NCBI GenBank assembly: GCA_044357345.1
Contig: JBIKPR010000003.1
Coordinates: 23,887 to 87,886 of the forward strand
Origin: Bacteroidia bacterium
Lineage (GTDB): Bacteria; Bacteroidota; Bacteroidia; NS11-12g; UBA955
Direction of reading: 5' to 3'
DNA: 64,000 bases
In this document: positions 1 through 64,000 of the stretch, piece by piece
Numbering within the stretch: the stretch's first letter is position 1
Layout of the letters: each line of letters opens with the position of its first letter
The notes under the pieces: generated by a model
Seen by the model: the letters and a program-made list of their open reading frames with translations, nothing else
Told to the model about the DNA's origin: nothing
The model's database searches: none
Translations under genes and position numbers: made by a program

Positions 1-914
1 AAGTTGTAAATTTTGATTTGGAGTTAATTATTGCTGATGACCATTCACCTGACAATACAGAAGAAGTCGTCAAGTCATTTCATACTCATGAAAACTATGA
101 CTGGATAAAATACACCAAACATACAGTAAACAAAGGTATGATGCCCAATTTGAAATGGGCATTAGAGCAATGTAATGGTAATTATATTGCTCTCTGCGAA
201 GGAGATGATTACTGGACCGACCCATACAAATTGCAAAAGCAAATTGATTTTTTAGAAGCGAATCATGATTGCGTGATGTCTTTTCACGATGTTAAAGTTT
301 TAAAAACGGATGGTAGCCTACATGATAACTTCCTGACCAAACTTCCCAGTTCATGGGAAACAATAGAAGATTTAGCCAAATATGGTCAATACATTCAAAC
401 AAATACATTGGTTTACCGCAATGTTACTGACAGTTTGCCTGATGTATTTTTTAAATATCCAACTGGTGATTTTGCTGTAGAACTATTTATTGCACAATAT
501 GGAAAAATAAAGTATTTCCCTGATGTAATGTCTGTTTATAGATACCAAGTTGGTGTCCATTCTAGTTTGCATGTTGACGACCAAACAAAATTGTTTAATA
601 CTTGGCTGCTTCCTATTTGGTTGTATTTTTACACCAAAGGCAATAAAATGATTTCACAAATAATGATTGAAAGAATATATGCTTATTTGCATATTGCCAA
701 AACAACCAAAAATGGTGAAATATTTGCAACTTATCTTTACGACGGAATAGGCAAAGAACATTATAAATCATTTTTAAATGAAACTTTAGAATATTACGAA
801 AACAAAATAACAATAAGTAATAAAGAAGCAATTCATTCTGATCTAAAAAGTGCAAGCATTGTATATCTATTCAAAGTTATAATTTATAAATTAAAAAATT
901 TATTTGCCAAGTAA
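1..914 (+). CDS. Glycosyltransferase family 2; the 5' end lies outside the window
   Basis: The frame stays open back to base 3 (VVNFDLELIIADDHSPDNTEEVV). This is the GT2 DDxSxDxT nucleotide-binding segment, followed later by CEGDDYW. The TTG at 18 in the ORF track is therefore internal. Confidence 0.75.
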   Translation, partial: VVNFDLELIIADDHSPDNTEEVVKSFHTHENYDWIKYTKHTVNKGMMPNLKWALEQCNGNYIALCEGDDYWTDPYKLQKQIDFLEANHDCVMSFHDVKVLKTDGSLHDNFLTKLPSSWETIEDLAKYGQYIQTNTLVYRNVTDSLPDVFFKYPTGDFAVELFIAQYGKIKYFPDVMSVYRYQVGVHSSLHVDDQTKLFNTWLLPIWLYFYTKGNKMISQIMIERIYAYLHIAKTTKNGEIFATYLYDGIGKEHYKSFLNETLEYYENKITISNKEAIHSDLKSASIVYLFKVIIYKLKNLFAK

Positions 915-917
915 ACA

Positions 918-2015
918 ATGAACATTATCACAATAACAAAACCATGGATTATTGAAACGGATATTACTGCCGTATCAGATGTTCTAAAATCAGGTATGCT
1001 TGTTCAAGGTCAAGAAGTTGATAAACTAGAAAAAGCCATTGCTGATTATTTAGATGTAAGGCAAGTAATTGCGGTTTCCAATGGCACTGCTACCATGCAT
1101 ATTATGTTAAAAGTGCTAGGTATAGGCGAAGGTGATGAAGTTATTGTACCTGCCTTTTCTTATGTGGCAACAGCCAATGTGGTTGAATTGGTTGGAGCAA
1201 CCCCTATTTTTGTTGATATTGATATCAATACTTTTAACATTGATATTGACCTAATTGAACAGAAAATAACACCTAAAACAAAAGCTATTTTGGCGGTTCA
1301 TGAGTTTGGTTTAGCCGCAAATGTTAACAGAATTCAAGACATTTGTACAAAACACAATTTACTCTTTTTAGAAGATGCAGCGTGTGCATTGGGCGCAAGT
1401 ATCGACAATAAAAAAACGGGTTCATTTGGACATAGTGCTTCTTTTTCTTTACATCCTCGCAAAGCCATTACGTCAGGTGAAGGTGGTTTAATAGCAACAA
1501 ATGATGAAGAATTTGCGAGTAAATGTAGAATTTTAAGAAATCATGGGGTGGATATGAGCAAAGGTAAAACCGGATTTGTAGAGGCAGGATTTAACTATAG
1601 AATGACGGATTTTCAAGCTGCATTGGTAGCCTCACAATTTTCTAGATTTGAAGAAATTCTACGCAAGAAAAATGAGATTGCAACACAATATTTTATTGAA
1701 ATAAAAAATCCAAAAGTAATGCTTCCTCATATACCTCAAGGTTACACCCATAGTTTACAATCTTTTCATATACTATTAAATGGCATTGGCCAAAATGAGG
1801 CAATTGAAAAATTGAAATTAGACGGCGTTTCTGCCAACTATGGTGCACAATGTATTCCAGAGGTTATATACTATAAAAATAAATACAAACATATTTCTGC
1901 TGTTGATTTCCCTAATGCTTTTAAAGCATTTGAACAAGGCCTAGTAATCCCTTTATATCCTCAAATGCAAAATGAGGAGATAAATAGAGTAATTGCAGCA
2001 ATCAATAAATTATAA
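918..2015 (+). CDS. DegT/DnrJ/EryC1-family PLP-dependent sugar aminotransferase
   Basis: 365 aa. Motifs seen are [25 protein letters not shown] and the PLP-lysine context [16 protein letters not shown]. There is a 3-nt gap to the upstream gene. Confidence 0.85.
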
Positions 2016-2026
2016 TTAATAAAATA

Positions 2027-2980
2027 ATGAAAAATAAAAATATCTTTATCACAGGGGGAGCTGGTTTTATCGCCAACACATTAATCAGAACTCTAATTCA
2101 TGACAACAAAATTGTTGTTTATGATAATTTTCACAGAGACACATTAACTGAAAGTGGTTTTTTAAATCACCCCAATCTTACGGTTATAAAAGGAGATGTA
2201 TTGGATTATCCGTTATTGGAGAACTCAATGAGGGGGTCTAATATCATTGTACATGCAGCTGGTATTGCAGGCATAGATACTGTTGTGAAAGATCCAGTTA
2301 AAACAATGAGGGTTAACATGATAGGCACTGCAAATGCTTTAGAGTCTGCTTTACAAGTAGGCAATATAGAGAGGTTTGTAGACTTTTCAACATCAGAGGT
2401 TTTTGGATCAATGGCATTTCGCTCATCTGAAACCGACCAAACTGTTGCGGGTACAACAGGAGAGGCAAGATGGACCTATGCAGTAAGTAAACTGGCTGGA
2501 GAGCATTTAGCGCATGCCTATTATGAAAAATACAAGTTACCAATAGTTACAGTTAGACCTTTTAATGTGTATGGCCCAGGTCAAACTGGTGAAGGTGCTA
2601 TTCAAATATTTATAAAAAAAGCACTAGCAGGTGAAACGATTTATATCGATGGAGATGGCAACCAAATTAGAGCTTGGTGTTATGTCGACGATTTTGTGGA
2701 TTGTTTGTTCCGCTGTTTAGAAAATCCAAATGCAATAGGTCAAAGTTTCAATATTGGAAATGCAAGAGCTGTAATTACCATCTTGGGATTAGCCCAAACA
2801 GTTTGCCGCGTTTTAAATTCTTCATCTAAAATTGAATTCAGACCACCACTTTCTGCAGATATAGCTCTAAGAATTCCAAGTGTAGACAAAGCCAATGATA
2901 TTTTAGGATTTAAAGCAAATGTAGATTTAGAGGAAGGGGTATTGAAATCTGCAGAATGGATTAAGAACAACCTAATGTAA
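2027..2980 (+). CDS. NAD-dependent nucleotide-sugar epimerase/dehydratase (extended SDR)
   Basis: 317 aa. It has the Rossmann motif [13 protein letters not shown] near the N-terminus and the catalytic YAVSK (YxxxK). Confidence 0.8.
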
Positions 2981-2984
2981 TGAT

Positions 2985-3782
2985 ATGAAACAGCTTATTG
3001 AAAATCTTAAAATTAAAGGTGCAAGTTTTGTAGGTCAAATCCTTACAAAAGAACAGCTTGAATGGTTCCAAGCAGATTTACAAAATAAGAAAAAAGAGGA
3101 TATTGATAAGTATGGTAGAGAAGCCTTAATTGCTAATTTATTTTTAGAAACAGTGCAAGATTTAGGTAGATTTGAAGGGCCATATTATGATTTAATTGCC
3201 AATGAAAAAATTAATGAAATAGTTAATCATGCACTTAACGAAAAAGCTGTTATTCACTCCTTTAACGCAATAATTTTAGATGGACAGGCTAAAAGTAATA
3301 TGGTCGGTCATGGTTTTCACCGCGATATGCCATGGTTTCCTAATTGCAGAACAAGCATTATAGTAATGATTCCTTTGGTTGATTACGGGCCTTTTAATGG
3401 CTCTACACAGTATGTACCTGGTACCCATCTTTTTCAAGAAATGCCAAGTCTAGAATTTTTAGAAAGCAATTGTGTTTCTGTTGAAGGTAAAGCAGGTGAT
3501 GCTTTTGTAATAGATAGCACAACTTGGCACCGAGCTGGTGAAAATCAAAGTGGATTACCAAGACCTATGGTAGTAATTAAGTATACTTTAGCCCCATTTA
3601 AGCAGCAAATAGAATTTTATTTAAGCAATCCTAACTTAGAAACAGCACAAGAAATTGTGAAACAAAGACTAGGCTGGAATGTTAGAGTTCCGCATAATTA
3701 CGAGGAGGGAAGTGAGTTGAATAAAGATAAAAGAAAATTCAAAAGTGGTCAATATGATATGACAAATACGTATTTAAAATAA
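2985..3782 (+). CDS. PhyH-type Fe(II)/2-oxoglutarate-dependent oxygenase
   Basis: 265 aa. The pattern HGFHRDMPWF ... TTWHRAGEN fits a 2-His-1-carboxylate HxD...H facial triad in PhyH-like spacing. Confidence 0.6.
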   Translation: MKQLIENLKIKGASFVGQILTKEQLEWFQADLQNKKKEDIDKYGREALIANLFLETVQDLGRFEGPYYDLIANEKINEIVNHALNEKAVIHSFNAIILDGQAKSNMVGHGFHRDMPWFPNCRTSIIVMIPLVDYGPFNGSTQYVPGTHLFQEMPSLEFLESNCVSVEGKAGDAFVIDSTTWHRAGENQSGLPRPMVVIKYTLAPFKQQIEFYLSNPNLETAQEIVKQRLGWNVRVPHNYEEGSELNKDKRKFKSGQYDMTNTYLK

Positions 3783-3789
3783 AGAATAT

Positions 3790-4818
3790 ATGATATCCCA
3801 TAGCCAACCTTGGATTACAGAAAGTGAACTTGATGCTACAAAAAGTGTTTTGAGTTCAGGCATGCTGTTCAAAGGCACTATTTCAATAGCATTGGAAAAA
3901 CAAATGGCTAACTATCTCAATAAATCTTTTAGCCTAGCTACTGGAAATGGCACACAAGCAATGATGTTGCTTTTAAGCGGGATGGGGATTGGTCCTGGAG
4001 ACGAAGTTATTCTTCCCTCCTATGTGTGTGACAAGGTTTACTTTGGTGTCATACGCTTAGGTGCTAGGCCTGTTCTTTGTGATATAGGGAATCAATGGGT
4101 AATGACATATGATTCTGTTAAAAAAGTAGTTTCAGATAAAACAGCAGCCATAATTCTTGTTCATATATTTGGCATCAATGCTTGGGACAATGACTTTGAG
4201 AATTTAAATATTCCAATAATTGAAGACTTGTGTCAAAGTTTCGGGCATATTGACCCTTTTAAACGTACCGGGAGATACAGCCGGTTTTCTTTCACTTCAT
4301 TTCATGGCACCAAATGTATTCAATCTGGTGAAGGAGGCATGCTTTTTTGTGAAGATGAACAGGTGTTCAACACTATAAAAGAAAAAGTACATACTTGGCC
4401 TGAGATTACACATTATTCAGATTTACAAGCTGCTCCTGCGTTGGCCATTCTAAATAGATATGATGATATTCTATCTATCAGAAATACTATAGCAAGCCGT
4501 TTTATGGACGAGTTCCCAAAAGATTTAATTGATAGATCTAAAATACCCTCGCTAAATAGTATGTTTTTTCGGTTTCCGTTGAAATGGGAAATGAATTTTA
4601 CCATATTACAAACTGATTTTTATAAGGAAGGGATTGCAATAAGGAAGGGGGTTGATAGCCTTATTCATCGTCAGTTAGAGATTTCTGATGCTGAATTTAC
4701 GGAGACCGTAAATACTTTTAAGTCAACAGTTTCTATCCCAATTTTACCCCAATTAAGGAAATCGCAGATAGACCATATAATACGCACTACAAACAATATC
4801 TGGAATAAATACAATTAA
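3790..4818 (+). CDS. Divergent DegT-fold aminotransferase
   Basis: 342 aa. It has a DegT-like N-terminus (SQPWITESELDATKSVLSSGML), GDEVILPSYVC and the lysine context FTSFHGTKCIQSGEGG. It is the most divergent of the five DegT paralogues in the window. Confidence 0.7.
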   Translation: MISHSQPWITESELDATKSVLSSGMLFKGTISIALEKQMANYLNKSFSLATGNGTQAMMLLLSGMGIGPGDEVILPSYVCDKVYFGVIRLGARPVLCDIGNQWVMTYDSVKKVVSDKTAAIILVHIFGINAWDNDFENLNIPIIEDLCQSFGHIDPFKRTGRYSRFSFTSFHGTKCIQSGEGGMLFCEDEQVFNTIKEKVHTWPEITHYSDLQAAPALAILNRYDDILSIRNTIASRFMDEFPKDLIDRSKIPSLNSMFFRFPLKWEMNFTILQTDFYKEGIAIRKGVDSLIHRQLEISDAEFTETVNTFKSTVSIPILPQLRKSQIDHIIRTTNNIWNKYN

Positions 4819-4821
4819 TAC

Positions 4822-5445
4822 ATGAAGGAAAAAGACAAAGAATGGATAAATCAGCGATATTCAGATAGGATTAAAGGAGAAAATTTTTCCTATGAGGCAT
4901 TGCGTTCTGGTCCATGGGAAAGACGTGAAATGAGATTTCAAATTCTTACAGAAATTGGTATTAAACCTGGTGATTCAGTATTGGATCTTGGTTGCGGATA
5001 TGGTGATCTATATGACTATTTCCAGCGTATTAATTGTCCGGTAGATTATACGGGTTTTGATATTAATCCTGATTTTATTGAAATGGCAAAAAGTAAATAT
5101 CCAGGAGTAAATTTTCAGGTACTTGACGTAATTAACCAAGAATATCCTCATTTTGATTGGGTCATTTCTACAACCTGTTTTAATTTGAAACTTAAAGAAC
5201 AGGACAATTATGAATTTGTTGATGAATTGTTTTCCTCTGTTTATGCTCATGCTAAAAAAGGGGTTGCGATAGATTTCCTTACCAATTATGTTGACTTTGA
5301 AACAGACCATGGGTTTCATTATTCACCGGAAAAAGTTTTTGGTCTCGCCAAAAAATACACAAAATGCGTATCACTTCGACATGATTACCCAATCTTTGAA
5401 TTTTGCATGTATTTATTTCCTGATTTTAAAGGATGGGCGAAATAA
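4822..5445 (+). CDS. Class I SAM-dependent methyltransferase
   Basis: 207 aa. SAM-binding motif I is present as VLDLGCGYGDL. Confidence 0.7.
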   Translation: MKEKDKEWINQRYSDRIKGENFSYEALRSGPWERREMRFQILTEIGIKPGDSVLDLGCGYGDLYDYFQRINCPVDYTGFDINPDFIEMAKSKYPGVNFQVLDVINQEYPHFDWVISTTCFNLKLKEQDNYEFVDELFSSVYAHAKKGVAIDFLTNYVDFETDHGFHYSPEKVFGLAKKYTKCVSLRHDYPIFEFCMYLFPDFKGWAK

Positions 5446-6326
5446 AAAATAAAAATATTGCTGTTTCATTTGATGTTGATCTCATGGATTATCATAGCGA
5501 TGATAGTTTTGATGAATTAGACGAAACTTTTTATTTATTTAAATCAGTTTTCGAGAAATATAAGCAAGTAAAAACCACTTGGTATATGCGAATAGATGAC
5601 CATATGGGCGAAGTATATGGTGAACCGGATTATCTTTTTAAGCACCATAAAGACAAAATTGAATGGTTAATTTCAAATGGCCATGAAATTGGTTTTCATT
5701 TTCATTCCTATGTTAAAAAACAGGGCAAATGGAAGCAAAATACGGATGAAAAATCTGTGTTGGAAGAATTGAATCGTGCTGCAATATTGGCAAGAAACTA
5801 TAATTTAAAAGGAGTAAGAATGGGTTGGGCATATCAAACCAATGGCACCATTAAATTGTTAAATGATGCAGGATTCTTGTATGATGGCAGTGCTATGCCT
5901 CGCCCTGTATATCCATGGGAACATAGCATAAGAAATTGGACTATAACGGGTCAAAATAATTATTTTCCCTCTTTGGCGGATTATCGTATTTCCGGAGACC
6001 CAGCTTTACAAATTATCGAGATGCCTATGAGTACTTTACCCATATCGTCAAGTACAGATGATATGGAAGTCATTCGATACATAAGCCCTGCTTACAAACC
6101 CTCGGTTTTTAAACATGCACTTACGTCGTATACCAGCGAAAACGTTATTACCCTTCTTCATCCTTATGAGGCAATTGATAGAGGGCGTAAACATGATTTG
6201 ATGGCATTTTCATTCGATGCATTTGAAGATAATATCCGCTGGTTAATTGAGAACAATTATACATTTAAAACAATACTTGAAATGGCAGAATCATCATTAA
6301 ATAATAAAGCAAATGAATATAGCTGA
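5433..6326 (+). CDS. Polysaccharide-deacetylase (CE4)-like protein
   Basis: 297 aa. It has the FDVD and GHEIGFHFHS metal-motif pattern. It overlaps the upstream gene by 13 nt. Confidence 0.5.
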   Translation: MGEIKNKNIAVSFDVDLMDYHSDDSFDELDETFYLFKSVFEKYKQVKTTWYMRIDDHMGEVYGEPDYLFKHHKDKIEWLISNGHEIGFHFHSYVKKQGKWKQNTDEKSVLEELNRAAILARNYNLKGVRMGWAYQTNGTIKLLNDAGFLYDGSAMPRPVYPWEHSIRNWTITGQNNYFPSLADYRISGDPALQIIEMPMSTLPISSSTDDMEVIRYISPAYKPSVFKHALTSYTSENVITLLHPYEAIDRGRKHDLMAFSFDAFEDNIRWLIENNYTFKTILEMAESSLNNKANEYS

Positions 6327-7002
6327 TAAAATTATAGAAAAAATAAAACAAAACCGTATTAGTTCAACCGAGGTAGCGGATTGTATGAATAAAACAGGTA
6401 ATCTTGATTACAATCTCTACCCACTCAATTCCCGACATTTTAAAGTAGGAAGAGTTAAGTGGACCTATGCATTAAATGAGAGCAATTGGGAGCATCACAA
6501 GCAAGTTGCTGATATTGCCCCTGGTTATATAATAATAACTGAACCTTTTAACTGTGGTGAAAGAGCAATATTTGGCGACCTTGTAACTAAATACCTGATG
6601 CTATACCGTCAATCAGAAGCATTGGTTGTTTTGGGTAAATTGCGGGATATTCCTCATTTAATAAAGGAGAATTATGCAATATGGTTAAAGGGTGTTTCAC
6701 CTATAGGTTGTTTTAACAAACCAAGTGACATTGACTTAGATCCGGAGATTGTTGCAAGTCGCAAAGAATTATATGATGACTCCATAGCAGTTTGTGATGA
6801 CAGTGGAGTGATTATTATTCCTAAAGAAATGCATAATGAAGAATTTCTAAATAAACTTGATTGGATTGAAGAACAAGAAGACATTTGGTTTGATTGCATA
6901 GATCGTCGCAAGTGGAGCACGTATGATACAGTCTGTTTAAAGAAGTATTTAGATTCACCAGAAAGCAACTCATTTCACCCAGAAAAAAATCCTCTAATTT
7001 AA
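6313..7002 (+). CDS. RraA-like (HMG/CHA aldolase / oxaloacetate decarboxylase fold) protein
   Basis: 229 aa. It aligns by eye to E. coli RraA. SSTEVADCM matches the DTSELCD region. ERAIFGDLVTKYL...ALVVLGKLRDIPHL...WLKGVSPIG matches RRALVGD...GLVIYGAVRD...IPVG. DDSGVIIIP matches ADNTGIIL. Confidence 0.5.
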   Translation: MNIADKIIEKIKQNRISSTEVADCMNKTGNLDYNLYPLNSRHFKVGRVKWTYALNESNWEHHKQVADIAPGYIIITEPFNCGERAIFGDLVTKYLMLYRQSEALVVLGKLRDIPHLIKENYAIWLKGVSPIGCFNKPSDIDLDPEIVASRKELYDDSIAVCDDSGVIIIPKEMHNEEFLNKLDWIEEQEDIWFDCIDRRKWSTYDTVCLKKYLDSPESNSFHPEKNPLI

Positions 7003-7016
7003 ATATATTTGCAATT

Positions 7017-7748
7017 ATGATTTTTTCTTTAAACGAAACAGAAAGATTTCTAAAAAAAATTCACAGCCTGGGCGAATGTGTTACTTTTTCTGAGTATAAT
7101 GGAGGCAACAAATTTCTTGTAAGGCATGATGTAGATTTAGATTTGCGCTTGGCCAGAGATTTTGCAATAATGGAACAAAAAATAGGAATAAAAGCCACGT
7201 ATTTTGTTCTTACTGGTTGTGCTACATATAATATATTCAATAAGAAAAACAGAGAATATTTAAAAGAGATTATTGAATTAGGACATGAGGTTGGTTTGCA
7301 TTTTGATCCAACATTGTACACAGATGAATTTATGCAAGAAGCGGCTGAAAAAGAAGCTGATATCATGCAATTTATTTGTGGAACCCAGGTTAAGTCTATT
7401 AGCCTACATAATCCCTCTCTCCACGGACAATATCCGGAATTAGATGGGTTTGTGAATGCTTATAATAAAAAGATTTTCTCGGATGATATGTATATTTCTG
7501 ATTCACGTTATACATTTAGAGGAAAGAACCCGTTTGAGTTTATCGAGAGAATCGTAAATACTCCTATTCAAGTTTTACTGCACCCTTTGCATTATACTAT
7601 TTCTGGTGGAGGGTATAATGTGGTTTTAAGTGACTGGTTAGATCATTTTATCAATGATATTAATAACAGTTTTGAAGGAAATGATAAATTCAAATCTGAT
7701 GTAAACGGAAATCTTTTGGCTGAATACTCAGCGCATTTGAAAAAATGA
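7017..7748 (+). CDS. Polysaccharide-deacetylase (CE4)-like protein
   Basis: 243 aa. It has RHDVDLD and GHEVGLHFD motifs, the same motif architecture as 5433..6326. Confidence 0.55.
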   Translation: MIFSLNETERFLKKIHSLGECVTFSEYNGGNKFLVRHDVDLDLRLARDFAIMEQKIGIKATYFVLTGCATYNIFNKKNREYLKEIIELGHEVGLHFDPTLYTDEFMQEAAEKEADIMQFICGTQVKSISLHNPSLHGQYPELDGFVNAYNKKIFSDDMYISDSRYTFRGKNPFEFIERIVNTPIQVLLHPLHYTISGGGYNVVLSDWLDHFINDINNSFEGNDKFKSDVNGNLLAEYSAHLKK

Positions 7749-8746
7749 ATGTATTCGTTTTAAATACAATGTCAGCAGGCCTTGACAACCTTAAAGAATT
7801 GATTCGTCATATTTCAATTAAAGGTGTTATTGGCCTAACCGATAGAATTAAAACAGATTCCATAAGTGATTTTATTTATCAAAAAGAGTTTTGTGATGCA
7901 AACAATTTGCCCTTTGTTGAGGTGACATCCTATGCACTGAATGCTGATACTGATCGCAAAAAAATAGAGGACCTTGAAATAGATGTTTTACTCGTTTTAG
8001 GATGGCAAAGATTAATTCCAGAATGGTTAATAAACCATTGTAAAATATGCGCAATTGGCGCCCATGGAAGTCCATTGGGAATAACTGAAGGTAGAGGAAG
8101 GTCACCACAGAACTGGGCTTTAATGATGGGTTGGGATGTTTTTCATGTTTCTATATTTAATATAGATAATGGAATTGATTCAGGTGAAATAATTGACAGT
8201 GCAGAATTTGAATATTCTCAGTGGGATGATATTTCTACAAGCTACTATAAGGTGAGTATGTTGGTATCTCATTTAATTATTAAAAATATAATAAATGGCA
8301 ATATTGCAGCAAAAAAAGCAATAGCTCAAGCAGGTACGCCATTTTATTTACCACAACGTTTGCCTGCTGATGGACATATAGATTGGAATCGGAAAACAAA
8401 AGATATTTATAACTTTATTAGGGCACTTTCTAAGCCTTATCCAGGGGCTTTTAGTTTAATTGAAAAAAGAAAAATTACCATTCATAAGGTAATTCCTTTT
8501 TCTTTATCCATCGAAGGAGAGTATCAAAATGGTCAAATTGTGAAGGTGTTTAACAGGAAACATTTTTTGGTGAAAACAGCAGATCACTTTATCCTTGTTA
8601 CTGATTTTGAAACCGATGCAAATATTGTTGAAGGGGATGTTTTATCAAGCTATTCTTGGAGAGAGAATATGAATACAATAATTGAGAGACACAAAGTAAA
8701 GCACCCTGATTTAAAATTGAACAAGTCTATATTAAATCTTGAATAG
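7745..8746 (+). CDS. Formyltransferase (Fmt/ArnA/sugar N-formyltransferase-like, two-domain)
   Basis: 333 aa. The N-domain pattern is VLLVLGWQRLIP ... AIGAHGSPLGITEGRGRSPQNW, a variant of the HxSLLPxxRG motif, followed by a C-terminal extension. The start overlaps the upstream stop as ATGA. Confidence 0.65.
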   Translation: MNVFVLNTMSAGLDNLKELIRHISIKGVIGLTDRIKTDSISDFIYQKEFCDANNLPFVEVTSYALNADTDRKKIEDLEIDVLLVLGWQRLIPEWLINHCKICAIGAHGSPLGITEGRGRSPQNWALMMGWDVFHVSIFNIDNGIDSGEIIDSAEFEYSQWDDISTSYYKVSMLVSHLIIKNIINGNIAAKKAIAQAGTPFYLPQRLPADGHIDWNRKTKDIYNFIRALSKPYPGAFSLIEKRKITIHKVIPFSLSIEGEYQNGQIVKVFNRKHFLVKTADHFILVTDFETDANIVEGDVLSSYSWRENMNTIIERHKVKHPDLKLNKSILNLE

Positions 8747-8747
8747 T

Positions 8748-9932
8748 ATGGAACGAAAAATACTCGTCCTTGGTGCGGGTTTCTATAATATTAACGTTTT
8801 TAAGAAATTAAATGAAGCAGGTTTTTATACCATTGCGGTTGATGGAAATCCAAATGCTGAAGCTGCAACCTTTGCGGATGAATTTATAAATTTAGATTTT
8901 TCAAATGCAGAATTGCTATTGAATTATTGTAAACTAAATCTTCCTGATGCCATACTCCCACTGAATGATTGGGGCACCCGATCAGCTGCAATTGTTTCTG
9001 AACTTTTGGGATTAAATGGCATTACTCCACAAGCAGCACTAAATGCTACTGACAAGGGCTTTATGCGTGATGTATGGAGGGATTTTGGTTTGCCAAATCC
9101 TGAATACTTTGTTTTTTCAGACATTACAGAACTTCAGAATGGCATAGGAGAAATTGGATATCCTTGTGTGATCAAACCAACTGATTCAGGTGGATCTGGT
9201 AGAGGAATATCTGTTTTATCTGGTCCAGAAGACATTGATTGGGCATTTAACTTTGCTTTACCGTTTGTTAGAAACAATAGACTTATTTGTGAAAGATTTG
9301 TTGAAGGAACTGAGCTTACAATTGAAAGTATTTGTATAAATCAAGAGGTTATCATTCTTGCCATAAGTGATAAGGAGAAACCGAATTTAAAAACGCGGGT
9401 AGCTACTTCTTTAAATTATCCTGCGAACATTTCAGTAGAACAAGAGCAATTGGTAAAATCTGTAGTTTCAAAAGCAGTTTTGGCTCTGGGAATAAATATT
9501 GGTATGGCTCATACGGAAGTTATACTTAACGGAATGAATGTAAAGTTGGTGGAAACCGGTGCAAGAGGGGGTGGAGGTCATATTTATCACACAATAATCG
9601 AGCAAGTTTCAGGAATAAATGCACCAGCCCTTTGTGCTGATGTCCTTTGCGGATCCAAACCCAATAATCTTAATATTTTGAAAAGAGGCGCTGTATATAG
9701 ATTTTTCAATCCACCTTATGGAATTTTAAAAGAGGTGCAAAATATCGACACTGTAAAGCAATGGGATGGTATACTGGACATCGGATTGGTGAAGAAACCA
9801 GGTGATTTAGTCGGCGATTTGAAAAATTCACTGGAAAGAGCTGGACATGTGATAACCGCTGGTGCAAATAGGCAAGAAGCAACAGAGTTAGCAAATAAGG
9901 TTGTATCTTATATTAAGTTTTTAGTTGATTAA
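8748..9932 (+). CDS. ATP-grasp ligase
   Basis: It has the Rossmann-like start KILVLGAGFYN, then YPCVIKPTDSGGSGRGISV and ERFVEGTELTIES. I prefer the ATG at 8748, directly after the upstream stop, over the TTG at 8739 in the ORF track. Confidence 0.7.
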   Translation: MERKILVLGAGFYNINVFKKLNEAGFYTIAVDGNPNAEAATFADEFINLDFSNAELLLNYCKLNLPDAILPLNDWGTRSAAIVSELLGLNGITPQAALNATDKGFMRDVWRDFGLPNPEYFVFSDITELQNGIGEIGYPCVIKPTDSGGSGRGISVLSGPEDIDWAFNFALPFVRNNRLICERFVEGTELTIESICINQEVIILAISDKEKPNLKTRVATSLNYPANISVEQEQLVKSVVSKAVLALGINIGMAHTEVILNGMNVKLVETGARGGGGHIYHTIIEQVSGINAPALCADVLCGSKPNNLNILKRGAVYRFFNPPYGILKEVQNIDTVKQWDGILDIGLVKKPGDLVGDLKNSLERAGHVITAGANRQEATELANKVVSYIKFLVD

Positions 9933-9933
9933 A

Positions 9934-11235
9934 ATGCGAATAGCTTGTATAGGTAATATGAATAATATTTTGTCACCTACTGCACAATATTTGGCAGTAA
10001 TGGGACATCATGTAGATTTGTTTTTATTATACGAATATGATCATTTTTTGCCTGAAGCAGACTATATTAATTCAGAAGATATTAAGTTTAACACCATAAA
10101 ATTAGAGATGAAGTTTGGTGAAGTGATGAACATTCCAATAAGTAAAATTACAAGCAATTTATTGGGATATGATTTTTATATCGGAACAGACTATGCACCT
10201 GCTATTTTGTCCAGAATCAATATTCGTTTAGATATGTATGCATGGGCAGGTACAGATTTATTTGACTGGCCATTTTATAAATCGAAGTTTGTAATTCCAC
10301 AATTATGGGAAATTGAAAAAATTCTAACTTCTAAATTGCAGAAAACGGGTATAAAAAACACACGTTACATGCCAATGAGTATAAACAATGATTTTATTTC
10401 AGAAGCAATTAGTAAAATTGGCTTTAAGGGAGAAGTTATAAATCCTTTGCCATTTTTATATTATCCAAATGTAGAGAGAAAAAATTCATTTAAATACCAA
10501 GATAAGGTTGAAAAAATTAAAAGTGAATCTGATTTACTTATTGTCCAACAAGGTCGTCAATGGTGGAAAACTGCCCCTAAACATATTTCAAAAGGAAACG
10601 ATGTATTTTTAAAAGGGGTGAGAAAGTTTTTGGATAATAACCAAAGTGTTAAAGTTGCAATTTTACTTTTTGAATATGGCGCAGATGTTGAGCATACAAA
10701 GCAATTAGCGGTAGAATTAGGTATAGATAAAAATATTTATTGGTTGTCACTTATGCTCAGAAAAGAATTGTTGTCAGTATTATCGTATGCAGATATTGGT
10801 GTTGGACAGTTTGGCGTAGAAAGCTGGTATTTGTATTGTTCAAATACTGAAATAATCGCATCAAAATGTATGTATATGGGATATAGACATGACGGTTATT
10901 ATAAATCAAAAAATGTAGATTTATATCCTATGTTAAATGCAAATAATGAAGATCAAATTGCAGAGAGGTTAGAGGATTTTCATAAAAACAAAGTAGAATT
11001 TAAACTCTCAGCTAAAAATGCTTATGATTGGCTTATTGATTATAATGAAAAGTATTTTCTGAATCAAATAAGAAGGATAATGGAGATAAAGTCAGTTCGA
11101 AGCTTACCATTGAAGGATAACTTTTTATTGGTTTTTTTAAAATCCAAATTGTTAATTGTAGCATTTATAAATAGGATTGTTTTGCTAACAAGAATCAATA
11201 TCCTAAAGAAATCAATATTGGAATGGGTAAAATAG
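9934..11235 (+). CDS. Hypothetical protein, possibly a GT-B glycosyltransferase with a hydrophobic C-terminal tail
   Basis: The N-terminus MRIACIGNMNN resembles GT4-type starts. The C-terminus (FLLVFLKSKLLIVAFINRIVLL) is hydrophobic. No decisive catalytic motif was recognised. I prefer the ATG at 9934 over the TTG at 9925. Confidence 0.3.
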   Translation: MRIACIGNMNNILSPTAQYLAVMGHHVDLFLLYEYDHFLPEADYINSEDIKFNTIKLEMKFGEVMNIPISKITSNLLGYDFYIGTDYAPAILSRINIRLDMYAWAGTDLFDWPFYKSKFVIPQLWEIEKILTSKLQKTGIKNTRYMPMSINNDFISEAISKIGFKGEVINPLPFLYYPNVERKNSFKYQDKVEKIKSESDLLIVQQGRQWWKTAPKHISKGNDVFLKGVRKFLDNNQSVKVAILLFEYGADVEHTKQLAVELGIDKNIYWLSLMLRKELLSVLSYADIGVGQFGVESWYLYCSNTEIIASKCMYMGYRHDGYYKSKNVDLYPMLNANNEDQIAERLEDFHKNKVEFKLSAKNAYDWLIDYNEKYFLNQIRRIMEIKSVRSLPLKDNFLLVFLKSKLLIVAFINRIVLLTRINILKKSILEWVK

Positions 11236-12425
11236 TTTTTTTATTCACCGATAAGTTCCCATTTAAAGGCGGCGAACCGTTTTTAGAAACAGAGATTCAT
11301 TATCTATCTCAGGCCTTTGACAAAGTAATTATCTACCCTTCCACTGGGCATGGGACAGAAATGTTAAGCATTCCACCTAATGTAGAAATAAGAGAATTTA
11401 AACTTAACCATCCTGTTTATTTAAGAAAATTAATGTTAAGATATTGGATGGTATTTCTAAAATGGTTTGTATCAGAATTTATCAAATCTCCGCATCGAAT
11501 AAAATACATTACAGAATTCAATTGGAATTTTAAGCGACTTGCAGGGTTGTTAAATAATGCAGTTTTAATTAAAAAAGAGTTCTCGGGAACCTCCGCCCTA
11601 TTATACTCATATTGGTTTAACGACTGGGCTTCTATACTAACAATAGCAAAGCAAATGGGAATGAAGGGAGAATTAGTATGTAGAACCCATGGATTTGATT
11701 TTGACGAACAGCAACAAGGCAGGGGTTACCACCCTTTTCGTTATGTTGAATTACCTTTTTTCAAAAAAGTACTGCAAGTATCTCAATATGGACAAACATA
11801 CATTCAAAAACGTTTCCCAAATTCATCAAACATTCAAGTTTCTAAATTAGGTGTAATTGAGAAGGGAAACAATCCTACTTCCAATAACAAAGTTTATCAA
11901 ATCGTTTCATGCTCTAATTTTGTTCCACTCAAAAGAGTTCAATTGATAGTTGAAATATTAGCCAATTTAAATATCCAATTTTATTGGACTCATTTTGGTA
12001 GTGGCGAAGGAATGATAGAATTAATACATAAGGCAGAAGGAATATTAAAAGAAGATGCTTTTACATTTAAAGGATATGTTGTCAACGCAGAATTAATGCA
12101 ATGGTATGAATATAATCATGTCGATTTATTTGTTAATGTAAGTAGTTTAGAGGGTTTGCCAGTAAGTTTAATGGAAGCTATCAGTTTTGGAATACCAGTT
12201 TTGGGTTGTAGTATTTGTGGTGTTCCTGAAATAGTAAATAAGCAAACTGGTGTTTTATTGGATTTGGATTTTGAACCTGCTCAAGCGGCCAACAAGATCG
12301 AAGAATTTTTAGAGTTAAATTCAAGAGATGAGACCTTTAGAAAAGGGGTGAAAGAATTTTGGAAAGAGAATTTTGATGCAGATAAAAATTATGGTGACTT
12401 TATGGAAGTATTAAAAGCAATTTAA
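11223..12425 (+). CDS. Glycosyltransferase family 4
   Basis: 400 aa. The C-terminal GT-B donor region is SSLEGLPVSLMEAISFGIPVLGCSICGVPEIV. It is a paralogue of 38737..39948. Confidence 0.8.
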   Translation: MGKIVFLFTDKFPFKGGEPFLETEIHYLSQAFDKVIIYPSTGHGTEMLSIPPNVEIREFKLNHPVYLRKLMLRYWMVFLKWFVSEFIKSPHRIKYITEFNWNFKRLAGLLNNAVLIKKEFSGTSALLYSYWFNDWASILTIAKQMGMKGELVCRTHGFDFDEQQQGRGYHPFRYVELPFFKKVLQVSQYGQTYIQKRFPNSSNIQVSKLGVIEKGNNPTSNNKVYQIVSCSNFVPLKRVQLIVEILANLNIQFYWTHFGSGEGMIELIHKAEGILKEDAFTFKGYVVNAELMQWYEYNHVDLFVNVSSLEGLPVSLMEAISFGIPVLGCSICGVPEIVNKQTGVLLDLDFEPAQAANKIEEFLELNSRDETFRKGVKEFWKENFDADKNYGDFMEVLKAI

Positions 12426-13541
12426 ATGAACTTTAATTCAACTTTAAATTACATTACGCCTTCTGCCTCCATGTCAAAGGGTTTAACCGAGGTGGAAGTT
12501 TTTGCAAATTTAGCCGTTGGCAGTCCAGATATTTTACCTCCAACAGAAATCAATACACTTTGTTTGGAATATTGCAAAAACCCTAATTTTGCTTACGGAC
12601 AAACCAAAGGCTCCACCAAAGCATTGACTAATTTACATAAGTTGGTTTTCAACAGCAATCCTAGCATAAATCCAAGCACACAAATAAGCTTATGCAATGG
12701 TGCTAAGTTTGGGGTTTATTTAACCCTAAAAACTATTTGTAATCCAGATGATCACGTTATGTTGTTGCAGCCTTATTGGCTAAGCTACCCAGATATTTGC
12801 AAAAGTCTTGGTTTGCGTTGGTCTGGATTTGAATACGACTTTAATTTAAATAACTATCATATTGAGAACTTAAAGAAATGCTTGCTATCATCAAATTCAA
12901 AAGTTTTAATGCTCAATAATCCGAACAACCCATCGGGGAAATTATTATCACCTGATTTTATAAGCGAAATCATTGGCTTTTGTGAGAATCTTGGAATTTG
13001 GGTAATTTTAGACGAGGTATATAAAGATCTTAATTTTGCTAAGCAAAATAATTTGCATGAAAATTTGAATGCTTCGAACCTAATAAGGATAGGTTCTTTG
13101 TCAAAATCTATGGCATTGGCAGGAATGCGTATTGGATATGTGCAAGGAAGTGAAGACTTTGTTTCTAACTTCAATTTGTTTAACCAACATATAAGTACCT
13201 GCATCAATAGTTTATCCATGTTTTTAATGGAAAATATGAGCAGAGATTGCTATGACTCCTTTTCGAAATATTGTGCAGAAACATATAAAGATCGCTATGA
13301 AACCGCAAAAGTCATTTTAAAAAGTAAGGGATATTCATTTTTGGAAAGCGAGTCTTCATTTTACCTCTTAGTTAAAGTGACACCTCATTATCAAGACATC
13401 GAAAGTGCTATAAAAGCTCTGGAACAAAAGGGCATTATCGTCACCCAAGGCGCTCATTATGGTGAACAATTTAAAGATTATTTCAGGGTATGTTTAACCT
13501 TGCCAAAAGCAAAACTTGAAGAAACTTTGAGTTTGTTTTAA
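12426..13541 (+). CDS. Class I/II (aspartate-aminotransferase fold) PLP aminotransferase
   Basis: 371 aa. It has NNPNNPSGK and the PLP-lysine context GSLSKSMALAGMRIGY. Confidence 0.7.
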   Translation: MNFNSTLNYITPSASMSKGLTEVEVFANLAVGSPDILPPTEINTLCLEYCKNPNFAYGQTKGSTKALTNLHKLVFNSNPSINPSTQISLCNGAKFGVYLTLKTICNPDDHVMLLQPYWLSYPDICKSLGLRWSGFEYDFNLNNYHIENLKKCLLSSNSKVLMLNNPNNPSGKLLSPDFISEIIGFCENLGIWVILDEVYKDLNFAKQNNLHENLNASNLIRIGSLSKSMALAGMRIGYVQGSEDFVSNFNLFNQHISTCINSLSMFLMENMSRDCYDSFSKYCAETYKDRYETAKVILKSKGYSFLESESSFYLLVKVTPHYQDIESAIKALEQKGIIVTQGAHYGEQFKDYFRVCLTLPKAKLEETLSLF

Positions 13542-13717
13542 ATAACACTAACAGACCATTAAAGACAAGATAAGAAATCTTATATAATTTCCTTTGCAAT
13601 TTAATCTTCTATTGTTTAGACTATCACATCAAATTCTAAAATGAAAAGGTAAAAACCTTCCAAAACCTATATAAATAATCAACTCTTAAAGTATACATTT
13701 AAACAAATAAATACAAA

Positions 13718-15607
13718 ATGTGCGGTATCTCTGGAATATATAACCTTAACAACACCCCCGTTTCATTAGAAACATTAAAAAGATTCACCGACTCAATGGT
13801 GCATCGCGGTCCCGATGGGGCAGGTTATGAATTGTTTGACAATGAAACACTTGGTTTGGGTCAGCGTCGTTTGTCAATTCTAGATTTATCTGAAAATGGA
13901 AAGCAACCTATGTCATACGCTGAGGGGCGTTTTTGGATAACCTACAATGGGGAAATTTTTAATTTTATAGATGTAAGAGTTGAACTACAAGGATTGGGTC
14001 ATACCTTCAAATCAGACACAGATACAGAAGTAATTCTAGTTGCTTATGCAGAATGGGGTAAAGCTTGCTTAGATAAATTCAATGGCATGTGGGCTTTTGC
14101 TATATGGGATGAACAAGAAAAAACATTATTTCTAGCTCGAGACAGATTTGGGATAAAACCATTGTATTACACACACCAAGCAAATAACTTTTTTGCTTTT
14201 GCTTCCGAAACAAGAGCATTTAAGTTTTTAGATGGATTTAAAAGAGAATTCGATGACGAATTACTCAGACTAAATCAAAAAGATTCTTATGCACTTGAAG
14301 GTTTAGGATACACACCTTTCAAAGATATTCTGCAGATCTTGCCGGGGCATTATCTGTATGTTACCAAAGAAAATGAAACCATTGAACAAAAACGTTGGTG
14401 GCACATAGATGACCATTTGCACAAAGAAATACCTAAAACATTTGAAGCACAAGCTGAGAAGTTTTATGAATTGTTCAGAGATGCATGCCGAATCAGGTTG
14501 GTGAGTGATGTTCCTGTAGCTACAGCTTTAAGTGGAGGATTGGATTCTTCTTCGGTATACAGCGTCGTTTATGACATTCTTCAAACAGAAAGTTTAGGCA
14601 GAGTAAACAAAGATTCCCAAAGGGCCTTTTCTGCCATTTTTCCTGGCCTGCCTCAAAATGAAAAAGAATACGCAGATGCCGCGGCTAAATTTGTAGGAGG
14701 CAATATAAATTATATTGAAACTGATTTCTCGGATTTGGGTAAGCAAATAGAAATAGATACAGAATTGTGTGATTTTATTTCACCTTCGCCAATAACAGCA
14801 GTTTCTGCAGTTTATAAGGGAATGAGAGAGAATGGAATTACTGTATCAATGGATGGACATGGGGTAGATGAGATGTTGTATGGCTACCGTGATATGGTTT
14901 ATAATCTATTTAATAATAACCTATACAATAATTATCCCAAGCAAAGAGAAGAAATTAAAAAGGTTTTAGTTGAAACCTACCATCCTGATAATAGAAAAGC
15001 TTTAATGGATAGATTAGAAAAAAATATTCAACAAGAGTCTGGACTTTTATCGGCTAGTAAAAGATTTGTCAAAGGGGTAGCACGTAAAATGTTTAAACCG
15101 GAAACCGATTTAATGCTTGGCTATTTGCCTTTTAAAATGCCAAAACCATTAGGAGAACCCTATGATTTTAGCCATAAACCGTTTGAAGAGCGAATGGTTT
15201 ACCATGAGTTTTTTGAACATTGTTTGCCAGCATTATTAAGAAATTTTGATCGAGCATCCATGATGAACAGTGTTGAAATTCGTATGCCATTTATGGATTG
15301 GCGTTTGGTAACTTATGTATTCTCTTTGCCTACAAGTACTAAAATAGGTCTAGGTTTTACAAAATTGTTGCTAAGAGAAGCCATGAAAGACAAAATGGAT
15401 GAAACCGTAAGAACAAGAACATTCAAGGTTGGCATAGGAAGTCCAGTGGAATTTTGGTTTAATGGGGCATTAAAAGAGTGGGTACTTGACACTGTAAAAG
15501 AACAAAAACAAAAGGATGAACTAATTCTTGCTTATAAATCAGGTGGGGCAGATGCCAATTTAGTTCGAGATACTTGGTTGAATGTCAACATAAATTTAAT
15601 GAAATAA
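13718..15607 (+). CDS. asnB: Asparagine synthase (glutamine-hydrolysing) family amidotransferase
   Basis: 629 aa. It has the MCGISG Cys2 Ntn nucleophile and the PP-loop ALSGGLDSS. It is preceded by a 176-bp gap, the only sizeable gap in the first 18 kb. In a glycan locus the likely substrate is a uronate carboxyl (inference). Confidence 0.85.
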   Translation: MCGISGIYNLNNTPVSLETLKRFTDSMVHRGPDGAGYELFDNETLGLGQRRLSILDLSENGKQPMSYAEGRFWITYNGEIFNFIDVRVELQGLGHTFKSDTDTEVILVAYAEWGKACLDKFNGMWAFAIWDEQEKTLFLARDRFGIKPLYYTHQANNFFAFASETRAFKFLDGFKREFDDELLRLNQKDSYALEGLGYTPFKDILQILPGHYLYVTKENETIEQKRWWHIDDHLHKEIPKTFEAQAEKFYELFRDACRIRLVSDVPVATALSGGLDSSSVYSVVYDILQTESLGRVNKDSQRAFSAIFPGLPQNEKEYADAAAKFVGGNINYIETDFSDLGKQIEIDTELCDFISPSPITAVSAVYKGMRENGITVSMDGHGVDEMLYGYRDMVYNLFNNNLYNNYPKQREEIKKVLVETYHPDNRKALMDRLEKNIQQESGLLSASKRFVKGVARKMFKPETDLMLGYLPFKMPKPLGEPYDFSHKPFEERMVYHEFFEHCLPALLRNFDRASMMNSVEIRMPFMDWRLVTYVFSLPTSTKIGLGFTKLLLREAMKDKMDETVRTRTFKVGIGSPVEFWFNGALKEWVLDTVKEQKQKDELILAYKSGGADANLVRDTWLNVNINLMK

Positions 15608-15660
15608 GTGTTTGGGAGAAACTTATTTAATGATATTATTGTAATCTAAATATAAAAAAA

Positions 15661-17487
15661 ATGTGTGGAATCTTTGGCATTATAGCTCAAAAAAATGTAG
15701 ATAAGTATGATTTAAATCAATTAGCAATTCATTCACAAAATAGAGGAAAAGATTCGAGTGGATTAATATATTTGAAAAAACATCAATACCAGATAATTCG
15801 AGCGGATTATAGTATTGAAAAATTGATTAACATAGTCAAACCCTATGATTCGACCATTGTATTAGGCCATAGTAGACTTATAACAAATGGATTGTCAGAT
15901 AATCAACCTGTAATTAGAGATAATATTTTTGTTTTACACAATGGAATTATTGTAAATGAAGGTGAAATATGGGAAAACTTATCCGTTGAAAGAAAGTATA
16001 AGATAGATTCAGAAGTTATAAATGCTATTACAATTGAACATTTAAATCAAAATAAACCAATTGAGCAGCTGGCGGAAGTGATTCTAGAAAAATGCAAAGG
16101 GGTTGTATCTTGTGCATTAGTAATTCAGAGTCTAGGTAAGTTAATATTGTTTTCAAATAATGGCAGCTTATATACCGGTAGTAAAGGCAATGCCATTTAT
16201 TTTGCATCTGAAAAATATCCGCTAAATAAAGTAGGTTGCTATCAAGTTACCCAGATTAATGGGTCATTTCAAATGATTGACATACCTATACCAAATGATT
16301 TAAATTACAATTTGAAGGATATAATAGGTAGAAAAGAAAATCTAATACCTGAATTTATTTTTGACAAAACACAGGCATCTTTACTTGAATATAAAACACA
16401 TAAAATTAAAAGATGTACGAAGTGTATTTTGCCTGAAACAATGCCTTTTATAAGATTTGATGAGTTTGGGGTTTGCAATTATTGTCATAATTATAAACCA
16501 CGAAATAATCCAAAACCCAAAGAAGAGTTATTTAAATTGGTAGAGCCCTACAGGAAAAAAGAGGGATTGGAATGTATAGTTCCTTTTTCTGGTGGAAGAG
16601 ACAGTTGTTATGGATTGCTTTTAGTAGCAAAGGAATTAGGATTAAGAGCTGTAACCTATACTTATGATTGGGGAATGGTTACGGACTTAGGAAGGAGAAA
16701 CATCAGTAGAATGTGTGGCGAACTAGGGGTAGAAAATATCATTATAGCCGCTGATATTTCAAAAAAAAGAAAAAATATTCGAATGAATTTAGAAGCATGG
16801 CTAAAGGCGCCTCATCTAGGAATGATGGCAATTTTAACTGCTGGTGATAAGCATTTTTTCCAACATATTGACGATGTAAAGAAGCAAACTGGTGTTGAAT
16901 TAAATCTTTGGGGTTTTAATCCTATGGAGACCACTTTTTTTAAAACTGGCTTTTTGGGGATTAAACCAGATTTTGAGGAAGAAAGAACATATAGCACAGG
17001 AGCAATGAAACAGTGGCATTATCACTTAAAGCGTTTCCGCGTCATGATGGATAGTCCGGGTTATTTTAATTCGTCACTTTGGGACACTTTATCTGGGGAG
17101 TATTATAGAAGTATTGTAAAGAAATTAGACTATTACCACATATTCGATTATTGGCGTTGGGAAGAAGATGTTATCAATGCAACATTAGTAAATGATTATG
17201 GATGGGAATTAGCGCCAGATACTAACACAACATGGCGAATAGGAGATGGAACTGCTGCGTTTTATAATTATGTGTATTATACTGTTGCAGGTTTTTCAGA
17301 ACACGATACATTTAGAAGTAACCAAATTAGAGAGGGGCAAATTACAAGAGAGAGGGCTCTAGAGTTGGTGGAAGATGAAAACCAACCAAGGTATCAAAAT
17401 ATCCGATGGTATTTAGATACCTTAGGTATAGATTTTGAAAGCGTTATTAAAATTGTAAATGCCATACCAAAATTGTATGAAAAATAG
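15661..17487 (+). CDS. Fusion of a class-II (Ntn) glutamine amidotransferase domain with a WbuX-like N-acetyl-sugar amidotransferase (Zn-ribbon plus PP-loop)
   Basis: 608 aa. The N-terminus is MCGIFGII. From about nt 16400 come RCTKCILPETMPFIRFDEFGVCNYCHNY (CxxC...CxxC) and the PP-loop VPFSGGRDSCYG. Confidence 0.7.
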   Translation: MCGIFGIIAQKNVDKYDLNQLAIHSQNRGKDSSGLIYLKKHQYQIIRADYSIEKLINIVKPYDSTIVLGHSRLITNGLSDNQPVIRDNIFVLHNGIIVNEGEIWENLSVERKYKIDSEVINAITIEHLNQNKPIEQLAEVILEKCKGVVSCALVIQSLGKLILFSNNGSLYTGSKGNAIYFASEKYPLNKVGCYQVTQINGSFQMIDIPIPNDLNYNLKDIIGRKENLIPEFIFDKTQASLLEYKTHKIKRCTKCILPETMPFIRFDEFGVCNYCHNYKPRNNPKPKEELFKLVEPYRKKEGLECIVPFSGGRDSCYGLLLVAKELGLRAVTYTYDWGMVTDLGRRNISRMCGELGVENIIIAADISKKRKNIRMNLEAWLKAPHLGMMAILTAGDKHFFQHIDDVKKQTGVELNLWGFNPMETTFFKTGFLGIKPDFEEERTYSTGAMKQWHYHLKRFRVMMDSPGYFNSSLWDTLSGEYYRSIVKKLDYYHIFDYWRWEEDVINATLVNDYGWELAPDTNTTWRIGDGTAAFYNYVYYTVAGFSEHDTFRSNQIREGQITRERALELVEDENQPRYQNIRWYLDTLGIDFESVIKIVNAIPKLYEK

Positions 17488-17496
17488 CAGTGTAAC

Positions 17497-18726
17497 TTGG
17501 AAGTTATTAGTTTGAAAATTACAATTGTTACATATACTTTTCCTCCATCAAATGAAATAGGAGGAAGAAGATGGGCTAAATTAAGTCAGTATTTATCTAA
17601 ACTAGGTCACGATGTTGGAGTAATTTGTTCAGATTATGGAGTAGATAATAAATGGTATGATTCTGATTTCAAAGATATTGATATTAATACATTACCAAAA
17701 AATTACCCTGATTGGTTAAATGGAATTAATTTAACTTTTAAGCAAAAGTGTTTTTATCATTTAACAATTTTAGCAAGCAGATTATTTAGTAAAAATAACA
17801 TATTTGATAAAAGTATTGCTTGGGAAACCCCCTTGTTAGAAATCTTAGAAACAATATATAATAAGAAGGGGATTGATGTTCTTGTCATGACTGGTGGCCC
17901 TTTCTCTTTGTTGCATTATGGGACATTGTTTAAGGAAAAACACAAAGAGGTAAAGCTGGTATGTGATTTTAGGGACCAATGGACATGGGGTAGTCTTTAT
18001 GGAATGGAAAATTTGCCAACTCGTCAAAAAAGCTATCAAGAATTTCAGGAAACTAGGGTAATGGAATTTGCTGATATTATTAGTTACTCGACACAAAGCA
18101 TAGGTGATTATTTAATTAAAAAGTATCCACAATCCGCACAAAATTTATATTTATTACCACATGCTTTTGATCCTATTAAATTTTCAAAACTAGATGATAC
18201 TGCTGATAGGTCTGGTTTTATTTATGGAGGCACAATATATGATGGTTTAGAACCTATATTCAATAAATTATTAAAACTTTTAAATAAGGATAATTTTAAT
18301 AATTTCAAGTGGGATATTTATACCAATCATTCTTACCCTTTGCTCCAAATAGAAAAAGCAAAGAGCAAAATTAAATTACTTCCTTTCATTCCGGAAGAAG
18401 ATTTATTTGTTAAAATCAAAAATGCAAAAGCATATTTGGTTTTTTTCCCTGAAAGTGAAAAAGATATAATCTCTACCAAGTTTTGTGAAATTATCTATAC
18501 TCAGACTCCAATAATATATGTTGGCGAGGAGGGTGCAGTTTCGAAATTTATTAAGGAGAAAAAAGTTGGCATTCATATATTGCCGGAAAATATTGATAAC
18601 GAATTGCCATTATACATCAATGGGGACGTCCCTGTTGATTTTAGTTTTTTTGATATAAATCAATTTTCATTTCCTCTAGTTACAAAAGGGTTTTCAGATA
18701 AATTAGAAATAATAAATAGTCAATAG
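17497..18726 (+). CDS. GT-B (GT4-like) glycosyltransferase
   Basis: The N-terminus is KITIVTYTFPPSNEIGGRRWAKLSQYLSKLGHDV. The start is uncertain: TTG at 17497 or TTG at 17512. Confidence 0.55.
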   Translation: MEVISLKITIVTYTFPPSNEIGGRRWAKLSQYLSKLGHDVGVICSDYGVDNKWYDSDFKDIDINTLPKNYPDWLNGINLTFKQKCFYHLTILASRLFSKNNIFDKSIAWETPLLEILETIYNKKGIDVLVMTGGPFSLLHYGTLFKEKHKEVKLVCDFRDQWTWGSLYGMENLPTRQKSYQEFQETRVMEFADIISYSTQSIGDYLIKKYPQSAQNLYLLPHAFDPIKFSKLDDTADRSGFIYGGTIYDGLEPIFNKLLKLLNKDNFNNFKWDIYTNHSYPLLQIEKAKSKIKLLPFIPEEDLFVKIKNAKAYLVFFPESEKDIISTKFCEIIYTQTPIIYVGEEGAVSKFIKEKKVGIHILPENIDNELPLYINGDVPVDFSFFDINQFSFPLVTKGFSDKLEIINSQ

Positions 18727-19156
18727 TTTAATATTGATAACGCCTAATTTATAAATTATTGGCATTTATTTTTTACTTAAAACAATAAAATTAATTAAAC
18801 TAACAAAGAATAAAAAAGCAAATCTTTTGTGAATGTATATGTGCTATAAAGATTGAGCTTAAGTTGTCTTAAGCCACCAAAAGGAAATTAAAAAATATGG
18901 AGTACCAAAATCTTTAAAAGAAGTATAGGCAGTCTGTTGATTTTTAAGTTTAACGTTAGCTTCTCAGGGTGAGTGCTAGATTCCTTAAGATCTATTAAAA
19001 TGAATTCAATGGACTAGTAAGACAAAATAATCTAGGTATGAATTTTGAGTTGACAAATACGAATCTTTTTTATAAGCCATAAATTAACACACTAATCAAG
19101 ATAAGTAAAATTCTGTGAACTAATTTGTAATCTATGAGAAAAAATAAAATAACAAA

Positions 19157-19307
19157 ATGAAAATAGGAATATTAGGTTTAGGTTATGTTGGCATAGTAAA
19201 TGTAGCCTGCTTATCAAAACAAGGGTATACTGTTTATTGTACAGATGTAAAAAAACAAAAAGTTACTGCTGTTAAAGAAGGCAAAAGTCCAATTTTAGAA
19301 CCGCAAG
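19157..19307 (+). pseudogene. 5' relic (first 50 codons) of an AlgD-like nucleotide-sugar dehydrogenase gene
   Basis: By manual alignment these 151 nt match 24743..24893 with 4 mismatches. The reading frame then runs straight into IS sequence. Confidence 0.85.
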
Positions 19308-19427
19308 CAAAATTCTAATTTTAAAAGCAGGGAGGCTAGCCTGCCTGCTTTTAAAGAACCTTTAATATTGAAGAATTAAATGAGAAACATTATCTTTGAA
19401 TCCTGTACTAAAAAAGGGAGGGTTACA
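19308..19427 (+). mobile_element. Relic of the last 120 bp (right end with IRR) of the IS3-family element
   Basis: These 120 nt match 29790..29909 with 1 mismatch, which lies in the hairpin stem. The relic ends with the same GGTTACA terminus. Confidence 0.85.
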
Positions 19428-19543
19428 GAGTCGTATTCATAGAACAAAAACATAAAAATTATAATCACCCAAATTAAATGAGAAATTTTGCAAAAAAAAT
19501 TTGAGGTGGAATAAAATGGTTGGCAACATTATACAAAATATAA

Positions 19544-21166
19544 GTGAATAAAATAGTATTATCAATTAGGAAATGTCCTTACGAATGGCTTTCAGCTGTC
19601 TTGTTGTTTGTATATTTCTTTCCAGTCATATTTATGCCCAATAAAGCTTTGTTTTTAATCCATGACAATATGGATGGAACGATACCTTTATTGGTTTTTT
19701 TAGGTAATTCAGAGGCCTATTTTGCTTCAGGACAAACAATTGTAGATGGTGTGATGGGAGGAGTTCCAAGAGCTACTCTTCCATCTGCATGGAATTTTTT
19801 GAGTTTGAGTTTTTATATTTTTCCTCCATTATTTGCATATGTCTTTCACTATGCCATCCAACATCTTATCGCTTTTTTTGGGATGAGGACTTTTATTCAA
19901 TCATTTATTTCAAAAGATAAAAAAATACTGAACGGCGTTGCTCTCGCATTTGCTTTTTTACCATTTTTTCCTGGAGCAAGTATGACTGTTGCAGGATTGC
20001 CAATATTGGCATGGGCATTGGTTGGTATTTTTAAAAAACAAAATACAGTTTACCATTGGTTAATTGTAATTTTATTTCCATTTTTTAGCTCTCTTCCAAT
20101 TGGAAACATGTTTGGTTTTCCAACATTATTTTTACTTTCATTATTAGGTGTTTTTTACAATCATTGGAATTTAAGTTTTAGAATTTTTTTACCATTTATA
20201 GTTCTAAGCATCTTCACTATTGTTTCAGAATACCAACTTATTGAACTAATCCTCTCTGGATTTGAGTCCAATAGAGTTTCTGAGATAGCCAGTCAAAGCA
20301 AACTTAATTTCAAAGGTGTTATTGGAACAACTATACTAGGTTTTCTGTTCGGTCATTATCACTTTCATAGTTTACATATACTTGTATTTATTTCTGCATT
20401 CTTTTTAGGCATTTATCTTATTGTTAAAAGAAAATTGAATGATTTATTGTCAATATTAGTTGTGCCATTTTTGATATTGTTCTTTTGTTTTATGACTATA
20501 TACATTCCGTACAGCGGTATATTAGGAAATGTGCAAATCAATATTCGATTTTGGGCTATTTTTCCATTTCTATGGTATGGATTATTTGCTTTTGTCTTAA
20601 GAGTAATCAAAATTGGCCAAATAAGTAAATTATTAATCCTTTCTCAGGTATTATGGACAATGTTCTTGGTTTTTCCCAATGACTATTATGGATCAAAGGA
20701 TGCCGAAAATGTATTTGCTCAAACCTTTATTAAGTCTAGCCAAAATGAGTATTCAACGTTTGAAAACTATTATAAAATAGCCGATTTTACAAAGATTTCA
20801 CAAAACTTCCCTGAGATTAAAAAAAGCAATATTGTTTGTTTGGGTTTTGTGCCCGGTATTGCATTGTTCAATGGTTATAAAACTTACGATGCTTATCTCA
20901 ATATCTATCCATTGGAGAAATGGAAAAATTGGAAGACAATTAATAGTGAAGAATATAAACTTTCAAAGGAAATGGATTTCTTTTCTAATAAAGCTTTTTT
21001 ATTTTCAAATGAACTAGAAAATGGCAATAAAATTACAACTGCGCTAAAGTGGAATTTAATTGAATTAAGAAAAGCCAATGTAAAATATATTATTTCAACT
21101 TTAAATGAAATACCAGGGTTTGAAAAATCGGCCCAGTTAGGTTCATTATCGATATATAAATTATAA
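19544..21166 (+). CDS. Polytopic membrane protein with a C-terminal soluble domain (GT-C-like / candidate periplasmic glycan-modifying transferase)
   Basis: 540 aa with a GTG start. There are more than 10 hydrophobic segments over about 380 aa, then a hydrophilic tail. It lies immediately upstream of a GtrB-like GT2. Confidence 0.55.
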   Translation: MNKIVLSIRKCPYEWLSAVLLFVYFFPVIFMPNKALFLIHDNMDGTIPLLVFLGNSEAYFASGQTIVDGVMGGVPRATLPSAWNFLSLSFYIFPPLFAYVFHYAIQHLIAFFGMRTFIQSFISKDKKILNGVALAFAFLPFFPGASMTVAGLPILAWALVGIFKKQNTVYHWLIVILFPFFSSLPIGNMFGFPTLFLLSLLGVFYNHWNLSFRIFLPFIVLSIFTIVSEYQLIELILSGFESNRVSEIASQSKLNFKGVIGTTILGFLFGHYHFHSLHILVFISAFFLGIYLIVKRKLNDLLSILVVPFLILFFCFMTIYIPYSGILGNVQINIRFWAIFPFLWYGLFAFVLRVIKIGQISKLLILSQVLWTMFLVFPNDYYGSKDAENVFAQTFIKSSQNEYSTFENYYKIADFTKISQNFPEIKKSNIVCLGFVPGIALFNGYKTYDAYLNIYPLEKWKNWKTINSEEYKLSKEMDFFSNKAFLFSNELENGNKITTALKWNLIELRKANVKYIISTLNEIPGFEKSAQLGSLSIYKL

Positions 21167-21181
21167 AGAAATGTTATTAAA

Positions 21182-22099
21182 ATGAAAATTTCAATTGTAA
21201 GTCCAGTTTATAAAGCCGAGAACATTCTAGACGAGTTAGTCAAAAGAATAGTAACGGAAGTGTCGAGAATTACTGATGATTTTGAACTCATATTAGTTGA
21301 AGATGGTAGTCCCGACATCTCATGGGAGAAAATAGAAAAAAACTGCAATTTGGATAAAAGAATTAAAGGCATCAAATTATCAAGAAATTTTGGTCAGCAT
21401 CATGCAATTACTTGCGGATTAGACAATGCAGCTGGAGAGTGGGTAGTTGTAATGGATTGTGATTTACAAGATAGACCAGAGGAAATTATCAAATTATACC
21501 AAAAAGCATTAGAAGGTTTTGATATTGTTTTTGCAAGAAGGTTTAATAGAAAAGATAAATTCATTAAAAAATTAAGTTCAAAAATATTTTATAAAACTTT
21601 TTCATATTTGTCAGGTATAGACCAAGATGGTACAATTGCTAATTTTGGAATTTATTCAAAAAATATTGTTGAAAAAGTAATTCAATTGAGAGAGCCGATG
21701 AGAGCGTTTACTCCAATGGTTAAATGGATTGGTTTTAATTCAACTAACATCAATGTTGAACATGCAGAAAGATTGGAGGGTAAAACTTCTTATAATTGGA
21801 GTAAGCTAATCAATTTAGGGTTAGATATAGCTTTAGCATATAGTGATAAGCCATTAAAATTAACGGTAAAATTGGGATTTTTAATTTCTTTCTTTTCTTT
21901 CATTTTTGCAATAGTAAGTATTGTAAGATTTTATATTGGGAGTATAACTATTACAGGTTATACTAGCTTACTCGTTTCAATTTGGTTTTTATCAGGATTG
22001 CTTATCTTTATATTAGGTATAGTAGGCTTGTATATAAGTAAAATATTTGAAGCTGTAAAAGCTAGACCATTATATGTAATTGAAAATAAAACATTTTAA
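21182..22099 (+). CDS. GT2 polyprenyl-phosphate glycosyltransferase (GtrB/ArnC-like)
   Basis: 305 aa. Motifs are SIVSPVYKAEN, LVEDGSPD and MDCDLQD. Two C-terminal TM helices are present (LGFLISFFSFIFAIVSIV and LLVSIWFLSGLLIFILGIVGLYI). Confidence 0.8.
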   Translation: MKISIVSPVYKAENILDELVKRIVTEVSRITDDFELILVEDGSPDISWEKIEKNCNLDKRIKGIKLSRNFGQHHAITCGLDNAAGEWVVVMDCDLQDRPEEIIKLYQKALEGFDIVFARRFNRKDKFIKKLSSKIFYKTFSYLSGIDQDGTIANFGIYSKNIVEKVIQLREPMRAFTPMVKWIGFNSTNINVEHAERLEGKTSYNWSKLINLGLDIALAYSDKPLKLTVKLGFLISFFSFIFAIVSIVRFYIGSITITGYTSLLVSIWFLSGLLIFILGIVGLYISKIFEAVKARPLYVIENKTF

Positions 22100-22100
22100 A

Positions 22101-22889
22101 ATGAATATAAAAACAGATAATCTAAGTATTGGCAAAAATTCTTATATAGATCCTACAGCAAAAATTGTAGGTTTAAATGGAAATGCAAAAAATATTATCA
22201 TAGGAGATAATGTTTATATTGGTTCCAATGTTCAAATTATTTGTGATGATTTTAAGATAGGTGACTATAGTAAGATACAACACAATACTAATATTCACGG
22301 ATATTTGCCATGTAAAATAGGGCACAATGCTTGGATAGGACAGTTTTCTATTATTGATTGTATTGGTGGAACAACAATAGGTAATAATTGCGGTATAGGG
22401 GCACATTCACAAATTTGGAGTCATATTAAATTTGGAGATACTTTAGAAGGTTCTAGGTTTCTATCAGAAAAACCTGCAATAATTGGTAATGATGTTTGGT
22501 TTGTTGGACATTGTATTGTTTCGCCAATTATAGCAGAAGATAAGTCAATGGCAATGGCTGGTTCAGTAATTACTAAAAATATGAATTTTAATGAGATATA
22601 TGCTGGATCACCTGCTAAAAGTATATCTGATAAAGTTGGATATCAATTTGTAGATAATACTTTAGATTATAAATTTAAAAAAATGCAATCATACCTTAAT
22701 GATTTTGAAAGAAACATTGATAAACCACACAATATAAAAATCGTAAAAGACATAATTAACATAAATCAAAATGATGAATTTTCTTATTTTGATGTGTCTA
22801 CAAGAAAATATACTAAAAAGTTAACAACTGAAGAAGTTATGTTTATGAAGTTTTTATTACCAGCAAAAGCTAAATTTATACCTTTTTAA
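22101..22889 (+). CDS. Left-handed beta-helix (hexapeptide-repeat) sugar N-acyltransferase
   Basis: Hexapeptide-repeat runs are present (IIIGDNVYIGSNVQI, IGHNAWIGQFSII, IGNNCGIGAHSQI, IGNDVWFVGHCIV). I prefer the ATG at 22101, 1 nt after the upstream stop, over the TTG at 22080. Confidence 0.7.
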   Translation: MNIKTDNLSIGKNSYIDPTAKIVGLNGNAKNIIIGDNVYIGSNVQIICDDFKIGDYSKIQHNTNIHGYLPCKIGHNAWIGQFSIIDCIGGTTIGNNCGIGAHSQIWSHIKFGDTLEGSRFLSEKPAIIGNDVWFVGHCIVSPIIAEDKSMAMAGSVITKNMNFNEIYAGSPAKSISDKVGYQFVDNTLDYKFKKMQSYLNDFERNIDKPHNIKIVKDIININQNDEFSYFDVSTRKYTKKLTTEEVMFMKFLLPAKAKFIPF

Positions 22890-22890
22890 A

Positions 22891-24039
22891 ATGACTCCTT
22901 TCAACAAACCCTTTTTAACAGGCAAAGAAACAGCCTATATTACCGATGCGGTTGCATCCGGTAAAATATCTGGCAATGGCAAGTATACCCAATTATGCCA
23001 AAATTATTTTGAAAATAAGTATGGTTTTCGAAAGTGTTTACTCACAACTTCATGCACAGATGCCTTAGAAATGGCAGCCATACTATTAGATATTAAATCT
23101 GGAGATGAAGTTATTATGCCTTCATATACTTTTGTTAGTACTGCCAATGCTTTTGTACTGCGAGGTGCAAAGATTGTGTTTGCAGATTCAATGAAGATAA
23201 ATCCTAATATAGATGCGCAATCTCTAGAGTTATTAATAACAAGCAAAACCAAAGCCATTGTGCCTGTGCATTATGCCGGAATATCATGTGATATGGATGC
23301 CATTATGGACTTGGCTGCCAAGAACAATCTATTTGTGGTGGAAGACGCTGCACAAGCTATTGACAGTTATTATACGGGTAAAGATGGCATTCAAAAGCCA
23401 TTGGGAAGTATCGGCCATTTGGCGGCTTTCAGTTTCCATGAAACCAAAAATATTATTTCTGGCGAAGGGGGAATGTTGGTGGTAAATGATCCACAATTTG
23501 CCCAAAGAGCAGAAATTATATGGGAAAAAGGCACAAACCGCTCTGCATTTTTTAGAGGCGAAGTAGACAAATATGGTTGGGTAGATGTAGGTTCTTCTTT
23601 TTTACCATCGGAAATAATAGCCGCTTTTTTATGGGCACAATTGGAACACTTAGAAGAGATACAAAATAAACGCAAGTCCATTTGGAAACAGTATTGGGAA
23701 GGATTGCAAACCCTGCAAGAAAAGGGTGTTCTTAAACTTCCCTTAGTGCCCGATTATGCCGCAAACAATGCCCACATGTTTTATGTGGTTTGTCAAAATC
23801 TAGAACACAGGATAAACTTAATTGATGCATTGAAAAAAGAAGAAATCCATTCAGTTTTTCATTATTTAAGTTTGCATAAAAGTCCATTCTATCAAACCAA
23901 ACACGATAGGCGTATCTTGCCTAATTCAGATTTTTATTCAGATACTTTGTTAAGGTTGCCAATGTATTATGAGTTAGAAGAGAGTATAGTCGAGAGAATA
24001 GTTGAAATAATTATGGGAATTTATAATGATCAATTGTAA
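22891..24039 (+). CDS. wecE: dTDP-4-amino-4,6-dideoxyhexose transaminase (WecE/RffA type)
   Basis: 382 aa. It is near-colinear with E. coli WecE as I recall it. Shared segments are PFNKP, SCTDALEMAAILLDIKSGDEVIMPSYTFVSTANAFVLRGAKIVFAD, NLFVVEDAAQ, FSFHETKN, EKGTNRS.FFRG.VDKY.W.D.GSS and NAHMFY. Confidence 0.85.
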   Translation: MTPFNKPFLTGKETAYITDAVASGKISGNGKYTQLCQNYFENKYGFRKCLLTTSCTDALEMAAILLDIKSGDEVIMPSYTFVSTANAFVLRGAKIVFADSMKINPNIDAQSLELLITSKTKAIVPVHYAGISCDMDAIMDLAAKNNLFVVEDAAQAIDSYYTGKDGIQKPLGSIGHLAAFSFHETKNIISGEGGMLVVNDPQFAQRAEIIWEKGTNRSAFFRGEVDKYGWVDVGSSFLPSEIIAAFLWAQLEHLEEIQNKRKSIWKQYWEGLQTLQEKGVLKLPLVPDYAANNAHMFYVVCQNLEHRINLIDALKKEEIHSVFHYLSLHKSPFYQTKHDRRILPNSDFYSDTLLRLPMYYELEESIVERIVEIIMGIYNDQL

Positions 24040-24165
24040 AGAGGGTTAATAGGTTTGAGATCTGTATTTTTTATAGTATTTAGACATTATAAATCAAGAA
24101 ATTAAAGATAATGAAAACTGTAAAAAGTATCTTATACACCTTGAAAAACTAACTAATCACTCTGT

Positions 24166-24575
24166 GGACCTTATGGTTTTAGTGAAAAATCATTTAAAGA
24201 ATGCATAGTGCATAATGAATTTTTTGAAAATTGTTTTAAGAATTAAAAAGAAATTTTGATTGAGCATTCTTAATAAAAAGTGTTGAAATTCTAATTTCCT
24301 TCTTGGGATAGCGATTAGTAACCTTTGTTTTTTAGCTGTCTACAAGCGGTAAAATTGGACAAAGATTCACAAAGTTGCTCGTGAGTGAAGCTATGAAATG
24401 CAATGTGTATGAAACAGTAAGGACAAGAATATTTAAATTTGTAAAAAGAAGTCCTTTGAAATATTAGTTTAATAGTGAATTGAAGAAAGACCTATTAGAT
24501 AGCGTAAAAGACAGTTAATAGAAAGAAGAATTGTATAATGCAAATAAAACCTTTGGTTTAAGTCCAAAATAAGTA
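24166..24575 (+). pseudogene. Decayed 3' relic of an asparagine-synthase (asnB-like) gene
   Basis: The translation AFLIKSVEILISFLG*RLVTFVF*LSTSGKIGQRFTKLLVSEAMK..ETVRTRIFK...FNSELKKDLLDSVKDS**KEEL aligns with the C-terminus of 13718..15607 (ASMMNSVEIRMPFMDWRLVTYVFSLPTSTKIGLGFTKLLLREAMK..ETVRTRTFK...FNGALKEWVLDTVKEQKQKDEL). It carries several in-frame stops and at least one frameshift. Confidence 0.75.
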
Positions 24576-24742
24576 TTAAGATGCATGTTTCAGAATTAAT
24601 GTGCAAATAATACGGTAGATAGAAAAGTTGTTTGTTATTAGTTAAATCAAAAAATTTACCTCGGCAAATTGATTTGGAAATATAATAAATAGGTAAAGAA
24701 ATTTTTTTGTGCAATATTTGAGTAAAAAAATAAAGTAATATA

Positions 24743-26020
24743 ATGAAAATAGGAATATTAGGTTTAGGGTATGTTGGCATAGTAAATGTAGCTTGCTTAT
24801 CAAAACAAGGGTATACTGTTTATTGTACAGATGTAAAAAAACAAAAAGTTATTGCAGTTAAAGAAGGCAAAAGTCCAATTTTAGAACCGCAAGTAGAAGA
24901 ATTGATTCAATCTGGATTGGGGAAAGGACTGATTATTCCAACAGAAGACGTCAAAGAATTAATAGAACAATCAGATATTTTAATTACTTGCGTAGGAACA
25001 CCCAGCAAAATAAGCGGTGAAGTAAACTTAGATTATCTAACCAATGTAGTTATTGAAATCTGTTCATTTCTTAAAGAAGAGGATAAAAAATACCTTGTAT
25101 TTAGAAGTACAGTGCCACCAGGTACAACAGAAATGTTGATAGATAAATATATTTCTAAAAAGTTTCCCAATGTGCAAACTGTTTTTTATCCTGAATTTTT
25201 AAGAGAGGGTACTGCAGTAAAGGATTTTTTCAACTATGGAAGGTTTGTGCTTGGGGCAGAAAAAAGCAAAAACTATGATGAACTAATTGACATAATACAT
25301 TCAGATAAAACTGCGCCTGTTTTTATAACTGATTATAAAACTTCTGAGTATGCAAAATATATAGACAATGGATTCCATGCCCTAAAAGTTGTATGGGCAA
25401 ATGAAATCTTTGGCTTGGGCGCCGAATTGGGTGTTAATGTATATGACTCTCATCAAATATTTGTAGCTGACGATAAATTAAACATCTCTTCAAGGTATTT
25501 AAAACCTGGAACACCATTTGGAGGTTCATGTTTGCCAAAGGATGTAAGAGAATTACAACATTTAAAAACCAAATCAAACAGAAGTTTTAAACTTATTGAA
25601 AGCCTTATTCCAAGTAATGATTCATTTATTGCAGATATCATAGAAAAAATCAAAGCATTCGAAAAACTTAAATTAGGTTTTGTCGGTGTTACATTTAAAA
25701 ACCATTCGGATGATCTTAGAGAAAGTCCTATTTTGAGAATCTTATTGGCATTAAGACAGCAGGAAACTGAATATGAAATAGCGATATTTGATGAGGATAT
25801 TAATTCAGCCAATGTTAGGATTGAATTTCCTTTTTTGTATTCAGGAATAAAAAATTTAGAAGAAGTAATTTTAGAGTCAGAATTGTTGATTGTTTCCAAA
25901 AGATATTTAGAGCAAGTACTGGCTAATAAAAAATCCAATCAAATTATATTTAATTTATCTGATAATAAAACGGCCAGTAATAAAGACTTGATCTACAACC
26001 TATATTGTCCGAATGCATGA
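24743..26020 (+). CDS. Nucleotide-sugar 6-dehydrogenase, AlgD (GDP-mannose dehydrogenase)-like
   Basis: 425 aa. Segments that track P. aeruginosa AlgD as I recall it more closely than Ugd are MKIGILGLGYVGIVNVACLS, GKSPILEP, CVGTPSK, RSTVPPGT, YPEFLREGTAVKD and KLNISSRYLKPGTPFGGSCLPKDVREL. Confidence 0.8.
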   Translation: MKIGILGLGYVGIVNVACLSKQGYTVYCTDVKKQKVIAVKEGKSPILEPQVEELIQSGLGKGLIIPTEDVKELIEQSDILITCVGTPSKISGEVNLDYLTNVVIEICSFLKEEDKKYLVFRSTVPPGTTEMLIDKYISKKFPNVQTVFYPEFLREGTAVKDFFNYGRFVLGAEKSKNYDELIDIIHSDKTAPVFITDYKTSEYAKYIDNGFHALKVVWANEIFGLGAELGVNVYDSHQIFVADDKLNISSRYLKPGTPFGGSCLPKDVRELQHLKTKSNRSFKLIESLIPSNDSFIADIIEKIKAFEKLKLGFVGVTFKNHSDDLRESPILRILLALRQQETEYEIAIFDEDINSANVRIEFPFLYSGIKNLEEVILESELLIVSKRYLEQVLANKKSNQIIFNLSDNKTASNKDLIYNLYCPNA

Positions 26021-27186
26021 CTTTAATCTATGTTTATATAGGAGGAAGTAAAGCTTCAAGTGTTCAACAAAAAGTGGTGAACCAAGTCAAAGAGATGAAT
26101 GCGCATGGTATGAAAGCTATAGGTTGGTTTTTTACACAAGAAGTAGAGGTGGACACTTCTTTTGGAGAATATATAGTGTTAAAACCACTAAAAAATTATT
26201 CAAAAAAATACGAGTTTTTTCAAAAAAACTATGAGGAGCAGTTCCATTATAAACAAATTATAGAGGCGCTTAAGGATGCGAGCTTTGACATTCTGTTTAT
26301 TCGCCATGGTAGTCCAGGAACAGCCTATTTTAAGATGTTAAAACAATGGGCGAATAAAATATATTTATATATTCCTTCAAATTCTATTGCAGAGAACTTT
26401 CAAGAGAGAAAAGCAAACAAATCCAATTCAACTGCATCATGGATTATTGGTTGGTTTCAATACTTTTGGTTCATTTGGTTCATGCATTACAGATTGTTTT
26501 GGTTTGTATTACCTAAACTAAAAGGTGTGGTAGCATTTACACCTGAATTTGCCAAAATGCTTAAGCTTAAAAGCTTGAGTAAGGCAAAAACTATTTACAA
26601 CAGGGATGGCGCAGATTGTCCTAACGTTAAAGTAAGAACTTTTTTACCTATGAATCCTAAGGTTTATTCCTTTGTTTTTTTAAAAGGAAGTTCGATGCAA
26701 CAGCCATGGGCAGGTTTGGAGCGTTTGATTGCCAGTATCAAAGCAAGACCCGATATCCCTTGTCAATTATATATTACGGGAAAAGTATATAATCCTGAGG
26801 ATTTTCAAGAATCTTTTATTCAATTAACCGATCGTTTAGAAGATGATAAATTAGCAGAATTAATTAACGGTGTTGATGTTGGGGTAAGTAATTTGGCAAA
26901 TTACATGATTCAGTTTAATGAAACCACGAACCTTAAAAGCAGAGATTATTATGCGCGAGGACTTCCATTTATTCAAGCCAACACAATGCCAGATATTGAG
27001 GGAACAAAAGGAGCGGATTATTATTTGAACTTACCTAACAACAGTCAGTTAATCGATATGGATAAGGTAGTCTCATTTATTGAAAAAATGCGTAAAAATC
27101 ATAATCATCCAAATGAAATGAGAAATTATGCAGAAGAAAATTTGAGTTGGAATAAAACGGTTGGTGAATTGATAAAAAATATATAA
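26017..27186 (+). CDS. Hypothetical protein, possibly a glycosyltransferase, with a central hydrophobic segment
   Basis: The ATG at 26017 overlaps the upstream stop as ATGA. There is a Trp/Phe-rich hydrophobic stretch, WIIGWFQYFWFIWFMHYRLFWFVL. No diagnostic motif was recognised. Confidence 0.35.
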   Translation: MTLIYVYIGGSKASSVQQKVVNQVKEMNAHGMKAIGWFFTQEVEVDTSFGEYIVLKPLKNYSKKYEFFQKNYEEQFHYKQIIEALKDASFDILFIRHGSPGTAYFKMLKQWANKIYLYIPSNSIAENFQERKANKSNSTASWIIGWFQYFWFIWFMHYRLFWFVLPKLKGVVAFTPEFAKMLKLKSLSKAKTIYNRDGADCPNVKVRTFLPMNPKVYSFVFLKGSSMQQPWAGLERLIASIKARPDIPCQLYITGKVYNPEDFQESFIQLTDRLEDDKLAELINGVDVGVSNLANYMIQFNETTNLKSRDYYARGLPFIQANTMPDIEGTKGADYYLNLPNNSQLIDMDKVVSFIEKMRKNHNHPNEMRNYAEENLSWNKTVGELIKNI

Positions 27187-27188
27187 AT

Positions 27189-28610
27189 ATGATTAAAAAT
27201 AAAGTAAAAAAATTTATTGCGGTTTTTTTATCATTGTCTTCATTGATTGTATTCTTTATAATTTCATTTTTTAGATGGAAATATAATGATGATTATGTTT
27301 TCCCTAAAATGTTAGAAACTCAATCTTTGTTAAATTTTGCAATTGACCATTATATGAATTGGGATGCAAAATTTTTAATGCCATTTGGATTGTTTTGGTT
27401 TGGGATAGTTAAGTATTTAAATTTTGATATTCTAATGCCATTGGCTTCTATTTCTTTTATAGGCATTTCATTTTTAATTGTTAAGATTTTTGAGCAACAG
27501 ACAAATGTTAGTTTTTCAATAATTAATAAAATAATTTTAACGTCAATTGTAAATGGATGCTTGTTTTTACTTATGTATCATACTCATGGCGATTTGCTCT
27601 ATTGGATGTCAGGGAGTGTCTATATACATGGAGAAATGTTCTCCTTGCTTTGGGTCTATCTATTTTACAAAAAGATGTACTCAAAAACAATTTTCTTAGT
27701 TTTCACCTTTTTTGTTAGTACAATTCCACAAAACATCGCATTTGGCTTGTCTTTTTTAATTTTAATTGAAGCAGCAGCACAGCAAAGTAATGAGCTAAAA
27801 AAAAGATATTTATTAATTTTTTCTTTGTTTGTTATTGGAATCTCATTGTCAACTTTTTCACCAGGTTCGTTTAAGCAATTGGCATACATGCAATCAAGTA
27901 GTTATAATAATATCGCGGCAAACAATAATACTGTATTTGATTATATAATTCATTTTTTTAAAATATACATAGAAGCATTAACGCCAAACTATGTCTTATT
28001 TATATTATTAAGTTTGTTTTATATTTTGACTTCCTATATAGTAATAAACATGAGGGTTAAGAAGATTAATTTTATAATGGCTCCATATATTAATAAAAAA
28101 TTTGATAGTAAAAGTTTATTGAATACAGCATTAACTTACAAGTGGTTCTTGGCTTCATTTTTTTCTTTAACTATATATTGGCCTACAATGCTATATGGAA
28201 ATAGGTATTATTTGGGATTTTATATTTTCCTATTTATAGCTTTAGTATTATTTTTAAATAAGCATGTAGAAGCAGAAAAACGCATTAACAACCTTGGCTT
28301 TATTTTAATATTGGGTTTAATTGTCTTCTTTCTTGTAAGATATTCTATTACACTTAAAGAAAGTTTTTTAGTAAATAAATTTATGAAAGATAGAGAGCAA
28401 ATTTTAAGAGAAAACAGAGGTGCTGATGAATTAACCTTAGATGTATTAGATTTTAGTAGTTTTACAAGGTCAATTAGAACCTCAGAAATTTCACATGATT
28501 CTAATTATGTTACAAATTTAAATTATGCAAGTTTCTATAATATAAAAACCATTAAAGCTAGAAATGTTATTACTAAGAATCAATTATTAACATTTCAAAA
28601 TAAAAAATAA
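27189..28610 (+). CDS. Polytopic membrane protein (candidate polymerase or GT-C-like transferase)
   Basis: 473 aa with more than 10 hydrophobic segments. It is the last gene before the IS. Confidence 0.5.
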   Translation: MIKNKVKKFIAVFLSLSSLIVFFIISFFRWKYNDDYVFPKMLETQSLLNFAIDHYMNWDAKFLMPFGLFWFGIVKYLNFDILMPLASISFIGISFLIVKIFEQQTNVSFSIINKIILTSIVNGCLFLLMYHTHGDLLYWMSGSVYIHGEMFSLLWVYLFYKKMYSKTIFLVFTFFVSTIPQNIAFGLSFLILIEAAAQQSNELKKRYLLIFSLFVIGISLSTFSPGSFKQLAYMQSSSYNNIAANNNTVFDYIIHFFKIYIEALTPNYVLFILLSLFYILTSYIVINMRVKKINFIMAPYINKKFDSKSLLNTALTYKWFLASFFSLTIYWPTMLYGNRYYLGFYIFLFIALVLFLNKHVEAEKRINNLGFILILGLIVFFLVRYSITLKESFLVNKFMKDREQILRENRGADELTLDVLDFSSFTRSIRTSEISHDSNYVTNLNYASFYNIKTIKARNVITKNQLLTFQNKK

Positions 28611-28722
28611 GCATATTTTATAATTAGCTGTATAAATATACTAGCAGATCAGTTTGTAACCCTCCCCAAAAATAGTACAGTTTAAAAAGTTACAAAAAGT
28701 AATTAATTTTAAACCGACTAAT

Positions 28723-28989
28723 ATGAGAAAATCAAAATTTACAGAAGTACAAATTTTAAAAGCACTAAAAGAGTATGAAACAGGCAGGTCAGCAGAAGAC
28801 ATAAGCCGAGACTTGGGTATTCAAAAAGTTACTTTTTATAGGTGGAAACAAGAGTATTCAGGGATGAATTCTACCCAAATGTCAGAATTAAAAGCACTAA
28901 GAGAAGAAAACCAAAAGTTAAAGACCATGTATGCCGATATGGCCTTAGACAATAAGGTTCTTAAGGATGTGTTGTCAAAAAAGTTCTGA
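28723..28989 (+). CDS. IS3-family transposase OrfA (HTH)
   Basis: 88 aa. It has MRKSKFTEVQILKALKEYETGRSAEDISRDLGIQKVTFYRWKQEY followed by a leucine-zipper-like tail. Confidence 0.9.
   Translation: MRKSKFTEVQILKALKEYETGRSAEDISRDLGIQKVTFYRWKQEYSGMNSTQMSELKALREENQKLKTMYADMALDNKVLKDVLSKKF
28977..28983 (+). other. Programmed -1 ribosomal frameshift heptamer A AAA AAG
   Basis: The heptamer is in the correct X XXY YYZ phase of orfA (tcA AAA AAG ttc tga). The -1 frame continues KVLKPCDRRERVDYIVSEY... into orfB. Confidence 0.7.
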
Positions 28990-29808
28990 AGCCTTGTGAC
29001 CGCAGGGAACGGGTTGATTATATTGTATCTGAATACAATTTTAGTCTGTCCAAGGCTTGCAAATTAATGAACCTATCCCGAACAGTGTACAAATATAAAT
29101 CGAAGAGAGATGATAGCCAGGTAGAAGACAGGGTACTTTCTTTGGCGTTAAAGAGGCCAACGGATGGCCAAGATATGATTTACTATAGAATAAGAAACGA
29201 AGGGGTAAAATGGAATTACAAACGCGTTAGAAGAATTTATATGAAGTTGAATTTAAACAAGAAAACTAAAACACGAAAAAGAATACCTGCTAGAGTAAAG
29301 GAGCCATTATTCTGCCCAGAAGAGCCAAACTATGGGTGGTCAATGGACTTCATGCACGATGCTCTGAGCAATGGCAGAAAATTTAGGACTTTGAATGTAA
29401 TTGATGATTACAATAGAGAAGTTCTTGCAATAGGAGCTCACTTAAGTATAGGCTAAAAATTGGTGACTGATGTATTAAACGATATTGAAATTGAAAGAGG
29501 AAAACCAAAAATTATTAGGGTTGATAATGGCCCGGAATTTATATCAAGTATATTAGGGGATTGGTGCTACAAGAGAGATATTAAATTGCAATTTATACAA
29601 CCCGGAAAGCCTACTCAAAATGGCTACGTAGAAAGATTTAACAGAACTTTTAGAAGAGAAATATTAGATGCATACATATTCGATAGCTTGGATCAGGTCA
29701 GATTACTGACTGAAGAATGGATACAAGAATACAACAACGACAGACCTCATGAATCATTGGGAGGAATACCTCCAGCGCTATACAGCAAGCAAAATTCTAA
29801 TTTTAAAA

Positions 29809-29834
29809 GCAGGGAGGCTAGCCTCCCTGCTTTT
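29809..29834 (+). terminator. GC-rich hairpin plus T-run inside the IS right end
   Basis: GCAGGGAGGC-TA-GCCTCCCTGC forms a perfect 10-bp stem, followed by TTTT. It lies within the 3' end of orfB. The relic copy at 19327..19352 has one stem mismatch. Confidence 0.35.
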
Positions 29835-29990
29835 AAAGAACCTTTAATATTGAAGAATTAAATGAGAAACATTATCTTTGAATCCTGTACTAAAAAAGGG
29901 AGGGTTACAGTATCGTTAGTTTAAATTTTGAGCTGATTATTGAATTATTTGGCGAATAATTCCTGTTCAAAAATAGTTTTGAGAACATTA

Positions 29991-30535
29991 ATGCTTAATA
30001 TGACACTTCGCATTAAAAGCATTAAATAAATTAACTATGAATCTTTAGAATATTTTATGGATCTTGATTTACGCATCCAAAAAGATAAAATCATTATTCT
30101 CAAGATGCATTTAAAAATGGTGAAGATTTTGAGGAGTGTTATAAATTTTAAAATCATATGTTTAGAAAGAACGAATTTTAGTTTTGATAAAAATAATTTA
30201 ATAGTAAGAATTATTTCTTTTTAGACTTGTCCTTACCCTTTTTAATCAAATACATGAAAAAAGGCGTATCGAAAATTGCTGTTCGTTTTTCAGAGTTCGA
30301 ACCTTTGGAGTTTGTAATGAATTTTGCAGGGAAGGTGGATTGGGTATGGGTAGATTGTTTCACGGACTTACCATTAAACCCTGAAAATTATAAGATATTG
30401 AAAAAACACTTTAAGTTTTGTTTGGTATCACCTGAGTTGCAGGGATATGATACATCAAAAATAGAAGAGTTTAAAAATAAATTAAAAGACATGCCCATGG
30501 ATGCGGTTTGTACAAAAAGACCTGATTTGTGGTGA
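29991..30535 (+). pseudogene. Multi-lesion pseudogene of a GDPD-like TIM-barrel protein abutting the IS
   Basis: The 3' part is the intact ORF 30227..30535 (KNYFFLDLSLPFLIKY...VDWVWVDCF...CLVSPEL...AVCTKRPDLW). Upstream pieces lie in other frames (YFMDLDLRIQKDKIIIL, then QDAFKNGEDFEECYKF). There is a TAA at 30027..30029 and at least two frameshifts. The family assignment is from memory only. Confidence 0.45.
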
Positions 30536-30539
30536 AGCC

Positions 30540-30603
30540 TAGGCGTAAAGAATACGAACTTATTAGATAATCCTGGGCTTTCCTTGCGACTCTGCGGTTA
30601 AAA
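30540..30603. repeat. Half-element of the CGCAAAG-type palindromic repeat family
   Basis: CCTTGCGACTCTGCGGTTAAA (30583..30603) is the inverted complement of TTTAACCGCAAGAGT on the other side of the HAD gene (31238..31263). Confidence 0.4.
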
Positions 30604-30612
30604 ATATTATAA

Positions 30613-31242
30613 ATGAATCACATCCCTCTATCCAACCTCAAAGCTATTCTCCTAGACCTAGACGATACAATCTATGCCTATCAGCCTTGTCACCAGGCGG
30701 GCTATGAAGCATGTAAGGTTTTAGCAGAAAAGAAATATAGGATTTCCAATTTAGATTTTGATTCAGCATGGAAATCAGGAAGAGATAAAGTTCACCATGA
30801 CTTACATGGTCAAGGTGCTTCTCATTCCCGTTTGCTCTATGCACAAAAAGCAAGTGAAAGCTTGTTTGGTAAAAGCAACCCTGTATTTGCATTAGAGATG
30901 GAAGAAACCTATTGGAGTGTTTTTTTAGAAACCATGGTGTTCAAGCCGGGAGTAGAAGAATTTCTTAAAGAGGCCAAAGTAAAAGGAATTAAAATGTGTA
31001 TCGTAACCGATTTAACCGCTCAAATTCAGATGCAAAAGTGGGTAAAATTGGATTTGGGAAGGTATGTTGATTTCCTAGTGAGCTCGGAGGAATCAGGTAT
31101 TGAAAAACCTGGGAAATATATGTTTGAATTGGCAATGGAGAAGCTTGGCTTGAAAGCCGAAGACTGTATTATGATTGGAGATAGTGAGGAGAAAGATATA
31201 AAGGGAGCGGAGGCTATGGGGATTAAGGGCTATAAAGTTTAA
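30613..31242 (+). CDS. HAD-superfamily hydrolase (phosphatase-like)
   Basis: 209 aa. Motif I is ILLDLDDTIY (DxDxT). Also present are CIVTDL and the motif IV region IMIGDSEEKDIKGA. Confidence 0.8.
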   Translation: MNHIPLSNLKAILLDLDDTIYAYQPCHQAGYEACKVLAEKKYRISNLDFDSAWKSGRDKVHHDLHGQGASHSRLLYAQKASESLFGKSNPVFALEMEETYWSVFLETMVFKPGVEEFLKEAKVKGIKMCIVTDLTAQIQMQKWVKLDLGRYVDFLVSSEESGIEKPGKYMFELAMEKLGLKAEDCIMIGDSEEKDIKGAEAMGIKGYKV

Positions 31243-31312
31243 CCGCAAGAGTTTAACCGCAAGAGTTTCACGCAAAGGACGCAAAGAAAGGAAACGCTAA
31301 GTACGCAAAGAG
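31236..31312. repeat. Left arm of a CGCAAAG-unit palindromic element
   Basis: There are three tandem 14-bp units: AGTTTAACCGCAAG twice, then AGTTTCACGCAAAG. These are followed by GACGCAAAG, ACGCTAAG and TACGCAAAG units. The HAD stop codon lies inside unit 1. Confidence 0.8.
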
Positions 31313-31313
31313 T

Positions 31314-31691
31314 ATGAATGAAAATCAAATTTCAAAAATAGTTTTAGATGTTGCGTTTAAACTTCATACTGAAGTAGGTCCTGGATTATTGGAATCAGCG
31401 TATGAAGCCGCCCTAGCTCATGATTTCATAGAAAATGGATTATTAGTTGAAACACAAGTTCCAGTTCCATTTGTTTATAAAGATGTGAAACTTGAAGTTG
31501 GGTATCGAATGGATATTTTAATAAACAAAATAGTAGTTTTAGAAATCAAGTCAGTTGAACAACTAGCGCCAGTTCATTTTGCTCAAACATTAACTTATCT
31601 GAAGTTGGCAGATAAAAAACTTGGATTGCTGATTAATTTCAACAATAAGCATTTAAAAGACGGTATTCACCGTATCGTAAATAAAATTTAA
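31314..31691 (+). CDS. GxxExxY family protein (PD-(D/E)XK nuclease-like)
   Basis: 125 aa. The signature is GPGLLESAYEAALAHDF (GxxExxY), with a later D...E.K-like core (MDILINKIVVLEIKS). Confidence 0.8.
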   Translation: MNENQISKIVLDVAFKLHTEVGPGLLESAYEAALAHDFIENGLLVETQVPVPFVYKDVKLEVGYRMDILINKIVVLEIKSVEQLAPVHFAQTLTYLKLADKKLGLLINFNNKHLKDGIHRIVNKI

Positions 31692-31740
31692 CCTTCGCGC
31701 CCTTTGCGTAAAAAATCTTTGCGCCCTTTGCGTGAAAGTA
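31692..31740. repeat. Right arm of the same palindromic element
   Basis: The reverse complement of CTTTGCGCCCTTTGCGTGAAA (31717..31737) matches TTTCACGCAAAGGACGCAAAG (31266..31286) at 20 of 21 positions. Confidence 0.8.
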
Positions 31741-31742
31741 TT

Positions 31743-33824
31743 ATGATACAACTTAAAGACAAAAACGGCACCCACAAATTACCTATTTTAAAATCCCGCC
31801 TATTTTGGGCTGGGGTATTGGTAAAGTTTGTACTATCTATTCTGTTTGCTTCTGATTATTTAAGTGAGCTCTTTGCACCATTTGGAAATTATTTTATTTC
31901 CTCTGGGTTTGCAAATCCATATGAATATTTTGCTCAGAATGGATCAGGAACGGAATTTCCTTATCCACCTTTAATGTTGTGGTTGTTTTCAAGTTTTAGA
32001 GCAATTTTTTGGGTGATTTTACCTGGTGGTATTGATGTGTTTTCATTGGCAGATAGCCTCCTTTACAGAATCCCATTGTTTATTGCTGATTTAAGCATCC
32101 TATTTGTATTAATGAGATGGCTAAAAACCAAAACGCGCCAAGTTTTAATTTGGTATTGGCTGTCTCCAGTGTTAATTTATATTAATTATTTTCATGGTCA
32201 ATTGGATGTAATTCCAATGGCATTTTTAATAGGTTCATTGTATTTTCTTTTTAAAAATAAATGGGTGTATTCCTTTTTGATTTTAGGATTTGCAATTACT
32301 TGTAAAACCAACATGGTATTGGTTCTGCCTTTTTTCATAATTTATTTGTGGAGAATTCCTACGATAGATTTCAAAAAAATAATAACGGTTATGTCCATTA
32401 TGTTTTCGACCGTGTTGTTGTTAAATCTACCATATATTAGTTCAGCTGACTACGTCAATATGGTATACAACAATCCTGTGCAACAGCAGGTTTTTGATTT
32501 ATTTTATCAGTTTAATTCAAATCTTAAAATCTATTTTATACCAGCCATTTATTTTGTGTTGGTCTTATGGTATTTCAGTTTCAAATTTGTGAACCGCGAC
32601 CAGCTAATATTATTTTTAGCCTTTACTTTTTTGGCACTCACACTCATGATAGCCCCTATGCAGGGTTGGTATTTTTGGATAATGCCTTTATTGATTTATT
32701 TTGTCATTAAGCATGGTAAAAGAGAGCAATTGGTCTTCGTGATTTTGTCGTTTTTATATTTTATTTATTTCGGATTTATTCAACACTCAGACTACTTTAA
32801 TTCCTATAATTTCGCAACGATAGATTCACCGCTTTTCGTTTATGATGAAACATTATTAAACATTGCTTTTACATTGTTGCAAACCACCTTATTAATTATG
32901 GCTTACCTCTTATTTAAAAATGGTATTAGCAGCAATATTCAGGCTAAATTTTTATCACAACCTTACATGATTGGTATTGGCGGGGATTCAGCTGCTGGTA
33001 AATCTACATTAACTAATGCCTTGGCTTCTGTTTTTGAAATTCAAAATACAACGATAATTCGAGGGGATGATATGCACAAGTGGGAGCGAGGAAATGAAAA
33101 TTGGAAAAAATTTACACATTTAGACCCAAGGGCCAACCATTTGCATCAAGATTTAGACCAAGCTAAAAGTTTAAAAATAGGGCAAACCGTTAAACGGAGT
33201 TTTTACGACCATAACACTGGTAAGTTTACTATCCCTACCTTCTTAAAACCCAACAAATTAATTTTGTTTGAGGGATTACATTCATTTTATCTTCAAAATC
33301 AATTGGATGTTTATGATTTAAAAATCTTTATGCAGCCTCAGGAAGATTTACGGGTGTGGTGGAAAGTGAAAAGAGATGTAGCCAAAAGAGGTTATTCACC
33401 TGAACAAGTTTTGGAGCAATTAAAAACAAGAGAACAAGACTCAGAGAAGTACATTAAAAATCAAGCGCTTCATGCTGACATCGTTGCAAGTTTTTACAGT
33501 GAAAACGAAATTAATCCTGTAGACTTGGAAACTGAACCACAAATTGGACTAAAATTGAGATTTACGAATGGTGTTGGATTAGATCAAATAATAGATAAGT
33601 TAGATCAAATAGATTCATTAAAAGTAGAACATGAGTTTGACAATATTCATCAGTATTTGATATTAAATGGCACTATATCCGAAAACGATATTGAATTAAT
33701 CGCCTACCAATTGATCCCACAATTGGAAGAAATTGGGGTTTATAATCCAAAATGGAAATCTGATTATGAAGGATTGTTGCAATTTTTAACGGTTTATTTT
33801 GTCTTTGAAAAGATGAAAGCATAG
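31743..33824 (+). CDS. Fusion protein: N-terminal polytopic GT-C-like membrane domain plus C-terminal phosphoribulokinase/uridine-kinase-family P-loop kinase
   Basis: The ATG at 31743 is preferred, because the 13 upstream codons in the ORF track are repeat sequence. About 410 aa contain 10 or more hydrophobic segments. From about nt 32960 the kinase motifs are IGIGGDSAAGKSTLTNAL, LFEGLH, DLKIFMQP, WWKVKRDVAKRGYS and REQDSEKYI. Confidence 0.75.
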   Translation: MIQLKDKNGTHKLPILKSRLFWAGVLVKFVLSILFASDYLSELFAPFGNYFISSGFANPYEYFAQNGSGTEFPYPPLMLWLFSSFRAIFWVILPGGIDVFSLADSLLYRIPLFIADLSILFVLMRWLKTKTRQVLIWYWLSPVLIYINYFHGQLDVIPMAFLIGSLYFLFKNKWVYSFLILGFAITCKTNMVLVLPFFIIYLWRIPTIDFKKIITVMSIMFSTVLLLNLPYISSADYVNMVYNNPVQQQVFDLFYQFNSNLKIYFIPAIYFVLVLWYFSFKFVNRDQLILFLAFTFLALTLMIAPMQGWYFWIMPLLIYFVIKHGKREQLVFVILSFLYFIYFGFIQHSDYFNSYNFATIDSPLFVYDETLLNIAFTLLQTTLLIMAYLLFKNGISSNIQAKFLSQPYMIGIGGDSAAGKSTLTNALASVFEIQNTTIIRGDDMHKWERGNENWKKFTHLDPRANHLHQDLDQAKSLKIGQTVKRSFYDHNTGKFTIPTFLKPNKLILFEGLHSFYLQNQLDVYDLKIFMQPQEDLRVWWKVKRDVAKRGYSPEQVLEQLKTREQDSEKYIKNQALHADIVASFYSENEINPVDLETEPQIGLKLRFTNGVGLDQIIDKLDQIDSLKVEHEFDNIHQYLILNGTISENDIELIAYQLIPQLEEIGVYNPKWKSDYEGLLQFLTVYFVFEKMKA

Positions 33825-33900
33825 TAACGCAGATTTCGCAGAAAAATAAGAAATAATAACTTTTGATTATTAACGCAGATTATTTTTTGCTTCGCAAAAA
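33825..33900. repeat. CGCAGA-type variant intergenic repeat
   Basis: TAACGCAGAT occurs twice (33825..33834 and 33871..33880). A partial dyad is formed by TTCGCAGAAAAAT and ATTTTTTGCTTCG. Confidence 0.3.
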
Positions 33901-33973
33901 TTTGTTTGTAAAAAAATCAACCAAAATAGTTTAACCTCATTAACTATTAGATGTAAAAGATTTAAAAAAAATC

Positions 33974-34678
33974 ATGATACAAATTTATGCTCACAGAGGC
34001 AATATGTCTCAGTTCCCTGAAAACACAATGGAAGCTTTCCAAAGTGCAATTAATCTAAGGTGCCCCTGGATAGAGCTAGACATACAACAAACCAAAGATG
34101 GACATTTGGTGGTAACACATGATGAATCTTCAAAAAGAGTGACTGGAGTCAACACGATAATAAGTCAAACAAACTATGAGGAATTAAAGCAATTAAATTT
34201 TGGCAAATATTTTAATAAGAATCAAATGCATGCTCTTCCTTTATTGTCAGAAGTATTTGATAGCATCAATAACACCCAAACTAAAGTTAGCATACAACCC
34301 AAAGCCAACGGATTGATAATACCAGCTATTGAACTAGCAAAACAATGCAGTGTTTTTGAACAAATTGCTTTTAACGATATCAATTGTGAATATCTAATCG
34401 AAGCTAAGTTATATGATAAAAATATTCCTGTTCATTGGGATAGGTTGCCAGGTACGGGATTAGAAACGGATATTTTCATAGCCAAACAATTTGGTTTTGA
34501 AACATTAATGTATTTAAATGAAGCCATAACCTTAGAAAAGGTAAAGCGTGTACAAAATGAAGGAATTAAAATGGGTGCTTGTGTGGTCAATAAAATGGAA
34601 GATTTTAAAAAATATTTGGAATGGGGGATTACCCATTTTTATACGGATTACCCCAAGGAATTTTTAGCAACAATATGA
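33974..34678 (+). CDS. Glycerophosphodiester phosphodiesterase (GDPD) family
   Basis: 234 aa. Motifs are IYAHRGN, PENTMEAFQSA, IELDIQQTKDGHLVVTHDES and the C-terminal HFYTDYP. Confidence 0.8.
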   Translation: MIQIYAHRGNMSQFPENTMEAFQSAINLRCPWIELDIQQTKDGHLVVTHDESSKRVTGVNTIISQTNYEELKQLNFGKYFNKNQMHALPLLSEVFDSINNTQTKVSIQPKANGLIIPAIELAKQCSVFEQIAFNDINCEYLIEAKLYDKNIPVHWDRLPGTGLETDIFIAKQFGFETLMYLNEAITLEKVKRVQNEGIKMGACVVNKMEDFKKYLEWGITHFYTDYPKEFLATI

Positions 34679-35445
34679 AAATAGTAATAGCAATGACAGG
34701 GCAAGGCAGTCGCTTTAAGAAAGCGGGATACGAGACCTATAAAGCCTTAATTCCAATTCATGGAAAGCCTGTAATACAGCATGTAACAGAGTTATTTCCA
34801 GGTGAAACAGATTTTATTTTCATTTGTAGAAATGATATGTTGGAAACTACTGATTTAAAAGAACAATTATTGGGATATGTGCCTACTGCTCAAGTTGTAG
34901 GAATAGATTCTCATAAATTAGGACCGGTATACACAGTATCTAAAATTTATGACTTAATAGGTGATGATGAGCCGGTGATATGCAATTACTGTGATTTTAG
35001 TATGGCTTGGGATTACAGTCATTTTAAAAATCAGATGGAAGAGTCTGGAGTGGATGGTTCTGTTATTTGTTACACTGGATTCCATCCACATTTGTTGCAC
35101 CCTAAAAATCTTTATGCCACATGTTTGGTCGATAAAAATATGAACATGTTAGAAATCACCGAAAAACATGATTATGAAACCGACCGTGAGAAAGGGTATT
35201 ATTCAGGGGGAACTTATTATTTTAAAAAAGGCAAATACATCAAGCAATATTTTGAAGAATTGATGAACAATAAGGTGACCATTTTCGATGAGTATTTTAT
35301 TAGTTTGCCTTATAATTTTATGGTGAGAGATGGTTTAGATGTAAATGTATATGCAGATGTACCACATTTTTGCCAATGGGGCACTCCCGAGGACATGGAA
35401 GAGTATCTTAGTTGGGCAGAAATATTTAAAACAATTAAATCATAA
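34675..35445 (+). CDS. Nucleotidyltransferase-fold protein (sugar/alcohol-phosphate NTP-transferase-like), copy 1
   Basis: The ATG at 34675 overlaps the GDPD stop as ATGA. It has MTGQGSRFKKAGY..K.LIPIHGKP and the C-terminal QWGTPEDMEEY. Confidence 0.65.
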   Translation: MKIVIAMTGQGSRFKKAGYETYKALIPIHGKPVIQHVTELFPGETDFIFICRNDMLETTDLKEQLLGYVPTAQVVGIDSHKLGPVYTVSKIYDLIGDDEPVICNYCDFSMAWDYSHFKNQMEESGVDGSVICYTGFHPHLLHPKNLYATCLVDKNMNMLEITEKHDYETDREKGYYSGGTYYFKKGKYIKQYFEELMNNKVTIFDEYFISLPYNFMVRDGLDVNVYADVPHFCQWGTPEDMEEYLSWAEIFKTIKS

Positions 35446-35471
35446 GCGCTCCTTTAGTAAAAAAAATATAG

Positions 35472-36245
35472 ATGAACAATAAACCTATAAAACTTACCCC
35501 AATGGCCGGTGCTGGAAGCCGTTTTACAGAAAAGGGTTACACGGTGCCTAAACCATTACTTCAAGTGATGGGCTTGCCTATGGTAGTTAGTGCAGCCAAA
35601 GCACTTCCTGGTCCTGATGAAAATATGGTATTTGTGTTAAGAGATTTTCATATTTCAGAATATGGTATTGACAAAACACTTGTGGAGCACTTTCCTGATG
35701 CTAAAATTATTGTGATAGACCAATTGACAGAAGGTCAAGCTAGCACTTGTCTATTGGCAAAAGAATTTATAAATAATGACCAAGAGCTGTTTATAGGAGC
35801 AAGTGACAATGGAATGCTTTATGACCATGCTAAATTTGAGCAGGCCAAAAAGGAAGCAGATGCCCTTGTATTTACCTTCAGAAACAATCCAACTGTATTA
35901 CCAAAACCAGCTGCTTACGGATGGGTGGAAGTAGAAGAAGATGATTCTACTATCATCGAAGCAAAAGTAAAGTTTGACATGCCCGACCCACTTCGCAAAC
36001 ACGCTTATGTTGGCGCTTTTTGGTTCAAAACGGGAAAACTTTTTGTAGAAGCGGCAGAGCGCATGATCGCACAAAACCGCAGAATTAATAATGAATTTTA
36101 TGTAGATGAGTGCATTAATGATGTGATTCAATTGGGTTATAATGCCAAAGTGTTTGAAGTAGACCATTACATTTGTTGGGGAACTCCGAACGATTATAAA
36201 ACCTTCCAATATTGGGAAGCGTATTACAATAAAGTAAAACCATAA
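35472..36245 (+). CDS. Nucleotidyltransferase-fold protein, copy 2 (paralogue of 34675..35445)
   Basis: 257 aa. It has PMAGAGSRFTEKGYTVPKPLLQVMGLPM and the C-terminal CWGTPNDYKTF. The architecture is the same as copy 1. Confidence 0.65.
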   Translation: MNNKPIKLTPMAGAGSRFTEKGYTVPKPLLQVMGLPMVVSAAKALPGPDENMVFVLRDFHISEYGIDKTLVEHFPDAKIIVIDQLTEGQASTCLLAKEFINNDQELFIGASDNGMLYDHAKFEQAKKEADALVFTFRNNPTVLPKPAAYGWVEVEEDDSTIIEAKVKFDMPDPLRKHAYVGAFWFKTGKLFVEAAERMIAQNRRINNEFYVDECINDVIQLGYNAKVFEVDHYICWGTPNDYKTFQYWEAYYNKVKP

Positions 36246-36249
36246 AAGA

Positions 36250-36343
36250 TTTCACGCAAAGACCGCTAAGGTTTCGCAACGTTCGCTAAAAAAATGCCAT
36301 TGCGCACTTTGCGTTTCCTTTACTTTGCGCACTTTGCGAGAAA
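36250..36343. repeat. CGCAAAG-unit palindromic intergenic element (empty)
   Basis: The left arm TTTCACGCAAAGACCGCTAAGGTTTCGCAACGTTCGCTAA faces the right arm TTGCGCACTTTGCGTTTCCTTTACTTTGCGCACTTTGCGAGAAA. Confidence 0.75.
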
Positions 36344-36354
36344 TATACAAACCA

Positions 36355-37098
36355 ATGTTATCCATTATCCTCCCATGCTATAACGAACAAGACAACTTAG
36401 AATTCTTGTTCAATTCCCTTGACCTTGTGGCTGCTGCTCACCAGGACTTAGAGATTATATTGGTTAATAACGGTTCAACAGATAATTCATTAGCTGTATT
36501 TGAACAAGAAATAACCAAACGCAACTCTGCCAAATTTAAAGTGGTAACAGTAGAAAAAAACATAGGCTATGGTTATGGCATACTCACTGGTTTAAGAGCC
36601 GCTAAGGGCGATATTCTATCAGTTACCCATGCTGACCGTCAAACTGATCCTATGGATGTCCTTAAGGCTCTTGGTTTATTTCATAAAAACTTACATTCAG
36701 AAACATCAGAAGGGAGTCTGCTTGTTAAAGGCTATCGAAAGAACCGCAGACCAATGGAAGCTTTCTTTTCTTGGGGAATGGGTTTCTTGTCTAGCATAGC
36801 GTTAGGCACAAGACTTACAGAAATTAACGCCCAACCCAAATTATTTAGTAAGTCCTTTTTTGACAATATAGAGAAAGATGCTCCCCATGATTTTTCCTTA
36901 GATTTATATTTTCTATACCATGCAAAAAAGCAAGGACGAATTATTGATTTTCCAGTGTATTTTGCCAAGCGTGTAGCAGGTGAAGCAAAAGGCGGAAGTG
37001 GAAGCAGTTGGAAGGTCCGTTGGAAATTAATGAAACGGATTTTTAAGTATATTTTCGAATTAAGAAACAAAATGAAAATTTCACGCAAAGCCCGCTAA
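36355..37098 (+). CDS. GT2 glycosyltransferase, Dpm1/polyprenyl-phosphate-sugar synthase-like, no TM tail
   Basis: The ATG at 36355 is preferred, because the upstream 10 codons in the ORF track are repeat sequence. Motifs are LSIILPCYNEQDN, LVNNGSTDNS and THADRQTDP. The last 6 codons and the stop are supplied by the downstream repeat. Confidence 0.8.
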   Translation: MLSIILPCYNEQDNLEFLFNSLDLVAAAHQDLEIILVNNGSTDNSLAVFEQEITKRNSAKFKVVTVEKNIGYGYGILTGLRAAKGDILSVTHADRQTDPMDVLKALGLFHKNLHSETSEGSLLVKGYRKNRRPMEAFFSWGMGFLSSIALGTRLTEINAQPKLFSKSFFDNIEKDAPHDFSLDLYFLYHAKKQGRIIDFPVYFAKRVAGEAKGGSGSSWKVRWKLMKRIFKYIFELRNKMKISRKAR

Positions 37099-37179
37099 GG
37101 TAACGCAAAGCCCGCGAAGATGTTTTCAAAATCCTTTGCGGGCTTTGCGTTGTCTTTACTTTGCACCCTTTGCGTGAAA
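37079..37179. repeat. CGCAAAG-unit palindromic intergenic element (empty)
   Basis: The outer arms are TTTCACGCAAAG...CTTTGCGTGAAA. The inner perfect 14-bp stem is AACGCAAAGCCCGC (37102..37115) paired with GCGGGCTTTGCGTT (37138..37151). Confidence 0.8.
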
Positions 37180-37190
37180 CAAAAAAACCC

Positions 37191-38747
37191 ATGAAGAAAT
37201 TCATCTTAAACCACCCCATAGAAATACTCTTTAGTACTCTCTTTCTAACTCTAGCAGCTATCCTCAACTTGCAGTTTCTTGAGGGATCTAATGTAAATTT
37301 TACATTTTCTGGACACGATGAATACCTAACGGTTAGAGAAGTATATTCCATATTACAACCCTTGTCATTGAAGCATTTTATAATGGCTATAATCTCAGGT
37401 GATGTATTGTATTATGGAAGAATTGTTTTTTATGTGGATGCTTTGCTTGCGTTTATACCTTACAAAATTTGGGGCATAGATGGTATGGTATATGCCATAA
37501 GAATGACCCATGTTATTGAACTTTTACTTGGGATTTTGTTATTGAATAATTTCATAAAAACCAATGTCGGTAAGTTGTTTTTTGCCTTTAATGTTCTCAT
37601 ATTATATTATACAGCCTATTTTGTAATGGTTCCTAAGCCAGAGCCTTTACAGCTTTTGCTTTTAGCCATTTTTCTAATTAAAGCGCATAAAGTTAACTGG
37701 CAATTTGGTTGGCATTTTATTTGGTTAGGAATGGCTTACGGAGTTAAGTTTAATGTATTAACTGCACTTCCTTTGTTGTTTATTTTGCCTTACCTTGTTG
37801 GTTACAAGAAATTAGGTGGATTTATAAAGTCATTATTTGCATTTCTAGCAGGAATAATTGTTGCTATCCCATGTTTAATACTTACACCATTAAAACCAAT
37901 ATTTCTTCAAACCTATATAAAAAGAACTTTTGGAAACGCTTCGCATTATGATGATACTGGTGTATCATTCAAGACTTGGATAGAAAATGGATGGTTGGGG
38001 GCTTATAGCGGTGGTTTGTTGCTAGGTTTGGTATTGCTTTTTGTAATTTCTTGGATCTGTTATTTAGGGATTAAAAACTACCTAAAAATCCGCAAAGTTG
38101 AAAATAGTTTTATCTTAATATTGTTAGGATTAGTTCTTTTGTTGCCTGTTATTTTATTTACTGAAAGACTATGGCCTCATTATTTATGGACAGGCCACGT
38201 ATTTTTATTGTTAGGAATTGCTGTCTTAGCCAATCAAAATCTTAATCTTAAGTATATATTTGTTTTATTGTATTTATTAATGACAATAGGTGGAATAAGA
38301 TCCATTGTAAAACAAGGGAAGGATCTTTTTTTCTTGGAAAGTAAGGCAAAAGAATTAATTCTAAATTCAAAACGTGCCCACGCATTCATAAAAAAACAAA
38401 GAGACACCCTTGTTTCTATTCAAGATATATCTGTTTATTATCCATTTACGGAGATGCTTAAAATTAATAGATACCATCCTTTTTCAGGTAAAAAGCCAGT
38501 CAAACTTGAAAAAGAAAAATTCATGTGGGATAATTTAATGGATTATTCTATGATCAAAGACGAAAAAACAGATTATTTATTGCTTAATAGGTTTAGTTTT
38601 TTAGATATGGATGTTGATTATAGCACAACTAAGGATTCAATTATTTTAAAAAATAAAATAAAACTAAGAGAACAGTATGGTAAAACTATTTTTTTGGATA
38701 CAACATTTGGTTCGATTAATGTATATAGAATAGAAAGTGTCAAATAG
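37191..38747 (+). CDS. GT-C-like polytopic membrane glycosyltransferase (ArnT/PMT-like) with a C-terminal soluble domain
   Basis: The ATG at 37191 is preferred. About 12 hydrophobic segments are followed by a hydrophilic tail of about 140 aa. It lies directly downstream of a Dpm1-like GT2. Confidence 0.6.
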   Translation: MKKFILNHPIEILFSTLFLTLAAILNLQFLEGSNVNFTFSGHDEYLTVREVYSILQPLSLKHFIMAIISGDVLYYGRIVFYVDALLAFIPYKIWGIDGMVYAIRMTHVIELLLGILLLNNFIKTNVGKLFFAFNVLILYYTAYFVMVPKPEPLQLLLLAIFLIKAHKVNWQFGWHFIWLGMAYGVKFNVLTALPLLFILPYLVGYKKLGGFIKSLFAFLAGIIVAIPCLILTPLKPIFLQTYIKRTFGNASHYDDTGVSFKTWIENGWLGAYSGGLLLGLVLLFVISWICYLGIKNYLKIRKVENSFILILLGLVLLLPVILFTERLWPHYLWTGHVFLLLGIAVLANQNLNLKYIFVLLYLLMTIGGIRSIVKQGKDLFFLESKAKELILNSKRAHAFIKKQRDTLVSIQDISVYYPFTEMLKINRYHPFSGKKPVKLEKEKFMWDNLMDYSMIKDEKTDYLLLNRFSFLDMDVDYSTTKDSIILKNKIKLREQYGKTIFLDTTFGSINVYRIESVK

Positions 38748-39948
38748 TTCTAAAACCTGCTATTTATTTACCCAATCCTATCCATATGGCGATGGAGAAG
38801 TTTTTATTGAGCAAGAAATTCCCTTTTTAGCGAAGTATTTTCAAAAAGTAGTCGTGTTTCCAATGGATAATGAACGGGAATTGAGAGAACTTCCGAATAA
38901 TGTCGAAGTGAAGTCTATTTTCAACAATATGCTTGAAGAATATAGCCCAAAAAAAGTCTTGCTACAAAATTTCATTCCTTTTTGTAAGGTTATGTTAAAA
39001 GAGCTTTATTCAAATCCACTTTTAACAATTTTAAACATTAAAAATCTTTCTACTGGATTATTACAGAATTTCTATCGAGCAAGTATACTAAGAAAAGAAA
39101 TTGACAACGATAACAACAACGAAACAGTGTTTTACTCTTATTGGTTTGATGCTTGGGCAATAATTCTAGGGATATTAAAAAATCAAAATAGAATCAATCA
39201 ATTTGTGTCAAGAGCACATGCGTTTGATATTTATGAAGAAGACAACGTAAATGGAATAATACCGTTTCGAACATTTCAACTTAGACAAGTGAACCGAGTT
39301 TTTGCTGTTTCTAACCACGGCAAAGACTATTTGAGACACAAATATAAAAATTACGCAGATAAAATTGAAAAGGCTTGGCTTGGTAAAGCATTGAATGAGG
39401 AGGTAAATCCTTTCTCTAAATCTTTGACAATTGTATCGTGTGGAAGTGTTCAAAATAGAAAACGAATAGTGGAAATTCCTGAGATATTGAGGCATTTAAA
39501 TATTGATTTCAAATGGGTTCACTTCGGCGATGGGGATGAAATGAGTACGCTTAAAGAAAAGATTAAGGATTGTAAATTGGAAGATAAAGTGGAATTGAAA
39601 GGACATGTCACAAATTCAGATTTCACCCTATATTTGAAGACTGAACCTGTTTCCTTTTTTTTAAGTGTAAGTAGAAATGAAGGCTTGCCATTTACTATGA
39701 TTGAATCTTTAAGTTATGGTATACCTATTATTGCAACCGATGCAATGGGGTGCAGAGATATTATCAATGAACAAACCGGAATCCTACTTCCTGTATTTTT
39801 TCAACCCACTACGGTGGCTAAACAAATAGAAGAATTTGCTTTTTCAGCTAAAAATACGGATGTATTTCGTTCAGGTGTAAAAGCTTTTTGGAAACAGAAC
39901 TTTGAGGCAGAAAAAAACTATTTCGAATTTTATAAATTAATAAATTAA
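38737..39948 (+). CDS. Glycosyltransferase family 4 (paralogue of 11223..12425)
   Basis: 403 aa with a GTG start. The N-terminus CYLFTQSYPYGDGEVFIEQEIPFLAKYFQKVVVFP parallels VFLFTDKFPFKGGEPFLETEIHYLSQAFDKVIIYP. The C-terminal region is RNEGLPFTMIESLSYGIPIIATDAMGCRDII. Confidence 0.8.
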   Translation: MSNSSKTCYLFTQSYPYGDGEVFIEQEIPFLAKYFQKVVVFPMDNERELRELPNNVEVKSIFNNMLEEYSPKKVLLQNFIPFCKVMLKELYSNPLLTILNIKNLSTGLLQNFYRASILRKEIDNDNNNETVFYSYWFDAWAIILGILKNQNRINQFVSRAHAFDIYEEDNVNGIIPFRTFQLRQVNRVFAVSNHGKDYLRHKYKNYADKIEKAWLGKALNEEVNPFSKSLTIVSCGSVQNRKRIVEIPEILRHLNIDFKWVHFGDGDEMSTLKEKIKDCKLEDKVELKGHVTNSDFTLYLKTEPVSFFLSVSRNEGLPFTMIESLSYGIPIIATDAMGCRDIINEQTGILLPVFFQPTTVAKQIEEFAFSAKNTDVFRSGVKAFWKQNFEAEKNYFEFYKLIN

Positions 39949-39959
39949 AAAAATTATAT

Positions 39960-41045
39960 ATGAGTGTAAATTCTAACAACAATTCAAAGCATGTTCTGTA
40001 CTATAATTTTGGTAAAGGATCTATTCAGCATTTACCAGAATTAGTAAAGGATATGCAAGGGTTTAAACTTTTTATTGTAGATCATTATTTTCAAAAGCAT
40101 GAACTAATTGGAAAATTGCCGATTAAAAGCGATGATATACTTTACTTTTTAGATACTACTTACGAACCTAAAACTTCAAAAATTGACGATTTGCTCTCAA
40201 GCTTTCTTTCTCAAAAGAATGGAGAGAAGCCAATTGTAATAATTGGAATAGGTGGAGGTTCTACCTTAGATACAGCCAAAGCCATTGCAAATTTGTATAC
40301 AAATCCGGGAAAGGCAGAGGATTATCAAGGCTGGGATTTAGTTAAAAATCAAGCCATTTATAAAATTGGTATTCCAACAATTTCGGGTACTGGAGCTGAG
40401 TCAAGCAGAACATGTGTTATGACAAATGCCAAATCAGGTCTAAAGTTGGGCATGAACAGCGATTTTACGATTTATGATCAACTTATTTTAGATCCTGATT
40501 TAAGTAGTTCTGTGCCTAGTGAACAGTATTTCTTCACTGGAATGGATACCTATATTCATTGTATTGAGTCATTAGCTGGTTCTCATAGAAATGCAATTGG
40601 TGATGCTTTTTCGCGTGAAGCATTGAATTTGTGTAGAGAAGTATTTTTGTCAGATGATATGATGTCAGATGAAAACCGCGGAAAATTGATGGTCGCTTCA
40701 TACCTCGGAGGTGTAGCTATAGCCAATAGTTATGTCGGTGTTGTGCATCCACTTTCTGCAGGTTTAAGTGTGGTTTTTGGAACCCACCACTGTGTTGCAA
40801 ATTGTATTATTTTAAATGTACTACAAGAATTTTATCCAACAGAATATTTAGAATTTCAGCAAATGCTCAAAAAGCAAAATATTCAGGTTCCTAAATTAGA
40901 TGGGGTTAATTTTTCAGAAGAGGAATTAAACAGATTATATGCTTCAAGTATTATACACGAGAAACCTTTGTCAAATGCTTTGGGAAAAGATTTTAAATCA
41001 ATTTTGTCAATAGAAAAAGTTAGTAAAATATTTAAAAATAGTTAG
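39960..41045 (+). CDS. Group III iron-containing alcohol dehydrogenase / dehydroquinate-synthase-like oxidoreductase (KdnB-like candidate)
   Basis: 361 aa. Motifs are IIGIGGGSTLDTAKAIA, PTISGTGAESSR and His-rich metal-site segments (MDTYIHCIES, VVHPLSAGL..GTHH). Confidence 0.7.
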   Translation: MSVNSNNNSKHVLYYNFGKGSIQHLPELVKDMQGFKLFIVDHYFQKHELIGKLPIKSDDILYFLDTTYEPKTSKIDDLLSSFLSQKNGEKPIVIIGIGGGSTLDTAKAIANLYTNPGKAEDYQGWDLVKNQAIYKIGIPTISGTGAESSRTCVMTNAKSGLKLGMNSDFTIYDQLILDPDLSSSVPSEQYFFTGMDTYIHCIESLAGSHRNAIGDAFSREALNLCREVFLSDDMMSDENRGKLMVASYLGGVAIANSYVGVVHPLSAGLSVVFGTHHCVANCIILNVLQEFYPTEYLEFQQMLKKQNIQVPKLDGVNFSEEELNRLYASSIIHEKPLSNALGKDFKSILSIEKVSKIFKNS

Positions 41046-41048
41046 ATT

Positions 41049-42227
41049 ATGGAATATAAAATAAATTTTAGTGGAACCGGTCATCGGTATACCGCAGAAG
41101 AAATTGAAGTAGTTGCTAGGGTAATGAATGAAGCAGACCCATTAACCCAAGGCAAATATAGGAACGAGTTTGAACAAAAGTTTTCGGAGAAAATGGGCAT
41201 TGAAAATTGTTTTGCGGTACATACTGCAACTGCTGCACTTGAACTAGCGGCTCAACTTTGTCAATTCAAAGTTGGAGATGAGTGCATTGCTCCTTCGCAT
41301 ACTTACACTGCTTCAGTTTATCCCTTTGTTAAAAAGGGGGCTAAAATAGTTTGGGCAGATATTGATTTAGAAACCAGAGTAATTACAGCAAAGCAAATTG
41401 AAGAAAAACTGACACCAAGAACAAAGGCTGTTATTGTGCCTCATATTTACGGTTTTATGACAGAAATGGAACCCATAATGGAATTAAGTCAAAAGTATGG
41501 TTTTTTAGTAATAGAAGATGTGGCACAATCAATGGGTACAGAATACAATGGAAAAAAAGCGGGTTCTTTTGGGCATTTTTCTGTATTTTCATTTCATTCA
41601 CATAAGAATATAACCACCTTAGGTGAAGGCGGCATGTTGGCTGTTAAAGATCCGAATGCGGCCAAAATAATTCCTGCATTAAGACATAATGGACATCGAC
41701 CATGGGATTTTAAGCAATCAGACCATTTTATTCCAGCAGGAATAAGTGTTGATTTGCCGTATTATAACGGAGAGCCTATACAGCCAAATAATTATTGTCT
41801 GGGTGAAGTGGAATGTGCATTAGGCACTAAAATGTTAGAACGTTTGGATGAGATTAATGATCAAAAAAGGGCAAGAGCAATATCATTTATTGATAGTTTA
41901 AAAGAATATCCTGAATTGGAGTTCCATAGAGTTGACTCAAAAAGACACAATTACCATTTACTTGTTGCGAGAGTGACAAAAGGGAATAGTTATGACTATT
42001 TAAGAAAAATGAACTATGAAAAGGGCATCAAATGCGTGGTACAGTATTATCCATTGCACCGTTACGACTATTATAAGAAATCTGGTTTTGGTGATGCAAA
42101 TGTTCCAAACACAGATTTATTTTACGACAATATGATTTCTTTTCCATTTCAGCATTGGATGTCGGAAGAAGAAATTGACTATATGAAAGAATCGATTGTA
42201 GATGTAATCAAATCACTTAGAGTATAA
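41049..42227 (+). CDS. DegT-family PLP aminotransferase (KdnA-like candidate)
   Basis: 392 aa. Motifs are GDECIAPSHTYTASV, VIEDVAQSMG and the lysine context FSFHSHKNITTLGEGGML. Confidence 0.8.
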   Translation: MEYKINFSGTGHRYTAEEIEVVARVMNEADPLTQGKYRNEFEQKFSEKMGIENCFAVHTATAALELAAQLCQFKVGDECIAPSHTYTASVYPFVKKGAKIVWADIDLETRVITAKQIEEKLTPRTKAVIVPHIYGFMTEMEPIMELSQKYGFLVIEDVAQSMGTEYNGKKAGSFGHFSVFSFHSHKNITTLGEGGMLAVKDPNAAKIIPALRHNGHRPWDFKQSDHFIPAGISVDLPYYNGEPIQPNNYCLGEVECALGTKMLERLDEINDQKRARAISFIDSLKEYPELEFHRVDSKRHNYHLLVARVTKGNSYDYLRKMNYEKGIKCVVQYYPLHRYDYYKKSGFGDANVPNTDLFYDNMISFPFQHWMSEEEIDYMKESIVDVIKSLRV

Positions 42228-42231
42228 ATAA

Positions 42232-44428
<2,197 letters not shown>

Positions 44429-44435
<7 letters not shown>

Positions 44436-45688
44436 GAATAAAGATCAAAATTCAAGCTTTTAAATTAGCCGTTAATATGTTTTACGGCCGAGCTGGTAAA
44501 AAAAGTAACGGTTTGACTCTTGCATGTGAAAATATTCAAAAGGAATCTTTCAGAGTAAAAACTGACAAGAAAAACAATCTTTACAATAATCTTAGAGGGG
44601 TATCATCTTTAATTAAAAAACTATTAAAACGCAATAATAAAACCCCTTTCATTATTGATAATAGTAATAAAATATGGATATATGATGTTGGGAGTGAAAG
44701 TATAGATATAAGAAAGAGTCATGTTGCCTATTTTTCTAAAAAAAAGATAGGAGGGGCAATATTTAAAAGTAAATTATTGTTTGCTTTCAATTTTTTAGAT
44801 GCATTGGGCTTTGTTTTTATATTAAGTTGTTTAATGCTTTTCATTTCACCTTTATTGATAAGAAGAATGCGGCATTTTAATTGGTCTCTTTTCTTATGCG
44901 AATACGTTGAAAATGTGAACTTGGCATACTTACTAAAAAAAAATAATATAAATGAATTGGTGTTTTACTGTATTTATGAAAGAGATGCAAATTATGCTTA
45001 TCTTCTTTTAAAGAAGACGGGCATAAATGTGGCAAAGGTAACCTCAGAGGTACCCTTAGCATTATGGAATAAAATAATTTTAACAGACACATTGGTTTTG
45101 TGTTCGCCTTATCAAGAGTATGAAGTAAAAGAATTTAAAAGTTCTATTAAATACGACGAAATTGAAATATGGGGACCAGAAACAGCCCAATTGTATAGTG
45201 ATTTATACAAAAATAGGAACGAAACATTTACGTATACATTGGGTTTTTATTCCACAGCAAATTGGTTGCGGAAGATAGGAAATGAAATGTTGGACTTTGA
45301 AGACGCCGTAGAAAAGGAAGACTCATTAAAGTTGTATTTGAAGGAATTTGTAGAAAAGAATCCGTCAGCTTCTTTAATCGTTTTTCTGCACCCTAGAGAG
45401 AAAAAAGAAAAAGAATTAAGCATCAAACATTACAAGACCATTTTCCAAGGAATAAATTATACGCTAAATTTTGAGAAACCTTCAGCTGCGGCTTTTGACT
45501 TGTGTGAAGTTGGCGTGTCCTTTTTTTCAACGATAATTTTTGAAAGAGATTTTTTTGGCTATAAGACAATAGTTTTCCCTATAGGATACAAAGAATTCCC
45601 CATTAGTGGCACAAATTGGTATAATAATTCAGCTTATGATAAAAACCAATTATTCAGCAAATTGAAAATGGTATTGAATGTGAATTAA
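44429..45688 (+). CDS. Hypothetical membrane-anchored protein (candidate nonulosonate transferase)
   Basis: 419 aa from the GTG at 44429; an ATG at 44477 is an alternative start. It has one central hydrophobic segment, LLFAFNFLDALGFVFILSCLMLFISPLL. The C-terminal half contains LIVFLHPREK (an HP motif) and VGVSFFSTIIFE. Confidence 0.4.
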
Positions 45689-45832
45689 GTCCTCTATTAT
45701 TTTTAATGTCTTATAGTAAAATTCTTGATTCAGAAATGTAAGGTATATTGATTAACTAGTCTTCATATAATGTAAAAGCATTTTTATTTAAGATCAATAT
45801 TAAATTGACGGTTAATTTGTATGCACTTTTAT

Positions 45833-45840
45833 TACATTTG
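45833..45840 (+). promoter_or_regulatory. Candidate Bacteroidota -7 promoter box (TAnnTTTG)
   Basis: TACATTTG lies 30 nt upstream of the ATG at 45870, within a 181-bp gap. No well-spaced -33 TTTG was found. Confidence 0.25.
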
Positions 45841-45869
45841 CATCAAACTATGTCAAACCCCTTGTTAAA

Positions 45870-46814
45870 ATGAAAGTTACCGTTATTATTCCTTGCTTTA
45901 ATGTTCAAAATTGTATTTTAGAATGTTTAAATTCTGTTTTTGAGCAGACGCACAAAAATATTGAAGTCATATGTATAGATAATAATTCAACAGATAATAC
46001 TAATGAACTTTTACAAAATGCAAAAAAAAAGTATTCGACACTTATAGTTGAAAAAGAACTAAATATTGGTGCACCTGCGGCACGTAATAAAGGCCTTGCT
46101 AATGCTTCTGGGGAATGGATTCAATTTCTAGATGCCGACGATTTGCTATTACCTGGGAAAATTGAACACCAAGTAAATCTTATAAATCAATCAAAAAATG
46201 TTCCTTTTGTAGCAGCAGCTTCTTACCATAAAGATATTTTTAAAAAAAGAAAGCTAAAGCTTCCTAATGTTGAAATTTGGAAAGCCCTTTTTACAACAAA
46301 TTTAGGGATAACGAGCTCTAATTTATTTCGCAGGTCTCAGGTTTTAGACGTGGGTGCTTGGAATGAAACAATTAAAAGTTCACAAGAATATGATTTGATG
46401 TTCAGATTAATAAAAGTATTTGGTGAACCATTGATCGATAATGAACCGTTAACGCTTATAAGAGAGAGAAAAATTGGTCAAATCTCTCAAAGAAATCCCA
46501 AAGAAAAATGGAATCAATATATCCAACTGAGAGTTGGTATCATTCACTATCTTAAATCTGATTTAGCAGCTTATTTTACAATAAATAAAAATTGGTTTTA
46601 TCAAGAGCTTTTTATAGACATTCGTTTCTTGTACCCTTTTGACCCAAAAGCCGCTAAAGCATATTTTGACAACCATTTGCCCAAAAACTTTAAGCCATTA
46701 CCTTCTCCTGCAAATTCTTCTGTTTATTGTTTATTGTTTAATTTTTTGGGTTTTGAAAAAACAGAGTTATTTAGGTATAAACTCAGAATCTTTAAGATTT
46801 TTATCAAGCAATGA
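45870..46814 (+). CDS. Glycosyltransferase family 2
   Basis: 314 aa. Motifs are VTVIIPCFNVQNCI, CIDNNSTDNT and QFLDADD. Confidence 0.8.
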   Translation: MKVTVIIPCFNVQNCILECLNSVFEQTHKNIEVICIDNNSTDNTNELLQNAKKKYSTLIVEKELNIGAPAARNKGLANASGEWIQFLDADDLLLPGKIEHQVNLINQSKNVPFVAAASYHKDIFKKRKLKLPNVEIWKALFTTNLGITSSNLFRRSQVLDVGAWNETIKSSQEYDLMFRLIKVFGEPLIDNEPLTLIRERKIGQISQRNPKEKWNQYIQLRVGIIHYLKSDLAAYFTINKNWFYQELFIDIRFLYPFDPKAAKAYFDNHLPKNFKPLPSPANSSVYCLLFNFLGFEKTELFRYKLRIFKIFIKQ

Positions 46815-47215
46815 CAAAACCCCATATTATCCAATTTAAACGCATCGGTAAACCATCTGAAGGTTACTTATCTATAGGTGAATCCAATTCAGATATACCA
46901 TTTGAGGTAAAGCGAAATTTTTGGACTTACTTTACACCAGAAGAAGTGGTTCGAGGAAGACATGCTCATTATGAGACAGAAATGGTGCTTATCGCCATGG
47001 CAGGCAGAATAGTGGTCAATACAGAAATGCCCGATGGAAGTCTCAACGTATTTGTATTAGATAAGCCGGATATGGGATTGTACATGCCCAAATTGTGTTG
47101 GCACACCATGCAGTATTCACACAATGCTGTTCAGCTTGTTATTGCATCAAGTGTATACAATGAATCAGATTATATTAGAAGCTACGAGGATTTTAAAGCA
47201 TTGCAAAAGAAATGA
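46811..47215 (+). CDS. dTDP-4-keto-6-deoxyhexose 3,4-ketoisomerase (FdtA/QdtA, WxcM-like cupin)
   Basis: 134 aa. It has the cupin His pair [18 protein letters not shown]. The start overlaps the upstream stop as ATGA. It is followed by the matching acetyltransferase and aminotransferase. Confidence 0.75.
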
Positions 47216-47763
47216 TTCATCCCTTGTCTGATGTTCAAACCAAGCAAATAGGTGGAAAAACCACTGTTTGGCAGTTTGCTGTGATTTTGAAAAATGCCGT
47301 AATAGGGAGTAATTGCAACATTAATTGCCATACATTTATAGAAAATGATGTGGTCATTGGAGACAATGTAACAGTAAAAAGTGGGGTCTATTTATGGGAT
47401 GGTATAAGGGTGGAAGATTCTGTATTTATTGGTCCTAATGCCACTTTTGTTAATGATCCTTACCCCAAATCTAAACAATATCCGAGTGTTTTTCAACAGA
47501 CTATACTGCGAAAAGGGTGTAGTATAGGCGCAAACGCTACGATACTAGGAGGATTAGAAATAGGTGAATATGCATTAATTGGGGCTGGTAGTGTGGTAAC
47601 CAAGAATGTTAAACCCTATGCACTTATGTTGGGAAACCCAGCCAAGCAAAATGCTTGGGTAAATAATAATGGCGAAAAACTCAGAGAAATTTCAAGTGGT
47701 ATATACAAGGACAGTCAGGGTAATAGCTACGAGGTAGTAAATGAAAGATTAGTAAAAAAATAA
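47212..47763 (+). CDS. dTDP-3-amino-3,6-dideoxyhexose N-acetyltransferase (FdtC/QdtC-like, hexapeptide repeat)
   Basis: 183 aa. Left-handed beta-helix repeats are present ([57 protein letters not shown]). Confidence 0.75.
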
Positions 47764-47882
47764 TTAGACTTGGTTTCAGAGCGCTTTGAACGACTGACTT
47801 CAAACAATCATAATATCAAAATGAGTTATTTCACCCTGAATTTTTCGGATAAAAGAAAAGAACAATCTAAAAACAATCTAAA

Positions 47883-48986
47883 ATGATTACATACTTAGAC
47901 CTAAAATCTATCAACTTAGCCCATCAAGACGAGCTTAAAACCGCCTTTGATGATGTGCTAAATAGTGGTTGGTATATTATGGGCAAACAATTAGAACAGT
48001 TTGAACAAAATTATGCCCAATTCAATCAAACAAAATATAGTGTAGGCGTTGCAAATGGTTTAGATGCCCTTATCCTCTCATTGAAAGCTCTAAACATAGG
48101 TAAGGAAGACGAAGTAATTGTGCCATCCAATACCTACATAGCAACATGGTTGGCAGTTTCTTATGTTGGTGCTATTCCTGTCCCAGTGGAGCCACATTGG
48201 TCTACTTGTAACATCAATCCCTCTTTAATTGTATCTAAAATAACACCCAGAACAAAAGCCATTATTCCGGTAAATTTGTATGGCCAAGCCGCTGAAATGG
48301 ATAAAATTATGGCAATAGCAAATCAGTACAATTTAGCTGTAGTTGAAGACAATGCACAGGCTCAAGGTGCACTTTGCTGCGGCAAATTGACGGGCAGTTT
48401 TGGTCATTTGAATGCGACAAGTTTTTATCCAGGTAAAAACCTTGGGGCTTTGGGTGATGCCGGCGCAATAACATCCAATGATGAAGCCCTTATCAAACAA
48501 ATAAAGGTACTTCGCAATTATGGTTCACAAGTGAAGTATTATAATGAAATAAAGGGCGTCAACTCAAGATTGGATGAGTTGCAAGCGGCCTTACTTACTG
48601 TAAAATTAAAATATTTGCCTTCAGACACTGAAGAAAGACAAAGGTTGGCAGCAATATATGATGAGCAATTATCAGGAATAGAAGGTTTAACATTGCCTCA
48701 AAATGCGGAGAATTGTACTTCAGTGTACCATATTTATCAAATTAGAACACGCCAAAGAGACTCCATACAAAAGTATTTGACAGAACATGGCATTGGCACT
48801 GTGATTCATTATCCTGTTCCACCACATTTACAGAATGCTTATTCAGAACTTAATTATCAAAAAGGAGATTTTCCAATAGCAGAAAAAATTGCAAATGAAA
48901 CTTTAAGTATTCCACTATATCAAGGTATGACTGAAGCGCAGCAAATGCAAGTAATTGAAACAATTAAAACTTTTTTTAATCTTTAA
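47883..48986 (+). CDS. dTDP-3-keto-6-deoxyhexose 3-aminotransferase (FdtB/QdtB-like, DegT family)
   Basis: 367 aa. Motifs are [37 protein letters not shown] and [16 protein letters not shown]. Confidence 0.8.
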
Positions 48987-49045
48987 ACTATCGAGGCTTC
49001 AGAATATATCTGAGCTTCTAAAACTATACAATTAACCGCCAACAG

Positions 49046-49972
49046 ATGTCCAAAATATCCATCATAATACCTTGTTATTACAACGAATTGAATATTCCTA
49101 GTACCAGTCTTGAACTCTTGGAAAACGAAAAAAACTTTCCAGAAGGAACTACCTTTGAATATGTAATGGTTGATGATGGTTCTAAAGACAATACTTGGAA
49201 CGAATTGCAAAAGTTTAAACAAGCCAATCCGGAGAAAGTAAAGCTCGTAAAACTCTCAGGAAATTTTGGTAGCTACAATGCGATACTTGCCGGTATGAAA
49301 TATGCAAGTGGAGACTGTAATGTAATTATTGCAGCAGACCTACAAGATCCATTATCATTAATGCCCAAAATGTTTGCCCATTGGCAAAATGGCATCCAAT
49401 TGGTAATGGGAAATAGAGAAGATAGAGAAGATCCTTTTTTAAGTAAATTGTTCGCAAATACCTTTCAGTTTTTAATCAGACGTTTTGCCTTGCCAAATTT
49501 ACCCAAAGGTGGATTTGATTATGTTTTGTTCGATAAAAAATTGAAAGTAGAAGTTTTGGCAATGGATGAAAAAAACTCCAATAGCTTATATCTACTTATC
49601 TGGTTGAAGTATGAATACATTACCATTCCATACAAAAGATTAGAGCGAAAAGTAGGTAAAAGCCGCTGGACCATGAAGAAAAAAATTAAACTATTTGTCG
49701 ATTCATTCGTTGCTTTTTCTTTTGCACCGATAAGAATTATAACAGTTTCTGGTTTTGTATTAGGTGCAGTAGCTATATTTTACGCTTTGTTTATTTTGTA
49801 TAACCGTTTTGCAGGCAATATAGCGGTAGAAGGTTGGACAACCATGATGATGGTGTTTATATTTGTTTCAGCTTTCCAAATGGTTGCCATTGGTATATTG
49901 GGTGAATATTTATGGAGAACCTTGGATGCAAGTAGGAAACGTCCAAATTATGTGGTGGATAAGGTTGAATAG
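49046..49972 (+). CDS. GT2 polyprenyl-phosphate glycosyltransferase (GtrB/ArnC-like)
   Basis: 308 aa. Motifs are SIIIPCYYNE, MVDDGSKDNT and AADLQDP. Two C-terminal TM helices are present (IRIITVSGFVLGAVAIFYALFIL and TMMMVFIFVSAFQMVAIGILGEY). Confidence 0.8.
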   Translation: MSKISIIIPCYYNELNIPSTSLELLENEKNFPEGTTFEYVMVDDGSKDNTWNELQKFKQANPEKVKLVKLSGNFGSYNAILAGMKYASGDCNVIIAADLQDPLSLMPKMFAHWQNGIQLVMGNREDREDPFLSKLFANTFQFLIRRFALPNLPKGGFDYVLFDKKLKVEVLAMDEKNSNSLYLLIWLKYEYITIPYKRLERKVGKSRWTMKKKIKLFVDSFVAFSFAPIRIITVSGFVLGAVAIFYALFILYNRFAGNIAVEGWTTMMMVFIFVSAFQMVAIGILGEYLWRTLDASRKRPNYVVDKVE

Positions 49973-50098
49973 TTTAACTTAAATCCTCAATAGGATGGGA
50001 AGGTTGTTTTTTAAACAATAAATTAAATTTATCCATTCGTTTTTAGATAATCTATAGATTGTTGTTAAATAAAAATCACTAGGAATTATTGAGTTTAA

Positions 50099-51973
50099 AT
50101 GAAAAAGATATTAGGTATCTCTGCTTTTTACCATGACTCAGCGGCAGCAATTGTTGTTGGCGGCAAAGTCATTGCAGCAGCCCAAGAGGAACGTTTTACA
50201 AGGGATAAACACACACCTAATTTCCCCCAAAAGGCTATTGAATATTGTTTTCAAGAAGCCGGTTTCAATATAGATGAGTTGGACGCAGTGGTTTTTTATG
50301 ATAAGCCATTTTTAAAATTTGAGCGATTGCTTGAAACCTATTATGCCTTTGCTCCAAAAGGCTTAATGTCGTTTATTAAAGCCATTCCAATTTGGCTTAA
50401 TGAAAAATTATTCATAAAGAAACTCATAGTTGATCATTTAAAAGAGATACAATCATTTGACAAAAAAAAGTTAAAAATTTTATTTTCAGAGCACCATTTA
50501 TCTCATGCTGCTAGTGCATTTTATGTATCCCCTTTCAAATCATCAGCTATATTAACTATTGATGGCGTAGGTGAGTGGAGCACAGCCTCTATTGCTTATG
50601 GAGAAGAAGGTCACATAAAGCTTATTAAGGAATTAGATTTTCCGCATTCTGTAGGTTTGTTGTATTCAGCGTTTACTTATTTCCTTGGTTTTACGGTTAA
50701 TTCAGGCGAGTATAAACTTATGGGACTTGCACCTTATGGTGATCCAGATGCTCAACAAACGAAGTCTTATGTAGATATCATTAAAACCAATCTTGTGGAT
50801 ATTAAGGAGGATGGTTCTATTTGGCTCAATCAAAAATACTTTAATTATGCCACTGGATTAAGGATGGTTAAAGACCATAAATGGGAAAAATTGTTTGGTT
50901 TTTCGCGCAGAGATGACAAAGATGAATTGAAACAATACCACTGTAATCTAGCATTTGCAATTCAGAAAGTTACCGAAGAAATCGTAATTAAAATGGCAAT
51001 AGAAGCCAAACGAATCACCAATAGTGATTATTTATGCATGGCAGGTGGAGTGGCTTTGAATTGTGTTGCAAATGGGAAACTATTAAGTAAAAAAATATTT
51101 AAAGAAATATATATACAACCCGCTGCCGGTGATGCAGGTGGGGCTTTAGGTGCTGCATTGGCGGCCTCTTGTATGTATTTCGATGAGCCTAGAGTTTACA
51201 ATACTGAAAATCCAGCTTTTGATACTATGTCGGGCTCTTATTTGGGTCCAGATTATTCTGATAAAGAAATAGAACAAATGTGCCGTTTGGTAAAAGCAGT
51301 ATATGTTAAATACTCAGATACTCCGAAGATGTCTGAGTATGTGGCATCTAAACTTGCCGATGGAGCGGTAGTGGGATGGTTTCAGGGTAGAATGGAATTT
51401 GGTCCTAGAGCTTTGGGCAATAGAAGTATTCTTGGCGATGCAAGAAATCCTGGAATGCAAAAGAAACTGAATCTAAAAATTAAATACCGTGAAGGTTTTA
51501 GGCCTTTTGCACCATCTGTTTTGGCCGAAGATGTACAAGATTATTTTGATCTTGATTCAGATTCACCTTATATGTTGTTTGTGTCTTACGTAAAAGAAAG
51601 TAGAAGGAAGTCTTTACCAATAGATCTTCATACCATTAAATTATGGGATAAATTGTATTTCAACAGAAGCGATTTACAAGCAATTACCCATATCGATTTT
51701 TCAGCTAGAATACAATCTGTGCATAAAGAAACCAATCCTCGTTATTGGAACTTAATTAATGCCTTTAAGCAAATAACGGGCTATGGTTTGCTTATCAATA
51801 CAAGTTTTAATGTTAGGGGTGAACCGATAGTTTGTACACCTGTCGATGCATTCAGGTGTTTTATGAGCACTGAAATGGACTATTTGGTGATCAATGATTA
51901 TGTCTTTGAAAAGAAAGAACAAGTCGACTGGCAAAACAAAGATAAATGGATGCTTAAATTCAAAAAGGATTAA
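50099..51973 (+). CDS. Carbamoyltransferase (NodU/CmcH/NovN family)
   Basis: 624 aa. Motifs are MKKILGISAFYHDSAAAIV, EERFTR.KH, AGGVALNCVANG and NTSFNVRGEPIV. Confidence 0.85.
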   Translation: MKKILGISAFYHDSAAAIVVGGKVIAAAQEERFTRDKHTPNFPQKAIEYCFQEAGFNIDELDAVVFYDKPFLKFERLLETYYAFAPKGLMSFIKAIPIWLNEKLFIKKLIVDHLKEIQSFDKKKLKILFSEHHLSHAASAFYVSPFKSSAILTIDGVGEWSTASIAYGEEGHIKLIKELDFPHSVGLLYSAFTYFLGFTVNSGEYKLMGLAPYGDPDAQQTKSYVDIIKTNLVDIKEDGSIWLNQKYFNYATGLRMVKDHKWEKLFGFSRRDDKDELKQYHCNLAFAIQKVTEEIVIKMAIEAKRITNSDYLCMAGGVALNCVANGKLLSKKIFKEIYIQPAAGDAGGALGAALAASCMYFDEPRVYNTENPAFDTMSGSYLGPDYSDKEIEQMCRLVKAVYVKYSDTPKMSEYVASKLADGAVVGWFQGRMEFGPRALGNRSILGDARNPGMQKKLNLKIKYREGFRPFAPSVLAEDVQDYFDLDSDSPYMLFVSYVKESRRKSLPIDLHTIKLWDKLYFNRSDLQAITHIDFSARIQSVHKETNPRYWNLINAFKQITGYGLLINTSFNVRGEPIVCTPVDAFRCFMSTEMDYLVINDYVFEKKEQVDWQNKDKWMLKFKKD

Positions 51974-52128
51974 TATTTAGCAAAAAAGATCATAAAGAGT
52001 ATAAGCATTGCACTGAATACTAGCTCTTATTAGATAATTCAACAAGATCAAAATTTAACTATAAATAGAACCTCAAAAAAGGTATTTTTGTGTGAAAATT
52101 CAGATTAGAATTTAACTAAATTAATGAA

Positions 52129-52278
52129 ATGGAATTTATCGCAGAACTTTGGAAATATGTTAAACAAAGAAAAAAATTTTGGCTCTTACCAATAATTATT
52201 GTTTTGCTGTTTTTAGGCATATTATTAGTTATTGGCGGATCGACTGCAATTTCTCCATTTATTTATTCCATATTTTAA
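52129..52278 (+). CDS. Small membrane protein, SxtK/DUF5989-like (absent from the ORF track because it is under 60 aa)
   Basis: 49 aa: MEFIAELWKYVKQRKKFWLLPIIIVLLFLGILLVIGGSTAISPFIYSIF. It has one TM helix. It ends 3 nt before the next gene and sits between the carbamoyltransferase and the SxtJ-like gene. Confidence 0.6.
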   Translation: MEFIAELWKYVKQRKKFWLLPIIIVLLFLGILLVIGGSTAISPFIYSIF

Positions 52279-52281
52279 ATC

Positions 52282-52650
52282 ATGAAGGCAATAAAAAGTA
52301 ATCCAGACAAAACCACTTTAATAATATCAATGGGGTTTTTAATGGTCTTTTTGGTCTATAAACTAGATTGGGCCATTTTAGTTTCACTTATTGTTGGCTT
52401 GATTGGTGCTTTTTTTACAGGTTTAAGTAGGTTGATAGAAAAATTTTGGTTCAAGTTAGCTTATATCCTTAGCCTCATTGTCCCGAATATTCTTTTGGGT
52501 TTTATATTTTTTTTTATTCTCTTTCCACTTTCTTTCTTGTCTAAAATATTTAGAAAAAATGACCTACTAAAATTAAAGAATATTAGAACTTCTGTTTACA
52601 CAAATAGACTAGATACAATTGACAAAGCACACTTTGATAATATGTGGTAA
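52282..52650 (+). CDS. SxtJ-like small membrane protein
   Basis: 122 aa with three hydrophobic segments. Its position after a carbamoyltransferase and a DUF5989-like ORF matches the sxtI-J-K neighbourhood pattern as I recall it. Confidence 0.55.
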   Translation: MKAIKSNPDKTTLIISMGFLMVFLVYKLDWAILVSLIVGLIGAFFTGLSRLIEKFWFKLAYILSLIVPNILLGFIFFFILFPLSFLSKIFRKNDLLKLKNIRTSVYTNRLDTIDKAHFDNMW

Positions 52651-52699
52651 TGCTTTGACTGACAACAATCAATTATTTAATCAATAAAAAGCTATAGCA

Positions 52700-53707
52700 T
52701 TGCAACAATTAAACCAATTTCGTATGCAAAACATTTTAGAAAATCACCCGTATATTCGGGAGATTATTTTATTAGAAAATCAAAACCCTGATCGATTGGA
52801 TTTTCATTCAAAGGCAGAACATTTGTTAAGCAAAATGGGGGCCGACAATGAATTTCTAAAATTAGTTGTTAAACGCAATCTGGATGATACTGGATTTTTA
52901 AATCAAAAATGGAGTATGTATAATATTCCTTTTTTTTACATTTACGAAACACCGGATTTTTATTTAAAGATTCATTTTTTTCCAAAAATGGAACATTTTG
53001 TTAAGGGAACTGCAGCACATTGCATTCACCACCACAACAATTATATTTTAACCACAGCCGCAATATTTGGAACCGGATACGAAACGATACTTTTTGACAA
53101 AAAAATTGAGGTAGATCCAATAACGCTAAAAAGTAAATTAAGTATTGCAAAGCATTTTACGCAGGCTGAATTTCCTGTTCACAGAATTGATGCTTGGGAA
53201 CCCCATATTGTATTTAATCCTGAAAAGTTTTCAGCCACTTTGCAATTGTGGACACCTGAACAAAAGCGGTTAACGGATTCATTGCGCTTTAATCCTGTAT
53301 TGAAATTCATAAAACAACCCTTAAGAAAGTTGATTTATCTTTTTGGATTAGAGAAAAATTTTGGAATTGCTGCACAAAAAACTTTTCAGTGGTATGTGCA
53401 AGACAATCAATTTATGGCAATTGAGGAAGATGTATATTTTAAACCGACAAGAGAAGATGTTGGCCCATTGGTAAACAATTTCAGCATTCAAACAGTTTGT
53501 TATTTTATTCAGAACATGGGCTTGGTTGACAAATTGTTTTTAGCAGATTTTATAAAAGATTCTAGAATTCCTGCATATTACAAATCTTATGTCCAATCAT
53601 TACTGGATGATAAGCCAATTGAAGAAACATTTTGTAAGAAAGAAATCAATATCCCACTCAAGACATACACCATTCAAAATGTATTTGATGCTGCTGCCTC
53701 AAATTAA
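52700..53707 (+). CDS. Hypothetical protein with a His cluster (possible cupin-like metalloenzyme)
   Basis: 335 aa from the TTG at 52700; an ATG at 52724 is an alternative start. It has LKIHFFPK....GTAAHCIHHHNNY and later HRIDAWEPH. No family was recognised. Confidence 0.35.
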   Translation: MQQLNQFRMQNILENHPYIREIILLENQNPDRLDFHSKAEHLLSKMGADNEFLKLVVKRNLDDTGFLNQKWSMYNIPFFYIYETPDFYLKIHFFPKMEHFVKGTAAHCIHHHNNYILTTAAIFGTGYETILFDKKIEVDPITLKSKLSIAKHFTQAEFPVHRIDAWEPHIVFNPEKFSATLQLWTPEQKRLTDSLRFNPVLKFIKQPLRKLIYLFGLEKNFGIAAQKTFQWYVQDNQFMAIEEDVYFKPTREDVGPLVNNFSIQTVCYFIQNMGLVDKLFLADFIKDSRIPAYYKSYVQSLLDDKPIEETFCKKEINIPLKTYTIQNVFDAAASN

Positions 53708-53709
53708 TT

Positions 53710-54909
53710 ATGCGATTAATCTACTACTCACCCCATCCTACACACGACCTAGTTAGTGAGGTTGGTTATTCAACACATCAAAGAGAAACAATAAATGCAT
53801 TGAAAGATCTTGGGGTTGAAGTTCTACCAGTTGTGATGGGTGGTTCACAAGTTTCAGAATTGCAATACACTGAAGGAAAAGCAATTGAACATAATGGGTT
53901 AAAGTATTATATCAAGAAGATCACGCCTAGGTTCATTTGGGTGTCTATTAAAGATTTTTTCTTATTACAACACGATAAAAAAGCTGGTCGCATACTGAAC
54001 CAAGCAATTTTAGATTTTAAAGCTGATATTGTATATGAACGCTCAGAATACTTGCAAGATAGTGGAGTTAAGCCTGTTAAATCTCACAAAATTAAATATT
54101 TTATTGAGGTAAATGCCCCCTTTGTCGAAGAGATGATAGCCATGGAAGGCCGTTCAATATGGATTAGTTTGGCACATAAAAAGGAGAAAAAAAAGTACAA
54201 AAATGCAGATAAAATATTTGTGGTATCTAGTGCCTTAAAAGATTTTATTGTAAAACGCTATAAAATTGACCCGGATAAAATTATTATTTCCCCAAATAGA
54301 ATTAACCCTGATTTGTTTTTGAAAAATACGATAAGTGAGAAACCAAATAATTTAATCGACTTTAAGGATTCAACTGTAATTGGTTTTGTTGGTTCTATAT
54401 TACCCCACCATTATGTCGATGTTCTCATTGAAGCCTTTAATAAAGTTATCAAATTAGATAAAAAGGCAAGTTTGTTAATCATTGGGGAGGGTGCCCTCTT
54501 GAACCAATTAAAAAGCATGGTAAACCAGTACGGTCTAAATGACCAAGTTTTTTTTATCGGTAAAGTGCCTCACCATCAAGTTCACAATTATATTAATCAA
54601 ATGGATGTTTGTGTGATGCCTGGTTCTAATTGGTATGGTTCGCCAATAAAAATTTTTGAATATGCTGTTCTTGGAAAGGCCATTGTAGCGCCTGATAATT
54701 CGCCATTAAGAGATGTAATGGTAAACGGCGAAGATGGTATCCTGGTTGAAACAAATGCAGAAAAACTGGCAATTGCATTTATTGATTTAATAGATTCAGC
54801 CGAACTGCGTGCTACATTGGGTAATAAATTTAAAACCAAAGTACTTGCCGATTATACATGGAAAAGTGCAGCAAAAATGATCATTAACGCTGCCGAAAAT
54901 CACTTATGA
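53710..54909 (+). CDS. Glycosyltransferase family 4
   Basis: 399 aa. It has GFVGSILPHH and the C-terminal MPGSNWYGSPIKIFEYAVLGKAIVAPDNSPLRDVM. Confidence 0.8.
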   Translation: MRLIYYSPHPTHDLVSEVGYSTHQRETINALKDLGVEVLPVVMGGSQVSELQYTEGKAIEHNGLKYYIKKITPRFIWVSIKDFFLLQHDKKAGRILNQAILDFKADIVYERSEYLQDSGVKPVKSHKIKYFIEVNAPFVEEMIAMEGRSIWISLAHKKEKKKYKNADKIFVVSSALKDFIVKRYKIDPDKIIISPNRINPDLFLKNTISEKPNNLIDFKDSTVIGFVGSILPHHYVDVLIEAFNKVIKLDKKASLLIIGEGALLNQLKSMVNQYGLNDQVFFIGKVPHHQVHNYINQMDVCVMPGSNWYGSPIKIFEYAVLGKAIVAPDNSPLRDVMVNGEDGILVETNAEKLAIAFIDLIDSAELRATLGNKFKTKVLADYTWKSAAKMIINAAENHL

Positions 54910-56045
54910 GAATTTTATTATTGACGGATGGTACTTACCCTTTTGCAATGGGTGGTATGCAAAAACATTCGTTTTATTTGTTCAATTATTTGCTGAAAAA
55001 CAAGCATGACGTTAGTATAGCCCATTGTCCAGATTCAACTATTTTAGATTCAGAAATTACACATGCAAGCAAAGATATTTTTTTAAGTAATGCAGATAAG
55101 GTTTTTGCACTTCAATTCCCCAAAATAGCAAAGTTTCCAGGTCATTACATCCTTGCTTCTTGGCTATACAGCGATAAGTTGTATAAGCATTACCAAGCCA
55201 ATTTAGATGATTTTGATTTGATTTATGCCCAGGGATTTACAGCATGGCGTTTCTTGCAAAAAAGATCTAATTTAATTTCCACACCAGTTCTGGTTAATTT
55301 ACATGGATTTGAAATGTATCAAAAAGCTTATTCTTTAAAGGAAGCAATAGAAAAGTTCATTTTAAAAATTCCAGCATATTACATCATTAGAAAAGCTGAT
55401 TATTTACAATCTTTAGGCGGCCGAATCACTCAATTAATAGGTTCTGTTTATAGTAAAGCAAAGATTTTGCAATGCAGTATTGGAATCGAAGAATCTTGGA
55501 TAAGAACGTCTATTAATCCTTGTTTTGGAAATCAAAGAAAGTTCTTATTTATAGGGCGAATGGAACATAGAAAAGGACTTCATTTACTCAATCAACTTTT
55601 ACCGACTTTGTGCAATGACAATCGGTTTGAAATGCATTTTATTGGTCCAATACCAAGCGAGTTCCAAATAAACCATGAACAAATTCATTACCATGGTAAA
55701 ATTAACGATGAGAATAAGATTACTGAAGTATTGGATCAAATGGATGTATTGTTATTGCCTTCTTTATCAGAGGGAATGCCAACCGTAATTTTAGAGGCTA
55801 TGGCAAGGTCATGTGCAGTTATCGCTACAGATGTCGGGGCTGTCTCTGAGCTCGTTGATAGCAGCAATGGAGTGCTTGTGCCTTCGAACGACACAGAGGC
55901 GTTGAAATCTGCTATTTTATCAATCTTAAATACGAGTAATTGTAAGCTCGAAACATTAAAACAAGCATCTTTAGATCGCGTTCAAAACTATACTTGGAGT
56001 AAGGTCATAGAGCGCCAAATTTCTCAATTTAAAACTACGCAATAA
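54906..56045 (+). CDS. Glycosyltransferase family 4
   Basis: 379 aa. It has MRILLLTDGTYPFAMGGMQKH and LPSLSEGMPTVILEAMARSCAVIATDVGAVSELV. The start overlaps the upstream stop as ATGA. Confidence 0.85.
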   Translation: MRILLLTDGTYPFAMGGMQKHSFYLFNYLLKNKHDVSIAHCPDSTILDSEITHASKDIFLSNADKVFALQFPKIAKFPGHYILASWLYSDKLYKHYQANLDDFDLIYAQGFTAWRFLQKRSNLISTPVLVNLHGFEMYQKAYSLKEAIEKFILKIPAYYIIRKADYLQSLGGRITQLIGSVYSKAKILQCSIGIEESWIRTSINPCFGNQRKFLFIGRMEHRKGLHLLNQLLPTLCNDNRFEMHFIGPIPSEFQINHEQIHYHGKINDENKITEVLDQMDVLLLPSLSEGMPTVILEAMARSCAVIATDVGAVSELVDSSNGVLVPSNDTEALKSAILSILNTSNCKLETLKQASLDRVQNYTWSKVIERQISQFKTTQ

Positions 56046-56088
56046 ATTCTAAATTAATAAAAACAAATGGCATAAGGAAATTCTGTTT

Positions 56089-57423
56089 TTACTTAATTAT
56101 TTGCGGCACAATCATTGCCCTTTTTTGATTTTTCCTTTCAGCAATCCGTTTACTTACAATTTTATAACTTAAATAATAAATAAAGAAAAATAGGAAAAAC
56201 CCATTCCCAAAATAATTTCCGGTTCGTATAAGTCTAACAATAAATAAAATGAATATCCCTTGGTTGATGAGCAAATAATCTCTGAGTTCGGGGTATTTAT
56301 AACCTTTTTTAAGCAATAAGAATCGAAACATAAAGAAAAAGAAAAGGGATAAACCCAAAATCCCAGTTTCAGACATTAACCTTATATATAATGAATTGGC
56401 ATCTGCCATGTTGAACACACCATAGCGCTTAATAAAATCTTCATCGAAAAACAATCCAAAATATTTCTTATAATTTGCTTCATGCGTCCCAATACCCGTT
56501 CCTGTGAGTGGCCAAGTTTCAAACGAGTGTTTGGCTATGACATAATTAGAATACAAGGCAAAACTACTAGAATTCAAAACAGATATTTCTTTTTTTGAAG
56601 TGTTGTTGTTAGAAAAGGCACTTAAGGTTTGGGTGTATTTAATATTAAATTCATTCCAACTTTTTTGAATGTTAGCAAAACCAAACCCAATCGCTATTAA
56701 AAGAAAGGGTAAAAGTATTATTTTCCAACTCGTGAAGGATAAGTACTTCTTATTGTAAAGCCAAAAGAAAAAAATTGCACCAATCCCTAAAAAACTTGCT
56801 GAGGAAAAGGTGAATATAAAGCAAGTTGCAATTGCGCCCAAAATGGTAATATTTTTATATTTGCTTATTACTTTTTCAAAAATTGTGGTCTTGTAAAACG
56901 CAAAGTACATTGCAGGTATAATTGCCGCCGCAAGGAAATATGGTTCTCCCATTATGCCATAAATTCTATAAAAACCCGCAGAAGTGATTTTCATTTTTTC
57001 ATTAATGTGAATTCCAACGATATTAAGTGCTTCCTCTAATAAACCCTCCAATGAAACTAAAAAAGCCAAAAAAACATACATTTTAAATATACGCCTTATC
57101 TCAAAATTGTTGTAAGCCAAAAAAGTGTAGTAAGCGATAGAGGTGAAGAATAAGCCAACCAATTGTTTTGTAACCGACAATGTGTAAGTGTCTTCAATAA
57201 ATGTAACAATCAATGTTGCAGAAATTATCAAACTTATTGAAGCGATAAACCAACGTGGCAACAATTTGATAGAGCTACTTGAATTGATATAATAAATAAT
57301 GCTAGCTGCAAAAATCAAATAATAATAGTAAAAATCAAATGGCAATTGACGGCGCAAAAAGATAAAATCATCCATGAATACAGAGGCAACCATCGCCCAG
57401 CTAATTAGTTTTTTGAAATTCAT
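56089..57423 (-). CDS. O-antigen polymerase/ligase-like (Wzy_C-type) polytopic membrane protein
   Basis: 444 aa with about 11 hydrophobic segments and one larger loop. It is the only minus-strand gene inside the locus. Confidence 0.5.
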   Translation of the reverse strand: MNFKKLISWAMVASVFMDDFIFLRRQLPFDFYYYYLIFAASIIYYINSSSSIKLLPRWFIASISLIISATLIVTFIEDTYTLSVTKQLVGLFFTSIAYYTFLAYNNFEIRRIFKMYVFLAFLVSLEGLLEEALNIVGIHINEKMKITSAGFYRIYGIMGEPYFLAAAIIPAMYFAFYKTTIFEKVISKYKNITILGAIATCFIFTFSSASFLGIGAIFFFWLYNKKYLSFTSWKIILLPFLLIAIGFGFANIQKSWNEFNIKYTQTLSAFSNNNTSKKEISVLNSSSFALYSNYVIAKHSFETWPLTGTGIGTHEANYKKYFGLFFDEDFIKRYGVFNMADANSLYIRLMSETGILGLSLFFFFMFRFLLLKKGYKYPELRDYLLINQGIFILFIVRLIRTGNYFGNGFFLFFFIYYLSYKIVSKRIAERKNQKRAMIVPQIIK

Positions 57424-57456
57424 GAATTAAATATAATCTTTGCAAAAGTAAAAATT

Positions 57457-58506
57457 TTGCGCGTATTAATACTATATACTGAGTTGGCTGGTTATGTTCT
57501 TGGAAATTTTAAGCAATTTTTATATCTAAATCCTGATGCAGAACTGCTTGTTGTTCATTATCCTGTCAATTCGGAAGCACCCTTCAATTTTGAATTGTTT
57601 CAAAGGACAAAATTCATTGTTTTTGATGAGAATAAACTTGAACAAATAAGTTTAACCATTTTAGATTTTAAACCCGATGTTGTATTATGTTCTGGTTGGG
57701 GTAATAAAGTATACCTAAATTGGGTAAAAAATTTAGATAAGCATGTAAAAAAAGTAATTTGTTTTGATAACCAATGGAATGGAAATTTTAAGCAAAGGAT
57801 TCTTTCATTGTTTTCAAGGTTTACTTTTTTGAAAATGTTTCAATTTGCTTGGGTACCTGGTGCTCCTCAGAAAAAATATGCTATCAAAATAGGTTTTAAT
57901 GAGAATAATATTTTCACTGGTCTTTATCCAGCTGATTCCAAATTATTTATTCCAATTGGTAAACATAAGCTATCACAAAGAGGGGTTTACCCTAAAGTGA
58001 TGCTTAGCGTTGCCAGATATATTACTCAAAAGGATCTACCGACCATGTGGGAGGCATTCATAGAGGCCAATCATTCTACTGGCGAAAAATGGTCGATGCA
58101 ATGTATTGGATTTGGCGAACAATTTGATCAACGGATCCAACACGCGTCAATTTCACATTTGGGATTTAAGCAGCCAACTGAAATAGAATCATATGCATTA
58201 AATGCAGGCGTATATGTCTTACCAAGCACATATGAGCCATGGGGTGTTGCTGTGCATGAAATGGCCCTGAGCGCTTTGCCAATGGTGTTAAGCGATAAGG
58301 TTGGTGCTGCGACTATGTTTCTTAATAAGAGCAATGGGTACAGTTTTCCTGCCGGAGATAAAGAAAAACTCAAAGATGTGCTGAAAACAATAATGACTCT
58401 AAGCGACCAGCAACTATGGGAAATGGCTGAGGCTAGCTATAATAGCGGTTTGCAATTGAGTAGCGACAATTGGGCAAGCACGTTACATACAATTCTTAAA
58501 AAATGA
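57457..58506 (+). CDS. Glycosyltransferase family 4
   Basis: 349 aa with a TTG start. It has MRVLILYTELAGY and LPSTYEPWGVAVHEMALSALPMVLSDKVGA. Confidence 0.8.
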   Translation: MRVLILYTELAGYVLGNFKQFLYLNPDAELLVVHYPVNSEAPFNFELFQRTKFIVFDENKLEQISLTILDFKPDVVLCSGWGNKVYLNWVKNLDKHVKKVICFDNQWNGNFKQRILSLFSRFTFLKMFQFAWVPGAPQKKYAIKIGFNENNIFTGLYPADSKLFIPIGKHKLSQRGVYPKVMLSVARYITQKDLPTMWEAFIEANHSTGEKWSMQCIGFGEQFDQRIQHASISHLGFKQPTEIESYALNAGVYVLPSTYEPWGVAVHEMALSALPMVLSDKVGAATMFLNKSNGYSFPAGDKEKLKDVLKTIMTLSDQQLWEMAEASYNSGLQLSSDNWASTLHTILKK

Positions 58507-59651
58507 CGAAAGACAATCAAGCAAAAACGATTGTTATATTTACGGATTGGTATGTGCCGGGCTTTAAGGCAGGTGGACCAATTCAATCAGTATTTAATTT
58601 AGCTGAGCTACTTAGCAAGGATTTTCATGTAAAAGTGGTAAGCAGAAATACAGATCTAAATTCAAATCAAGCATATCAAAATGTACTGTTTGATCAATGG
58701 GTATCAATAGGTAAGCAACATGAGGTATTGTATATCAGTCAAGAAAAATTGGGATTTAAAGTAATTAAACAAATTATTAAAGAAAATACAAATAATATAA
58801 TATTAATCAATGGGTTATTTTCATTTTATTTTAGTTTTTTACCAGCCCTTTTATGTATTTCATTTCCTGTCCGAAAGGTCTTTATTGCTGTAAGAGGCAT
58901 GCTACACACATCTGCATTGTCTGTAAAACCATTAAAAAAACAATTGTTCTTAACTTTTGCCAGAGGATTGGGTTTGTATCAGAAACCAGTTATGCTGGCC
59001 ACTAATGCAGAAGAAATTGAAGAAATAAAGAAATCTCTTGGAAAGGTAAGGCCAGTAATTGCCCCTAATATTCCAATGGTTTATGAAGACCTAAAGCCAA
59101 GTGTTGAAAGAGATAGTAAATTGTTCACCTTGGCTTTTATTGGAAGAATTGCACCTGAAAAAAACCCATTAATACTTATCGAAGCCCTGAAAAAAATTCA
59201 AAATCCATTAAGGGTAATTTTCTGTGGAGATTCTAACAATGAATCATATTTAAATAGTTTTAAAGAGCAGCTAAGTGCTCTCCCTACTCATATAAATTAT
59301 GAATACCACGCTGAAATGTCGCACAAAGATATTCAAAATTTATTGCCAGAAATAGATGTAATGGCATTGCCAAGTCTAGGAGAGAATTTCGGCCATGCCA
59401 TTTATGAAAGTCTAGTTGCTGGGGTTCCAGTTATTATTGGCAATAATACACCATGGAAAAATATGGAGAATAAACTTGCCGGAATAGAAATAGATCCGAA
59501 AGATGCCACAGCTCTTAAAGATGCTGTAAATAGATTTATGACAATGAATAAGGCAGATTTCGAACAATGGCGTATAGCGGCCAATAAGGTTGCATTTGAT
59601 TATAATTCTGCGAATAATTTCAGGCAAATTTATTTAGATTTGTTTTCTTGA
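58503..59651 (+). CDS. Glycosyltransferase family 4
   Basis: 382 aa. It has IVIFTDWYVPGFKAGGPIQS and LPSLGENFGHAIYESLVAGVPVIIGNNTPW. The start overlaps the upstream stop as ATGA. Confidence 0.8.
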   Translation: MTKDNQAKTIVIFTDWYVPGFKAGGPIQSVFNLAELLSKDFHVKVVSRNTDLNSNQAYQNVLFDQWVSIGKQHEVLYISQEKLGFKVIKQIIKENTNNIILINGLFSFYFSFLPALLCISFPVRKVFIAVRGMLHTSALSVKPLKKQLFLTFARGLGLYQKPVMLATNAEEIEEIKKSLGKVRPVIAPNIPMVYEDLKPSVERDSKLFTLAFIGRIAPEKNPLILIEALKKIQNPLRVIFCGDSNNESYLNSFKEQLSALPTHINYEYHAEMSHKDIQNLLPEIDVMALPSLGENFGHAIYESLVAGVPVIIGNNTPWKNMENKLAGIEIDPKDATALKDAVNRFMTMNKADFEQWRIAANKVAFDYNSANNFRQIYLDLFS

Positions 59652-59669
59652 TTAGATTTGTTCCAATAA

Positions 59670-60221
59670 ATGAAAAATACAGTACAACTAAACACCTATA
59701 ACAATGATTATTTTAACCCCGGGGCAGGGAGGTTTAAAAGAGCTTGTTGGCATATAGTAAATGCGGTTTTTTTTAAATCATTTTTTCATTTCTATGGATT
59801 AAAGGTGCTTTTATTGAAATTTTTTGGGGCTGAGATAGGAATAAATGTGCTTATTAAACCCAATGTTAATATCAAATACCCTTGGAACCTAATCGTTGGA
59901 AATAATGTATGGATAGGTGAAGAAGTTTGGATAGATAATCTTGTTACTGTTCAAATAGGAAACAATGTTTGTGTTTCACAAGGCGCCATGCTTTTGTGTG
60001 GCAATCATAACTTTTCTAAACCTACATTTGATTTAATTACTGGAACAATTATTCTTGAAGATGGGGTCTGGATTGGCGCAAAAAGCATAGTGGGACCCAA
60101 AGTAGTTTGTCATTCTCACAGTGTTCTGAGTGTAAATAGTGTAGCAAGTAAAGATTTACAGGCTTACAGTATTTACAGAGGAAATCCTGCTCAATTAATA
60201 AAAGAAAGAATTGTTGAATAA
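59670..60221 (+). CDS. wcaF: WcaF-family polysaccharide O-acetyltransferase (hexapeptide repeat)
   Basis: 183 aa. It is colinear with E. coli WcaF as I recall it. Shared segments are LLKFFGAEIGINVLIKPNVNIKYPWNLIVGNNVWIGEEVWI and the tail YRGNPAQLIKERI, compared with CRGNPAVVIRERV. Confidence 0.7.
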   Translation: MKNTVQLNTYNNDYFNPGAGRFKRACWHIVNAVFFKSFFHFYGLKVLLLKFFGAEIGINVLIKPNVNIKYPWNLIVGNNVWIGEEVWIDNLVTVQIGNNVCVSQGAMLLCGNHNFSKPTFDLITGTIILEDGVWIGAKSIVGPKVVCHSHSVLSVNSVASKDLQAYSIYRGNPAQLIKERIVE

Positions 60222-60222
60222 T

Positions 60223-60975
60223 TTGAAAGTTTCAATCATAACTATCTGCTATAATGCAGAGAAGACAATATTAAAGACTGTAAAGTCTGTATTGGAACAG
60301 GACTATAAAAACATCGAATATATAATTATTGATGGTGCATCTACCGATAATACAGTTTCGATTTTGAATGCGTTTGCCAATAATGAATTTAAACTACTTA
60401 GCGAAAAAGATGATGGACTTTACGATGCTATTAATAAAGGAATAAGTATCTGCACAGGTGATGTAATTGGGCTTTTACATTCGGATGATATTTATTCAAA
60501 TTCTAATGTTATATCTACAATAGTTTCGCATTTTGAACTTGATAAATCTATAGATGCTTTATCAAGTTCAGTAGAAATATTTAAGTCAGATAATTTTATT
60601 AATCCTTACAGAATTTATAGGGCAAATAGTTTTAAGAGTTGGCAATTTAAAATTGGAATTCAACCCCCACATCCAGGATTTTTTATTACCAAACATGCTT
60701 TTGAAAATGTAGGATACTACCGTACTCAGTATAAAATTAGTGGTGATTTTGATTGGCTTTTGAGGGCCATTTTAGTCAATAAACTAAAAGTGAAATATAT
60801 AGAATATGTTAGTGTTTTTATGCTTGATGGAGGACTAAGTTCTTCAGGATGGAAGAGTAAAGTTAGAATGAACAATGAAAATTTAAAAATCCTTAAATCT
60901 CATGGCATTTATAGCAATAAAATATTGATTTATTTTAAGTATTTTCTAAAGATATTTCAAATAAGAAGCTTGTAA
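60223..60975 (+). CDS. Glycosyltransferase family 2
   Basis: It has LKVSIITICYNAEKTI, IIIDGASTDNT and HSDD. The TTG at 60223, just after the upstream stop, is preferred over the TTG at 60211. Confidence 0.8.
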   Translation: MKVSIITICYNAEKTILKTVKSVLEQDYKNIEYIIIDGASTDNTVSILNAFANNEFKLLSEKDDGLYDAINKGISICTGDVIGLLHSDDIYSNSNVISTIVSHFELDKSIDALSSSVEIFKSDNFINPYRIYRANSFKSWQFKIGIQPPHPGFFITKHAFENVGYYRTQYKISGDFDWLLRAILVNKLKVKYIEYVSVFMLDGGLSSSGWKSKVRMNNENLKILKSHGIYSNKILIYFKYFLKIFQIRSL

Positions 60976-60985
60976 TTGCCTAGAT

Positions 60986-63832
60986 CTATTTTCGGCTTAA
61001 TTTATCGATTAAAAATTGCCCAGTATAGCTATCCTTCTTATTAATTATGTCTTCTGGTACACCTTCAAAAACCAAGCTCCCTCCTTTATCGCCGCCTTCT
61101 GGACCTAGGTCAATTAACCAATCGGCACATTTAATCACATCTACATTATGTTCTATAATAATCACAGTATGGCCTTTTTCTATAAGGGCATTAAAACAGA
61201 ACAGTAATTTGTGAATATCATGAAAGTGTAAGCCTGTGGTTGGTTCATCAAATATAAAAACAGTATGACTTTCTTTGGTATTTCCTTTTCCTAGAAAGGT
61301 TGCTAGCTTTATTCTTTGCGCTTCTCCACCACTTAGTGTGTTGCTCGATTGCCCAAGAGCCACATAGCCTAAACCAACACTCTGTAAAGGCGCAATTTTG
61401 GCAGCTATACTTGGTTTATCACTAAAAAACTCCATCGATTGATCAACAGTCAACTCAAGAATATCGGCAATGTTTTTTCCATTGTAACTAACCTCTAGAA
61501 TCTCTTCTTTAAATCTTTTGCCCTTGCAAAACTCACATGGCAAAATTAAATCTGCCATGAATTGCATTTCTATAGTTACCTCCCCTTCCCCTTTACATTG
61601 TTCGCATCTACCGCCATCAACATTAAATGAGAAATGTGAAGGTTTTAATTTTTTCGCTTTTGCAGCAGGCAATTCTGAATAAAGCTCTCTAATGCTGTCG
61701 TAGGCTTTAATGTATGTGATTGGGTTGCTTCTGCTCGATTTACCAATAGGATTTTGATCAACCATTTCAACTTGCTTCACCAGATTAATATCACCTATTA
61801 TTTTTTCATGTCGCCCAGTTTTAGTGCCAGTGTAATTGCCAATTGCTTTGTTTAAACCTGGGTAAAAAATATTTTTAATTAAAGTTGTCTTTCCACTTCC
61901 ACTCACTCCTGTAACACAAGACATAACTTGTAATGGAATTTTAACACCAATATTCTTAAGATTATTTTCTCTCGCGCCAACTATTTCAATACTGTTTTTC
62001 CAAGTCCTTCTCGTTTTGGGTGTATCGATTCCCAAACGCCCACTTAAATATTTGCCAGTCAAACTTCTTTCGCTTTCAAGTATTTCATTAAAAACACCAC
62101 TAAATATTAGTTCACCGCCAAATGTGCCTGCTTCAGGTCCTATGTCAATCAACCGATCAGCAGCCTTCATCATTTCTTCCTCGTGTTCAACCACGATAAC
62201 CGTGTTGCCAATTTTCTGAAGACTTTTTAAAACCTCAATTAATTTCAAAGTGTCTCTAGGGTGTAGACCAATACTTGGCTCATCCAAAATATACATACTG
62301 CCGGTTAAGCTACTGCCTAAAGAAGTGGCTAAATTTATCCTTTGTGATTCTCCTCCACTTAAGCTGTTGCTCAGTCTATTTAATCCCAAATAACCCAAAC
62401 CTACATCTTTTAAGAAATTCAATCTATTTTGGATTTCAATAAATATTCGGCCTCCGATATGCATATCGTTTTCATTCAATTTTACTGCATTGAAATAATA
62501 ACTAGCTTGATCAACAGACATGAGCAGCACTTCTTGAATGCTTAGTAACTTAGGAAGATTTTTGTTAAAGTTTTCAGCAATTAGCTTTACATAAGAGGCA
62601 TCCTTTCTAAGCCTAGTTCCGCGGCAATCAGGACAAGTAGTTTTGCCTCTGTATCTGCTCAACATCACTCTGTATTGAATCTTGTATGATTTTTCTTCTA
62701 ATGATTTGAAAAAGGTAACCAACCCAGGAATTTTTTTGTTTCCTTGCCAAAGCAAATCTTTTTCTTTCTCGTTTAAATCATGGTAACTTCTATGAACTGG
62801 AAAATCAAACTCTAAGGCCAATCTTACAAAATCTTCTTTCCATTCACTCATGGTTTCACCTTTCCAGGGTTGAATACAACCTTCGTACACACTTAATGTT
62901 TTATCAGGTATCACCAAGTCCTCATCGATTCCAATTACTTGTCCGTATCCTTCGCATGTTTTACATGCACCGAGGGGATTGTTAAAGCTTAAGAAGTCTT
63001 TACTGGGTATTTCAAAATTGATTCCATCGGCTTCGAACTTATTCGAAAAATCATGTAAGCTGTCTTCAACTTTTATATAACAAGTTCCCAATCCTTCCCA
63101 AAATGCACTTTCAACAGAATCAGCAGCTCGATTTTGCAAATCTTCATCATCCTTTTGTATGATTAAGCGGTCAATTACTAAATAATTCTTCTTGGATTTT
63201 AAATCGGTTTTTGGATCAATTTCTGCAATTTTTAATATTCCACTATCAGTCAGAATCCTAACAAAACCTTGCTGTATATAGGTGTTAATTATCTCTTTTT
63301 CTTTCCCCTTTTTAATGCTTATTTCGCTTAATATTAAAATACTCTGACCTTCATCAAGAGATTTAATGAAATTTACAACATCATCGGTTGTATGGCGCCT
63401 TACTTCTTTGCCACTTATTGGTGATATAGTTCTTCCAATTCTTGAAAATAGTAGTTTTAGATAATCATAAATCTCAGTGCTTGTTGAGACCGTGCTTCTT
63501 GGATTTCTAGTATTTACTTTTTGTTCTATTGCAATTGCTGGGGCCAATCCTTCAATAAAATCAACTTCAGGTTTATTCATCCGACCTAGAAATTGCCTTG
63601 CATAACTGCTTAAACTCTCTACATATCTTCTTTGGCCTTCTGCAAAAAGGGTATCAAAAACAAGGCTGCTTTTGCCACTTCCAGATACACCTGTAACAAC
63701 CGTGAAACTGCCCGATGGTATTTCAACTTGAATGTTTTTTAAATTATGTACCCGAGCGCCTCGGATGATTATATTTGGATATTTAGCCACGTTTTTTGAG
63801 TAACATGCAAAGGTAGATTTTTGTTTTGACAA
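60986..63832 (-). CDS. uvrA: Excinuclease ABC subunit A
   Basis: 948 aa with a TTG start. It has IRGARVHNLKNI, two ABC ATPase modules (GVSGSGKSSL and GVSGSGKTTL; LSGGESQR and LSGGEAQR) and Zn-finger cysteines (CKTCEGYG, CPDCRGTR, CEQCKGEG...CEFCKGKR). Confidence 0.95.
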   Translation of the reverse strand: MSKQKSTFACYSKNVAKYPNIIIRGARVHNLKNIQVEIPSGSFTVVTGVSGSGKSSLVFDTLFAEGQRRYVESLSSYARQFLGRMNKPEVDFIEGLAPAIAIEQKVNTRNPRSTVSTSTEIYDYLKLLFSRIGRTISPISGKEVRRHTTDDVVNFIKSLDEGQSILILSEISIKKGKEKEIINTYIQQGFVRILTDSGILKIAEIDPKTDLKSKKNYLVIDRLIIQKDDEDLQNRAADSVESAFWEGLGTCYIKVEDSLHDFSNKFEADGINFEIPSKDFLSFNNPLGACKTCEGYGQVIGIDEDLVIPDKTLSVYEGCIQPWKGETMSEWKEDFVRLALEFDFPVHRSYHDLNEKEKDLLWQGNKKIPGLVTFFKSLEEKSYKIQYRVMLSRYRGKTTCPDCRGTRLRKDASYVKLIAENFNKNLPKLLSIQEVLLMSVDQASYYFNAVKLNENDMHIGGRIFIEIQNRLNFLKDVGLGYLGLNRLSNSLSGGESQRINLATSLGSSLTGSMYILDEPSIGLHPRDTLKLIEVLKSLQKIGNTVIVVEHEEEMMKAADRLIDIGPEAGTFGGELIFSGVFNEILESERSLTGKYLSGRLGIDTPKTRRTWKNSIEIVGARENNLKNIGVKIPLQVMSCVTGVSGSGKTTLIKNIFYPGLNKAIGNYTGTKTGRHEKIIGDINLVKQVEMVDQNPIGKSSRSNPITYIKAYDSIRELYSELPAAKAKKLKPSHFSFNVDGGRCEQCKGEGEVTIEMQFMADLILPCEFCKGKRFKEEILEVSYNGKNIADILELTVDQSMEFFSDKPSIAAKIAPLQSVGLGYVALGQSSNTLSGGEAQRIKLATFLGKGNTKESHTVFIFDEPTTGLHFHDIHKLLFCFNALIEKGHTVIIIEHNVDVIKCADWLIDLGPEGGDKGGSLVFEGVPEDIINKKDSYTGQFLIDKLSRK

Positions 63833-63906
63833 TGGAAATTAAACCTGCCTTTTTATTTATGAAAGGATGTGGCCTAATAATTTTGAATTTATTGCGTTTT
63901 TAAAAG

Positions 63907-64000
63907 ATGAAACTTTTTCTTGTCTTATGCATTTTTATTTGCTGTAATTTTGAAGTACAGTCAAATAGAGTTTGTTCTGAAACAAACGAATTTATTACCT
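63907..64000 (+). CDS. 5' end of a putative secreted protein or lipoprotein (truncated by the window edge)
   Basis: MKLFLVLCIFICCNFEVQSN is signal-peptide-like with Cys residues at the end of the hydrophobic core. Only 31 codons are visible. Confidence 0.3.
   Translation, partial: MKLFLVLCIFICCNFEVQSNRVCSETNEFIT

Follow-up and report, generated by a model that had tools for sequence, protein, structure and literature searches.

Genes for O-antigen and capsule synthesis lie in loci in which IS remnants and truncated gene relics occur. In homology-facilitated illegitimate recombination, which is known from studies of natural transformation, a homologous anchor on one side of the event is combined with a microhomology of 3–10 bp on the other. 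Large deletions beside an IS3-family element have been described for IS629 with the IS-excision enhancer (IEE); for these IS629-adjacent deletions, the proposed mechanism starts with a break at the IS end, after which the resected DNA anneals at a microhomology (PMC9943667).

The locus described here lies in a window of 64,000 nucleotides, the whole stretch of Bacteroidia DNA that was analysed. At 19126–19551, three fragments follow one another in the order A′ 5′ end, IS 3′ end and B′ 3′ end, where A′ is a copy of a nucleotide-sugar dehydrogenase gene (A) and B′ a diverged paralogue of gene B. With moderate confidence, we interpret this segment as a non-functional three-part recombination scar within a surface-polysaccharide gene cluster. 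Its third piece, the B′ tail, is absent from an earlier sequence-only reading of the same DNA. Like the IS629 deletions, the scar retains one short shared copy of 5 bp at its join, involves an IS3-family element and appears to mark a loss of kilobases. Unlike them, it has an endpoint within the IS, 120 nt from the right end, and not at the IS terminus. A search of this genome for the Prim-Pol domain (PF09250), our proxy for an IEE-like protein, had no match, and replication slippage is an equally good mechanism for the scar as an IS629-type break and resection. The resemblance to O-antigen and capsule loci lies in low GC, the presence of near-identical as well as diverged homologues, an IS, and relics of A′, B′ and asnB. 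The scar is also similar to homology-facilitated illegitimate events in that a 97% identical A′ block with ~80% identical flanks ends in a microhomology join, with A as the candidate donor. This pattern is not peculiar to such events, as mosaic alleles or ordinary gene conversion yield the same.

The first piece of the scar, at 19157–19307 on the plus strand, corresponds to the start of the dehydrogenase gene, namely its first 151 nt with 50 codons and the GxGxxG end of the Rossmann fold. Its parent or paralogue, the intact gene A, is located at 24743–26020 (plus strand) and matched TIGR03026 (E 1e-89) and PF03721, with three UDPG_MGDP_dh domains. A base-by-base count over 24743–24893 bore out the four mismatches in 151 nt that had been claimed for this pair (97.4% identity). 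They are at 19183, 19207, 19266 and 19270; three are synonymous and one is a Thr/Ile difference. At the protein level, the identity was 94% over 52 aa (tblastn). Only codons 1–50 are present, and A′ thus lacks the full dehydrogenase domain set (NAD-binding, central and UDP-binding; ~420 aa). Directly upstream, a 31-nt leader (19126–19156, plus strand) aligned with 24710–24742 with six mismatches and a 2-nt gap. At ~80% identity, this leader is more diverged than the coding part of A′ (Fisher p 0.002), and the 5′ end of A shows no unusual conservation across species, with 74% identity to the orthologue in genome G021. When the window was compared with itself by BLASTN, both homologies named in the sequence-only reading were recovered: 19126–19307 matched 24710–24893 at 93.5% over 184 columns (E 5e-74), and 19300–19434 matched 29782–29916 at 97% over 135 (E 2e-59). 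By translation, the join creates a chimeric 53-codon ORF at 19157–19318 (plus strand), in which the 50 A′ codons are followed by AKF and a stop codon from the IS; public gene calls assign PF03721 to it.

Upstream of the intact A there is a further relic (24127–24557, plus strand), the 3′ part of an asnB-like gene, detected by BLASTN and tblastn against the AsnB gene at 13718–15607. It comprises the C-terminal third (aa 467–610, 46–53% aa identity) and lies between the DegT gene and A.

The second piece (19308–19427, plus strand) is the last 120 nt of an IS3-family element and contains the orfB end, a hairpin and the right inverted repeat ending in ...GGGAGGGTTACA. The full element, of 1255 bp, lies at 28655–29909 (plus strand) and is the only full-length copy in the assembly, which consists of 134 contigs and 2.68 Mb. 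Its ends, TGTAACCCTCCC...GGGAGGGTTACA at 28655 and 29909, are inverted repeats of the TG..CA type, and the copies in G010 and G021 have the same ends. With the termini of the element placed in this way, the relic stops exactly at the IS terminus. The stub was previously described as identical to 29790–29909 except for one mismatch, and we found the same (1/120, 99.2% identity), with the mismatch at 19343 in the stem of the hairpin.

We assign the element to the IS3 family by its domains, its coverage of the NF033516 profile, its TG..CA inverted repeats and an A6G site. orfA (28723–28989) carries HTH_Tnp_1 (Pfam, E 1e-19), and orfB carries rve and rve_3 (Pfam, E 1e-29). The slippery site AAAAAAG at 28977–28983 is just 5′ of the orfA stop codon and orfB is open in the −1 frame, which predicts a frameshift. 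NF033516 (transpos_IS3) is covered by three ORF pieces at profile positions 2–81, 112–250 and 259–368; as the gene is split, none of the pieces reaches the whole-protein cut-off of 160 bits. An in-frame TAA at 29457–29459 divides orfB into pieces of 129 and 133 codons. The G010 copy, 90% identical to the IS in the window, has Ser at the position of this TAA, yet is itself full of stops. Beyond the window, a solo left end of a related IS (contig C52, 39697–39813; 117 nt, 86% identical) contains the first 11 orfA codons followed by unrelated DNA and is a second internally truncated IS relic. With one nonsense-bearing copy and two stubs, the IS3-family element appears to be on the way to being lost from this lineage. 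The flanks of the full copy, AGTT to the left and GTAT to the right (28647–28654 and 29910–29917), are unlike, and there is thus no target-site duplication. The G010 copy has GTGA on either side, and the relic in the window retains the right flank only (GAGT), so that these flanks do not tell for or against IS–IS recombination. The lack of a duplication around the full copy hints that it was also rearranged, or that its flanks have mutated.

At the join between the first two pieces, the sequences are TAGAACCGCAAGCAAAATTC in the relic, TAGAACCGCAAGTAGAAGAA in gene A and CTATACAGCAAGCAAAATTC in the IS. GCAAG is common to all three, as had been reported for the two parents; in these it is at 24889–24893 and 29785–29789, and one copy is kept in the product (19303–19307, plus strand). 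The three homologies of the scar and this microhomology are observed directly. In a simulation of 200,000 random gene–IS joins between gene A and this IS, an overlap of at least 5 bases occurred in 0.98%, and a GCAAG microhomology is therefore unlikely to be there by chance. Lying 151 nt into the gene and 120 nt from the right end of the IS, the breakpoint corresponds neither to a transposon end nor to a site-specific recombinase core. That the junction arose by illegitimate recombination at a microhomology, as first proposed from the letters of the window, is supported by the single GCAAG in the product and its low chance frequency.

The third piece (19428–19551, plus strand) is a relic of the last ~115 nt of a diverged gene B paralogue. 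Positions 19429–19542 are 81% identical to 27069–27183, the final 115 nt of gene B (21 differences in 115), and the homology starts within 1–2 nt of the IS terminus. There is an in-frame TAA in place of a GAA codon in B and a 1-nt deletion in an A run, which identify the B′ tail as a pseudogene fragment. Both the exact IS terminus and these lesions are seen directly. The clean join between IS terminus and B′ is what a true transposition insertion is expected to leave, the IS part ending at its inverted-repeat terminus and B homology resuming within 1–2 nt, and from it we infer that the IS transposed into B′. The intact gene B (26005–27186, plus strand; 393 aa) is without a match in Pfam or NCBIfam. 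Of 125 family genomes, 55 have homologues, usually in glycan loci beside asnB or dehydrogenase genes, and gene B probably represents an unmodelled glycosyltransferase-like family. It is followed by gene C (27189–28610, plus strand), which encodes a DUF6056 membrane protein.

Past the scar, the first intact gene (19544–21166, plus strand) encodes a DUF6044 membrane protein (PF19510, E 4e-77). The B′ stop codon at 19549–19551 overlaps its GTG start at 19544. Public gene calls start at 19634 or 19670, giving proteins of 510 or 498 aa, and relatives are 538–554 aa long. Given the length of the relatives, and since nucleotide homology to the closest DUF6044 relative (70% aa identity) extends from 19571, the GTG at 19544 that overlaps the B′ stop is more likely to be the original start. 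We tried and rejected the idea that DUF6044 and gene C (DUF6056) are paralogues that would extend a duplicated unit, as BLASTP aligned the two only along a hydrophobic stretch, at 23% identity and E 0.006.

The hairpin of the stub, at 19320–19355, has a predicted stability of −21.6 kcal/mol compared with −25.9 in the full IS, and contains the one stem mismatch. It scored as terminator-like in a consensus scan. Since it is kept and terminator-like, the hairpin may insulate the DUF6044 operon from transcription coming from upstream. Promoter-like hexamers were found at 19436–19465 and 19488–19517, no commoner than in shuffled sequence; the sigma-70 scan gave 7 promoter-like sites versus 6.0 ± 2.4 in shuffled sequence, with a consensus that may not suit this organism.

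Relatives in the searched collections are at the species level only, and this organism is represented by one lineage. In G065, G064, G021 and G087, an A orthologue (55–61% aa identity) is directly upstream of the closest B orthologues (43–50% aa). G021 and G064 share the order asnB-A-B, which matches the asnB 3′ relic at 24127–24557 upstream of A in the window. An intact B-like gene is immediately upstream of DUF6044 in a Chitinophaga MAG, in the 70% DUF6044 relative and in G001, a member of the same genus, and overlaps the DUF6044 start in G001 and in the 70% relative. These A-B pairs and B-like-DUF6044 arrangements support an ancestral order A′-B′-DUF6044 at the site of the relic. In G001, the AsnB-like and WbuX-like proteins are encoded by a single ORF of 1025 codons (L024; G001:C6, 8015–11092, minus strand), followed by the B-like gene, DUF6044, a 190-aa ORF and a HAD gene; in the window, the AsnB-like and WbuX-like genes are separate (13718–15607 and 15661–17487). 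An undeleted A′-B′ or an IS::B′ intermediate was not found by DNA search of 41 relatives, and a search with the gene B protein in 125 family genomes returned no genome that keeps the undeleted A′-B′ arrangement. The DUF6044 protein had a 42% match in the Chitinophaga MAG as its sole match among genome contigs and none among metagenome contigs, and a degenerate pattern for the B/B′ tail had 0 matches in metagenome contigs. A homologue search with gene context and exact look-ups of the GT4 and A proteins retrieved only the same near-clonal lineage or distant species.

The most likely explanation is that the lost unit was an A′-B′ pair with an IS copy within B′, from which ~3.3 kb was deleted. 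The ancestor would have carried a second resident A′-B′ pair directly upstream of the DUF6044 gene and translationally coupled to it, and an IS3-family copy would have transposed into B′ ~115 nt before the B′ stop codon. A single illegitimate join at GCAAG would then have connected nt 151 of A′ to nt 1136 of the IS copy, either through slippage during replication or through a break, for example at the left end of the IS, that was resected and then end-joined. This step would have removed ~3310 bp in total, comprising the remainder of A′, almost the whole of B′ and 1135 nt of IS sequence. What was left would have decayed slightly, the B′ tail acquiring its stop codon and frameshift and the stem of the IS hairpin its one mismatch. 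The module asnB-relic-A-B-C-IS, which is intact 5 kb downstream, would cover the functions of A′ and B′. The order of these events, the size of the deletion and its occurrence in cis, as opposed to a join in trans, are what we infer from the scar.

The identities of the pieces do not fit a simple old A′-B′ pair. The A′ coding part is 97% identical to its counterpart, compared with ~80% for the leader and 81% for the B′ tail (p 0.002 and 2e-5). This gap between A′ and B′ could be due to gene conversion or to alleles of mosaic structure, in which the dehydrogenase is conserved and the glycosyltransferase variable; alternatively, it is possible that a homology-facilitated illegitimate event took place with A as donor.

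A different origin was considered, in which a full second A-B-C-IS copy, as at 24743–29909, was present at 19157 and lost 4.9 kb between two GCAAG motifs, so that B′ would be DNA of the landing site. We consider this unlikely. The A′ and IS stub identities (97.4% and 99.2%) do not differ significantly (p 0.39), as a single recent duplication predicts, and on the right the homology ends precisely at the IS terminus. However, the unit would have to have landed by coincidence inside a homologue of its own gene B. No mechanism accounts for a left border ~31 nt upstream of A, where no IS end or inverted-repeat-like sequence is present, and divergence is far greater in the leader than in the coding part. 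The IS of the intact unit is downstream of C and not in B, so the relic is no simple deletion derivative of such a unit, save for a coincidental landing. The pieces also differ in age, as indicated by 97% identity for A′ and 99% for the IS stub versus 81% for the B′ tail (Fisher p 2e-5 and 2e-6), and a single duplicated unit does not explain this. Of the second gene-X-IS unit proposed in the sequence-only reading, the second dehydrogenase 5′ end and the second IS copy are retained, but a copy of the unit as such is not, because the IS stub abuts the B′ tail. The ~3.9 kb given there for the deletion does not follow either: its own model yields 4896 bp, and insertion of the IS in B′, which we prefer, ~3.3 kb.

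Improbable in our view, too, is a join in trans followed by Campbell-type integration, in which a circle closed at GCAAG would have entered the 5′ end of A. Such a circle would have been excised from a related chromosome and would have contained the IS end, the B′ tail, DUF6044, GT2, acyltransferase and DegT genes, the asnB relic and the 5′ end of A. Its entry into a recipient with the order GT4-A-B-C-IS would have produced a truncated first A and a complete second one. When 19308–24893 is left out, a single uninterrupted A frame does follow directly after the GT4 gene, and the A′/A and IS identities of 97% and 99% would be allelic strain differences, with the unlike leaders explained as well. 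Nevertheless, this course of events requires two rare events and a donor already near the present arrangement, and no empty-site or circle-junction sequence was found among the assembled sequences. Moreover, G001 and the Chitinophaga MAG place B-like-DUF6044 between asnB and the HAD gene, a synteny that makes DUF6044 look resident and not imported. The whole locus has 27–37% GC, and base composition gives no distinction between resident and imported DNA. A tandem duplication of the block from the IS end to nt 1–151 of A was rejected as a candidate, the DNA upstream of 19126 and that upstream of 24710 being without similarity.

It is quite doubtful that A′ and the IS stub, beyond being the passive trace of a deletion, form one border of a mobile glycan cassette. 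As direct repeats, the IS stub (99%) and the full IS bracket 10.5 kb of glycan genes (19428–29909), and A′ and A bracket 5.6 kb. If there were such a cassette, either repeat pair could loop the block out or in by homologous recombination, which would amount to Campbell-type swapping of surface-sugar modules. The kept IS end could supply a terminator and an outward promoter that now drives the DUF6044 operon. Most likely, the scar is inert today.

Three other public assemblies have the 53-aa junction ORF without any change: it is on a 17.6-kb contig (GCA_041447075.1 / JGI 3300059473), which shares the gene order of the window down to the split orfB, on a 1.2-kb contig (JGI 3300042381) and on an 821-bp MEGAHIT contig (ENA ERZ27272081). 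Two of the contigs were compared as DNA and were 100% identical to the window across the join, over 18163–19403 and 18920–19740. The same junction is thus observed directly in independent assemblies, all of which come from the same near-clonal lineage. An assembly artefact, a chimeric or collapsed contig that merges reads of the dehydrogenase gene and the IS, could be imagined in a genome fragmented into 134 contigs with a relic that involves repeated sequence, but we dismiss it as extremely improbable, since the junction ORF was recovered by other pipelines with a 100% match in the two contigs compared as DNA, private substitutions that a collapse would not yield separate the relic from both parents, and an assembly-graph join cannot arise from a 5-base overlap.

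The scar is genuine but ordinary, a microhomology scar of a kind that is routine for glycan loci. As a microhomology join of 5 bp that has an IS-internal endpoint on one side, it is a clean natural case but opens no new question; it is of use chiefly for annotation and for reconstructing the past of the glycan locus. The 53-codon ORF that public pipelines label as a dehydrogenase-family gene is a fragment. For the organism, the preferred reading, deletion from an A′-B′ pair with the IS in B′, would mean that the glycan cluster formerly had two A-B modules and at least two copies of the IS3-family element, and that the DUF6044 operon has lost the gene to which it was translationally coupled.

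Follow-up and report, generated by a model that had tools for sequence, protein, structure and literature searches.

Palindromic heptamer arrays in a polysaccharide operon of a Bacteroidia bacterium: a probable family of insertion cassettes with a GxxExxY nuclease gene

Introduction

MITEs located inside operons (Correia/NEMIS, ERIC/IRU) are imperfect palindromes of about 100 bp with terminal inverted repeats, which lie in transcribed intergenic spacers and can provide neighboring genes with codons or stops. They are derived from, or dependent on, DDE-type transposases and generate target-site duplications (TA for Correia). REP sequences and REPINs are dispersed over a genome in tens to hundreds of copies. 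In REPIN-RAYT systems (REPtrons), the gene of the enzyme, an HUH/Y1 transposase, is usually single-copy and is bracketed by inverted short palindromic repeats (PMC3116915, PMC3333891, PMC6006769), each a single REP hairpin whose head carries a conserved GTAG or CGTC tetranucleotide (PMC3733652).

A comparable arrangement is found in the 23S rRNA intervening sequences of Coxiella and Leptospira, selfish elements of patchy distribution in which inverted repeats enclose a small ORF and form a long transcript stem (PMC4990558); they reside in rRNA helix 25 or 45, encode the S23p four-helix-bundle protein and are excised by RNase III. Here we describe a group of palindromic elements from a polysaccharide operon of a Bacteroidia bacterium. 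Their gene-plus-palindrome design (GxxExxY gene and arms) has no published description that we could find in the literature.

Results and Discussion

The CGCAAAG repeats and their genomic distribution

The window (the whole stretch of 64,000 nucleotides that was analyzed) contains 23 matches to CGCAAAG/CTTTGCG vs 3.9 expected, a number reached in none of 100 shuffles. The repeats of region 30540-37179, pointed out earlier in a sequence-only reading, are therefore real and non-random, and they represent the arms of a small inserted cassette and its derivatives. Fifteen of the matches fall into four clusters (31271-31310, 31702-31732, 36255-36338 and 37084-37174; all coordinates refer to the plus strand). 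The outer ends are conserved, as had been claimed: TTTCACGCAAAG occurs three times on the left (at 31266, 36250 and 37079), and CTTTGCGTGAAA (31726, 37168) or CTTTGCGAGAAA (36332) on the right.

The same reading found no copy elsewhere in the 64 kb, and this also holds for the whole 2.68-Mb assembly, in which the only arrays of the CGCAAAG type are those at four sites in a 7-kb portion of one contig. It had taken a lack of further genomic copies as grounds for refuting the idea of a repeat family; the idea nevertheless stands, since other genomes contain further copies. The members present here are one gene-bearing cassette, two gene-less copies and one decayed copy. The copies in the window are 78-83% alike and no more similar to one another than to copies in other genomes; they differ by approx. 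17-22% and therefore bear no sign of recent movement, so that they look old and not currently active. On balance, we regard the CGCAAAG-unit sequences of the window as a single family of small insertion cassettes.

The gene-bearing cassette

The sequence-only reading described 31236-31312 and 31692-31740 as separate junction palindromes, the former paired with 30540-30603. Neither assignment was upheld, since the two segments are the opposing arms (61 nt, 70% complementary) of a single inverted repeat, separated by 382 nt and enclosing an ORF at 31314-31691. The presence of this gene-bearing member (31266-31737) changes the interpretation of the whole family.

The left arm (31266-31310) consists of TTTCA followed by four heptamers in two pairs (CGCAAAG-GA-CGCAAAG, 8 nt, CGCTAAG-TA-CGCAAAG) and stops 3 nt short of the ATG of the ORF. 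The right arm (31693-31737) begins 1 nt past the stop codon, has the layout CTTCGCG-CC-CTTTGCG, 8 nt, CTTTGCG-CC-CTTTGCG, TGAAA, and ends 5 nt ahead of the next ATG (31743). The gene exactly fills the loop between the inverted arms, and in the predicted RNA fold of 31255-31750 (MFE and centroid) the arms pair and enclose the entire ORF.

Upstream of the left arm, the sequence contains a tandem 14-mer, GTTTAACCGCAAGA (copies 31237-31250 and 31251-31264), which is the remnant of an outer, older arm lacking a right-hand partner. The stop codon of the HAD gene had been ascribed to an element. The last HAD codon and the TAA (31240-31242) do lie within the first 14-mer, but all close relatives have this stop (V-TAA) at the same codon irrespective of the element downstream; it is therefore not element-specific.

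ORF 31314-31691 (125 aa) is the sole GxxExxY gene of the 2.68-Mb genome. Its product matches PF13366 (PDDEXK_3; E 3e-37, 128 bits, cut-off 22) and positions 2-116 of the 116 of TIGR04256 (E 1e-38, 132 bits, cut-off 35), with the signature motif in the form GLLESAY (G24-L-L-E27-S-A-Y30). The residues E27, D67, E77 and K79 are present in it and invariant in 54 homologues. An AF2 model (pLDDT 95) has a nuclease fold, closest to Cas4 SSO0001 and lambda-type exonucleases. Judged by profile and modeled fold, the product is a GxxExxY family member and a predicted minimal PD-(D/E)XK nuclease.

Gene-less copies and relics

Two palindromes contain no ORF: E3 (36250-36343, 94 nt) at the junction of the NTP-transferase and GT2 genes, with four units per arm, partly decayed, and E4 (37079-37179, 101 nt) between the GT2 gene and that of a membrane protein, which is the best preserved copy. 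Both share the design of the cassette (four CGCNAAG heptamers per arm, TTTCACGCAAAG ends), and E4 has the perfect 14-bp stem (37102-37115 with 37138-37151) already noticed. The last six GT2 codons and the stop (37078-37098, ISRKAR*) come from E4, as had been proposed; GT2 orthologues end in ...KVKA* or ...KVKQ* just ahead of their own element. The reported false N-terminal extensions were likewise found: ORF calls at 31704, 36325 and 37161 begin within elements, the real ATGs being at 31743, 36355 and 37191.

With 12-nt terminal inverted repeats, non-coding sequence and several copies, E3 and E4 share these traits with MITEs, and a MITE-like insertion was the best fit among the options of the sequence-only reading, which missed the gene-bearing member. 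This fit is further supported by (i) the absence of the elements from the same junctions in distant relatives, (ii) the differing unit types at one junction between genomes and (iii) the occurrence of the same arms in unrelated gene contexts. However, the gene-bearing partner encodes a nuclease without a known role in transposition, and no direct repeat or target-site duplication was recognizable at the element borders, exact empty sites being present only in relatives too diverged to align. E3 and E4 are probably non-autonomous, gene-less versions of the cassette with the arms joined directly.

The junction ahead of the HAD gene (30536-30612) contains a decayed relic, GGCGTAAAG ... CCTTGCGACTCTGCGGTTAAAA, which folds weakly (z -1.4). 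Across the HAD gene, its right end is similar to the left end that faces it, a likeness to be expected between neighbors of the same family. In L127-L130 (the designations L and G denote relatives) this junction is occupied by a full GxxExxY cassette with CGCAAAG arms, and in more distant relatives it is a gap of approx. 10-20 nt. L022 and L036 have one remaining CGCAAAG unit there.

A relic of the CGCAGAT type (AACGCAGAT twice and TTCGCAGAA) lies between the PRK-like and GDPD genes (33825-33905) and is kept in L023 and L025; arrays of CGCAGAT / TTAATCTGCG flank the GxxExxY genes of L022, L023 and L025. This fifth junction, as well as the nuclease ORF, had been overlooked.

Occurrence in related genomes

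The same arms accompany 67-93% identical homologues of the nuclease in no fewer than four different gene contexts. The closest (91-93% identical) also share the TTTCACGCAAAG termini, and a left arm identical in kind precedes their genes in L124 and L127-L129. Those that are 67-72% identical are located in three other polysaccharide clusters, including that of Plebeiibacterium marinum, with CGCNAAG arms and (T)TTCACGCAAAG ends. One identical protein (P0008) is encoded ahead of the HAD gene in L128-L130 and between the HAD and PRK-like genes in L127, which has both copies.

Comparison of orthologous junctions confirmed that the elements are not uniform, being absent or of another unit type across relatives. 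The HAD-PRK site is empty (5-43 nt) in relatives whose PRK-like protein is 58-66% identical, and nearly all of their other junctions measure 0-30 nt, a few being longer; no exact empty site was recognized in a near-identical strain. The E3 junction has an orthologous CGCAAAG palindrome in L022 and a CAC-type one in L024 and spans only 2-30 nt in the more distant relatives, while the E4 junction is occupied by elements of the CGCAGAT (L022), CAC (L024) and CGCGAAG (L026) types. At the level of sequence, these comparisons show that arms and gene are inherited and change place together as one cassette, that this cassette inserts into the gaps of a few bases that separate genes in polysaccharide operons, and that it is able to sit within older palindromes.

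Among the related genomes, which are phylogenetically non-independent, 18 of the 36 that have a GxxExxY gene contain arrays with three CRCNAAG units vs one of the 25 that lack it (Fisher p 1.5e-4), which shows that such arrays are almost confined to genomes having the gene. The remaining 18 gene-bearing genomes had no such array in a count that took in CRCNAAG units only. Of 29 GxxExxY genes in the relatives, 15 have flanking inverted repeats with z>5 vs 2 of 300 control genes (p 3e-16), and approximately half of the GxxExxY genes have no clear inverted repeat within 150 nt. On the protein tree, like unit types group together (15 changes vs 19.8 expected; as low in none of 200 shuffles), and within a genome the unit type usually corresponds to the arms of the resident gene: all elements of L024 are of the CAC type, those of the window are of the CGCAAAG type, and the 11 solo arms of G026 match the arms of its single GxxExxY gene.

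Alternative explanations

The best reading of these data is, in our view, a probable family of selfish cassettes, each a nuclease gene within a palindrome, with non-autonomous derivatives; the system would resemble REPIN-RAYT, with a Cas4/lambda-exonuclease-like nuclease as its predicted basis.

The palindromes may instead have come first, the arrays being made and spread otherwise (by a host factor, hairpin replication slippage or another enzyme) and the GxxExxY gene being a passenger that inserts, or is kept, in their centers without mobilizing gene-less copies. Nested elements would suit such an origin: a CGCAGAT cassette lies inside TTTCACGCAAAG...CGCAAAG outer arms in L023, L025 and L130, and a CAC-type cassette inside CTTAGCG outer units in L026. 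The latter genome is also an exception to the agreement of unit types, since its gene has CAC-type arms and its four gene-less palindromes, which these arms do not match, are of the CGC type. The solo arms of G026 are direct rather than inverted, and a GC-rich viral contig has a three-unit arm twice in direct orientation, with no GxxExxY ORF in the intervening sequence or elsewhere in the 3.8 kb examined. Yet a passenger would hardly be expected to leave the arrays nearly absent where the gene is absent (1/25), to move together with the arms into unrelated contexts with the termini kept, or to have a protein clade that predicts the unit type. We therefore consider this explanation unlikely.

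The second alternative is that the hairpins are host-selected RNA elements (RNase III sites or stability stems) which process, stabilize or uncouple segments of a polycistronic mRNA, the GxxExxY gene being incidental. The elements are all part of one co-directional operon, at distances of a few nt from start or stop codons, and calculation gave stable folding in the mRNA sense (36240-36350, -30.7 kcal/mol, z -3.8; 37070-37190, -53.5 kcal/mol, z -8.8), the sense strand of E4 folding 5.8 kcal/mol better than the antisense strand. The arms also enclose an ORF as in a 23S rRNA intervening sequence (PMC4990558). In contrast, many relatives have the operon with tight junctions and without hairpins, close relatives have elements of differing unit sequence, length and boundaries at one and the same junction, and the arrays follow the presence of the gene.

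In both arms, positions 1-3 and 5-7 of the heptamers are preserved, and the variable position 4 (paired in 18 of 35 units; 14 Watson-Crick pairs vs 11.2 expected) displays no covariation or compensatory changes; the conserved feature is the heptamer words and not the pairing. Neither a terminator signature nor an Rfam family was found: the only Rfam hit, to a miRNA hairpin model, was at chance level (30 bits vs a gathering score of 82). Host selection for RNA function is thus quite improbable as the origin of the elements, and a role of the hairpins in RNA processing or stability is possible. The attenuator option put forward earlier was rejected together with that of an intrinsic terminator, as the GC-rich stem with a U-tract was lacking: no T-run follows E3 or E4, and the scan gave five terminator-like sites vs 5.2 expected, none of which corresponds to a whole element.

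It is hardly conceivable that the RAYT (Y1 transposase) of this genome serves the elements as its REP/REPIN sequences. Y1_Tnp genes are indeed present, and palindromic repeats between genes are characteristic of REPINs (PMC3116915, PMC3333891). However, none of the three Y1_Tnp genes has a CGCAAAG cluster next to it, the two on contig C43 have their own, unrelated flanking hairpins (tacaaatgtgtcaccccNNNggggt...), and the elements have TTTCACGCAAAG / CTTTGCGTGAAA ends with no GTAG or CGTC head (PMC3733652), only four sites and the wrong enzyme, the arm-enclosed gene encoding a PD-(D/E)XK nuclease and not a Y1 transposase. The genome also contains a genuine RAYT/REP system with other hairpins. 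Two CGCAAAG matches just past the weak Y1_Tnp match of C83 are ordinary sequence without an array.

Comparison with known systems

The cassette family shares with REPIN-RAYT systems a single enzyme gene bracketed by inverted repeats, and a repeat that also occurs gene-less between genes, is of a type specific to the resident gene and is absent where the gene is absent. It differs in the enzyme (a 125-aa PD-(D/E)XK nuclease), in arms composed of 7-nt words at 8-9-nt spacing, and in its tiny copy number (four sites, one operon). Like the intervening sequences of 23S rRNA, it has a small ORF enclosed by inverted repeats with a long transcript stem, and is a probably selfish element of patchy distribution; it is not such a sequence, as it lies between protein-coding genes, in the mRNA of a polysaccharide operon, and encodes a GxxExxY protein. 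Similarity to the operon MITEs extends to palindromes of about 100 bp with terminal inverted repeats, located between genes and supplying codons or stops, and ends at the heptamer arrays, with no duplication or transposase partner seen here.

By analogy with homing endonuclease genes, a small nuclease gene lies exactly inside a sequence that it possibly recognizes, the site exists side by side with and without the gene, and its occupant is replaced between lineages. The GxxExxY protein is, however, outside the known homing families (LAGLIDADG, GIY-YIG, HNH, and the PD-(D/E)XK enzymes of cyanobacterial tRNA introns), and the putative "site" is a repeat palindrome rather than a unique host gene.

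Proposed mechanism

For the mobility of the elements and for a possible effect on the mRNA, we infer the following. The nuclease would recognize the heptamer words of its own arms and, by cutting the palindromes (hairpin, cruciform or ends), would promote their copying or conversion, a relation resembling that of a RAYT serving REPINs or a homing endonuclease serving its site. The long mRNA hairpins would be tolerated side effects, and RNase III may process them in the manner known from 23S rRNA intervening sequences. To our knowledge, Cas4 and lambda-exonuclease-like folds are those of end-processing nucleases and not of sequence-specific transposases, which counts against this mechanism.

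In a broader and speculative form, to which we give limited credence, GxxExxY proteins would be word-specific nucleases, each directed at the heptamer arrays of its own arms, which, by cutting palindromes composed of those words, drive the copying of themselves or of gene-less arms into existing palindromes ("palindrome homing"), and the elements in the operon would also serve as break-and-join points at which glycan-gene modules or cassettes are exchanged between lineages. This would explain why five to six junctions are occupied in one operon and why unit types differ by species. If true, palindrome homing would define a class of prokaryotic mobile elements apart from transposons, REPIN-RAYT systems and classical homing endonucleases.

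Anatomy and distribution of the elements

Analysis of the ORF located at 31314-31691 revealed that it encodes a GxxExxY protein (TIGR04256, E 1e-38; Pfam PF13366 PDDEXK_3, E 3e-37) and that it is the sole GxxExxY gene of the genome; it had not been identified in the sequence-only reading. Since this gene lies between them, the flanks at 31236-31312 and 31692-31740, previously regarded as separate palindromes, make up the two arms of a single inverted repeat (61 nt, 70% complementary, 382 nt apart). The gene starts 3 nt past the last unit of the left arm and its stop codon is placed 1 nt ahead of the first unit of the right arm. The left arm (31266-31310) consists of TTTCA, CGCAAAG-NN-CGCAAAG, 8 nt and CGCTAAG-NN-CGCAAAG, a plan which is mirrored in the right arm (31693-31737). 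The same arm plan is found in two gene-less palindromes, E3 (36250-36343, between the nucleotidyltransferase and GT2 genes) and E4 (37079-37179, between the GT2 and membrane protein genes), whose arms are joined via loops which, when examined for gene remnants, proved to be very short (14-15 nt). The elements belong to a family of GxxExxY nuclease cassettes colonising the junctions of this operon, and comprise its arms, its gene-less derivatives and its relics.

The observation made from the sequence alone is partly confirmed, and partial support was obtained for its interpretation. The conserved outer ends (TTTCACGCAAAG and CTTTGCGTGAAA, with CTTTGCGAGAAA found once) and the perfect 14-bp inner stem of E4 (37102-37115 with 37138-37151) are indeed present. 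The proposed pairing of 30540-30603 with 31236-31312 has to be abandoned: the arm at 31266-31310 is in fact partnered by 31693-31737, and the likeness across the HAD gene is simply that of two adjacent elements whose ends face each other. A decayed element occupies 30536-30612. The expectation of stable RNA structures holds for E3 (36240-36350, -30.7 kcal/mol, z -3.8) and E4 (37070-37190, -53.5 kcal/mol, z -8.8), but not for 30530-30612, which folds poorly (z -1.4). In the predicted fold of 31255-31750 the arms pair and enclose the entire ORF, in both the minimum-energy and the centroid structures. An Rfam search of the region 30000-38000 at E<=1 returned chance matches only and no family, and a scan for terminators and, among promoters, for those of the sigma-70 type only revealed no enrichment; none of the elements is an intrinsic terminator.

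CGCAAAG or its complement is found 23 times within the 64 kb of the window, compared with 3.9 expected (none of the shuffles reached 23), and 15 of these 23 matches are grouped in four tight clusters (31271-31310, 31702-31732, 36255-36338 and 37084-37174). The apparent confinement of the elements to this region extends to the whole assembly (2.68 Mb, 134 contigs, 36.5% GC), in which the window corresponds to C95:23887-87886 and no further cluster of units was found, the remaining pairs being chance occurrences in ordinary sequence; candidate extra copies on contigs C108, C52, C78 and C83 were rejected on this ground. Three units on the minus strand of contig C102 (16984-17046) have no inverted partner.

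A relic of a different type, absent from the earlier list of elements, is located at the PRK-like/GDPD junction (33825-33905). Its AACGCAGAT-type units are all on the plus strand, and it is conserved in two related loci (L023 and L025). This word type is that of the flanks of the GxxExxY genes of L022, L023 and L025, which suggests that the relic is probably derived from a second type of cassette. No target-site duplications were recognised at any of the elements.

The GxxExxY protein

Four residues (E27, D67, E77 and K79) are invariant across 54 homologues. The solved fold nearest to the AlphaFold2 model of the protein (pLDDT 95.2, pTM 0.87) is that of Cas4 SSO0001 (4ic1; TM 0.59, 24% identity over 106 columns); the other near folds are those of lambda-type and alkaline exonucleases and, more weakly, archaeal splicing endonucleases. 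A sequence search of the PDB returned no solved relative, and the likeness is therefore at the level of fold only. As judged from the model, the 125-aa protein is a predicted minimal RecB/Cas4-like nuclease core. The GxxExxY family (PF13366) is very large, with >7,900 clusters at E<=1e-10 for this single query; searches of the full-text literature (GxxExxY, PDDEXK_3, PF13366, TIGR04256) revealed no assigned function and no link of the family to repeats.

The operon and its coding sequences

The elements are located within one co-directional polysaccharide-type operon, which comprises, in order, a conserved 102-aa gene, a HAD phosphatase gene, a gene for a 693-aa protein with a phosphoribulokinase/uridine-kinase (PRK) domain, a GDPD-family gene, two nucleotidyltransferase genes, a GT2 gene, genes for a 518-aa membrane protein and a GT1, and then sugar-modifying genes. 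Just upstream of the operon segment there is a degraded IS3-family element (28723-29861), with orfA (HTH_Tnp_1, 88 aa) and an orfB (rve integrase core) split into two ORFs (29067-29456 and 29460-29861). The 693-aa protein (31743-33824; homologues in loci L042-L092) has an unknown N-terminal half preceding the PRK/uridine-kinase domain, and full-length homologues (36-47% identity) are present in records labelled Patescibacteria, Saccharibacteria, DPANN archaea, Rickettsiales and others, a spread unusually wide and patchy for a gene of a glycan cluster. The best match of the adjacent HAD protein, below the cut-off, is ribulose-1,5-bisphosphate 5-phosphatase.

Three ORF calls (31704, 36325 and 37161) begin inside the elements; these are artefacts, as had been supposed, and the orthologues start at the ATGs at 31743, 36355 and 37191. 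The last six codons and the stop of the GT2 gene (37078-37098) do lie in the left end of E4, and the protein ends in ...KMK-ISRKAR* compared with ...KVKA* or ...KVKQ* in the orthologues. The idea that an element also supplied the HAD stop codon was not upheld, since in all close relatives the stop follows the same valine codon regardless of the next element, and in three relatives free of insertions the protein terminates at the corresponding residue. The 14-mer which includes this stop is present as a tandem duplicate in the window (31237-31264); from the sequence, the array appears to have copied the gene end rather than supplied it.

Empty, filled and replaced junctions

The 693-aa protein was used as the query of a scan in which the operon was found in approx. 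25 uncultured freshwater Bacteroidota, and orthologous junctions were compared, as had been proposed in the sequence-only reading. In relatives with 58-66%-identical PRK proteins the gap between the HAD and kinase genes is only 5-43 nt, and nearly all other junctions are of 0-30 nt and lack repeats. In the closer clade (72-96% identical) six loci were checked at the HAD-PRK junction, and a GxxExxY gene was present in all but one; the exception, L036, has CGCAAAG units in a spacer of 451 nt and lacks the gene.

The GxxExxY genes found at this junction in the closer clade share 29-43% identity with that of the window, and the arms of each are built from a word type of its own: CACAAAG / CACGAAG / CTTAGTG in L024 and L026, and CGCAGATTAA / TTAATCTGCG in L022, L023 and L025. 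The latter (CGCAGAT) cassettes are nested inside outer TTTCACGCAAAG...CGCAAAG remnants, and outer CTTAGCG units are likewise kept around the CAC-type (CACNAAG) cassette of L026. At the nucleotidyltransferase-GT2 junction the window and L022 share a palindrome built of CGCAAAG, L024 has a palindrome of the CAC type, and that of L026 is of the CGCTAAG type; the corresponding types at the GT2-membrane protein junction are CGCAAAG (window), CGCAGAT (L022), CAC (L024) and CGCGAAG (L026). All junction elements and gene arms of L024 are of the CAC type. At the junction preceding HAD, one CGCAAAG unit remains in L022 and L036.

In several relatives an 18-bp perfect palindrome, GTCCGATAGCTATCGGAC, is placed between two heptamer units of CGCAAAG arms (L022:13281-13296, L023:3156-3171 and 8393-8408, L127, L128, L129 and L130) and resembles a nested palindromic insert of even smaller size; no copy of it was noticed among the elements of the window.

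The identity of L026 to the window, gene by gene, is 72% (PRK), 78% (GDPD), 95% (each of the two nucleotidyltransferases), 79% (GT2) and 42% (membrane protein), and sharp gene-to-gene shifts were seen across the operon for L026, L022 and L023. Judging from the sequences, the operon is a recombination mosaic, some breakpoints of which coincide with palindrome-bearing junctions.

The copies of the window are 78-83% identical to each other, and no closer than to those of other genomes (64-89%). Clustering of the palindromes by genome or junction gave no clear pattern (identities of 64-89%), and some same-junction copies of different genomes are the most alike (e.g. L022 and L124, 89%). The lack of excess likeness within the genome, together with the orthology of the nucleotidyltransferase-GT2 palindrome between the window and L022, suggests that the copies of the window are old and mostly vertically inherited; nothing in them would indicate recent duplication or current movement in this genome.

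Transfer of the gene together with its arms

The gene and its arms are transferred together. A 91%-identical homologue (P0011) occupies the HAD-PRK junction, with CGCAAAG arms and TTTCACGCAAAG ends, and a 93%-identical one (P0008) is located before HAD, where the window has only a relic, in L128-L130, three metagenome contigs that are independent of each other. In L127 the two junctions each have a copy of P0008; the proteins are identical, and the arms similar but not identical.

More distant (67-72% identical) homologues are located in unrelated polysaccharide clusters, again with CGCNAAG arms, most of which have (T)TTCACGCAAAG ends. In Plebeiibacterium marinum, and likewise in a related contig, the gene is flanked by two epimerase genes. 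Another CGCAAAG-armed gene is directly followed by a truncated second PDDEXK_3 ORF (L131:1141-1383, 80 aa, GFLEAVYQEA type), which suggests that cassettes of two clades are arranged in tandem. A third (67% identical), between GT4 and AAA ATPase genes in L134, is preceded by five tandem complete palindromes of ~125 bp with TTTCACGCAAAG ends (1900-2440) and followed by five or six more (2940-3500).

Related sequences were also observed apart from such cassettes. Genome G026 (L006, L010, L012, L015-L021) has eleven two-unit arm copies, TTTCACGCAAAGACGCAAAG, over eight contigs, mostly solo or in direct tandem rather than as palindromes, and closely matching the arms of its single GxxExxY gene (L107). 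A GC-rich IMG/VR viral contig of quite different base composition (L137) contains two direct copies of CTTTGCGgcCTTTGCGccCTTTGCGTGAAAC (1064-1092 and 1446-1474), 382 nt apart; the 3.8 kb examined, including the interval between the copies, has no GxxExxY-like ORF.

Association of the arrays with the gene, and conservation of the word

Among 61 related genomes (36 with and 25 without a GxxExxY gene), arrays of three CRCNAAG units were found in 18 of the 36 and in 1 of the 25, respectively (odds ratio 24, Fisher p 1.5e-4), with near-zero counts for the reversed patterns used as controls. Nearly all arrays lie inside this operon in four genomes (that of the window, G001, G003 and G036), and are dispersed in the others. 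An inverted repeat (z>5) between the 150-nt flanks was present for 15 of 29 GxxExxY genes of relatives, compared with 2 of 300 control genes of the window's genome (p 3e-16). Since the genomes are related to one another, these p-values overstate independence. On a maximum-likelihood tree of 33 GxxExxY proteins the flank word type changes 15 times, compared with 19.8 with shuffled labels (0 of 200 shuffles were as low); the CGCAGAT group forms one well-supported clade, and the split between CGCAAAG and CACNRAG is not resolved. The GxxExxY gene shares the strand of the upstream gene in 22 of 26 cases and of the downstream gene in 19 of 25, which we set aside as evidence, because by our estimate these figures do not clearly exceed what is ordinary for neighbouring genes in bacteria.

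Thirteen gene-less palindromes of four genomes provided 35 units, in which pairing was seen at positions 1-3 and 5-7 in 29-32 units and at position 4 in only 18; at position 4 the facing letters are complementary in 14 cases, compared with 11.2 expected, i.e. no more than by chance. Position 4 shows no covariation, which indicates that each arm keeps the word C-R-C-N-A-A-G and not the pairing. Such conservation is more in keeping with recognition of the sequence by a protein than with selection acting on an RNA helix. We infer that the nuclease may recognise the heptamer words and drive their spread or conversion, and that the hairpins formed in the mRNA may be processed.

Comparison with known systems and significance

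A stem-enclosed ORF is also a feature of the 23S rRNA intervening sequences (PMC4990558), but their location and ORF family differ. The closest analogue in logic is the REPIN-RAYT system (PMC3116915, PMC3333891, PMC6006769), in which the cassettes cannot be included: the enclosed gene does not encode a Y1 transposase, there is no GTAG/CGTC head (PMC3733652), and the copy number is very low. A genuine REP/RAYT system is present in the same genome, where two Y1_Tnp (RAYT-like) genes of contig C43 (15884-16228 and 45449-45793) are flanked by unrelated hairpin arrays (tacaaatgtgtcaccccNNNggggt...).

The window provides a useful natural experiment, in which one conserved operon, compared among about twelve lineages, displays junctions that are empty, cassettes with the gene at two junctions, nesting, replacement of unit types, and gene-less and decayed copies. 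If GxxExxY proteins act as the enzymatic partners of palindromes made of heptamer arrays, this orphan family would gain a testable role, there would be an explanation for many annotated ORF extensions that are spurious and for unusual C-termini such as that of the GT2 described here, and bacteria would have a second, RAYT-independent route to persistent intergenic palindromes.

Follow-up and report, generated by a model that had tools for sequence, protein, structure and literature searches.

The fusion gene

The window, that is, the whole 64,000 nucleotide stretch of DNA analysed here, carries on its forward (+) strand, as it does all the other features described below, a gene at 31743..33824 that is translated into 693 residues and a stop codon without a break in the frame, as had originally been predicted for both of its domains together. 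Its product joins an N-terminal membrane domain of the GT-C fold (amino acids 1–405, 31743..32957) through a flexible linker of about 10 residues to a phosphoribulokinase (PRK) domain (amino acids 406–693, 32958..33821), and AlphaFold models the full-length protein with a pLDDT of 88.4. The longest open reading frame opens at a TTG at 31704; homologues instead align from the ATG at 31743.

The original prediction raised the concern that two genes had been merged here through an assembly or sequencing error, and the chance of this is now vanishingly small. Independent assemblies supply over 100 fused homologues that are full-length, at about 700 amino acids and 43–98% identity; alignment of homologues through the linker region shows no frame changes, and separate projects have yielded hundreds of metagenomic contigs with the identical unbroken architecture. 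These data exclude an artefactual fusion, and when the membrane domain alone was used as query against 1.8 billion representative proteins, almost only fused proteins of 670–720 amino acids were found. The full-length fusion is encoded in at least 161 species genomes, among them finished genomes of isolates. Its range extends far outside the Bacteroidota, to Patescibacteria, Rickettsiales and Melainabacteria; isolates that have it include Eudoraea adriatica DSM 19308, Zeaxanthinibacter enoshimensis DSM 18435 and Geojedonia litorea, and it is also encoded by the complete genome of Aurantibacillus circumpalustris. The fusion is thus a genuine, widespread bacterial two-domain inner-membrane enzyme. 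A literature search found no paper that describes a GT-C::PRK fusion, in agreement with the earlier statement that no characterised precedent for it was known.

The neighbouring genes and the conserved module

Upstream of the fusion gene lie a truncated remnant of a small GDPD-like gene, "U192" (30098..30532), and a HAD phosphatase gene (30613..31242). The remnant matches amino acids 39–192 of the Aurantibacillus U192 protein with 67% identity (tblastn); the family alignment has the motif H-R-x-N...E-x-D-x-R...H-D, and since the remnant is without the N-terminal 38 residues it is without the catalytic HR.N part. We note that IS3 fragments directly precede it. The best match of the HAD protein is NCBIfam NF053830, the haloarchaeal ribulose-1,5-bisphosphate 5-phosphatase (E=2.8e-56, 190.8 bits), and the second-best family is about 80 bits behind at 109 bits. 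Its score is far under the equivalog cutoff of 330, so by sequence it counts as related to the 5-phosphatase rather than as its demonstrated orthologue, and its substrate is extrapolated.

Further genes follow the fusion gene. The first (33974..34678) encodes a 234 amino acid GDPD-family phosphodiesterase (Pfam GDPD, E=2.5e-28) without a signal peptide, which has a weak likeness to U192 (hhalign E=9e-4, probability 23%) and fills the slot that most other loci give to a class II aldolase. The next two encode the putative nucleotidyltransferases NT1 (34675..35445, 256 amino acids from the ATG at 34675, with the longest open reading frame starting at 34621; Pfam NTP_transf_3) and NT2 (35472..36245, 257 amino acids; Pfam NTP_transferase), which are paralogues (24% identity, E=1e-23). 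Profile searches of the PDB matched NT1 to 4evw, GlmU, glucose-1-phosphate cytidylyltransferase and an HddC-like protein, and NT2 to 4evw, an HddC-like protein, RmlA and GlmU. The following gene (36355..37098; Pfam Glycos_transf_2) encodes a DPM1/GtrB/ArnC-like GT2 glycosyltransferase whose best PDB matches are dolichol-phosphate mannose synthase (5mlz, E=8e-13), GtrB (5ekp, sll0501) and ArnC, and which by this homology is likely of the polyprenyl-phosphate sugar synthase type. The membrane protein U528 (U52x; 37191..38747, about 520 amino acids) has no Pfam match and no PDB sequence match, and is distantly paralogous to the GT-C domain of the fusion (hhalign probability 94%, E=9e-8). Last is a GT1-family glycosyltransferase (38737..39948; Pfam Glycos_transf_1); a gene of this kind is found again after U52x in about 15 loci and follows the module in many Bacteroidota loci, and it might build the acceptor. 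No GtrA homologue was found in the window by tblastn.

The order of these genes is conserved across 82 loci: a GDPD-like phosphodiesterase, the HAD phosphatase, sometimes GtrA, the fusion, an aldolase or the 234 amino acid GDPD, two nucleotidyltransferases, a DPM1/GtrB/ArnC-like GT2 and often a second GT-C paralogue. Among the 45 fully flanked loci (at least 6 kb on either side of the fusion), the HAD gene is present in 37, the nucleotidyltransferases in 42, the GT2 in 41, the GDPD-like gene in 40 and U52x in 25; the class II aldolase is found in 41 and the 234 amino acid GDPD in the remaining 4, so that no such locus is without one of the two. NF053830 is the best match of each of the 29 module HAD proteins tested, and the profile of the module aldolase matches FucA. 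Of 83 related loci, 21 have GtrA as a gene of its own, which in several of them immediately precedes the fusion gene. Some loci (L028, L030, L061 and others) form a subgroup with the fusion and the aldolase alone side by side, surrounded by unrelated genes.

In other lineages the parts of the module are all linked by gene fusions. GtrA is found at the N-terminus of GtrA::GT-C::PRK proteins (forms of about 835 amino acids), the aldolase is attached to the fusion in Patescibacteria (GT-C::PRK::aldolase) and elsewhere to the GDPD-like protein, NT1::NT2 is found in Flavobacteriaceae, and NT2::GT2 in alphaproteobacterial loci. The module is conserved and horizontally mobile, with the fusion as its signature component, and the conserved order and the gene fusions support the earlier suggestion that the kinase supplies a sugar phosphate to the nucleotidyltransferases encoded downstream.

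The membrane domain

The N-terminal domain had been likened to polytopic GT-C or DUF2029-type transferases; the GT-C fold and the polytopic character stood, but the family assignment by sequence did not, as the GT87/DUF2029 model (PF09594) matches the window protein only at E=0.027 and 14.7 bits, under its cutoff of 25. The distant homologue P0152 just clears that cutoff (26.5 bits), the membrane domains of some homologues have weak Pfam matches to GT87, MptA_B and Alg6_Alg8, and a profile search of PDB sequences with the domain gave E=0.11 at best. Its AlphaFold model (pLDDT 90, pTM 0.90) has 12 transmembrane helices with cytoplasmic N- and C-termini, and the best Foldseek match to it in the PDB is GPI mannosyltransferase I (9wno, E=1.6e-5, TM-score 0.66). 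ALG3, ALG6, PIG-U, ArnT and PimE are further structural matches, and the Foldseek probability is 1.00 for GPI mannosyltransferase I, ALG3, ALG6, ArnT and PimE. By its predicted structure, then, the domain is of the GT-C fold. The 12-helix model follows the positive-inside rule (9 Lys+Arg among 48 residues inside, 4 among 139 outside), and it is predicted to place the kinase on the cytoplasmic side of the membrane and the conserved GT-C loops on the other.

Residues R109, D116, H151, Q153, D155, K188 and D350 and the motifs FPYP (72–75) and PMQGWY(F)W (305–312) are invariant or nearly so; of the acidic residues, D116 and D155 are invariant and D350 is near-invariant among 39 diverse homologues. 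In the model R109, H151, Q153, D155, K188 and D350 are in or beside loops that face away from the cytoplasm, and D116 sits inside a membrane helix. The polar residues are kept across phyla, down to about 37% identity.

These features bear on whether the fused domain is itself a transferase or a non-catalytic anchor, scaffold or lipid-substrate binder that tethers or regulates the PRK while U52x or another enzyme carries out the transfer. The catalytic bases of GT-C enzymes usually sit in the first outside loop, and in that loop of the fusion (amino acids 35–109) no position is at least 80% Asp or Glu among the 39 homologues, so that an invariant acidic residue is missing there; the homologous U52x has an invariant Asp, D43 in GHDEY, just past its first transmembrane helix. 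In addition, PIG-U, which is among the Foldseek matches, is a non-catalytic GT-C-fold protein (of the GPI transamidase). However, every one of the 45 fully flanked loci has the fused domain, and U52x was detected in just 25 of them; the best structural matches are active enzymes with polyprenyl-phosphate sugars as substrates; and the invariance across phyla of H151, Q153, D155, K188 and D350, in or near short outward loops, and of D116 and R109 suggests an active or binding site. We therefore consider a purely non-catalytic role possible but unlikely.

The kinase domain

The C-terminal part of the fusion matches Pfam PRK (PF00485) over amino acids 409–590 with E=7e-37 (127.6 bits, cutoff 22; model positions 1–195 of 196), and the signatures by which it was originally placed in the PRK/uridine kinase family are all found: IGIGGDSAAGKSTLT at amino acids 409–423, LFEGLH at 508–513, DLKIF at 525–529, WWKVKRDVAKRGYS at 539–552 and REQDSEKYI at 563–571. 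That placement, with intact catalytic residues, is borne out and can be narrowed to phosphoribulokinase. The closest solved relatives are the "cyanobacteria specific PRK" entries 9qko, 9qkp and 9qkn (E=2e-46), which are about 50% identical over the aligned core and share the DDxH, Y(N/D)H and KxxRDxxxRG motifs. Foldseek aligns the domain to these three structures (302–310 residues) over about 309 columns with target-normalised TM-scores of 0.76–0.81, a match that takes in the whole PRK fold including the C-terminal dimerisation sheet (the β-sheet domain of the kinase is at amino acids ~580–693).

A uridine kinase was considered as an alternative identity and rejected: the two NCBIfam Udk equivalog models fail (78.1 bits with a cutoff of 180, and 74.6 bits with a cutoff of 220.3), as against 211 bits for the PRK model, and the matches to uridine kinases of solved structure are weaker than those to PRKs by a factor of about 1e33. 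The PRK subfamily model NF005655 gives 211.1 bits over model positions 5–208 of 326 only, which is under its cutoff of 236, so ribulose 5-phosphate as the substrate is an extrapolation.

The P-loop (G411–T422, 32973–33008), the aspartate D442 in GDDMH (33066–33068) and the histidine H490 in YDH (33210–33212) are intact, and GGDSAAGKST (amino acids 413–422), D442 and H490 are invariant among 61 homologues. The latter two residues correspond to Asp57 and His105, the catalytic dyad of Chlamydomonas PRK (PMC9978339), and the motif correspondence is seen in the 9qko alignment. By sequence and predicted structure, then, the kinase part is a complete phosphoribulokinase with an intact P-loop and Asp-His pair.

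The tethering of this kinase to the membrane beside a glycan-handling domain had led to the idea that it phosphorylates a lipid-linked or nascent glycan, and glycan-modifying kinases do exist (WbdD, WaaP, KdkA). We find this very improbable here, since the domain is a full PRK with the catalytic and core motifs of the soluble enzymes and about 50% core identity to solved PRKs, since it is predicted to be cytoplasmic with the conserved GT-C loops facing outward, and since its conserved partners, a 5-phosphatase-like HAD and an aldolase-like protein of the ketose-1-phosphate type, exactly fit the processing of ribulose 1,5-bisphosphate.

Proposed pathway

We propose that the module probably (with a probability of roughly 0.55) converts ribulose 5-phosphate to a lipid-linked sugar that decorates the cell surface. 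The domain identities, topology bias, gene order and gene fusions behind this proposal are results of the programs used; from them we infer all substrates, which sugar is made and the sequence in which the steps occur. The PRK domain would convert ribulose 5-phosphate to ribulose 1,5-bisphosphate, from which the HAD phosphatase would strip the 5-phosphate to give ribulose 1-phosphate, a compound that, unlike ribulose 5-phosphate, can form a furanose ring. The GDPD-like enzyme and NT1/NT2, with the FucA-like aldolase-family enzyme in most lineages, would then produce an NDP-activated sugar, the DPM1/GtrB-like GT2 would move the sugar from NDP to polyprenyl phosphate, and GtrA, separate or fused in other lineages, would flip the lipid-linked sugar. 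Finally the GT-C domain, possibly with its paralogue U52x, would move the sugar onto a cell-surface glycan outside the membrane. A polyprenyl-phosphate-linked donor for this step is suggested by the co-encoded DPM1/GtrB-like GT2 and by GtrA. The module would thus be a self-contained system in which the donor is made, lipid-linked, flipped and transferred. Speaking against it are the subgroup of loci with the fusion and the aldolase alone and the fact that tblastn found no GtrA homologue in this window. With the first committed step and the final one on a single polypeptide, precursor supply and membrane transferase are probably coupled, whether through co-localisation or through dimerisation of the PRK type.

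The same genes could also be read as a metabolic shunt in which PRK, HAD and aldolase turn ribulose 5-phosphate into DHAP and glycolaldehyde, with the 1,5-bisphosphate and the 1-phosphate as intermediates. The pentose skeleton would then not be incorporated, and the shunt would provide a C2 or C3 unit for a substituent (for example glycolaldehyde or a glycolyl group, or else an ethanolamine precursor or glycerol phosphate). In haloarchaea ribulose-1,5-bisphosphate 5-phosphatase and a FucA-type ribulose-1-phosphate aldolase do catalyse consecutive steps (Sato et al. 2022, PMC9700705), a pair to which the module's 5-phosphatase-like HAD and FucA-like aldolase correspond. The fusion of aldolase to PRK in Patescibacteria, and the replacement of the aldolase in this window by a true GDPD, a type of enzyme that releases glycerol 3-phosphate and an alcohol, point the same way. 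Yet PRK and HAD are intact in the aldolase-less variants, this window included, so that ribulose 1-phosphate must have a fate besides aldol cleavage and would there be used uncleaved; DHAP is abundant and should need no dedicated route; and the module's pair of sugar-1-phosphate nucleotidyltransferases, its polyprenyl-phosphate sugar synthase and the NT2::GT2 fusion argue for a sugar donor. Such a shunt thus seems quite improbable, and conversion to a lipid-linked sugar is the reading we prefer.

As to which sugar that would be, the phosphate of ribulose 1-phosphate is on a non-anomeric carbon, so an NDP-ribulose formed from it directly would be no glycosyl donor for the GT2 without further chemistry. 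A speculative, and on balance rather doubtful, solution is a previously unrecognised bacterial route from ribulose 1,5-bisphosphate to an NDP-pentulofuranose donor of the ribulose or xylulose type. PRK and the 5-phosphatase would shift the phosphate to C1 and so let the ketopentose close to a furanose; NT1, the GDPD-like enzyme (via a 1,2-cyclic phosphate) and NT2 would relocate the activating group to the anomeric C2; and the product would be of the xylulose type if the aldolase-family enzyme acts as an epimerase. Once lipid-linked and flipped, the pentulofuranose would be passed on by the GT-C domain. If true, this would explain the origin of ketopentofuranose residues in bacterial polysaccharides.

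PRK is seen as a marker enzyme of the Calvin cycle, and ribulose 1,5-bisphosphate as a compound used almost only by RuBisCO. In this protein PRK is permanently joined to a glycosyltransferase fold of the cell envelope, and the module is carried by heterotrophs, by episymbiotic Patescibacteria and by Rickettsiales that live inside cells; this suggests that ribulose 1,5-bisphosphate serves biosynthesis here, in the building of surface glycans. If the proposal is correct, the module would represent a new sugar-donor pathway, possibly the missing route to ketopentose residues, and a rare case in which the first, cytoplasmic and the last, extracytoplasmic enzymes of a pathway are in one polypeptide; matches to "PRK" in metagenomes would no longer be an automatic sign of autotrophy. 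As Eudoraea adriatica, Zeaxanthinibacter enoshimensis and Aurantibacillus circumpalustris are cultivable, the hypothesis is directly testable.

Comparison with known systems

The kinase resembles plant and cyanobacterial PRKs (9qko, 9qkp, 9qkn) in its whole fold, its core sequence (~50% identity), its P-loop and its dyad and KxxRDxxxRG motifs, but differs from them in being fused behind a 405-residue membrane domain and in being encoded in a glycan-synthesis module, with no Calvin-cycle genes or RuBisCO adjoining. We note that the one free cyanobacterial homologue of the kinase that was examined is outside any such module. The membrane domain is similar to the GT-C enzymes PIG-M, ALG3, ALG6, ArnT and PimE/GT87 in its polytopic fold (TM-score up to 0.66), in having short helices within a long first outside loop and in its aromatic-Pro motif (FPYP), but by sequence it is in none of these families. 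ArnT and PglB have a periplasmic C-terminal domain at the place where the fusion is predicted to have its cytoplasmic kinase.

In the GDP/ADP-heptose pathway a kinase (HddA/HldE) adds a C1 phosphate to a sugar already phosphorylated at its end, the HAD enzyme GmhB removes the terminal phosphate and HddC/HldE activates the product. The logic of kinase, HAD phosphatase and nucleotidyltransferase is the same in the module, and HddC-like proteins are among the PDB matches of NT1 and NT2. The heptose kinases are, however, GHMP or ribokinase-like proteins rather than a P-loop PRK, and the module has two nucleotidyltransferases and a phosphodiesterase; its substrate would be a ketopentose, in which C1 is therefore not the anomeric carbon.

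The haloarchaeal non-carboxylating pentose bisphosphate pathway (PMC9700705) is similar in that the module HAD is closest to its 5-phosphatase and is accompanied by a FucA-like aldolase. There ribulose 1,5-bisphosphate is made by ribose-1,5-bisphosphate isomerase, whereas in the module it would come from PRK, and that pathway is catabolic while the context of the module (nucleotidyltransferases, GT2 and GT-C) is biosynthetic and its aldolase is dispensable in some variants, that of this window among them.

The module also resembles the three-component systems of periplasmic glycosylation (the flippase GtrA, the GT2 GtrB and the polytopic transferase GtrC) and the ArnC/ArnT system: it has a GtrB/ArnC/DPM1-related GT2 and, in the fusion, a polytopic putative transferase whose conserved loops face outward in our model, and GtrA is next to or fused with the fusion protein in other lineages. 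The Gtr systems differ from the module in this window, in which no GtrA was found, in that the module has its own precursor pathway (PRK, HAD, aldolase/GDPD and two nucleotidyltransferases) and its putative transferase is physically joined to the first precursor enzyme.

The fusion gene and its distribution

The fusion gene at window positions 31743..33824 (+) is, as the original prediction had it, a single unbroken frame; it encodes 693 residues and ends in a stop codon, and its translation contains all the kinase motifs quoted there; aa 1–405 form the membrane (GT-C) domain and aa 406–693 the kinase (PRK) domain. A search of 5.8 billion proteins gave 974 matches to the fusion, and the best 120 of these are nearly all full-length proteins of ~700 aa that are 43–98% identical to it and come from many independent contigs. 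With each species represented by a single genome, 161 genomes encode the fusion, and its carriers include the isolates Eudoraea adriatica, Zeaxanthinibacter enoshimensis and Geojedonia litorea, as well as the complete genome of Aurantibacillus circumpalustris. The concern that an assembly artefact created the fusion is refuted by this recurrence of the full-length protein. The membrane domain alone, used as query against 1.8 billion representatives, gave 897 matches, 233 of them below 1e-30, and the best 150 are nearly all fused proteins of 670–720 aa. Source records label the homologues "hypothetical", "DUF2029 domain-containing" or "uridine kinase/Gpi18-like mannosyltransferase". We note that the names on several MAG records look implausible for their sequences (among the related loci compared here, L034 and L063 are named "Rickettsia typhi", L004 "Chitinophaga pinensis", and L039, L059 and L065 "uncultured Rhizobium sp."), so statements on taxonomy should rest only on isolates and broad phylum labels.

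The kinase half

Pfam places a PRK/uridine kinase domain at aa 409–590 of the fusion (E=7e-37), in agreement with the kinase family first proposed. The top NCBIfam model is a phosphoribulokinase subfamily, whose score of 211 bits falls below the cutoff of 236 and so outside strict membership of that curated subfamily; the uridine kinase model scores 78 bits. The closest solved structures are the "cyanobacteria-specific PRKs" 9qko, 9qkp and 9qkn (E=2e-46, ~50% core identity), followed by classical cyanobacterial, plant and archaeal PRKs, with uridine kinases far behind (~1e-13). In an AlphaFold model of the whole fusion (pLDDT 88.4) the kinase superposes on complete PRKs, including their C-terminal beta-sheet domain, with a Foldseek TM-score, normalised to the target, of ~0.8. 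The catalytic Asp-His dyad of plant-type PRKs (Asp57/His105; PMC9978339) corresponds to D442 and H490 of the fusion, and 61 homologues all keep this pair unchanged, together with the P-loop and the KxxRDxxxRG motif, so the kinase domain looks like an active PRK. Ribulose 5-phosphate is its putative substrate.

The membrane half

The N-terminal part of the fusion matches GT87/DUF2029 in Pfam below threshold (E=0.027), some fusion homologues weakly match the GT-C families GT87, MptA_B and Alg6_Alg8, and a membrane-domain profile compared with PDB sequences gave a marginal match only (GPI mannosyltransferase 1, E=0.11). Foldseek with the full-length model returned kinase matches only, and the N-terminal domain was modelled separately. 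Modelled alone, aa 1–405 have a GT-C fold (pLDDT 90, pTM 0.90) that matches, with Foldseek probability 1.00, GPI mannosyltransferase I with bound Dol-P-Man (TM-score 0.66), ALG3, ALG6, PIG-U, ArnT and PimE, and more weakly STT3, ALG9 and EmbB; the GT-C likeness first noticed in the sequence is thus borne out at the level of fold. A topology of 12 TM helices in which both termini lie inside fits the positive-inside rule (K+R make up 9 of 48 loop residues inside and 4 of 139 outside), and it is predicted to put the kinase on the cytoplasmic side. A 13-TM topology was rejected: it lacks such a charge bias and would place an ATP-dependent kinase outside the cell. A further point against it is that aa 89–101 are deleted in Flavobacteriaceae homologues, so aa 76–107 cannot make two full spans. 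The original prediction had also suggested that the tethered kinase could phosphorylate a lipid-linked or nascent glycan at the membrane, which does not fit either the intact PRK catalytic motifs or this predicted topology.

The ~520-aa membrane protein U52x (U528 in the window), encoded near the fusion, has no match in Pfam or PDB sequences and is a distant paralogue of the fusion membrane domain, a relationship seen by profile-profile comparison only (hhalign probability 94%); its Asp after TM1 is invariant. The fusion GT-C domain has no conserved acidic residue in its first outside loop, which is unusual among GT-C enzymes, and this feature, together with PIG-U being among the fold matches, would suit a membrane domain that is a non-catalytic partner of U52x; however, many loci lack U52x. 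Catalysis by the membrane domain, in which the polar residues R109, D116, H151, Q153, D155, K188 and D350 are invariant or nearly so, is the candidate role we favor.

The gene neighborhood

Eighty-two related loci were compared, with the window and locus proteins as queries. Many of these end at contig ends, and components were counted in the 45 loci that have at least 6 kb on each side. A conserved gene set, here called the module, surrounds the fusion: nucleotidyltransferases (NT1, NT2) are present in 42 of the 45, a GT2 glycosyltransferase and a class II aldolase-family protein in 41 each, an HAD phosphatase in 37 and U52x in 25. Some GDPD-like gene is found in 40, including the small protein U192 (or U202), and a 234-aa GDPD occurs in just the four loci that remain after those with the aldolase. 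This GDPD is probably no plain substitute for U192, as the counts put it in the aldolase slot and the window keeps a truncated U192 remnant. Twenty-one loci carry a GtrA-like gene, which in several of them immediately precedes the fusion. One MAG carries the module by itself, not inside a larger polysaccharide locus, and in about eight loci only the fusion-aldolase pair is found, amid unrelated genes. This subgroup (L027–L030, L042, L044, L051 and L061) has a 677-aa fusion whose sole module neighbor is the class II aldolase gene, the remaining module genes being elsewhere in the genome or missing; the L030 flanks (peptidases, CreD, integrase, transposase) are unrelated to the module.

In the window the genes are all co-directional, in the order IS3 transposase fragments, truncated small GDPD-like gene, HAD phosphatase, inserted PD-(D/E)XK gene, fusion, GDPD, two nucleotidyltransferases, GT2, the ~520-aa membrane protein and GT1. 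The IS3-type fragments lie in two adjacent ORFs (HTH_21/rve, then rve_3; 29067..29861) and represent a copy that is either split/frameshifted or decayed. The GDPD-like gene directly downstream (30098..30532) is short of 38 codons at its start, a loss that takes in the catalytic HR.N motif. The PD-(D/E)XK nuclease-superfamily gene (PDDEXK_3, 125 aa, 31314..31691) lies at a position where related loci have no gene between HAD and fusion; in the Aurantibacillus locus a similar gene occurs at another position (L001 319..609). The stretch of 50 bases that leads up to the fusion ATG (31690..31740) holds a direct repeat of 'gcgccctttgcgt'. Beyond GT1, a gene of the Fe-dependent alcohol dehydrogenase family and a DegT-type aminotransferase gene (39960..42227) are not conserved with the module elsewhere and so are probably part of the host polysaccharide locus. 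Upstream of the IS element a UDP-glucose dehydrogenase gene precedes genes for a 473-aa DUF6056 polytopic membrane protein (27189..28610) and a 393-aa protein (26005..27186), the latter without a family match. Because one U52x family member weakly matches DUF6056, the latter may represent a further GT-C-like family within this polysaccharide locus.

Gene fusions from different lineages together join every module component in one chain. They are GtrA/GT-C/PRK (~835 aa; homologous proteins P0148, P0152 and P0248), GT-C/PRK/aldolase (~1058 aa; L064, L066, L072, L073 and L079), aldolase/GDPD-like (554 aa; L076 4646..6307), NT1/NT2 (~549 aa; L038, L047, L062 and others) and NT2/GT2 (~500–534 aa; L034, L039, L059 and L065).

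The partner proteins

The functions assigned to all module parts follow from homology and gene context. The best NCBIfam family for the HAD protein is the haloarchaeal ribulose-1,5-bisphosphate 5-phosphatase (190.8 bits, cutoff 330; next family 109), and this model is the best match of all 29 module HAD proteins tested. In haloarchaea that enzyme yields ribulose 1-phosphate, which is then cleaved by a FucA-type class II aldolase (PMC9700705). The module aldolase profile matches FucA and 3m4r, and the His and Glu residues that are invariant in it are, judged by conservation, consistent with the family zinc site. Against the PDB the U192 profile gives marginal matches at best (WbbM, E=0.008; GDPD, E=0.41). 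We call U192/U202 GDPD-like because it carries the GDPD/PI-PLC catalytic pattern H-R-x-N...E-x-D-x-R...H-D and because hhalign links it, weakly, to the GDPD of the window. NT1 and NT2 (34675..36245), both of the RmlA/GlmU/HddC type, are paralogous to each other (~24% identity, E=1e-23). Since each preserves the GxGSRF signature, both look catalytically competent, a pattern that does not look like an active subunit paired with a degenerate one. The best matches of GT2 are dolichol-phosphate mannose synthase, GtrB and ArnC.

A putative pathway

The fusion joins a PRK on the predicted cytoplasmic side to an outward-facing GT-C fold, and the module holds relatives of ribulose-1,5-bisphosphate 5-phosphatase, ketose-1-phosphate aldolase and polyprenyl-phosphate sugar synthase, alongside sugar-1-phosphate nucleotidyltransferases; some members of the family have GtrA as well. 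PRK and HAD are intact in variants that lack the aldolase, the window included, so cleavage cannot be the sole fate of ribulose 1-phosphate; the PRK-HAD-aldolase trio may supply C2 or C3 units only, a reading against which these same variants argue. Heptose activation is an established pathway with a kinase, an HAD phosphatase and a nucleotidyltransferase, and the module mirrors its logic. From this likeness and the retention of PRK and HAD we infer a pathway that would lead from ribulose 5-phosphate by way of ribulose 1,5-bisphosphate, ribulose 1-phosphate and an NDP-sugar to a polyprenyl-phosphate sugar, which would be flipped and its sugar transferred by the GT-C domain. A C1-phosphorylated ketose is a non-obvious precursor for a glycosyl donor; a speculative "phosphate walk" via a 1,2-cyclic phosphate to an anomeric NDP-pentulofuranose would employ every enzyme class present. 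A TylF-like O-methyltransferase gene (~237 aa) lies inside the module in 17 loci (including L003, L037–L040, L049, L053, L054, L056, L058, L064, L066, L067, L072, L073 and L076), a hint of O-methylation of the transferred sugar in these lineages.

Full-text literature searches found no description of the fusion or the module; the PRKs treated in a paper on CPR RuBisCO are all free ones, and the gene context of the free "cyanobacteria-specific PRK" of Stanieria has no related module. Several bacterial glycans contain ketopentofuranose residues (PMC8707391), and the module is a candidate source of them, with low probability; a literature search on Campylobacter xylulose biosynthesis turned up no known pathway. 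Organisms whose glycans are known to contain xylulose are E. coli O95 and O97, Y. enterocolitica O:10, C. jejuni RM1221 and Devosia submarina. In kind, the module is closest to what is already known from Gtr/Arn-type periplasmic glycosylation systems and from PRK.
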